Virus record (IMG/VR): IMGVR_UViG_3300025141_016572
DNA length: 24,666 nt
Reading direction: 5' to 3' (one strand)
Origin: a virus
In this document: positions 1 to 24,666 of the stretch, piece by piece
Numbering within the stretch: the stretch's first letter is position 1
Layout of the letters: every line of letters begins with the position of its first letter
Made by a program: the position numbers and the translations under genes
Notes under the pieces: model-generated
Told to the model about the DNA's origin: nothing
The model's input: the letters and a program-made list of their open reading frames with translations, nothing else
The model's database searches: none

Positions 1-6967: not shown

Positions 6968-7135
6968 ATGCATGCACCCCAGATTATCATGATTGGCCTC
7001 TGGATTTTCGTTCTGACAGCCAGCCTGTTTATGGACGGCAAGCCACGAGATAATCCAAACTTTAGCTTTTTCGATTCCGTAGTTGGTATTGCAATCAATG
7101 TACCCCTGCTGTACTGGGGTGGATTCTTCGGGTAA
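6968..7135 (+). CDS. Small membrane protein (55 aa, MHAPQIIMIGLWIFVLTASLF...). It is absent from the ORF track because it is under 60 aa.
   Basis: ATG 6968 lies 9 nt after AAGGAGA and directly downstream of promoter copy 4. It contains a hydrophobic helix and ends at TAA 7133-7135, just before the RBS of the next gene. Confidence 0.55.
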   Translation: MHAPQIIMIGLWIFVLTASLFMDGKPRDNPNFSFFDSVVGIAINVPLLYWGGFFG

Positions 7136-7144
7136 GGAGTTCAC

Positions 7145-7501
7145 ATGCCTAGCAAAGATACAGCAAGACAATCGTGGAAACACAATATTCCCAAATTCAA
7201 ACCAACCGACATGGTCAACGTTTTCAACTTTGAAGCTGACTCAATCAATCTTGCGCCCAGCGAGTGTTTTTCATACGCAGATTGTAAGAATTGCCCGGGA
7301 CACAAAGGGAGCAGATGCACGCTGTCGGGGCCGAACGTTTCAAAAGATGACATTATAACAGTCATTGATTGTCGAGATGGTAGTGAAGATATGTTCCAAT
7401 TGGCACTATTGATGACCCCTGCCGGCGTATTGGGTTCTTTCGACATCCAGATGCTTGATTTTGTTCCGGAAATGAATCCAGAAGAGGAGAAGACCAAATG
7501 A
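7145..7501 (+). CDS. Hypothetical protein (118 aa).
   Basis: AAGGAG RBS before ATG 7145. Stop overlaps the next start (ATGA). Confidence 0.55.
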   Translation: MPSKDTARQSWKHNIPKFKPTDMVNVFNFEADSINLAPSECFSYADCKNCPGHKGSRCTLSGPNVSKDDIITVIDCRDGSEDMFQLALLMTPAGVLGSFDIQMLDFVPEMNPEEEKTK

Positions 7502-7713
7502 AAACGATCACAACGTGGAAAGTCAGCTGGCCGATGGACGACAAAGGCCTCAAGCAAAAAGACGTCTATGTCAAAAGCGAAACTGATGCCAAGGTCGTCT
7601 GCACATGGCCCATGGGCTATTGTGGATATGCTGGAAATTACGAGTCACACACCATCTATGTGGCCGAAGACTTCGAGGATGTCAAAAAATTGTTGGAGAT
7701 GAAGTTCGTCTGA
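7498..7713 (+). CDS. Hypothetical protein (71 aa).
   Basis: ATGA-coupled to the upstream gene. Confidence 0.5.
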   Translation: MKTITTWKVSWPMDDKGLKQKDVYVKSETDAKVVCTWPMGYCGYAGNYESHTIYVAEDFEDVKKLLEMKFV

Positions 7714-7723
7714 TATTTAGCTG

Positions 7724-8479
7724 ATGGAGCTTTCCATTATGCACATTCGTCAACTCATTCGTGAAATCCTGTTGGAGGACTTTGAGTCCTGGAAGGAAGC
7801 CATGAAGACTGGGCCGGCATACATCGATATTCAAACATCTGACATGCCAAACAAAGACCGTGCACGACAACCACGAGAAGTTAAGCGCACCTGGAATCAA
7901 CACGCAGATCATTCATTTTTTGACTCCCTCATAAAGGTTCACTGGCTCAGTGAGTATCTCATTGGTTTGCGACTAAAGGATCCAGTCAAAATGATCAAAA
8001 GTATTGTTGGTACATCCGGAAAGGATGAAATATCAACAATGGGTTACTTGGCCAACACCATGGTGAAGTCAGGTTGGGGAGAATATGGCGTCATAATTTC
8101 AGGCCGAGTTACACTGGCTGCTAATGACATGGATGATCTAATGACAGGTGAACATCCCGGAAGCTACGCGCCGGCTCGAAAAAAATGGAAATCGTCAGGT
8201 CTTCCGAGGCGCCCATCATCTTTCCAACCTTACATGGCTTCAAATTACATTCTGGACAGCGATTCCTTTGACGAGTATGAACAGGATCACAATGAACTGG
8301 TTGTAGATAACTGGAAAGCAACCGGGTTTGTCGTTCCTTATGAAATCAACCGAGCACATAGCGATTTGACAGCACGCGACAGGCAAATTTTGAAGGCGAT
8401 GAAAACCATCGGACTTCCGATCTATGACAACAAAATGGCCCCAGTGGATCTCAATATCGTTTTGGGAGACTACCAGTGA
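7724..8479 (+). CDS. Hypothetical protein (~246-251 aa). Start is ATG 7724 or ATG 7739 (MHIRQLIREILLE...).
   Basis: Track ORF. Read from 7739, its N-terminus shares the K/R-x-L-x-x-I-x-E-I-L-x-E motif with genes at 8476, 9004, 9302 and 10324. Confidence 0.55.
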   Translation: MELSIMHIRQLIREILLEDFESWKEAMKTGPAYIDIQTSDMPNKDRARQPREVKRTWNQHADHSFFDSLIKVHWLSEYLIGLRLKDPVKMIKSIVGTSGKDEISTMGYLANTMVKSGWGEYGVIISGRVTLAANDMDDLMTGEHPGSYAPARKKWKSSGLPRRPSSFQPYMASNYILDSDSFDEYEQDHNELVVDNWKATGFVVPYEINRAHSDLTARDRQILKAMKTIGLPIYDNKMAPVDLNIVLGDYQ

Positions 8480-8982
8480 AATCATCTAAACACCTACAAC
8501 AATTTGTGGAGCATGTGATTATGGAACAAGAGCAACGACCATTGTATACTGCACTCGTGGTGGACGCCCTGGGCGCAATGAAAATGCGCAGGGTGATACA
8601 GGAACAAAATCTCGATCGTGGACTTGATGGATGGCTGTCTTCAAATATTCATCCAGCACATGGTAACCAACAACTCAATCACCACATGACCATCACACCT
8701 GGTGCCTTGAAGCCGGCGAACCCGCTCAGGCTTCGACTTGGACAGGATGTGACACTTCATGTTGTCGGATGGGGCTATGATACGAAGCTCGGTGTCGCCG
8801 CTTGGCAGATCGATACTGTGTCTGGTTTCCCAACCAAGACTGGTGTACCCCATGTGACAGCAATGCTGGAAAATGACTCTGTCAAGCCGTTCAAAGCAGC
8901 GAAAATCAAGAATTGGAAAAAACTTCCTGAGTCGTTCGCAGTCAGGGGAACATTTCAAGAGGTTTTCCCACGGGAAAGATAG
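8476..8982 (+). CDS. Hypothetical protein (168 aa) with GTG start overlapping the upstream stop. N-terminus is MKSSKHLQQFVEHVIMEQE.
   Basis: Track ORF with GTGA coupling. Confidence 0.5.
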   Translation: MKSSKHLQQFVEHVIMEQEQRPLYTALVVDALGAMKMRRVIQEQNLDRGLDGWLSSNIHPAHGNQQLNHHMTITPGALKPANPLRLRLGQDVTLHVVGWGYDTKLGVAAWQIDTVSGFPTKTGVPHVTAMLENDSVKPFKAAKIKNWKKLPESFAVRGTFQEVFPRER

Positions 8983-9003
8983 TTAAAGACAGCAGGAGAG
9001 ACT

Positions 9004-9300
9004 GTGAAGATCACAAAGAAACAACTCAAAAACATTGTTGAGCAGGCCATGAGGCCTGCAGGTCGGCCAATCTATGAGATCGCTGAGGAGATCAAACAAG
9101 CTTGGCCGAAAGTTAATCCTCATGCTCAACCGTATCTGGACGCGATGTTTTCTTTGGACTCTGTCAATGACAAGTACGGGATGGAAGATGGAGCCAGCAT
9201 CGTGGAGTACTTTCTGGTCAATGCTGGATCATTTCGAGGGCCAGAAGCCAAGAGAATCAAGTCCGAGCTACGAAAAATGACAAAGGGATTTTGGAAATAA
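9004..9300 (+). CDS. Hypothetical protein (98 aa) with GTG start. N-terminus is MKITKKQLKNIVEQAM.
   Basis: GGAGAG RBS 4-9 nt upstream of GTG 9004. Confidence 0.55.
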   Translation: MKITKKQLKNIVEQAMRPAGRPIYEIAEEIKQAWPKVNPHAQPYLDAMFSLDSVNDKYGMEDGASIVEYFLVNAGSFRGPEAKRIKSELRKMTKGFWK

Positions 9301-9301
9301 C

Positions 9302-9358
9302 ATGAAAATCACGAAACGACAACTGAAGCAAATTATTCGAGAAGTGACATCGTCATAG
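9302..9358 (+). pseudogene. 18-codon ORF MKITKRQLKQIIREVTSS*, a truncated paralogous copy of the N-terminus of gene 9004. It is either a decayed duplicate or a leader-peptide-like remnant.
   Basis: About 67% nucleotide identity to 9004-9042 over the first 39 nt and the same amino-acid motif. It terminates at TAG 9356-9358, right before the RBS (AGGTGA) of gene 9368. Confidence 0.4.
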
Positions 9359-9367
9359 GTGATTCAA

Positions 9368-9856
9368 ATGAAAGCAGAAAAAGTGCTAGAGACATGGCTT
9401 AAGTTATCAGGCCTTTTGACAGAAGATATGTCATACGCAGAAGGTCAAGTTCTTGATAAGTTGAATTCCATGGCCGGGCCTCGGGGTCTTCCTGTCACTC
9501 ATGAAACACCGGCAGAAAACATTGATAGCATCAAAAGTATGGGAACTGTTGAAGGCACATACGGGGTCTTCTTTTCCATTGGTCATCTTAAAAATCCGGC
9601 ATTTGTCAGCGGCCCGGGATACATTATTCACGGATATCTGCCGAGGTTTATGCTTAACTCCAGGTATATTCACCCAGATATGATTTATGCTCCGGGTAGC
9701 AAAGACGAAGAAGACATGTTAGCTGGGGATGAGGAAGACTTTTGGGAAGTAATGTGGAATCAAACCCGAGGCAATTTGTTTGGGGCTCTTCTTAGCACCA
9801 ACTTAGACGATTGGCCTCAAAAATATTGGAAAGCAATTATTCCAAACGATCTTTAG
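9368..9856 (+). CDS. Hypothetical protein (162 aa).
   Basis: ATG 9368 with AGGTGA 5 nt upstream. Track lists GTG 9359. Confidence 0.55.
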   Translation: MKAEKVLETWLKLSGLLTEDMSYAEGQVLDKLNSMAGPRGLPVTHETPAENIDSIKSMGTVEGTYGVFFSIGHLKNPAFVSGPGYIIHGYLPRFMLNSRYIHPDMIYAPGSKDEEDMLAGDEEDFWEVMWNQTRGNLFGALLSTNLDDWPQKYWKAIIPNDL

Positions 9857-9865
9857 GAGAACACG

Positions 9866-10324
9866 ATGGCAACAACAATATCTAACGCAAACTTGGTTAT
9901 AACCGTAAACGAAGATGTCAAATTAAACGGTCACCAGGTTGGAAGCAAAATTGTGCAAACGATTGGTAGTATCAATGAGGCTTCGCGGCGAATAATGTCT
10001 GTGCCGACGTCAGAGACGACAGTTTTGACGCTGAGCAGTTCGATTGCTGCTGGCGGATACGTGACCAACAACATTCAGTACATTCGTGTTTCGAACTTGG
10101 ATGATACCAATTTTGTTCGATTGACATTCTTGTCGGGATCTGGCGGTTCATCAAATCGATACGATGTAAAGTTGCCAGCAAAGAGAACTGCTATTTTCAC
10201 AAGCCCAAGTGTATCTGGCTCTAACATAGGCTCAACATTTGATGCCTTTTCCAACTTTGACACCATGAAGGCCACCGCAGATACAGCAGTGGTTGATGTT
10301 GAACTTTTTGTTGCGAGTACCTAA
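9866..10324 (+). CDS. Hypothetical beta-rich Ser/Thr/Gly-rich protein (152 aa), possibly structural.
   Basis: AGGAGAacacgATG RBS. Composition only. Confidence 0.55.
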   Translation: MATTISNANLVITVNEDVKLNGHQVGSKIVQTIGSINEASRRIMSVPTSETTVLTLSSSIAAGGYVTNNIQYIRVSNLDDTNFVRLTFLSGSGGSSNRYDVKLPAKRTAIFTSPSVSGSNIGSTFDAFSNFDTMKATADTAVVDVELFVAST

Positions 10325-10605
10325 TGTCAAATTTGCTTCGTCGCATGATCGCTGAGGTGTTGCATGAAGGCGATATGGGTCACAACTCGTATACACTCGA
10401 TCCGACTCCCAATACGTGGGACAGCTTTCAAGATTTTGAAATTGAGTATTACCCACAAGACGACGGGACATATCTGATGGACATTTCTTTCAAGGGCAAG
10501 AAGCTCGCACCCATGAGTAAGTTTGGGACACAGGCTGATGCACAGCATCATGCAAGAATGATTGTTGACAAGCATCGAGTCAACGTGATGAATACCGAGC
10601 TCTAA
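10324..10605 (+). CDS. Hypothetical protein (93 aa). N-terminus is MSNLLRRMIAEVLHEG.
   Basis: Track ORF with start overlapping the upstream stop (TAATG). Confidence 0.5.
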   Translation: MSNLLRRMIAEVLHEGDMGHNSYTLDPTPNTWDSFQDFEIEYYPQDDGTYLMDISFKGKKLAPMSKFGTQADAQHHARMIVDKHRVNVMNTEL

Positions 10606-10619
10606 ATTCCTCCCAAATA

Positions 10620-10647
10620 TGTAAATCGAAGCATCCTCGGTTAGAAT
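10620..10647 (+). promoter_or_regulatory. Promoter copy 5 (degenerate): TGTAAA (10620-10625), 16 nt, TAGAAT (10642-10647). It is followed by leader hairpin GAGGTG-N9-CACCTC (10657-10677).
   Basis: Read directly. It sits in the only sizeable intergenic gap (87 bp) of the small-ORF block. Confidence 0.5.
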
Positions 10648-10692
10648 AACAACTGGAGGTGCAGTTCATTTCACCTCATGCAGTGGTAGAAA

Positions 10693-11121
10693 ATGAAAAT
10701 TTCTGACAAAATATCTACGCTATTCTCACCTCTTGATGTGGTCCTTATCGAAAAGGACTTCGAGCTGTTGATTGGGAAAAATGAAGAACCAGACATTTCT
10801 GATTCCATTCTCGATTATGCACAGGAGGTTTTGGGCGCCGGTGAACACCCTAGTAGAAATCCATCTTGCTGGCAGACATTTTTCGGTCAAGATATCGAGA
10901 TCGGTTCAAAGGAGTGGCGCGAAGGAATTGCAAATTTGCTTCGACTTACGTCGAAGCACACAGTATCAGAACTTGACAATGAGAGAAATCACTTGCTAGT
11001 AAGCGTAAAGCTAGAAGTCCTGGTTATAAATGCAAAGCAACTACCGGAATCGGTATTTCATGGAGCAAAATGCACATCAGTTCAAACGCCTTTCGGGGCC
11101 TTTCCAGTAACAGCAGAATGA
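10693..11121 (+). CDS. Hypothetical acidic protein (142 aa).
   Basis: Track ORF. Stop TGA overlaps the ClpP-like start (ATGA). Confidence 0.5.
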   Translation: MKISDKISTLFSPLDVVLIEKDFELLIGKNEEPDISDSILDYAQEVLGAGEHPSRNPSCWQTFFGQDIEIGSKEWREGIANLLRLTSKHTVSELDNERNHLLVSVKLEVLVINAKQLPESVFHGAKCTSVQTPFGAFPVTAE

Positions 11122-11744
11122 AAAGTCGATACCGGCTTGAGGATGTAGAACAAGCCGAACGTGTCGCTGCACATGAAATCATCATGAGTGAAGACAAAGG
11201 AAAACCGCTTGGTATTGAAGTAGAAGAGAATCATATCTATTTCTACTGTCCTGTCATGGAACGGGAATCATTGGAGCTCGTTCGAATTCTTCGCCGGCTT
11301 GATATTGAAATGAAATATCTTGGTGATCGGGTCGGCCTTCCGGAAAATCCCCCGATCCACTTGCACATTCAGAGTCCGGGCGGTGATATCTTCTCAGGAC
11401 TCAATATCTGTGATGTGATCACAAGTTGCAAGACGGATGTCTACACGTACATTGAGGGATCGGCTGCATCTGCATCTACAATGATTAGTTGCTGTGGCAC
11501 GAAACGATTCATCACTAAGAATTCGTTCATGCTTGTTCATCAACCACAAATGATGTTCTCTGGCAAACACGATGAGTTTATCGATGAGATTGAGAATCAA
11601 AAACACATCTATGCTGCTGTCAAACAAATCTACCTAGATCGGACTAAAATGTCTGATGATGTTTTGGCTGAAATGTTGACTCATGAATTGTGGCTGCCGG
11701 CAACTCGATGTAAAGAGTTGGGCTTGGTCGACTCCATTTGCTAG
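11118..11744 (+). CDS. clpP: ClpP-family (S14) serine protease homolog (~208 aa).
   Basis: IHLHIQSPGGDIFSGLNICDVI matches the ClpP [22 protein letters not shown] region. GSAASASTMI matches GQAASMGAFL (catalytic Ser). SFMLVHQP matches SRVMIHQP (catalytic His). The C-terminal LGLVDSI matches YGLVDSIL. The third triad residue (Asp) does not align obviously (THELWL vs TERDRF). Start at ATG 11118, translationally coupled, rather than track 11070. Confidence 0.8.
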   Translation: MKSRYRLEDVEQAERVAAHEIIMSEDKGKPLGIEVEENHIYFYCPVMERESLELVRILRRLDIEMKYLGDRVGLPENPPIHLHIQSPGGDIFSGLNICDVITSCKTDVYTYIEGSAASASTMISCCGTKRFITKNSFMLVHQPQMMFSGKHDEFIDEIENQKHIYAAVKQIYLDRTKMSDDVLAEMLTHELWLPATRCKELGLVDSIC

Positions 11745-11781
11745 AAGCAAGAATACAATATTCTCATAGTAGGAACATAAT

Positions 11782-13383
11782 ATGCCTAAGCATGACTGGA
11801 AACAGTTTTTTCCGTACAAGTCAATCCGTCCCGGTCAAGAACAAGCCATCAATGAAATTCTAGACGCATTTGAAAGTGACAAGAGGCTATTTGTCTTAGA
11901 GGCGGGCACTGGAATTGGGAAGTCAGCAGTTGCTGTAACTGTCGGTCGATACATGACACAACACTTTGAGACCGAAGAGGGGTTTCAAAAAGGGTGTAAC
12001 ATACTGACTACCCAAAAGTTACTACAAGAGCAGTACAATAGTGACTACCCTGCGATTAACTCTTTGAAGTCTTCATCGAACTACTCGTGTAATTTTCACA
12101 AGAAAGTGTCATGCAACGATTCCAGGAAGTTACTTCAAACAGAGCCGAAAGGGACTTCATTTTGGAGATGCTGTGCTATTAGTTGTGTCTACAAAAGGGC
12201 CAAAGAGAAGTTCATGGCGGACCCGTTTGGTGTCACGAATTTTGCATACTTTTTGACCGAGACTCGCTATTCTAAGAAGCTTCCAAAAAAGTCACTTCTC
12301 ATCATTGACGAGGCACACAACGTGCCAGACGAACTCAGCAGGTTCATTGAAGTGACATTTTCAGATAGGTTTGCCAAGTCATTCATCGGTATGAAACTCC
12401 CGGACAAAATCACTCCGGCGATGTTTGTCAAGTGGGTCTCCACAGATTACTATCCGGCGCTGGTACGAAAAGTCAAGGCATTCCGTTCAGGGCTAGAAAA
12501 GTTCACGACCATTAAGTCGCGGGTTGAGAGCGGAGAGTTTTCTAAGCTATCTCGTCAATTGGAGATCTTGACTGGTCATGAGCAGAAAGTCCTGTCATTC
12601 CTGGCTTTGTATGACAAGAACAACTGGCTCATGACAGAGGTTCCACCTGTTGATCGTTCTGGTCGAAGGGTAGAGTTTAAGCCAATTGATGTTGCGCCGT
12701 ATGCGCATGACTACCTGCTAAAAATGGGTAAGTATGTTTTGATGATGTCAGCGACAATTGTTGACACACATCGATTTGGTGAGCTATGCGGTATCACTGG
12801 AAAATTTGCATCTCTTGTGTTGCCCTGCCCGTTCCCCATCGAGAATCGGCCCATCGTGTATAGCGGGGTGGGCAAAATGTCAGCAAGGGAAATCGATTCG
12901 TCATTGCCCAAACTGGCGGCAGCTGTTAAGGAGATTCTGAAAAGTCACAAAGGTGAGAAGGGTATCATCCACACCCACACCTACAAAATTGCATGGTATC
13001 TCAAGCGAGTCTTAAGTGATCGACGCATAATCATTCACAACAGCGAAAACAGAATCGATATGCTACAAAAGCACATCAAGTCGAAGAAGGACACAGTTTT
13101 GATTTCCCCGTCGATGACTGAGGGTGTCGACTTAAAAGACGATCTCAGTCGATTCCAGATTGTCTGCAAGATTCCCTTCCCGTACTTGGGTGACCAGCTC
13201 ACTCGCAAAAAAATGAACAAGTGGAAGTGGTGGTATGACTTCCAAACGGCGAAGACTGTCATCCAATCGTCAGGTAGGTCTGTTCGAAGTGAAACCGACA
13301 CTGCCGTGACCTACATTCTTGACGCCTCTTGGGAACGATTTTTTGAAAACAACCGGTCGATGTTTGGCCCTGAGTTTCTATAG
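11782..13383 (+). CDS. Rad3/XPD/DinG-family superfamily-2 DNA helicase (533 aa).
   Basis: N-terminal FPYKSIRPGQEQAI with GTGIGKS Walker A (DinG/XPD motif I). DEAH box LIIDEAHNV. C-terminal motifs SPSMTEGVDL and QSSGRSVRSETD are typical of the Rad3-family helicase C domain. RBS is AGGAAcataatATG. Confidence 0.8.
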   Translation: MPKHDWKQFFPYKSIRPGQEQAINEILDAFESDKRLFVLEAGTGIGKSAVAVTVGRYMTQHFETEEGFQKGCNILTTQKLLQEQYNSDYPAINSLKSSSNYSCNFHKKVSCNDSRKLLQTEPKGTSFWRCCAISCVYKRAKEKFMADPFGVTNFAYFLTETRYSKKLPKKSLLIIDEAHNVPDELSRFIEVTFSDRFAKSFIGMKLPDKITPAMFVKWVSTDYYPALVRKVKAFRSGLEKFTTIKSRVESGEFSKLSRQLEILTGHEQKVLSFLALYDKNNWLMTEVPPVDRSGRRVEFKPIDVAPYAHDYLLKMGKYVLMMSATIVDTHRFGELCGITGKFASLVLPCPFPIENRPIVYSGVGKMSAREIDSSLPKLAAAVKEILKSHKGEKGIIHTHTYKIAWYLKRVLSDRRIIIHNSENRIDMLQKHIKSKKDTVLISPSMTEGVDLKDDLSRFQIVCKIPFPYLGDQLTRKKMNKWKWWYDFQTAKTVIQSSGRSVRSETDTAVTYILDASWERFFENNRSMFGPEFL

Positions 13384-13432
13384 CTGGCATTTTTTCTATA
13401 GTCGCACGTGATAGTTATTATCACGGAGGCGC
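13374..13432 (+). promoter_or_regulatory. Candidate regulated promoter/operator for the yeaH-spoVR-prkA operon. It has a direct repeat TTTCTATAG x2 (13374-13382, 13393-13401) and a TATAGT -10-like box. An inverted repeat GTGATA-N5-TATCAC (13407-13423) lies just upstream of RBS GGAGG.
   Basis: Read directly in the 49-bp gap between helicase stop and ATG 13433. Confidence 0.4.
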
Positions 13433-14629
13433 ATGTCAGTTTTTTCACACCACAAGACGTCAGCTGATCGATCGGCATCTGACCGGCGGCGGCATAGACA
13501 GAAAATCGACAAAGCAATTCGTGAAGGTATTCATGACATTGTTGCGGATGAAAGCATCATCGGGCAGGATGGAAAAAAGAAGTTCAGAATTCCTGTTCGC
13601 GGCATAAAAGAGTATCGCTTCGTCTATGGCAACAATGAAAACAACAAGAAAATCGGATCGGCTCCAGGAAAAGATATTCGGCGTGACCAGATTGTCAAAG
13701 AGAAGTCTAGAAAAGAGAAGCAAGGTGAAGGCCAGGCCGGAAACAAGGCAGGTGAAGAGTATTACGAAGTTGAGATCACTTTGGATGAGCTAGCTCAATA
13801 CTTGTTTGCAGACCTTGAACTTCCAGATTTAGAGAAAAAAGCGCTGGTAAAAGTCAAGTCGGAGAAGCTTAAAAGAACCGGTTATCGTCCACAGGGCATC
13901 TTACCTCGCTTGGACAAGAAGAAATCTGCGATCAACAGAATCAAGAGGTTGAAGGCACAGCAGCGAGACAATGGTGCCGCGGTTGCTCTCGTCGATGAGG
14001 ACCCTGATGAGGAACTGGCTGGGTCGTTTCACAATGATGACCTGACTTATCGGCACTATAAAAACAAGATGAAAGAGAGCACAAATGCTGTCATCATGAT
14101 GTTGATGGATGTGTCTGGGTCGATGTCCAAGAACAAGAAGTTTCTTGCACGGAGTTTCTTCTTCCTGCTCTACCAGTTTATTCGGACGAGGTATGACAAG
14201 GTTGAAATCGTTTTCATTGCGCATGATGCCAGTGCCAAGGAAGTTAGTGAAGAGCAGTTCTTCTCGAGAATCGCATCTGGCGGAACGGTTGTCTCATCTG
14301 CATACAATTTGGCCCTGGAAGTTGCAGAAAAACGCTTCCACCCATCACTGTGGAACATCTACGCTTTCCACTGCTCAGATGGAGACAACTTTGGTTTCGA
14401 CACCAACAATATGCTAATCGCTGCGACCAAGCTTAAAGAGCTCTGCCAGCTGTTTGGATATTGCGAGATCATCCCATCAGACGAACCTGTGTGGAACAAT
14501 GATGAAAGGCTGTCGGTTCATCTAGCTCAGCTTGCATCACGGAGTGTGAAGCTTGTTGAGATAAAAGAAAAGTCCGATGTTTGGAGTGCATTTAAAGTGA
14601 TGTTCGGTAGTTGCGGCGGCAAAAAATGA
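13433..14629 (+). CDS. yeaH: YeaH/YhbH-family protein (DUF444, vWA-like).
   Basis: VIMMLMDVSGSM matches E. coli YeaH FCLMDVSGSM. GGTVVSSA matches GGTIVSSA. WNIYAFHCSDGDNF matches WNIYAAQASDGDNW. The overall length (398 aa) and Lys/Arg-rich N-terminus fit the family. GGAGG RBS 5 nt upstream. Confidence 0.85.
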   Translation: MSVFSHHKTSADRSASDRRRHRQKIDKAIREGIHDIVADESIIGQDGKKKFRIPVRGIKEYRFVYGNNENNKKIGSAPGKDIRRDQIVKEKSRKEKQGEGQAGNKAGEEYYEVEITLDELAQYLFADLELPDLEKKALVKVKSEKLKRTGYRPQGILPRLDKKKSAINRIKRLKAQQRDNGAAVALVDEDPDEELAGSFHNDDLTYRHYKNKMKESTNAVIMMLMDVSGSMSKNKKFLARSFFFLLYQFIRTRYDKVEIVFIAHDASAKEVSEEQFFSRIASGGTVVSSAYNLALEVAEKRFHPSLWNIYAFHCSDGDNFGFDTNNMLIAATKLKELCQLFGYCEIIPSDEPVWNNDERLSVHLAQLASRSVKLVEIKEKSDVWSAFKVMFGSCGGKK

Positions 14630-15927
14630 GCGGAACAATCAAAGAGCTCGAGCACTGGGACAAGAAGGTCAATGAAATAGCAACAGGCTACAAATTAGAT
14701 TGGCACCCAATCAGGTACGAAGTGTGTGACTACTACGCCATGATTGGACACATGGCTTATCACGGGCTTCCAACACACTATGATCACTGGTCATATGGTA
14801 AGTCATTTGAGAGGACACATCAAGCTTACAATGCAGGTGTGGAAGGCTTGCCATACGAACTCATCATCAATTCAGATCCGTCTATCGCATACTTAATGCG
14901 CGAGAACCCGCTGTATCTCCAGATCCTGATTATGGCTCACTGTGTCGGTCACAGCGATTTCTTCAAAAACAACCGAATGTTCAAGAGCACCCGGCCAGAA
15001 TCTGTCATTGGCAGGATGAGGGCAGCTAAAAAGCGAATCAAAGAATATGTGGAGGACCCAAGAATTGGAATTGACAGCGTTGAAGAGACTATCGATGCAT
15101 GTCATGCCTTGCAATTTCAAATCAACCGCGATGGGTCAGAACGCAGAACGCACAAGGAAATGGTTGAATACTACCGAGCTTTGTCAGAAAGAGACAATGA
15201 CGGTCGATATGTTGTCTATGACATCGATACTGTTCCTCTTGAACCGGAAGCTGATATCATGGGATTTGTTTCAGAGCATGGCAAAATGCCGGACTGGAAG
15301 CGTGACATTATTGAGATTTGCCGCGATGAGGCATATTACTTCATGCCGCAAATTCAAACCAAGATCATGAATGAGGGTTGGGCGAGTTTTTGGCACTACA
15401 CAATTTGTCACGATCTTGAGCTGCCAGACAAATACCACTTGCCGTTCCTCAAAATGCACAACTCTGTGATTCGTCCACACATTGGTGGGCTTAATCCTTA
15501 TCACCTAGGCTTTGTCATATTTCAAGACATCAAGAAGCGTCTTGGACTTGAAGAGTGCTTTATTGCGAGGGAATCCCTAAATGACGTGTCATTCATTCGC
15601 CAGTATCTTACTGAAGAGCTTGCTATGGAGTTGGGTCTGTTTAGCTGGAGTGAGAAAAAGAATGCCTGGACGATTGACGAAATCTCCGATGATGATGGGT
15701 GGAAACTCGTTAGAGACACACTGTGCAAATCAGTTGGTGACGCCGGAATACCGGTGATCAAGATTGAAGAGCTTTCGGAAAATGGTCACCTAACTCTTCA
15801 TCACGACCACGATGGTCGAGATATGATTCTCGACTATTCCGACAAAACAGTTGAACATGTTCGCATACTATGGCCTGGGGAGGTCCTTCTTCACACTATT
15901 GTTGAAGGTGATCCGTGGGAAATTTGA
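14626..15927 (+). CDS. spoVR: SpoVR/YcgB-family protein.
   Basis: YHGLPTHYDHWSYGKSFE...PYELIINSDPSIAYLMRENPLYLQILIMAHCVGHSDFFKNNRMF aligns with B. subtilis SpoVR (YGMPTRFSHWSFGKQF...[41 protein letters not shown]). MNEGWASFWH is a family signature. ATG 14626 overlaps the yeaH stop (ATGA). Track lists TTG 14611. Confidence 0.9.
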   Translation: MSGTIKELEHWDKKVNEIATGYKLDWHPIRYEVCDYYAMIGHMAYHGLPTHYDHWSYGKSFERTHQAYNAGVEGLPYELIINSDPSIAYLMRENPLYLQILIMAHCVGHSDFFKNNRMFKSTRPESVIGRMRAAKKRIKEYVEDPRIGIDSVEETIDACHALQFQINRDGSERRTHKEMVEYYRALSERDNDGRYVVYDIDTVPLEPEADIMGFVSEHGKMPDWKRDIIEICRDEAYYFMPQIQTKIMNEGWASFWHYTICHDLELPDKYHLPFLKMHNSVIRPHIGGLNPYHLGFVIFQDIKKRLGLEECFIARESLNDVSFIRQYLTEELAMELGLFSWSEKKNAWTIDEISDDDGWKLVRDTLCKSVGDAGIPVIKIEELSENGHLTLHHDHDGRDMILDYSDKTVEHVRILWPGEVLLHTIVEGDPWEI

Positions 15928-15975
15928 GTTTATGTTTTGTGCCACCGATTTACAGTGGCAACGAAAGGAGAATGC

Positions 15976-17907
15976 ATGAGTGTTAACAGCCTGCTGAAAG
16001 TCATTCAGAAACAGCGAAAAGTAAATGATGGTCGGGAGAGATTTTCTGGGACATTTACAGATTACTTACGATTGCTTGAGAAAAATCCTGATTTGGTGAA
16101 GTCATCTCACAAGAGGCTATACGAGGCATTGATTGAAGATGGCGTTGAAAAAATGCCGGATAGTAATCCGAGAAAGAGCAGGATTTTTGACAACAACACC
16201 ACTAACATTTATAAGTACTTTGAAAAGCACTTCTTCGGAATGGAGAGGGTCCTTGAGAACCTCATGTCATTTTTGCATTCCGCTGCTCATAAAGGTGAGG
16301 AGTCACGCCAAGTCCTTCTATTGATGGGTCCGGTTGGCGCAGGAAAATCTGCGCTTATCGAGCATGTTAAGCATGCGCTGGACGGAAAAGAGTACTATCA
16401 CTTGAAAGGAGACCCCCATCGAGGTGAGCCGCTTCAACTTGTTCCTCGCGGACTCCGTGAGACATTTGAAGAGACACTTGGCATTCGAATTGAGGGTGAT
16501 ATTAGTCCTGTTGCTCGTCACATTCTTCTAAAAGAGCTTGACGGCAAGTATGAGGATTTTGAGATTAAGCAGACAACGTTTTCACAGCGTGGGCGGCGAG
16601 GTATCGCATCAGTGCCTCCCATGGATGCCAATAGTCAAGACGTCGGTGTCCTAATCGGGTCGGTCGATATTTCCAAGCTAGACAAACATCCAGAGGACGA
16701 CCCTCGGGTCCTGTCACTCAATGGCGCTTTCAATGTCGGAAATCGTGGAATCGTGGAGCTTGTTGAGGTTTTCAAAAATGAGATCGAATTCCTTCATACC
16801 ATCATCACAGCCACACAGGAGAAGCGAATTCCATCTCCAGGCAAGAGTGACATGCTTCACTTTGATGGCGTCATCGTGGCACACTGCAATGAAGCAGAAT
16901 GGAATCGGTTCCAGTCCGAGCATACAAATGAGGCAATTCTTGATCGAGTGGTGAAAATTGATGTGCCGTACTGCCTCGAGCTAGATCAGGAAATGAAAAT
17001 CTACAAGAAAATGTTGGGTCTGTCAGACTTCAATGCGCATATCGCCCCACATACACTTCGAGTTGCATCAATGTTCAGCATCATGTCTCGGCTTAGATCA
17101 ACAGCAAAATGTGACTTGGTTACAAAAATGAAGATCTACAATGGCGAGGAGGTCGTCGAAAAGGGGCGAGTCAAGAAGATTGACCTACGTGATCTTAAAG
17201 ACGAGGCCCGGCGCGAAGGAATGTCTGGTATTTCTACTCGATTCATCGCCAAAGCTATCGACATGGCGCTTGTTCGAAGTGAAAACAATATGATCACGCC
17301 GGTGTCTCTGATTGACTCGCTGGTAACATGTATCAAGGAACAAATTTCAGATGAGGAGTTCAAAAACAAGTGCCTCGAGCTCGTCCAGAAAGTGGTTCGT
17401 GAAGAGTACCTGAAAATTCTTGATACAGAGATTGCGAAAGCATTCATCTCAGCGTATGAAGAGCAAGCTCAGGCATTGTTTGATGGTTACTTGGATAATG
17501 CTGAGGCATATACAACCCATCAGCGAATGAAAGATCGTGTCACCAAAGAAGAGCGAAAGCCCGATGAGAAATTCATGACTTCAATCGAGGAACAAATTGG
17601 TGTAACCGGCAGCTCGAAAGATGGCTTTAGAAGCGATGTGACAGCATACATGTTTGCCAAGATGCGACGTGGAGAAATTGTTGACTTCAAAACATACGAG
17701 CCGCTAAAGGAGGCGATTGAGTCATACCTCATCAACTCGGTTCGAGATATCTCTCGAATCGTGACGAAGTCAAAAACACGCGACAAAGATCAACAGAAAA
17801 AATACAGCGAAATGGTCTGTGTAATGATCGATCAGTATGGCTATAATGAAGATAGTGCTGATGAGATCCTCTCATACGCATCTAATAACCTCTGGAGAGA
17901 TAGCTAA
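15976..17907 (+). CDS. prkA: PrkA/YeaG-family putative serine protein kinase (AAA-type P-loop N-domain).
   Basis: RIFDNNTTNIYKYFEKHFFGMERVLENLMSFLHSAAHKGEESRQVLLLMGPVGAGKSALIEHVKHAL aligns with E. coli YeaG RIFSNKKIKVYPAFREFYGMEEVIEQLVAYFRHAAQGLEEKKQILYLLGPVGGGKSSLAERLKQLM. Further matches are KGDPHRGEPL/KGSPVNESPL, THTIITATQE/LHPLLTATQE and FDGVIVAHCNEAEW/FDGIILAHSNESEW. ATG 15976 with AAGGAG RBS. Confidence 0.9.
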   Translation: MSVNSLLKVIQKQRKVNDGRERFSGTFTDYLRLLEKNPDLVKSSHKRLYEALIEDGVEKMPDSNPRKSRIFDNNTTNIYKYFEKHFFGMERVLENLMSFLHSAAHKGEESRQVLLLMGPVGAGKSALIEHVKHALDGKEYYHLKGDPHRGEPLQLVPRGLRETFEETLGIRIEGDISPVARHILLKELDGKYEDFEIKQTTFSQRGRRGIASVPPMDANSQDVGVLIGSVDISKLDKHPEDDPRVLSLNGAFNVGNRGIVELVEVFKNEIEFLHTIITATQEKRIPSPGKSDMLHFDGVIVAHCNEAEWNRFQSEHTNEAILDRVVKIDVPYCLELDQEMKIYKKMLGLSDFNAHIAPHTLRVASMFSIMSRLRSTAKCDLVTKMKIYNGEEVVEKGRVKKIDLRDLKDEARREGMSGISTRFIAKAIDMALVRSENNMITPVSLIDSLVTCIKEQISDEEFKNKCLELVQKVVREEYLKILDTEIAKAFISAYEEQAQALFDGYLDNAEAYTTHQRMKDRVTKEERKPDEKFMTSIEEQIGVTGSSKDGFRSDVTAYMFAKMRRGEIVDFKTYEPLKEAIESYLINSVRDISRIVTKSKTRDKDQQKKYSEMVCVMIDQYGYNEDSADEILSYASNNLWRDS

Positions 17908-18164
17908 TGAAAGGTTGGGCGTCTGAAATTTTGATTGCATGTGGTGTATACTTCGTTTCGCAGAATCATGTATTGGGATACATTCTGTTGTCAATGGGGA
18001 TCCTTGCTGCCATTGTACGATTTGGGGCCTCTCTCATTCGAACAAAAATCAAAGATGACATCTTGTTGTCAATGCATAGTGTTCTCAAGGGTGCAGCTAT
18101 AGCAGTAGGTGAGCTAGATAGTGAGAAACTTCGTACAGCAGTCAAAGAGACAACGATTCACTAA
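17907..18164 (+). CDS. Small membrane protein (85 aa, two hydrophobic helices).
   Basis: ATGA-coupled to the prkA stop. Helices include ILIACGVYFV and ILLSMGILAAIV. Confidence 0.5.
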   Translation: MKGWASEILIACGVYFVSQNHVLGYILLSMGILAAIVRFGASLIRTKIKDDILLSMHSVLKGAAIAVGELDSEKLRTAVKETTIH

Positions 18165-19287
18165 GTCATTTCTTAAAAGAAGTGAGATCCAGTCTGTTGT
18201 CAAGTCAGCCAAAGATGAGCTCCGTGACATCTGCAGTAATTTGCTGTCTGGAAAAATAACATTCAGTTACGGCAGCAAAATCTGCCAGGGTGTACCTCTA
18301 GACTTCCACCGATGTTTGACAGAGTGGTCTCAGAGCTCCTCAATTGATCTGGCCATAAGGAATATCATACTTAGTGCTTTCTATTCAACAGAGGTCAACC
18401 AGGGTGGTTCAGGGCTTATTGCGTGCCTCTTGTGGACGAAACTTATCGATCCGAACAATATTCCGTTGAGTCGTAAAGACTACATCACTGCACAAAATGT
18501 AGATCAGATTCTCGAGACCTGGTCACAAGGCGGATTGTCTTGTTCAGTCGTAAAAAAATTGATGCGTCTTGGGTCTTGTGGGTACCCGGTCGACCTTAAA
18601 GAGGCATCAGGGTTTGGAACAAAAGTCACCTGCATTCGTGGACAAGAAATTGTAGGATCAGTTGATCCGCTTTTTGATAGCAAAGTCAACTTCGAACGAA
18701 TGGACGATGATTTCTACATCCTAGCAGTTGACGGGATTGTTGAGAGTTTGGGCCAGATTCATAGATTCTTGACCCAGGCGGGCCAGCAAAAACTTATGAT
18801 TCTTGCTCGGGGATTCTTGCCAGATGTCTCTAATACAATGGCTACTAACTGGGCATCTGCGAAGTTATTTGCTGTTCCATTTGTAGTAACAGATTGGGGT
18901 GTCGATAACTTTCTTAACTTGTCGCAAGAGGGCTTCGAGTGCATTTCTATTGAAGCCGGTCAATCAATGACATCGGCGAAAATTAAGCAGCAAGTCGCTG
19001 TCAGCATTTTCAAGAAGAGCATTGTGTATCAGTCTTGCTCAAATGTATCCAAGACAAATCTTAGCGTTTCTTTTGGGACAGATCTGGGTACACTCAAAGG
19101 AATTTCAATTGATCGCACAAAAACTTTACTCGCACTGTCTAGATTTGCTGCCAGGTCCGGCTACGCCACACTTTTTGAAGGTGATCATCCGCTGGTTGTC
19201 CCTCAATCTTCGCTGGAGACAGCATCGCGCGCGGAAAAAAGCCTCACCACGATTTTACAAAATTTGGGCGGCGTCATCACATCATAG
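18121..19287 (+). CDS. Hypothetical protein (388 aa). The GTG start overlaps the upstream gene by 44 nt and the true start may lie downstream.
   Basis: Long ORF without internal stops. There is weak, unverified resemblance to the chaperonin intermediate/apical region (FYILAVDGIVESLGQIHRFLTQAGQQKLMILA vs GroEL [33 protein letters not shown]). Confidence 0.5.
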   Translation: MRNFVQQSKRQRFTKSFLKRSEIQSVVKSAKDELRDICSNLLSGKITFSYGSKICQGVPLDFHRCLTEWSQSSSIDLAIRNIILSAFYSTEVNQGGSGLIACLLWTKLIDPNNIPLSRKDYITAQNVDQILETWSQGGLSCSVVKKLMRLGSCGYPVDLKEASGFGTKVTCIRGQEIVGSVDPLFDSKVNFERMDDDFYILAVDGIVESLGQIHRFLTQAGQQKLMILARGFLPDVSNTMATNWASAKLFAVPFVVTDWGVDNFLNLSQEGFECISIEAGQSMTSAKIKQQVAVSIFKKSIVYQSCSNVSKTNLSVSFGTDLGTLKGISIDRTKTLLALSRFAARSGYATLFEGDHPLVVPQSSLETASRAEKSLTTILQNLGGVITS

Positions 19288-19303
19288 TAGAAAAGGAGAC
19301 AAA

Positions 19304-19513
19304 ATGTCAAAACCATCAGAAGGAAAAGTCTGTAGAGCAGTTATTGATCGCCACGACGTAATGAAGAATCAGGTGATAGCTTCTGTTCGTGAAGCCCTCG
19401 GTGCAGATGAATCTAACAAAGCTTTGAGTGGAATCAGCGAGTCTGTTGTTAAAATTTTTCAAGTACACACAAACGGATTGATTAATAACATTTCTAAAGA
19501 ATTTGCTAAGTAA
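19304..19513 (+). CDS. Hypothetical small protein (69 aa).
   Basis: AAAGGAGAcaaaATG RBS. The track's longer ORF from 19022 lies inside the previous gene. Confidence 0.55.
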   Translation: MSKPSEGKVCRAVIDRHDVMKNQVIASVREALGADESNKALSGISESVVKIFQVHTNGLINNISKEFAK

Positions 19514-19518
19514 GTCGG

Positions 19519-19980
19519 ATGCAAGGTTACAAGCACTTACTAGAGTGTCATTGCGTTTTGCCGCAATTTCGGCACAGGAACACCACAGTCTATCATAAGT
19601 TTGTAGTGTTTTCTATCGTGGATGACTCTGATACCGTCGTGTCTAGCCTGGCCCAATGTAACAATTGCGGCACAGTTCATCGAGTTTTTGATATTTGCAA
19701 GTCTGAGATTCTCTCAGGAAAAGATGAGTCCCGAGCTATCGAAAAGAAAGAAGATATCAGCCTGTCCCTTCCGTCATCATTGGTTGAGCTTTTTGACAGC
19801 TATCGACTTGAGTTACCTGACTACCAATACGCAAGATTCATTTTTGAAAATGACTTGTGGAATACAACACTAGTGTTATCAGCCAACAGTGAATCAGGGA
19901 GTCGTGAAGGGAAGATTCTACGATTTGTGTCAGCAGAAAAGTTTAGGGTTGAACCATTTTTGCACAATGAGGTTATCTGA
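19519..19980 (+). CDS. Hypothetical protein (153 aa) with Cys/His cluster (CHC...CNNC...H), possibly zinc-binding.
   Basis: Track ORF. Stop overlaps the next start (TGATGG). Confidence 0.5.
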   Translation: MQGYKHLLECHCVLPQFRHRNTTVYHKFVVFSIVDDSDTVVSSLAQCNNCGTVHRVFDICKSEILSGKDESRAIEKKEDISLSLPSSLVELFDSYRLELPDYQYARFIFENDLWNTTLVLSANSESGSREGKILRFVSAEKFRVEPFLHNEVI

Positions 19981-20237
19981 TGGCTACAAAACTTTCTGCC
20001 CTAGAGTATTCCAGAGCTACACAGAAGGTGAAAGCTCGTGAAATTGCGAGCGAAATCATCAAGTTTGGTGTTACACAAGTTCAACTCCTTTACATTATCA
20101 AGCTACTATCGCTAGAATTAGAGGATATGAAACTAGTACGTGAACTAGGTGATGTGATTAAGAAAGGCGAGTGGTTCGCTATGTCGGGCAGCGAAAAAAT
20201 TGACGATAGTCCGAAAAAGACAAAGATTTACATGTAG
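19980..20237 (+). CDS. Hypothetical protein (85 aa).
   Basis: Track ORF. Confidence 0.45.
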   Translation: MATKLSALEYSRATQKVKAREIASEIIKFGVTQVQLLYIIKLLSLELEDMKLVRELGDVIKKGEWFAMSGSEKIDDSPKKTKIYM

Positions 20238-20247
20238 GAGAAGTGAT

Positions 20248-20454
20248 ATGAGTAATGACTCACAAGGTGTTCTAGAGACGTGGGGCGAGATCAAAGCATT
20301 GGTTACTGAGGCCGAGATCGACGTGCTGAAAAATGCAAACGGTAATTCGGCTGCTGGTGTTAGAGCACGCCGCGCTTTAAGACTTTTGCGAAGCAAAACG
20401 TCTGGCTTGGTTAAGCTGACAATTTCTGAAGAGAAAGCTCGAAAAGACAGCTAA
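20248..20454 (+). CDS. Small basic, probably nucleic-acid-binding protein (68 aa). It includes AAGVRARRALRLLRSK.
   Basis: ATG 20248 with AGGAG 8 nt upstream. Followed by a strong hairpin terminator. Confidence 0.55.
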   Translation: MSNDSQGVLETWGEIKALVTEAEIDVLKNANGNSAAGVRARRALRLLRSKTSGLVKLTISEEKARKDS

Positions 20455-20458
20455 GACC

Positions 20459-20508
20459 CGAACAACAATATGCGAGAACCGGTCTTAGGGCCGGTTCTCG
20501 CGTTGTTC
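20459..20508. terminator. Bidirectional hairpin between convergent genes. Its core stem is CGAGAACCGG / CCGGTTCTCG (20473-20482 / 20491-20500), extended imperfectly to ~18 bp (GAACAAC...GTTGTTC). The stop codon of the minus-strand gene (20485-20487) lies in the loop.
   Basis: Read directly. It is flanked by the stop of gene 20248..20454 (+) and the 3' end of gene 20485..20676 (-). Confidence 0.65.
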
Positions 20509-20676
20509 ATTGGTGAAGGTTTCGAGTTTCGAGTCCTTCCGTAATTTTTCCAAAATCAGCTTTTCTAGTTGACAGATTCTCATTCTTGTCAACCCTAACT
20601 TATCACCGATTTCTTGCAGGGACTTGTCCCTCATTGACTTCTTTATTTGCTCTCGCGGAAACTTGGGTTTTTTCAT
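20485..20676 (-). CDS. Sigma70 region-4-like HTH protein (63 aa): MKKPKFPREQIKKSMRDKSLQEIGDKLGLTRMRICQLEKLILEKLRK...
   Basis: SLQEIGDKLGLTRMRICQLEKLILEKLRK matches sigma-70 region 4.2 (TLeEvg..lgvTReRIRQIEakALrKLR). Start at the internal ATG 20676 (AGGAttgtgaaaATG RBS on the minus strand) rather than track 20730. Confidence 0.6.
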   Translation of the reverse strand: MKKPKFPREQIKKSMRDKSLQEIGDKLGLTRMRICQLEKLILEKLRKDSKLETFTNEQRENRP

Positions 20677-20723
20677 TTTCACAATCCTGTTTATTATTGT
20701 GACTAAGGAGGCACATTTTTTCA

Positions 20724-22031
20724 ATGACAAAGCTAAATAAGAAGATCATAATCCTCGATACCAGTGTTCTTCTCTATGACAAGAAGTCGCTAGAGAACTT
20801 TCCCGGGTGTGACGTCATTCTACCTCTGGTCGTCTTGGACGAGCTGGATAGATTCAAAGATAAGTCAGGCCTCCTTGGAGAGAATGCACGATATATCAAT
20901 CGTCTTCTGGACGAGTTCCGAAAGCTAGGTCCTCTGCATTCAGGTGTAGATGTAGGAAACGAACAGACGGTAACCATACGTCTAGTTACTCCAGATGTGC
21001 CCAGAGACTTTCCTCTTGATCCTACCTATGGTGACAACAGGATACTGTTGGAAGCCCTCCAGATCAAAGCAGGGAACCCAGATCGCAATATCACAATTGT
21101 CTCAAAAGACATAAATCTTCGTGTCAAAAGTGACGCGTTAGAACTTCGGTCTGAGGATTACTACAGTGACTATATCGATCTACCTGAGGATCATTGGACC
21201 GGTGTTGAAACCATAACACCGAAAGGAAATGAAATTGATAATCTGTATCAATCCAAGTCGATCCCATATGAAAGTGATATGAGTCACAACTCGTTCATTG
21301 TTTTGAGGGAAAAGCAATCAAAGAAGTCAGCTTTATGTGTCTGGAATGCCATTGAAGACAAGCTTCATTTAGTGCCCGATCTCGATGTCAAGACCGGTGA
21401 TACATCGAGTTTTTCTGCCAAGAATAAGGAGCAGAAATTTGCGATGTGGGCACTTTTGAACAATCAGATTCCACTGGTCACAATGACCGGTCTTGCCGGC
21501 TCCGGAAAAACATTTATGGCATTGCTGTCAGGAATCAATCAGGTTCAGTCTGGAAGGTATGAAAGGATCGTAATCACAAGAAACATCCAGCCTGTCGGAA
21601 AAGAACTGGGTTTTCTTCCTGGAGACGCAAACGAAAAGATGCTTCCATGGATGTCACCGGCAATTGACAATCTCAGAAATCACTTTAAGGATCGTCGAAC
21701 GTTTGATTTGATGCATGTGAACGGACTGATTGAAATTGCTCCGATGTCATTCATTCGTGGCAGAACTTTCGCGAATGCGTTTATTGTCCTGGATGAAGCT
21801 CAAAATGCTTCGATTCATGAACTCAAAACTGTGATCACTCGTGTTGGTGAAGGCAGCAAGATTATTCTAATGGGTGACACAGATCAGATTGACACACCCT
21901 ACATCAATAAGAACACGAATGGGTTGAGCATCGTGGCAAAACGGATGAGGGAGTCTCTCCACACTGCACACATCCATCTGCCAGTTGGAATAAGATCAAC
22001 TATCGCCTCAGAGGCAAGTTACTTGCTCTAA
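20724..22031 (+). CDS. phoH: PhoH2-type protein with an N-terminal PIN domain fused to a PhoH-like P-loop ATPase (YlaK-like).
   Basis: PIN region: IIILDTSVLL ... PLVVLDELD ... acidic residues. PhoH motifs: Walker A GLAGSGKTFMAL, Walker B FIVLDEAQN, signature GDTDQID. The 435-aa length fits PIN-PhoH fusions. Strong RBS TAAGGAGG. Confidence 0.85.
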   Translation: MTKLNKKIIILDTSVLLYDKKSLENFPGCDVILPLVVLDELDRFKDKSGLLGENARYINRLLDEFRKLGPLHSGVDVGNEQTVTIRLVTPDVPRDFPLDPTYGDNRILLEALQIKAGNPDRNITIVSKDINLRVKSDALELRSEDYYSDYIDLPEDHWTGVETITPKGNEIDNLYQSKSIPYESDMSHNSFIVLREKQSKKSALCVWNAIEDKLHLVPDLDVKTGDTSSFSAKNKEQKFAMWALLNNQIPLVTMTGLAGSGKTFMALLSGINQVQSGRYERIVITRNIQPVGKELGFLPGDANEKMLPWMSPAIDNLRNHFKDRRTFDLMHVNGLIEIAPMSFIRGRTFANAFIVLDEAQNASIHELKTVITRVGEGSKIILMGDTDQIDTPYINKNTNGLSIVAKRMRESLHTAHIHLPVGIRSTIASEASYLL

Positions 22032-22069
22032 AAAAACATCGACAGGATATTTAGTCCTGAGGTGTTAAC

Positions 22070-22414
22070 ATGGGAAGTCTTCGGGCGCGCTTAATTGATA
22101 GAAATCGCTATTCAAAGCGATACCCACTAATTCGGGCCCCAAAGCGTCTTTCGTATTTGGGTGATGAAAATATGGCAATTGAAGTGGGGTCAATTGAGTT
22201 CAGCAACGCAGATACAGGGACACTCACATTCGAAATACCGTTTACTGACACTTCGTACCAAGTTGTTGCCACGGCCCGGGACAGCGGTGATGCAGGTGGC
22301 GCAGACGTTAATATCTGGATTGACTCGTCTCTTAGTAGTCAAACCAAAGTGGTTGTTAAGAGCAGTACAACATTTACCGGATTTGTTGATATTTTTGCAG
22401 TGAGAATAGGATGA
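22070..22414 (+). CDS. Hypothetical protein. Start is ATG 22070 (GAGGTG RBS) or in-frame ATG 22172 (MAIEVGSIEFSNADTGTLTF...). It is beta-rich and possibly fibre-associated.
   Basis: Track ORF immediately upstream of the fibre gene cluster. Confidence 0.5.
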   Translation: MGSLRARLIDRNRYSKRYPLIRAPKRLSYLGDENMAIEVGSIEFSNADTGTLTFEIPFTDTSYQVVATARDSGDAGGADVNIWIDSSLSSQTKVVVKSSTTFTGFVDIFAVRIG

Positions 22415-22737
22415 GATTGTTCAATTTTACTATCACTAGCGGGCAAAGGACAATTGCTGACATTGCGGCAACTTCGCCAACGCCACAGCTAATTGCATCA
22501 GGTGTTATTGGAAATGGTGTAACAGATCTCAATCGAAAAACAAGCAACCTGTACGCATTTGCCACACACGAAGGTGATAGTTCAGATGAGGACCCGTATG
22601 GAAATGCAAGGCTATATAACTTGAGCGTGGTGAATACAACATCCGAGTTAGCAATGAGTCAGAGTTTTAGTGCACCAATAATCGGATCGGCCATAGTGAA
22701 TTTTGTATTCATAACAGATAGAAAAAGCGAGGGATAA
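22411..22737 (+). CDS. Hypothetical beta-rich protein (108 aa), possibly a structural or fibre accessory protein.
   Basis: ATGA-coupled. It ends 1 nt before the fibre gene start. Confidence 0.5.
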   Translation: MRLFNFTITSGQRTIADIAATSPTPQLIASGVIGNGVTDLNRKTSNLYAFATHEGDSSDEDPYGNARLYNLSVVNTTSELAMSQSFSAPIIGSAIVNFVFITDRKSEG

Positions 22738-22738
22738 G

Positions 22739-24666: not shown

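What the first reader, a model, noticed from the sequence alone, without database searches (positions are those of the whole stretch)
7724..10605. Block of small proteins sharing an N-terminal K-x-L-K/R-x-I-V/I-E-x-V/I-L-x-E motif, including a truncated tandem duplicate, near a ClpP-like protease
The N-termini are MHIRQLIREILLE (7739), MKSSKHLQQFVEHVIME (8476), MKITKKQLKNIVEQ (9004), MKITKRQLKQIIREV-stop (9302-9358) and MSNLLRRMIAEVLHE (10324). All share an amphipathic helix ending in (I/L)-x-E. The 18-codon ORF at 9302 is a nucleotide-level paralog (~67% identity) of the 9004 start and looks like a decayed duplication. The motif resembles N-terminal capsid-targeting or propeptide signals that prohead proteases cleave after L/I-x-E in T4-like phages, and a ClpP-family protease gene lies about 1 kb downstream (11118-11744). 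These could be injected or internal capsid proteins processed by that protease. Alternatively they form a paralogous family that diversifies by duplication.
Basis: inference. Interest (0 to 1): 0.6.

Follow-up and report, generated by a model that had tools for sequence, protein, structure and literature searches.

The report
Shared N-terminal tag on phage accessory proteins
The small proteins in this block each start with a short, strongly selected helical tag that uncultured marine giant phages attach to hundreds of otherwise unrelated proteins; it is probably a common sorting or packaging signal, like the capsid-targeting peptide of phage T4, but its partner is unknown and a link to the nearby ClpP protease is not supported.

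Summary
It comes from an uncultured marine phage whose relatives sit on 83-318 kb contigs. In those relatives, and in other marine viral contigs, up to about 18-25 adjacent small genes begin with an almost invariant 14-residue peptide, MKITKRQLRRII(R/K)E. Variants include MxLLREYIRELLxE and MKLLxENWRKYLNE.

- **Selection is on the peptide.** Synonymous codons vary freely.
- **Position.** 91% of copies sit directly on a start codon.
- **Key residue.** Residue 14 is Glu in 191 of 205 copies and never Asp. Conservation collapses after it.
- **Bodies are unrelated.** 199 proteins fall into 126 clusters. Some bodies have leaderless homologs elsewhere.

In the window, 9004 and the 9302 mini-ORF are canonical copies. 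7739, 8476 and 10324 are diverged copies, as their orthologs show. A further copy lies inside the 5933-6904 ORF. The 8476 body is a 2H phosphoesterase.

My preferred reading is a modular targeting or docking helix. Most likely it works like a T4-type capsid-targeting propeptide, possibly cut after (I/L)(I/L)-x-E. This is inference only: no virion data, head protease or scaffold could be examined.

The ClpP gene is real, but its adjacency to the array is not conserved. No database or paper searched describes this leader.

The parts
7739..8479 (+). Gene for a 246-aa protein of unknown function. Its leader MHIRQLIREILLED (7739-7780) is of type B. The ATG at 7724 is an unlikely alternative start.
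   Evidence: The family has 302 clusters at 50% identity. Members carry type A, B or C leaders on the same body, and some have leader plus body placed after another domain. Glu13 is invariant in 60 aligned members. No Pfam or PDB sequence match.
8476..8982 (+). Gene for a 168-aa protein: a diverged leader (8476-8526, MKSSKHLQQFVEHVIME), a short linker, then a 2H phosphoesterase body.
   Evidence: Orthologs carry canonical leaders. The AF2 model has mean pLDDT 88.5: helix 3-16 at pLDDT about 55 (blocks 1-10 and 11-20 average 53 and 56), a non-helical stretch at residues 17-23, and a body from residue 24 with block means of 87-98. Top Foldseek hits are the CNPase catalytic domain, AKAP18 and phosphoesterase 4qak. 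Two HxT motifs are conserved: the motif histidines, H126 and T128 are invariant and T72 is conserved in at least 90% of members.
9004..9300 (+). Gene for a 98-aa protein: a canonical type A leader (9004-9045, GTG start, MKITKKQLKNIVEQ) plus a phrog_13953 body.
   Evidence: External matrix score 26 bits. Body matches phrog_13953 at 1e-24. Body homologs in Gordonia and Mycobacterium phages and in metagenome proteins P0007-P0010 lack the leader. P0004 has a roughly 40-aa insert between leader and body.
9302..9358 (+). 18-codon leader-only ORF (MKITKRQLKQIIREVTSS). It is in frame with the next ORF across one TAG and is most likely a remnant left after loss of its body.
   Evidence: Best leader score in the window, 42 bits. 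Identical in independent assemblies L001 and L044. Weak ribosome-binding site. TAG is an ordinary stop in 7 of 23 window genes.
9368..9856 (+). Gene for a 162-aa protein whose N-terminus (KVLETWLKLSGLLTED) resembles the third leader type, ..RWxKLAGLLTEQ / ENWRKYLNE.
   Evidence: Proteins at the same position in L005, L006 and L010 are 429-497 aa, start ..RWC(K/R)LAG(L/I/V)(L/V)(T/Q)EQ and carry DLHVFDFDDTLG. Type C leaders also occur on 7739-family bodies.
10324..10605 (+). Gene for a 93-aa protein with a type-B-like leader (10324-10368, MSNLLRRMIAEVLHE). It is conserved next to the 152-aa gene in relatives.
   Evidence: Top type-B matrix score. Orthologs in L005, L006 and L010 start MKKSIVREIVRMVLREQ, MSGVLREIIHEIIREE and MKKVLLATIREIILEE, followed by a conserved ..DPxPNTWDSFQDF body.
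6299..6331 (+). Internal leader copy (GIQLLRELISE) between the cREC domain and an alpha/beta-hydrolase-like body in the 5990-6904 ORF.
   Evidence: In L044 the cREC gene ends just after the same motif (..HEGMNLLRELISETINRV-stop). In L006 the hydrolase-like body is a separate gene that starts with a leader (MIITRSDLTNLIRQCLLE).
11118..11744 (+). ClpP-family serine protease gene. It is a neighbour and is not shown to act on the leaders.
   Evidence: Pfam CLP_protease 7e-28; phrog_94 'head maturation protease' 2e-41. Nearest cultured relatives are ClpP-type head proteases of siphophages at 27-34% identity. Adjacency to the array is not conserved.

Best explanation
The block is the local, reduced and diverged version of a hypervariable gene array typical of a lineage of uncultured marine jumbo phages. 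Each gene encodes a short N-terminal amphipathic helix, often followed by a poorly conserved linker, and then a body that differs from gene to gene.

Shown:
- The leader is a separable module under strong selection at the amino-acid level.
- It sits at the very N-terminus, or at domain boundaries in fusion proteins.
- It ends in hydrophobic-hydrophobic-x-Glu.
- It is attached to many unrelated bodies, some of them enzymes. In the window these are a 2H phosphoesterase and a hydrolase-like protein. Elsewhere there are only marginal hits to PARP-like and GNAT-like domains.

Inferred: the leader is a common address tag read by one conserved partner. The most likely mechanism is the one known for the T4 capsid-targeting sequence. 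The helix would bind the prohead core or scaffold, so that a changeable set of accessory or counter-defence proteins is loaded into the capsid and injected with the DNA. The head maturation protease may remove the tag after the conserved Glu.

Arrays would grow and turn over by duplication of the leader and replacement or loss of the body. That process would leave leader-only remnants such as 9302-9358.
For: Distribution:
- A back-translated MKITKRQLRRIIR(E/D) pattern hit 27 stretches in IMG/VR, mostly on 50-293 kb contigs.
- There are tandem arrays in L022, L037, L041 and L051/L053.
- A leader profile found 880 proteins at E<=10 among a capped set of 960 candidates in 5.8 billion sequences. 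Best E was 2e-8, and all listed hits with source names were marine.

Selection on the peptide:
- All six Leu and six Arg codons are used.
- Same-residue codons are identical in only 42-70% of within-array pairs.

Position: 191 of 210 unique matches follow ATG, GTG or TTG directly.

Sharp boundary: residue 14 is Glu in 191/205 copies and Asp in 0/205, and conservation is lost from residue 16 on. In T4, residues 8 and 10 of the CTS govern processing, and Asp at position 10 blocks cleavage (PMC9026906).

Modularity:
- 199 bodies fall into 126 clusters. Only 8 of 839 same-locus pairs are similar.
- Window bodies are unrelated to each other.
- Leaderless body homologs exist.
- Types A, B and C are interchangeable on one body family.
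- The leader helix is detached and low-confidence in the AF2 model.

T4 parallels, from the T4 record itself: gp22 MLKEQLIAEA, gp24 MAKINELLRES, Alt MELITELFDED, gp21 MNEPQLLIET, and the truncated alt.-1/alt.-2 duplicates.

Structural context in one locus: in L020 about eight leader genes lie on the same strand between tail sheath plus tube and a baseplate hub gene. The tube protein resembles T4 gp19.

Neighbours of arrays (UvsX-like recombinase, UvdE, DnaJ, T4_baseplate) fit the T4-related jumbo group as described in PMC7824862.
Against: - There is no virion proteome, no cultured relative, and no head protease, scaffold or capsid gene in any sequence I could read. Packaging and cleavage are therefore pure inference.
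- Most arrays, including the window block, lie among replication, chaperone, RNA-repair and nucleotide-metabolism genes rather than head genes.
- The window's cargo (cREC, 2H phosphoesterase, HAD-like in relatives) would work equally well as ordinary cytoplasmic enzymes (PMC7824862).
- Internal leader copies and multi-leader ORFs show that the N-terminal position is not obligatory.
- The T4 late promoter motif is absent from the window.
- The resemblance to the T4 CTS is one of style, not demonstrable homology.
Confidence: 0.4

Rival explanations
1. The leader is a docking or co-assembly helix unrelated to the capsid. It would bring many accessory enzymes to one intracellular hub: a phage or host protein, a membrane, nucleic acid, or a condensate or compartment. 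It would work like the encapsulation peptides of bacterial microcompartments, and would not be cleaved.
For: The architecture of amphipathic helix, linker and cargo is the same as in microcompartment encapsulation peptides (PMC12339742 and PMC4594438, listed). PduD and PduP peptides, recalled from memory, look similar. The canonical leader has a hydrophobic face opposite a strongly basic face (helical-wheel reading of the consensus; high hydrophobic moment). Internal and repeated copies still make sense for docking. Window cargo are enzymes of one functional theme, cREC, 2H and HAD-like. Arrays mostly lie among non-structural genes.
Against: No microcompartment shell genes or other candidate shell were found in the window. 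The exception is a vault-protein homolog that is not conserved in relatives. Strict Glu and never Asp at residue 14, with an abrupt end of conservation there, is explained better by a cleavage or recognition site than by a generic amphipathic helix.
Confidence: 0.27
2. There is no common sorting function. The genes form a fast-evolving paralogous family expanded by tandem duplication, and the N-terminal helix is just the most constrained structural element or a general folding or solubility helix.
For: Tandem arrays, leader-only remnants and gene fusions point to frequent duplication and recombination. Many bodies are short, and none of the 103 leader proteins scanned reached a convincing Pfam domain match.
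Against: Some bodies demonstrably have an independent origin. The phrog_13953 body has leaderless homologs in actinophages, and the 2H phosphoesterase has its own fold. Only 1% of same-locus pairs share body similarity, while leader positions are more than 90% conserved. Three leader types occur on one body family. The leader does not pack on the body in the model.
Confidence: 0.13
3. The leader is a turnover or chaperone tag. It would be an N-terminal degron that hands early proteins to the phage ClpP working with a host unfoldase, or a binding site for the phage-encoded DnaK, DnaJ or GroEL.
For: A ClpP gene lies next to the block and is conserved in L005-L011. Array neighbours include DnaK, DnaJ, GroEL and, three times, peptide deformylase. 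A hydrophobic core flanked by basic residues is the kind of segment DnaK binds (established knowledge, not tested here).
Against: ClpP is missing next to the syntenic array in L051 and L023. No ClpX or ClpA was seen in the window. The leader does not match the known ClpX N-motifs as I recall them. Such chaperone genes are common in jumbo phages anyway (PMC7824862).
Confidence: 0.08
4. The conservation is at the nucleic-acid level: a translation-initiation or regulatory RNA element, or a recombination site.
For: The motif sits at the start codon. The A-rich MKITK codons favour initiation. Leader-only remnants suggest recombination next to the leader.
Against: Synonymous sites vary freely. All six Leu and Arg codons are used, and nucleotide identity within arrays is only 67-85%. 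Types A, B and C differ completely in DNA yet share the same helix pattern.
Confidence: 0.03

Closest known systems
Capsid targeting sequences (CTS) of phage T4 internal proteins IPI-III, Alt and gp24, removed by the gp21 prohead protease
   Same: Both are short N-terminal peptides (10-20 aa) shared by otherwise unrelated, non-essential and rapidly exchanged proteins. Both form an amphipathic helix ending in (L/I)-x-Glu. Glu is required and Asp is not tolerated for processing. Truncated 5' duplicates exist in T4 (alt.-1, alt.-2).
   Different: Here the peptide is longer and more basic, far more conserved, and present on up to about 25 genes per locus instead of a handful. It also occurs internally and in several copies per ORF. 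No gp21-type protease, scaffold or virion data are available. Sequence homology to the T4 CTS cannot be shown.
Long propeptides of ejection and inner-body proteins of phiKZ-like giant phages (phiKZ, 201phi2-1, SPN3US)
   Same: These are giant phages that load many proteins into the head through N-terminal propeptides cleaved after x-x-Glu. Paralogs gp53 and gp54 share an identical 15-residue N-terminus despite divergent bodies (PMC5694885).
   Different: Those propeptides are mostly 80-160 aa with an (S/A/G)-x-E motif, and they are proven by mass spectrometry. The present leader is 14-22 aa with hydrophobic-hydrophobic-x-E and is unproven.
Encapsulation peptides of bacterial microcompartments and cargo-loading peptides of encapsulins
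   Same: An amphipathic helix of about 18 aa, joined by a poorly conserved linker to diverse enzyme cargo, acts as an address tag for a protein shell (papers listed).
   Different: No microcompartment or encapsulin shell genes are present here. Encapsulation peptides lack an invariant terminal Glu, and their sequences are far less conserved.
Polymorphic toxin and effector loci with conserved N-terminal trafficking modules and variable C-terminal cassettes
   Same: A conserved N-terminal module with hypervariable C-termini, tandem cassettes, remnants and recombination-driven turnover (PMC3482391, listed).
   Different: Those N-terminal modules are large secretion-system domains in cellular genomes. 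Here the module is a 14-residue helix in phage genomes, and no toxin or immunity pairs were seen.

Membership tests
T4-type capsid targeting sequence / head-protein propeptide | A short N-terminal peptide shared by otherwise unrelated proteins of one phage | tested here: met
   Window bodies are unrelated. 199 leader proteins fall into 126 body clusters. Leaderless body homologs exist.
T4-type capsid targeting sequence / head-protein propeptide | The peptide ends in the protease motif (L/I)-x-Glu, and Asp is not accepted at P1 | tested here: met
   Residues 11-14 are I-I-(R/K)-E. Glu occurs in 191/205 copies and Asp in 0/205. The window leaders end LLE, IME, IVE and LHE. This is a sequence-level match only. 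The T4 rule comes from PMC9026906.
T4-type capsid targeting sequence / head-protein propeptide | The genome encodes a gp21-type (herpesvirus-assemblin-like) prohead protease and a scaffolding core that binds the peptide | tested here: inconclusive
   T4 gp20-24, gp67 and gp68 found nothing in about 0.5 Mb of held loci. Only gp19 matched the L020 tube. Head modules of the 170-320 kb contigs could not be fetched.
T4-type capsid targeting sequence / head-protein propeptide | The proteins are present in the virion, N-terminally processed and ejected | not testable with these tools
   There is no cultured relative. The closest helicase match is 34% identical. None of 103 leader proteins matched a PHROG family except one weak hit.
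ClpP / peptidase S14 (gene 11118-11744) | ClpP fold with a Ser-His-Asp triad | tested here: met
   Pfam CLP_protease 7e-28 over residues 93-223. GSAAS, VHQP and LDR motifs are visible in the translation (read by eye).
ClpP-type prohead (head maturation) protease | Encoded in the head module next to portal, scaffold or capsid genes, often fused to the scaffold or capsid protein | tested here: not met
   It is flanked by a 142-aa unknown gene and a helicase and has no fused domain. Its best cultured relatives are head proteases next to portals, but at only 27-34% identity.
Bacterial microcompartment encapsulation peptide | Co-occurrence with BMC shell proteins (Pfam BMC, EutN/CcmL) | tested here: not met
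   No such domains were found in the window proteins scanned or among the Pfam families listed for array neighbours.
2H phosphoesterase superfamily (body of 8476-8982) | Two H-x-(T/S)-x motifs on a duplicated alpha+beta fold | tested here: met
   NHHMT and PH(I/V)TA motifs are conserved across the 37 aligned sequences: the histidines, H126 and T128 are invariant and T72 is conserved in at least 90%. The model (pLDDT 88.5) matches CNPase, AKAP18 and 4qak, with TM up to 0.6. No sequence-level Pfam or PDB hit.

The most novel reading that the evidence does not exclude
The leader is a general phage-encoded protein-sorting signal of a kind not yet described. One 14-residue tag would route dozens of unrelated effectors per genome to a destination other than the classical T4-type prohead core. 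Possible destinations are a phage-built compartment or condensate in the infected cell, or a new capsid-loading route independent of proteolysis. The array would be a rapidly exchangeable effector arsenal.
Probability: 0.2. Interest if true: 0.85.

Novelty: new variant of a known kind. Interest (0 to 1): 0.66.

Why it matters
If the leader is an address tag, it marks in sequence alone the full set of proteins that a large group of abundant ocean phages sends to one place. That place is plausibly the capsid, and then the next host cell. This would turn hundreds of orphan marine viral genes into a defined class of candidate injected effectors or counter-defence proteins, such as the 2H phosphoesterase here.

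It would also extend the T4 capsid-targeting principle well beyond T4, and provide a short portable tag for loading foreign proteins into phage particles.

The leader is easy to search for, with profile E-values of about 1e-8 against 5.8 billion proteins. The hypothesis is therefore directly testable in existing viral metaproteomes.

Tried and rejected
Searches that found nothing or did not help:
- blastn of 7000-12000 against cultured phages: no match.
- tblastn of a 23-aa leader against cultured phages: no match. A query this short cannot reach significance, so the result is uninformative.
- The search for related loci with the 9004 and 7739 proteins: nothing confirmed.
- Pfam, PHROGs and NCBIfam on 103 leader proteins: essentially nothing.
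- PADLOC on 10 window proteins: one hit, unrelated to the leader genes (mad8, 2.6e-7, on the 2014-2817 ATPase).
- PDB sequence searches for 8476, the 152-aa family and the 7739 family: nothing.
- Full-text search for leader strings: 0 papers.
- Single-sequence AF2 of the 152-aa protein failed (pLDDT 38) and was not used.
- The T4 late promoter TATAAATA is absent from the window.
- T4 head proteins found no head genes in the held loci.
- PHROG scan of unknown ORFs around the ClpP of L008, L010 and L006: no head genes.

Ideas considered and rejected:
- Stop-codon recoding as an explanation of the in-frame TAG. TAG ends 7 of 23 window genes.
- Conservation at the DNA or RNA level.
- The major-vault-protein homolog as the leader's partner. 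It is not conserved in syntenic relatives.
- Hydrophobic moment alone as a discriminator of leaders. It does not separate them from other N-termini.


Full report
**What is in the window.** The + strand from about 5.9 to 22 kb is densely coded.
- 7739-8479: 246 aa, MHIRQLIREILLED.
- 8476-8982: 168 aa, GTG start, MKSSKHLQQFVEHVIME.
- 9004-9300: 98 aa, GTG start, MKITKKQLKNIVEQ.
- 9302-9358: 18 codons, MKITKRQLKQIIREVTSS.
- 10324-10605: 93 aa, MSNLLRRMIAEVLHE.

Downstream lie a ClpP-family gene (11118-11744; Pfam 7e-28), a helicase, a DUF444-SpoVR-PrkA trio and a PIN-PhoH gene. Upstream are a cREC-domain gene and, on the other strand, an 890-aa homolog of the major vault protein.

The nucleotide identity between the 9004 start and the mini-ORF is 60% rather than 67%.

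**Origin.** The same sequence occurs in marine metagenome assemblies. There is no nucleotide match among cultured phages. Relatives of the ClpP gene at 66-73% identity lie on IMG/VR contigs of 83-318 kb with the same local gene order, so the window belongs to an uncultured marine jumbo phage. The nearest cultured phages by helicase are distant jumbo phages: Tunturi_5 at 34%, RsoM2USA and Bacillus phage G.

**The motif is one instance of a very large phenomenon.** In the related loci many more ORFs begin in the same way. A back-translated MKITKRQLRRIIR(E/D) pattern hit 27 stretches of IMG/VR, mostly on 50-293 kb contigs. It also hit two 101-kb and 306-kb contigs binned into bacterial MAGs.

These loci hold tandem arrays of small genes of about 70-450 aa, each starting with this peptide. 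On the overlapping Tara contigs L051 and L053, more than 20 such genes lie directly upstream of the same helicase-DUF444 cluster that follows the window block. The window block is therefore the syntenic, reduced and diverged counterpart of that array.

From 191 unique genes the consensus is M-K-I-T-K-R-Q-L-R-R-I-I-(R/K)-E, with most positions above 80% conserved. A profile of these leaders retrieved 880 proteins at E<=10 out of a capped set of 960 candidates from 5.8 billion sequences, with best E-values of 2e-8. All listed hits are short proteins, and those with source names come from marine metagenomes such as Tara and GOS.

**Is it more than chance in the window?** I built a matrix only from leaders of other contigs. 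It gives 42 bits for 9302 and 26 bits for 9004, against a next best of -4.6 among 27,654 positions.

A second leader type, M(K/N)LLREYIR(E/S)LLxE, also occurs in arrays (L042, L017). Its matrix ranks 10324 first, 7739 fourth and an internal site at 6305 fifth. This matrix is less specific, because two out-of-frame positions score similarly.

The 8476 N-terminus is diverged, but its orthologs carry canonical leaders such as MKITESQLRRIIREE..VLRE-GDDAP.

The 7739 family has 302 clusters at 50% identity. Different members carry type A, type B or a third type (MKLLxENWRKYLNED) on the same body. That third type resembles the N-terminus of the 9368-9856 protein and of the large HAD-like proteins at the same position in relatives (..RWCKLAGLLTEQ).

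**Selection acts on the peptide, at the N-terminus, up to a Glu.**
- All six Leu and six Arg codons are used at the conserved positions. Within arrays only 42-70% of same-residue codons are identical. An RNA or DNA element, or recent duplication, therefore cannot explain the conservation.
- 191 of 210 unique matches directly follow ATG, GTG or TTG.
- With residue 14 left free, it is Glu in 191 of 205 copies and never Asp. Position 15 is E, A or S, and conservation is gone from position 16 on.
- About a third of leaders continue as a helix to a second (L/I)(L/I)-x-E eight residues later.
- Types B and C and all window copies also end in hydrophobic-hydrophobic-x-E.

**The leader is a separable module.**
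- The window bodies show no similarity to each other.
- Among 199 leader proteins the bodies form 126 BLAST clusters. Only 8 of 839 same-locus pairs are similar.
- The 9004 body (phrog_13953) has homologs in Gordonia and Mycobacterium phages and in metagenomes that begin exactly where the leader ends. One relative has a 40-residue insert between leader and body.
- In the AF2 model of the 8476 protein (mean pLDDT 88.5), residues 3-16 form a detached helix at pLDDT about 55. A short non-helical stretch follows, then a confident body.
- That body is a 2H phosphoesterase. It has two conserved HxT motifs, and its best fold matches are CNPase, AKAP18 and 4qak.
- The leader also occurs at domain junctions. 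In the window it sits between the cREC domain and a hydrolase-like body (6299-6331). In L006 that body is a separate leader-bearing gene. In L044 the cREC gene ends just after a leader remnant.
- Some long ORFs contain up to four leader copies.
- The 9302 mini-ORF is a leader without a body. It is identical in two independent assemblies and in frame with the next ORF across a TAG. TAG is a normal stop in this window, so I read the mini-ORF as a remnant. Low-level readthrough is not excluded.

**What it most likely does.** A nearly invariant short peptide on many unrelated proteins of one genome implies a single reader of that peptide.

The closest known case is the T4 capsid-targeting sequence. 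Its ten N-terminal residues suffice to load IPIII or foreign proteins into the prohead core. Processing depends on residues 8 and 10, Asp at position 10 blocks cleavage, and the internal-protein set varies between related phages (PMC9026906; PMC5694885).

The T4 record itself shows the same style of N-terminus: gp22 MLKEQLIAEA, gp24 MAKINELLRES, Alt MELITELFDED and gp21 MNEPQLLIET. It also shows truncated duplicates of the 5' part of alt.

There is circumstantial support for a virion link. In L020 about eight leader genes sit on the same strand between tail sheath plus tube and a baseplate-hub gene. The tube resembles T4 gp19, and array neighbours fit the T4-related jumbo group.

I therefore rank a CTS-like packaging tag first, at 0.4. 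No head protease, scaffold or virion data could be examined, and most arrays lie among non-structural genes.

**Rivals.**
- A docking or co-assembly helix for a non-capsid hub, as in microcompartment encapsulation peptides, fits the architecture and the enzyme cargo. It explains the invariant Glu less well, and no shell genes are present (0.27).
- A mere paralog family is contradicted by the independent origin of the bodies (0.13).
- A degron or chaperone tag rests only on gene neighbourhood: ClpP here; DnaK, DnaJ, GroEL and peptide deformylase near other arrays (0.08).
- A nucleic-acid element is refuted.

**The ClpP link.** The gene is a genuine ClpP-family protease. Its nearest cultured relatives are head proteases of siphophages, but at only 27-34% identity. 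It has no portal, scaffold or capsid neighbour. Its adjacency to the array is lost in L051 and L023, where a trypsin-like gene sits instead, and in L007-L011. Jumbo-phage ClpP genes have been judged patchy and host-directed (PMC7824862). Cleavage after L/I-x-E is the specificity of the gp21 family, not of ClpP.

**Novelty.** Pfam, PHROGs and NCBIfam have no model for the leader or for nearly all bodies. A full-text search for the peptide found no paper. The principle, a short N-terminal tag on a variable set of phage proteins, is known from T4. The scale, the degree of conservation, the several leader types and the lineage appear to be undescribed.

Noticed in passing
window 2937-5609 (-): An 890-aa protein with major-vault-protein shoulder (9e-22), vault repeat and SPFH/Band-7 matches, which is unusual in a phage. 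It has no PHROG match. G+C is higher here (52-58%) than in the rest of the window (43-46%). It is not present at the syntenic place in L005, L006 or L010.
   Followed up: partly
window 13433-17907 (+): A complete DUF444 (YeaH-like), SpoVR and PrkA gene trio, the bacterial stress and sporulation kinase module, carried by the phage. It is conserved after the helicase in L001, L005, L006, L010 and L051.
   Followed up: no
window 9302-9856: The leader-only mini-ORF and the following ORF share a frame and are separated by a single TAG, identically in independent assemblies. Readthrough would give a leader-tagged isoform of the 9359/9368 protein. No evidence for recoding was found.
   Followed up: partly
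window 5990-6904; L044 80-439; L006 2068-2721: The cREC (cyclic-phosphate processing receiver) gene is fused in frame, through a leader copy, to an alpha/beta-hydrolase-like body. In L044 the cREC gene ends right after the leader remnant. In L006 the hydrolase-like body is a separate leader gene.
   Followed up: yes
L006 7711, L024 512, L025 460, L029 12733, L033 3228, L035 3614, L038 9615: Seven of the 19 leader copies that lack a start codon have ATA (Ile) where Met should be. They lie 65-469 codons into a longer ORF and are often preceded by GES or NES, which is a translated GGAG ribosome-binding site. They are either gene fusions or unusual initiation.
   Followed up: partly
L041 3696-4949, L037 2957-4321, L029 11992-12945 and others: Single ORFs of 300-450 aa contain two to four complete leader copies spaced about 60-120 residues apart, like polyproteins made of array units.
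   Followed up: no
window 9866-10324; L005 8786-9244; L006 8022-8471; L010 7982-8431: A beta-rich 149-152-aa protein is conserved at 67-80% identity. It always lies just before the 93-aa leader gene and, in L005, L006 and L010, near ClpP. It has no match in any database, and single-sequence structure prediction failed.
   Followed up: partly
L005 7301-8776, L006 6307-7800, L010 6469-7758; L035 917-1996 (C-terminus): A third conserved motif, ..RW(C/Q)(K/R)LAG(L/I/V)(L/V)x(E/D), heads large proteins that carry a HAD-type DxDxT motif. In L035 it appears at the extreme C-terminus of a leader protein.
   Followed up: no
L051 6218-9123; L023 2086-5019; L025 1749-2575; L037 1220-2951: Between the leader array and the helicase lies a conserved set of genes: a small membrane protein, a thioredoxin-like lipoprotein and a trypsin-like lipoprotein on the opposite strand.
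   Followed up: no
L018, L021, L008 and the 209-kb JGI contig: Leader-bearing jumbo phages encode their own DnaK, DnaJ, GroEL, sigma-70 factor and, in three loci, peptide deformylase, close to leader genes.
   Followed up: no
window 20724-22031: A PIN-PhoH fusion protein (PIN_4 6e-26 plus PhoH 5e-52).
   Followed up: no

What the first reader, a model, noticed from the sequence alone, without database searches (positions are those of the whole stretch)
13374..17907. Complete YeaH(YhbH)-SpoVR(YcgB)-PrkA(YeaG) stress-signalling triad encoded as one coupled operon in a phage-like context
Three consecutive co-directional genes match the conserved bacterial prkA/yeaH/spoVR partnership, which is sigmaS- and starvation-associated in enterobacteria and sporulation-associated in Bacillus. 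Here they form one operon in the order yeaH-spoVR-prkA. The yeaH stop and spoVR start overlap (ATGA). A candidate operator palindrome GTGATA-N5-TATCAC and TTTCTATAG direct repeats lie upstream. The surroundings look viral (dense small ORFs, ClpP-like protease, fibre gene). A virus carrying this whole module would be a large auxiliary signalling system, possibly used to reprogram host starvation or dormancy responses during infection. I am not aware of this triad being described as a phage cargo.
Basis: partly seen in the sequence, partly recalled or inferred. Interest (0 to 1): 0.85.

Follow-up and report, generated by a model that had tools for sequence, protein, structure and literature searches.

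The report
Phage-borne PrkA–YeaH–SpoVR gene cassette
A clade of uncultivated aquatic jumbo phages carries an intact, rearranged copy of the bacterial PrkA/YeaH/SpoVR starvation-and-sporulation module; the three genes are real, but the same trio already sits in deposited phage genomes, so this is a new member of a known, little-studied kind.

Summary
Three adjacent same-strand genes encode DUF444/YeaH (13433-14629), SpoVR (14626-15927, ATGA overlap) and PrkA (15976-17907), with Pfam E-values of 1e-107 to 1e-133. The context is viral: at least 147 IMG/VR contigs, up to 361 kb, carry close relatives.

The novelty claim does not hold. The full trio is in Thermus phages (phiYS40, deposited as DQ997624; TMA, phiLo, MN1, Lalka), Ralstonia phage RsoM2USA and four ~600-kb uncultured phages. 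PHROGs v4 has a family for each protein. No paper in the searchable library treats the trio as a phage module.

What I add:
- All 79 uncut loci of this clade have the order yeaH-spoVR-prkA; all 70 sampled cellular loci have prkA-yeaH-spoVR.
- The clade is monophyletic for all three proteins. The best cellular identity to the window's PrkA is 52-58%. This argues against recent host capture.
- More distant relatives keep the backbone but lack the trio.
- The Walker A, MIDAS and SpoVR HxxxH/NEGWAS motifs are intact.
- One relative has an intein inside NEGWA|S.

The upstream palindrome is not conserved. The likely function is an ATP-driven protein-remodelling or proteolytic machine; this is inferred.

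The parts
11070..11744 (+). ClpP-like serine protease gene (context). JGI calls the start at 11118, giving 208 aa.
   Evidence: Pfam CLP_protease E 7e-28. phrog_94 E 2e-41. Gene call.
11782..13383 (+). DinG/XPD-like helicase gene. It is the upstream backbone neighbour of the cassette.
   Evidence: Pfam Helicase_C_2 and ResIII. phrog_2488 E 9e-107. PADLOC typeIV_DinG E 2e-65. Syntenic in 34 loci.
13375..13401 (+). Two exact TTTCTATAG copies, 18 bases apart (13375-13383 and 13393-13401). The first is the end of the helicase ORF including its stop. The second could act as a weak -35 (TTTCTA-N17-TATTAT).
   Evidence: only two exact copies in the window. Sequence. The promoter reading is inference only.
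13408..13424 (+). Palindrome GTGATAGTTATTATCAC. It overlaps a -10-like TAGTTATTATCA (13412-13423) and forms the inner hairpin of a predicted leader structure (13384-13439) that pairs the yeaH AUG.
   Evidence: unique in the window; not conserved in L004, L007 or L062.: -10-like motif score 9.3, nine bases before the ATG; about one third of the clade has a similar motif. RNA fold -16.6 kcal/mol, z -3.3; clade-wide mean z only -0.42.
13425..13429 (+). GGAGG ribosome-binding site of yeaH.
   Evidence: Sequence.
13433..14629 (+). yeaH/yhbH homologue (398 aa): DUF444 with an intact vWA-type MIDAS motif (D226-x-S228-x-S230, T285, D316/G317).
   Evidence: Pfam DUF444 358.6 bits. TIGR02877 spore_yhbH 397 bits, below its 468-bit equivalog cut-off. 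phrog_19072 E 1.6e-85. Motif residues at least 97% conserved across 153 sequences.
14626..15927 (+). spoVR/ycgB homologue (433 aa). Its start overlaps the yeaH stop (ATGA). Invariant H105-x3-H109, E250 and H257 (N-E-G-W-A-S-x-W-H), H278 and N290-P-Y. Cys106 is specific to the clade.
15966..15970 (+). AGGAG ribosome-binding site of prkA.
   Evidence: Sequence.
15976..17907 (+). prkA/yeaG homologue (643 aa): PrkA-type AAA+ domain with Walker A G118-P-V-G-A-G-K124-S125, plus the PrkA C-terminal domain. No Lon S16 or other protease domain was detected.
   Evidence: Pfam AAA_PrkA 444.3 bits and PrkA 256.9 bits. phrog_22605 E 5.8e-128. PDB 9xip 'Serine protein kinase' E 3e-91. 84 residues at least 97% conserved across 158 sequences.
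17907..18164 (+). 85-aa ORF whose ATG overlaps the prkA stop by one base. Poorly conserved.
   Evidence: gene calls. Matched in only 3 loci. No Pfam or NCBIfam hit.
18121..19287 (+). 388-aa ORF of unknown function. It is the downstream backbone neighbour. A weakly similar ORF of about 395 aa sits next to the helicase in relatives that lack the trio.
   Evidence: 28 loci, about 26% identity; collinear weak similarity, E 9e-4 and 0.045. No Pfam or PHROG hit.
20470..20503 (.). 15-bp GC-rich hairpin between convergent genes. It is the first strong terminator-like site downstream of the cassette.
20724..22031 (+). PIN-PhoH (PhoH2-type) gene, a syntenic backbone neighbour.
   Evidence: Pfam PhoH E 5e-52 and PIN_4 E 6e-26. 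phrog_2765. Syntenic in 46 loci.

Best explanation
SHOWN. The window is a complete 24.7-kb contig of an uncultivated aquatic jumbo phage. The clade it belongs to carries, as a fixed three-gene cassette, an intact PrkA-type AAA+ ATPase, a YeaH/YhbH protein with a vWA-type MIDAS motif, and a SpoVR protein. The cassette belongs to the YhbH/Bacillota-type branch of the family, not the enterobacterial YeaG/YeaH type. It has the permuted order yeaH-spoVR-prkA. It is monophyletic for all three proteins. It is more conserved than the flanking helicase and PhoH genes. It sits between a DinG-like helicase and a 388-aa ORF, on a backbone that more distant relatives keep without the trio. This points to one old acquisition of all three genes followed by vertical inheritance under purifying selection, not a recent host-derived moron. 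yeaH and spoVR are translationally coupled throughout the clade.

INFERRED (mechanism). [quoted passage not shown] I therefore infer that the three phage proteins act as one machine:
- PrkA is an ATP-driven ring. B. anthracis PrkA was classified in classic clade III, with a pore loop, like FtsH/YME1.
- YeaH recruits a target or partner through its MIDAS site.
- SpoVR, whose model resembles zincin metallohydrolases and which has an invariant HxxxH plus NEGWAS..H site, supplies a metal-dependent catalytic or regulatory step.

Made by the phage during infection, this machine would remodel or degrade selected host or phage proteins. That would keep a nutrient-limited host productive through a long jumbo-phage infection. 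The neighbouring ClpP-like protease, and GroEL in a sister subgroup, fit a proteostasis theme. The targets are unknown.
For: Family identity.

Viral context and abundance:
- 147 IMG/VR contigs; the 80 kept are 63-84% identical in PrkA; contigs reach 361 kb.
- more than 7000 metagenomic homologues, from JGI, ENA, Logan and Tara.
- the same genes appear in three independent assemblies.
- GroEL (phrog_5725, E 1.5e-147) and a tail-fibre/baseplate-like ORF in sister loci.

Gene order: yeaH-spoVR-prkA in 79 of 79 uncut clade loci, against prkA-yeaH-spoVR in 70 of 70 cellular loci.

Trees and identities:
- The clade is monophyletic for PrkA (70/70), YeaH (70/70) and SpoVR (69/69), with no cellular sequence inside.
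- The minimum identity within the clade is 0.60, 0.47 and 0.47 respectively.
- The best sampled cellular PrkA is 52-58% identical to the window's.

Cassette presence and absence: the 15 relatives whose helicase is at least 49% identical carry the trio. Eight relatives at 42-48% keep helicase, a ~395-aa ORF, g19519 and PhoH without it.

Conservation ranking (median identity to the window): PrkA 69%, SpoVR 58%, YeaH 55%, helicase 50%, PhoH 48%.

Coupling: the yeaH/spoVR junction is -8 to +1 in most loci.

Motifs: Walker A, MIDAS and SpoVR H105/H109/E250/H257 are at least 97% conserved across 143-158 viral and cellular sequences.

SpoVR:
- AF2 model pLDDT 78.
- HxxxH lies in helix 96-115, directly after a three-stranded sheet.
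- An intein with a LAGLIDADG endonuclease sits exactly at NEGWA|S in L006.

Literature:
- Conserved cofitness of yeaG, yeaH and ycgB in six bacteria (bioRxiv 10.1101/072470).
- B. subtilis PrkA is an ATPase with slow ATP-dependent casein hydrolysis and no kinase activity (PMC9512850).
- B. anthracis PrkA is a clade III AAA+ protein that oligomerises with ATP and lacks protease active-site residues (PMC13001217).
Against: There is no experimental or expression evidence for any phage copy. The targets, the timing and complex formation are all inferred.

- Foldseek against the PDB found nothing (best E 0.2, TM about 0.1).
- A SpoVR profile found no PDB sequence.
- The canonical catalytic Glu of HExxH is absent in every group. 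The residue is Cys, Val or Ala.

PrkA's own activity is disputed: kinase, protease or neither.

Limits of the phylogeny:
- The trees are neighbour-joining.
- The cellular sample is the best 80 of only the first 600 pattern matches. A closer cellular relative or a nested placement could have been missed.
- A subgroup (L010-L029) carries the cassette in a different neighbourhood. Some phage-to-phage transfer or rearrangement has therefore occurred.

In the Lalka Thermus phages the trio lies between the head genes and TerL. That hints at a morphogenetic role rather than host reprogramming.

No capsid, portal or terminase gene was seen on the window or in the fetched flanks.
Confidence: 0.6

Rival explanations
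1. Signalling kinase. Phage PrkA is a Ser/Thr kinase, and YeaH and SpoVR are its partners. It phosphorylates host regulators to switch starvation, stationary-phase or dormancy programmes during infection.
For: The family is annotated as a serine protein kinase. Price et al. cite in vitro autophosphorylation and casein phosphorylation for E. coli YeaG. YeaG is linked to survival of nitrogen starvation (PMC4664914, listed). The PrkA C-terminal domain is intact and conserved.
Against: B. subtilis and B. anthracis PrkA showed no kinase activity, and the C-terminal P-loop is degenerate. The window's PrkA is closest to this Bacillota-type branch. No kinase Pfam model other than the PrkA domains matched.
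Confidence: 0.15
2. Virion-assembly chaperone. The AAA+ and vWA pair works like MoxR-vWA maturation systems and helps to assemble or mature the large capsid or another phage complex. Host physiology is not its target.
For: In Lalka8 the trio lies directly between the portal and minor head protein genes and TerL. In phiYS40 it is about 4 kb from the large terminase gene. In the marine clade it neighbours a ClpP-like protease that also matches prohead-protease PHROGs, or GroEL. PrkA gives a weak hit to a MoxR domain model (bpMoxR, E 0.0015).
Against: In the window the neighbours are helicase, PhoH and small ORFs, not head or tail genes. The cellular homologues act in organisms that have no capsids. 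Relatives that lack the trio keep the same backbone, so it is not required for the basic virion.
Confidence: 0.15
3. Recently captured host genes (a moron or auxiliary gene set), or not phage DNA at all: a chromosomal island misread as viral.
For: The module is widespread in bacteria. The NCBI record behind one homologue names a Porticoccaceae MAG (P0012; P0133). A 1.4-kb contig in a Proteobacteria MAG is 77% identical (L084). The Enterobacter phage LAU1 record starts with yeaG-yeaH.
Against: The best cellular PrkA identity is 52-58%, against 63-91% among viral-type contigs. The gene order differs in every case, 79 loci against 70. The clade is monophyletic for all three proteins. GC content is uniform at 43-47% across 5.5-22.5 kb, so the cassette is not a compositional island. 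The window has no tRNA, rRNA or housekeeping gene. The MAG contigs are short and have the phage-type sequence. LAU1's genes are the enterobacterial type at the end of a record, most simply host DNA at a prophage edge.
Confidence: 0.04
4. Counter-defence or inter-phage conflict module. The machine removes or disables a host immunity protein.
For: AAA+/vWA ternary systems occur in conflict systems. This rests on my own knowledge of the Aravind-lab classification and on the weak bpMoxR hit. The window also carries conflict-associated domains: cREC_REC and an MVP/Band-7 protein.
Against: No protein of the trio matches any PADLOC defence model meaningfully. The cellular module is a conserved housekeeping-like stress system, not a variable island gene.
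Confidence: 0.06

Closest known systems
Bacterial prkA-yhbH-spoVR operon of the Bacillota type (B. subtilis PrkA/YhbH/SpoVR; clostridial operons)
   Same: The same three Pfam families with full-length matches. This is the closest sequence branch: PrkA 52-58%, YeaH 35-50% and SpoVR 38-48% identical. The best NCBIfam model for YeaH is spore_yhbH. Walker A, MIDAS and the SpoVR His/Glu motifs are conserved.
   Different: The gene order is permuted: yeaH-spoVR-prkA instead of prkA-yeaH-spoVR. All three proteins score below the NCBIfam equivalog cut-offs. The SpoVR residue after the first His is Cys rather than Val. The genes sit on a phage genome with no sporulation context.
E. coli yeaG-yeaH and ycgB (sigmaS- and NtrC-linked, starvation-associated)
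   Same: The same families. The functional linkage of the three genes is established by conserved cofitness.
   Different: Only about 30-37% identical (LAU1 yeaGH and the RsoM2USA type). In E. coli the genes are split into two operons. The regulation is not transferable.
Thermus phage trios: phiYS40 genes 056-059, TMA, YS40_Isch, phiLo 32-30, MN1 220-200, Lalka8 12-14
   Same: Phage-borne complete trios in the same permuted order, yeaH-spoVR-prkA. This shows that the kind is already deposited.
   Different: Only 21-32% identical to the window's proteins by tblastn. The DUF444 proteins are shorter. phiYS40 has an extra 616-aa gene between spoVR and prkA. The hosts are thermophiles. In Lalka the trio sits inside the head and packaging region.
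Ralstonia phage RsoM2USA ORF30-29-28 and the huge uncultured phages LR756502, LR745206, LR756504 and LR756511
   Same: Jumbo or huge phages with the trio. RsoM2USA and LR756502 also carry a related DinG-like helicase.
   Different: They have the cellular gene order prkA-yeaH-spoVR and the proteobacterial type of sequence (about 30% identity). These are independent acquisitions. No spoVR was found in the fetched flank of LR756502.
FtsH/YME1 (AAA+ ring fused to an M41 zincin protease) and MoxR-vWA chaperone pairs. This is a 'works like' comparison, not a membership claim.
   Same: A classic-clade AAA+ ATPase with a pore loop (PMC13001217), a zincin-like metal-site protein and a vWA-MIDAS partner.

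Membership tests
PrkA/YeaG family | N-terminal PrkA-type AAA+ domain (PF08298) above the gathering score | tested here: met
   444.3 bits against a cut-off of 25; profile positions 2-357 of 358
PrkA/YeaG family | PrkA C-terminal domain (PF06798) | tested here: met
   256.9 bits against a cut-off of 25; profile positions 1-255 of 255
PrkA/YeaG family | Intact Walker A lysine (K108 in B. subtilis; needed for ATP binding and for sporulation) | tested here: met
   G118-P-V-G-A-G-K124-S125. G118, P119, G121, K124 and S125 are invariant across 158 sequences. The equivalence to K108 is by motif, not by a direct alignment to the B. subtilis sequence.
PrkA/YeaG family | NCBIfam equivalog score (NF011999, cut-off 576 bits) | tested here: not met
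   384.4 bits. A family member, but not an equivalog of the enterobacterial protein.
PrkA/YeaG family | ATPase, protease or kinase activity | not testable with these tools
   The biochemistry is disputed in the literature.
YeaH/YhbH (DUF444) | PF04285 above the gathering score | tested here: met
   358.6 bits against a cut-off of 27
YeaH/YhbH (DUF444) | vWA-type MIDAS motif DxSxS...T...D | tested here: met
   D226, S228, S230 and T285 are invariant, and D316/G317 at least 97% conserved, across 153 sequences. That DUF444 belongs to the vWA fold class is from my own knowledge and from the Lalka8 annotation 'vWA domain-containing protein'.
YeaH/YhbH (DUF444) | TIGR02877 spore_yhbH equivalog cut-off (467.95 bits) | tested here: not met
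   397.2 bits. It is the best model but falls below the cut-off.
SpoVR/YcgB | PF04293 above the gathering score | tested here: met
   409.3 bits against a cut-off of 27
SpoVR/YcgB | SpoVR_C domain (PF24755, cut-off 27.6 bits) | tested here: inconclusive
   24.6 bits in the window. Most close relatives have it on record.
Cellular prkA-yeaH-spoVR operon | Three genes adjacent on one strand | tested here: met
Cellular prkA-yeaH-spoVR operon | Canonical order prkA, then yeaH, then spoVR | tested here: not met
   The window and 79 of 79 clade loci have yeaH-spoVR-prkA. All 70 cellular loci have the canonical order.
Cellular prkA-yeaH-spoVR operon | Starvation or sporulation regulation (sigmaS, NtrC, sigmaE) | not testable with these tools
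   Only a weak sigma70-like -10 element upstream. No expression data.
Phage auxiliary (host-derived) gene set | Encoded on a viral genome | tested here: met
   Synteny with IMG/VR contigs up to 361 kb. Phage-family neighbours. Tail-fibre-like ORF and GroEL in sister loci. No capsid or terminase gene was seen in the stretches fetched.
Phage auxiliary (host-derived) gene set | Recent acquisition from the current host (high identity, host gene order) | tested here: not met
   At most 58% identity to the sampled cellular PrkA. The order is permuted. The clade is monophyletic.
Zincin (HExxH) metallopeptidases, considered for SpoVR | HExxH motif with a catalytic Glu | tested here: not met
   The motif is H105-C-V-G-H109. 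Position 106 is Cys, Val or Ala and never Glu in 143 sequences.
Zincin (HExxH) metallopeptidases, considered for SpoVR | Zincin fold: a sheet followed by an active-site helix and a ligand helix | tested here: inconclusive
Known anti-phage defence systems (PADLOC) | Match to a defence-system protein model | tested here: not met
   No hit for YeaH or SpoVR. PrkA gives only P-loop-level hits (DolB, E 3e-6 over 79 residues).

The most novel reading that the evidence does not exclude
SpoVR is a cryptic zincin-like metallohydrolase. PrkA-YeaH-SpoVR would then be a three-part machine: an AAA+ unfoldase, a vWA adaptor and a metallopeptidase, in effect a split relative of FtsH/YME1. That would reconcile the conflicting reports that PrkA alone is, or is not, a protease. 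A large clade of aquatic jumbo phages would have domesticated this machine once, long ago, with a clade-specific Cys next to the metal site, to edit the proteome of starved hosts. The intein that sits exactly in the invariant NEGWA|S motif marks SpoVR's active site.
Probability: 0.3. Interest if true: 0.7.

Novelty: new member of a known kind. Interest (0 to 1): 0.45.

Why it matters
The PrkA/YeaH/SpoVR trio is one of the most widely conserved bacterial modules without a known mechanism. It is linked to starvation survival and sporulation.

A whole clade of abundant uncultivated aquatic jumbo phages has kept an intact copy. Across a within-clade divergence of about 40% in PrkA, the cassette is more conserved than the neighbouring replication-type genes. 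This shows the module is useful outside any sporulation or sigmaS context, and it gives a compact, self-contained version to study.

Two by-products bear on the mechanism in all organisms and can be tested directly with point mutants:
- the zincin-like SpoVR model with a family-wide HxxxH/NEGWAS..H site;
- an intein that marks that site.

For phage biology the trio adds to the list of proteostasis-type functions that jumbo phages carry, alongside ClpP and GroEL. Culturable carriers already exist for genetics: Thermus phages and RsoM2USA.

Tried and rejected
- Megablast of the region against 50,697 phage records found no match. There is no close cultured relative. The helicase and PhoH are at most 34% identical to any deposited phage.
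- Operator palindrome: present but unique to the window and absent from the nearest relatives. Rejected as a conserved operator.
- Leader RNA structure that hides the yeaH start codon: significant in the window (z -3.3 with dinucleotide shuffles; -2.1 with mononucleotide shuffles) and in L007 (-2.8). It is not a clade-wide feature: mean z -0.42, with 13% of sequences below -2.
- A -10-like TAnTTATAAT motif upstream of yeaH: the search was seeded, and only about one third of sequences exceed the 95th percentile of shuffles. Suggestive only.
- AF2 model of PrkA: pLDDT 52 and pTM 0.36 from a shallow alignment. Not used for fold search.
- Foldseek of the SpoVR model against the PDB found nothing significant. 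A SpoVR profile against PDB sequences found nothing.
- PADLOC: no meaningful defence-system match. Rfam: no family. ARAGORN: no tRNA.
- Sigma70 promoter scan: not enriched over shuffles, 18 sites against 14.6 ± 4.5 expected.
- Literature: ten full-text searches found no paper that treats the trio as a phage module and no paper on the 9xip PrkA structure. The library lacks most subscription journals, including the original phiYS40 papers.
- First tree attempt timed out. It was redone with faster alignment and neighbour-joining.

Full report
**1. What is in the sequence**

The window has three consecutive plus-strand ORFs at 13433-14629, 14611-15927 and 15937-17907. Pfam assigns them as follows:
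- DUF444, E 6.5e-107.
- SpoVR, E 2e-122.
- AAA_PrkA, E 4e-133, plus the PrkA C-terminal domain, E 3e-76.

Each match covers nearly the whole profile and lies far above the curated cut-off.

The true spoVR start is the ATG at 14626, which overlaps the yeaH TGA as ATGA. The likely prkA start is the ATG at 15976, preceded by AGGAG. Independent metagenome gene calls give the same three products of 398, 433 and 643 aa.

The palindrome GTGATAGTTATTATCAC (13408-13424) and the two TTTCTATAG copies (13375-13383, 13393-13401) are present as described.

**2. The unit of transcription**

The trio is not a stand-alone operon. It lies in a co-directional gene string running from about 5.9 to 22.7 kb.
- The upstream DinG-like helicase ends 49 bases before yeaH.
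- The prkA stop overlaps the ATG of an 85-aa ORF, which overlaps a 388-aa ORF.
- The first strong terminator-like hairpin is at 20470-20503.

The first TTTCTATAG copy is simply the end of the helicase reading frame.

The palindrome is not conserved in the nearest relatives (L004, L007, L062). It overlaps a -10-like element, TAGTTATTATCA, nine bases before the ATG. A similar TAnTTATAAT motif occurs close to the yeaH start in roughly a third of the clade (the search was seeded, so this is only suggestive).

As RNA, the window's leader can fold so that the AUG is paired (-16.6 kcal/mol, z -3.3). L007 does something similar. The clade as a whole does not (mean z -0.42). I therefore reject a conserved operator and leave a local promoter or leader hairpin as a possibility for this genome only.

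**3. Where the window comes from**

The window is a whole 24,666-base contig. Its SpoVR protein is found, identical, on contigs from JGI sample 3300025112, ENA ERZ27249011 and Logan SRR6222012.

A scan of IMG/VR with PrkA found 147 viral contigs that encode relatives. The 80 kept are 63-84% identical and include contigs of 361, 293, 284, 257 and 254 kb. The protein database holds more than 7000 homologues. The top 120 are all at least 73% identical and come from JGI, ENA, Logan and Tara assemblies.

Neighbouring genes match phage families:
- helicase, phrog_2488, E 9e-107;
- PIN-PhoH, phrog_2765;
- a ClpP-like protease.

Sister loci carry a phage-type GroEL (phrog_5725, E 1.5e-147, in 18 loci) and a tail-fibre/baseplate-like ORF.

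The window has no tRNA, no Rfam family and no housekeeping gene. GC content is flat at 43-47% across 5.5-22.5 kb, so the trio is not a compositional island.

No cultured phage is close. Megablast finds nothing. The helicase is at most 34% identical to those of jumbo phages such as Tunturi_5, RsoM2USA and Bacillus phage G.

The context is therefore an uncultivated jumbo-phage lineage, aquatic and at least partly marine. I did not see a capsid or terminase gene in the stretches fetched.

**4. Is the trio new as phage cargo? No.**

A tblastn search with PrkA against 50,697 phage records finds 17 records. Pfam confirms complete trios in the following:
- Thermus phage YS40_Isch, whose annotation notes refer to phiYS40's 'conserved bacterial protein', SpoVR and serine kinase genes;
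- the Lalka phages;
- Ralstonia phage RsoM2USA.

The annotated records and tblastn matches show the same arrangement in phiLo and MN1. Three of four ~600-kb uncultured phages also have all three genes.

The Enterobacter phage LAU1 record merely begins with enterobacterial yeaG-yeaH. This is most simply host DNA at a prophage edge.

PHROGs v4 already has a family for each protein. The RsoM2USA paper lists SpoVR and PrkA separately in its tables (PMC8504454).

No paper in the searchable library discusses the three genes as one phage module. The library lacks most subscription journals.

**5. What the comparison adds**

(a) Gene order. All 79 uncut loci of the clade have yeaH-spoVR-prkA. All 70 cellular loci that hold the three genes have prkA-yeaH-spoVR. 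The Thermus phages share the permuted order. RsoM2USA and the huge phages have the cellular order.

(b) Distance. The closest cellular proteins in a scan of 185,579 species genomes are 52-58% (PrkA), 35-50% (YeaH) and 38-48% (SpoVR) identical to the window's. They come mostly from Clostridia and other Bacillota, with some Geminicoccaceae and Syntrophobacteria MAGs. The best NCBIfam model for YeaH is the sporulation-type YhbH, below its equivalog cut-off. The proteobacterial YeaG type is only about 30-37% identical.

(c) Trees. Neighbour-joining trees give the clade as monophyletic for PrkA (70/70), YeaH (70/70) and SpoVR (69/69), with no cellular sequence inside. Within-clade divergence goes down to 60%, 47% and 47% identity.

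(d) Presence and absence. A helicase-seeded scan shows that the 15 relatives whose helicase is at least 49% identical all carry the trio. Eight more distant relatives (42-48%) keep helicase, a small ORF, a ~395-aa ORF, g19519 and PhoH without it. The ~395-aa ORF is weakly but collinearly similar to the window's 388-aa ORF.

(e) Conservation ranking. The trio is more conserved than its neighbours. Median identity to the window is PrkA 69%, SpoVR 58% and YeaH 55%, against helicase 50% and PhoH 48%.

(f) Coupling. The yeaH/spoVR junction is -8 to +1 in most loci.

Together these results point to one old insertion of all three genes into a jumbo-phage backbone, then vertical inheritance under purifying selection. 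A subgroup (L010-L029) has the cassette in a different neighbourhood, next to GroEL, so some movement or rearrangement has also occurred. Recent host capture is rejected.

**6. Are the proteins functional?**

- PrkA keeps Walker A (GPVGAGKS). 84 residues are at least 97% identical across 158 viral and cellular sequences.
- YeaH keeps a MIDAS-type D-x-S-x-S...T...D.
- SpoVR keeps H54/W55, E78, H105-x3-H109, E153, N-E250-G-W-A-S-x-W-H257, H278 and N-P-Y.

PrkA has a solved homologue: PDB 9xip, 9xiq and 9xir, 'Serine protein kinase', E 3e-91. I found no paper on it. SpoVR and YeaH have no solved homologue by sequence.

**7. A lead on SpoVR**

An AlphaFold2 model of the window's SpoVR, built from 34 sequences, has pLDDT 78 and pTM 0.77.

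The invariant HxxxH lies in the long helix 96-115, immediately after a three-stranded sheet. This is the arrangement of the zincin active-site helix.

Evidence against:
- Foldseek found nothing.
- A sequence profile found nothing.
- The residue after the first His is never Glu. It is Cys in all 69 clade members, Val in all 67 sampled bacteria and Ala in RsoM2USA and the huge phages.

SpoVR is therefore not a canonical HExxH zincin.

Independent support that the His/Glu cluster is the functional centre comes from relative L006. Its SpoVR is interrupted by an intein with a LAGLIDADG endonuclease. The intein is inserted exactly between A253 and S254 of the invariant NEGWA|S motif: NEGWA|CVTGDTLI...FINHN|SYNHY. 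Inteins characteristically sit in active-site motifs; this last point is my own knowledge.

**8. How it most likely works**

The following is established elsewhere:
- B. subtilis PrkA is an ATPase with slow ATP-dependent casein hydrolysis and no kinase activity (PMC9512850).
- B. anthracis PrkA is a clade III AAA+ protein with a pore loop. It oligomerises with ATP and lacks protease active-site residues (PMC13001217).

The window's PrkA has no protease domain by Pfam.

My best reading is that the three phage proteins form one ATP-driven machine:
- PrkA is the motor.
- YeaH is a MIDAS adaptor.
- SpoVR contributes a metal-dependent step.

The machine would remodel or degrade selected proteins during infection. 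The ClpP-like and GroEL neighbours fit a proteostasis theme. The target is unknown, and so is whether it belongs to the host or the phage.

The rivals are a true signalling kinase, a virion-assembly chaperone (favoured by the Lalka location between the head genes and TerL), and counter-defence (there is no PADLOC support).

**9. Verdict**

It is not unprecedented, not a recent capture, and has no conserved operator.
- It is a new member of a known kind.
- Interest is moderate.

Noticed in passing
L006:3255-5816 (IMGVR_UViG_3300006802_020762): The SpoVR gene of this relative encodes 853 aa. An intein with a LAGLIDADG homing endonuclease is inserted exactly between A253 and S254 (window numbering) of the family-wide invariant NEGWA|S..H motif.
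   Followed up: yes
window 2937-5609 (- strand): An 890-aa protein with major-vault-protein shoulder, Vault_3 and Band-7/SPFH domains, with no PHROG match. Relatives at 61-78% identity occur on five IMG/VR contigs. One is at the end of a 318-kb contig whose length matches the longest contig recorded for SpoVR homologue P0127. A vault-like shell protein in a phage is unusual.
   Followed up: partly
window 1-5600 and 23000-24666 versus 5600-22800: GC content is 52-58% at both ends of the contig and 43-47% in the middle. The gene orientation also changes at these points. The cause is unknown. The 3' end has a homologue in the related phage locus L062, so a chimeric assembly is unlikely.
   Followed up: partly
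window 5933-6904 (+): A 323-aa protein with a cREC_REC domain (cyclic-phosphate-processing receiver, E 1.3e-27), matching phrog_1479 of unknown function.
   Followed up: no
window 20248-20454 (+) and 20485-20730 (-): A 68-aa Hc1-type histone H1-like protein (Pfam E 3.9e-7) converges on a small protein that consists only of sigma-70 region 4. They share the strong hairpin at 20470-20503. This could be a phage nucleoid protein and a sigma-mimic or appropriator.
   Followed up: partly
L010-L029, e.g. L027:2851-4485: A subgroup of the clade has a full-length GroEL chaperonin (544 aa, phrog_5725, Pfam Cpn60_TCP1) about 3 kb upstream of the trio, in place of the helicase and ClpP neighbourhood.
   Followed up: partly
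window 18121-19287 (+); L193:12134-13330; L201:12078-13262: A 388-aa ORF with no family match follows the trio. A weakly similar ORF of about 395 aa sits directly after the helicase in relatives that lack the trio. This marks the insertion point of the cassette.
   Followed up: partly
window 2014-2817 (+): A 267-aa KaiC/RecA-like P-loop ATPase (Pfam KaiC E 1.2e-11; phrog_26214) in the high-GC left arm.
   Followed up: no
L175 (MN688132.1, Enterobacter phage LAU1) 1-3308: The deposited 30.8-kb phage record begins with enterobacterial yeaG and yeaH, next to tail genes. This is probably host chromosome included at a prophage boundary rather than phage cargo.
   Followed up: no
L002:4027-5877 (Thermus phage YS40_Isch): In the phiYS40 group a 616-aa protein with no Pfam match is inserted between spoVR and prkA. 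It may be a fourth component in that lineage.
   Followed up: no
P0012, P0133; L084: Short contigs that carry the phage-type PrkA and SpoVR are binned in Porticoccaceae and 'Proteobacteria' MAGs. This is a weak lead to a marine gammaproteobacterial host, or simply mis-binning.
   Followed up: no
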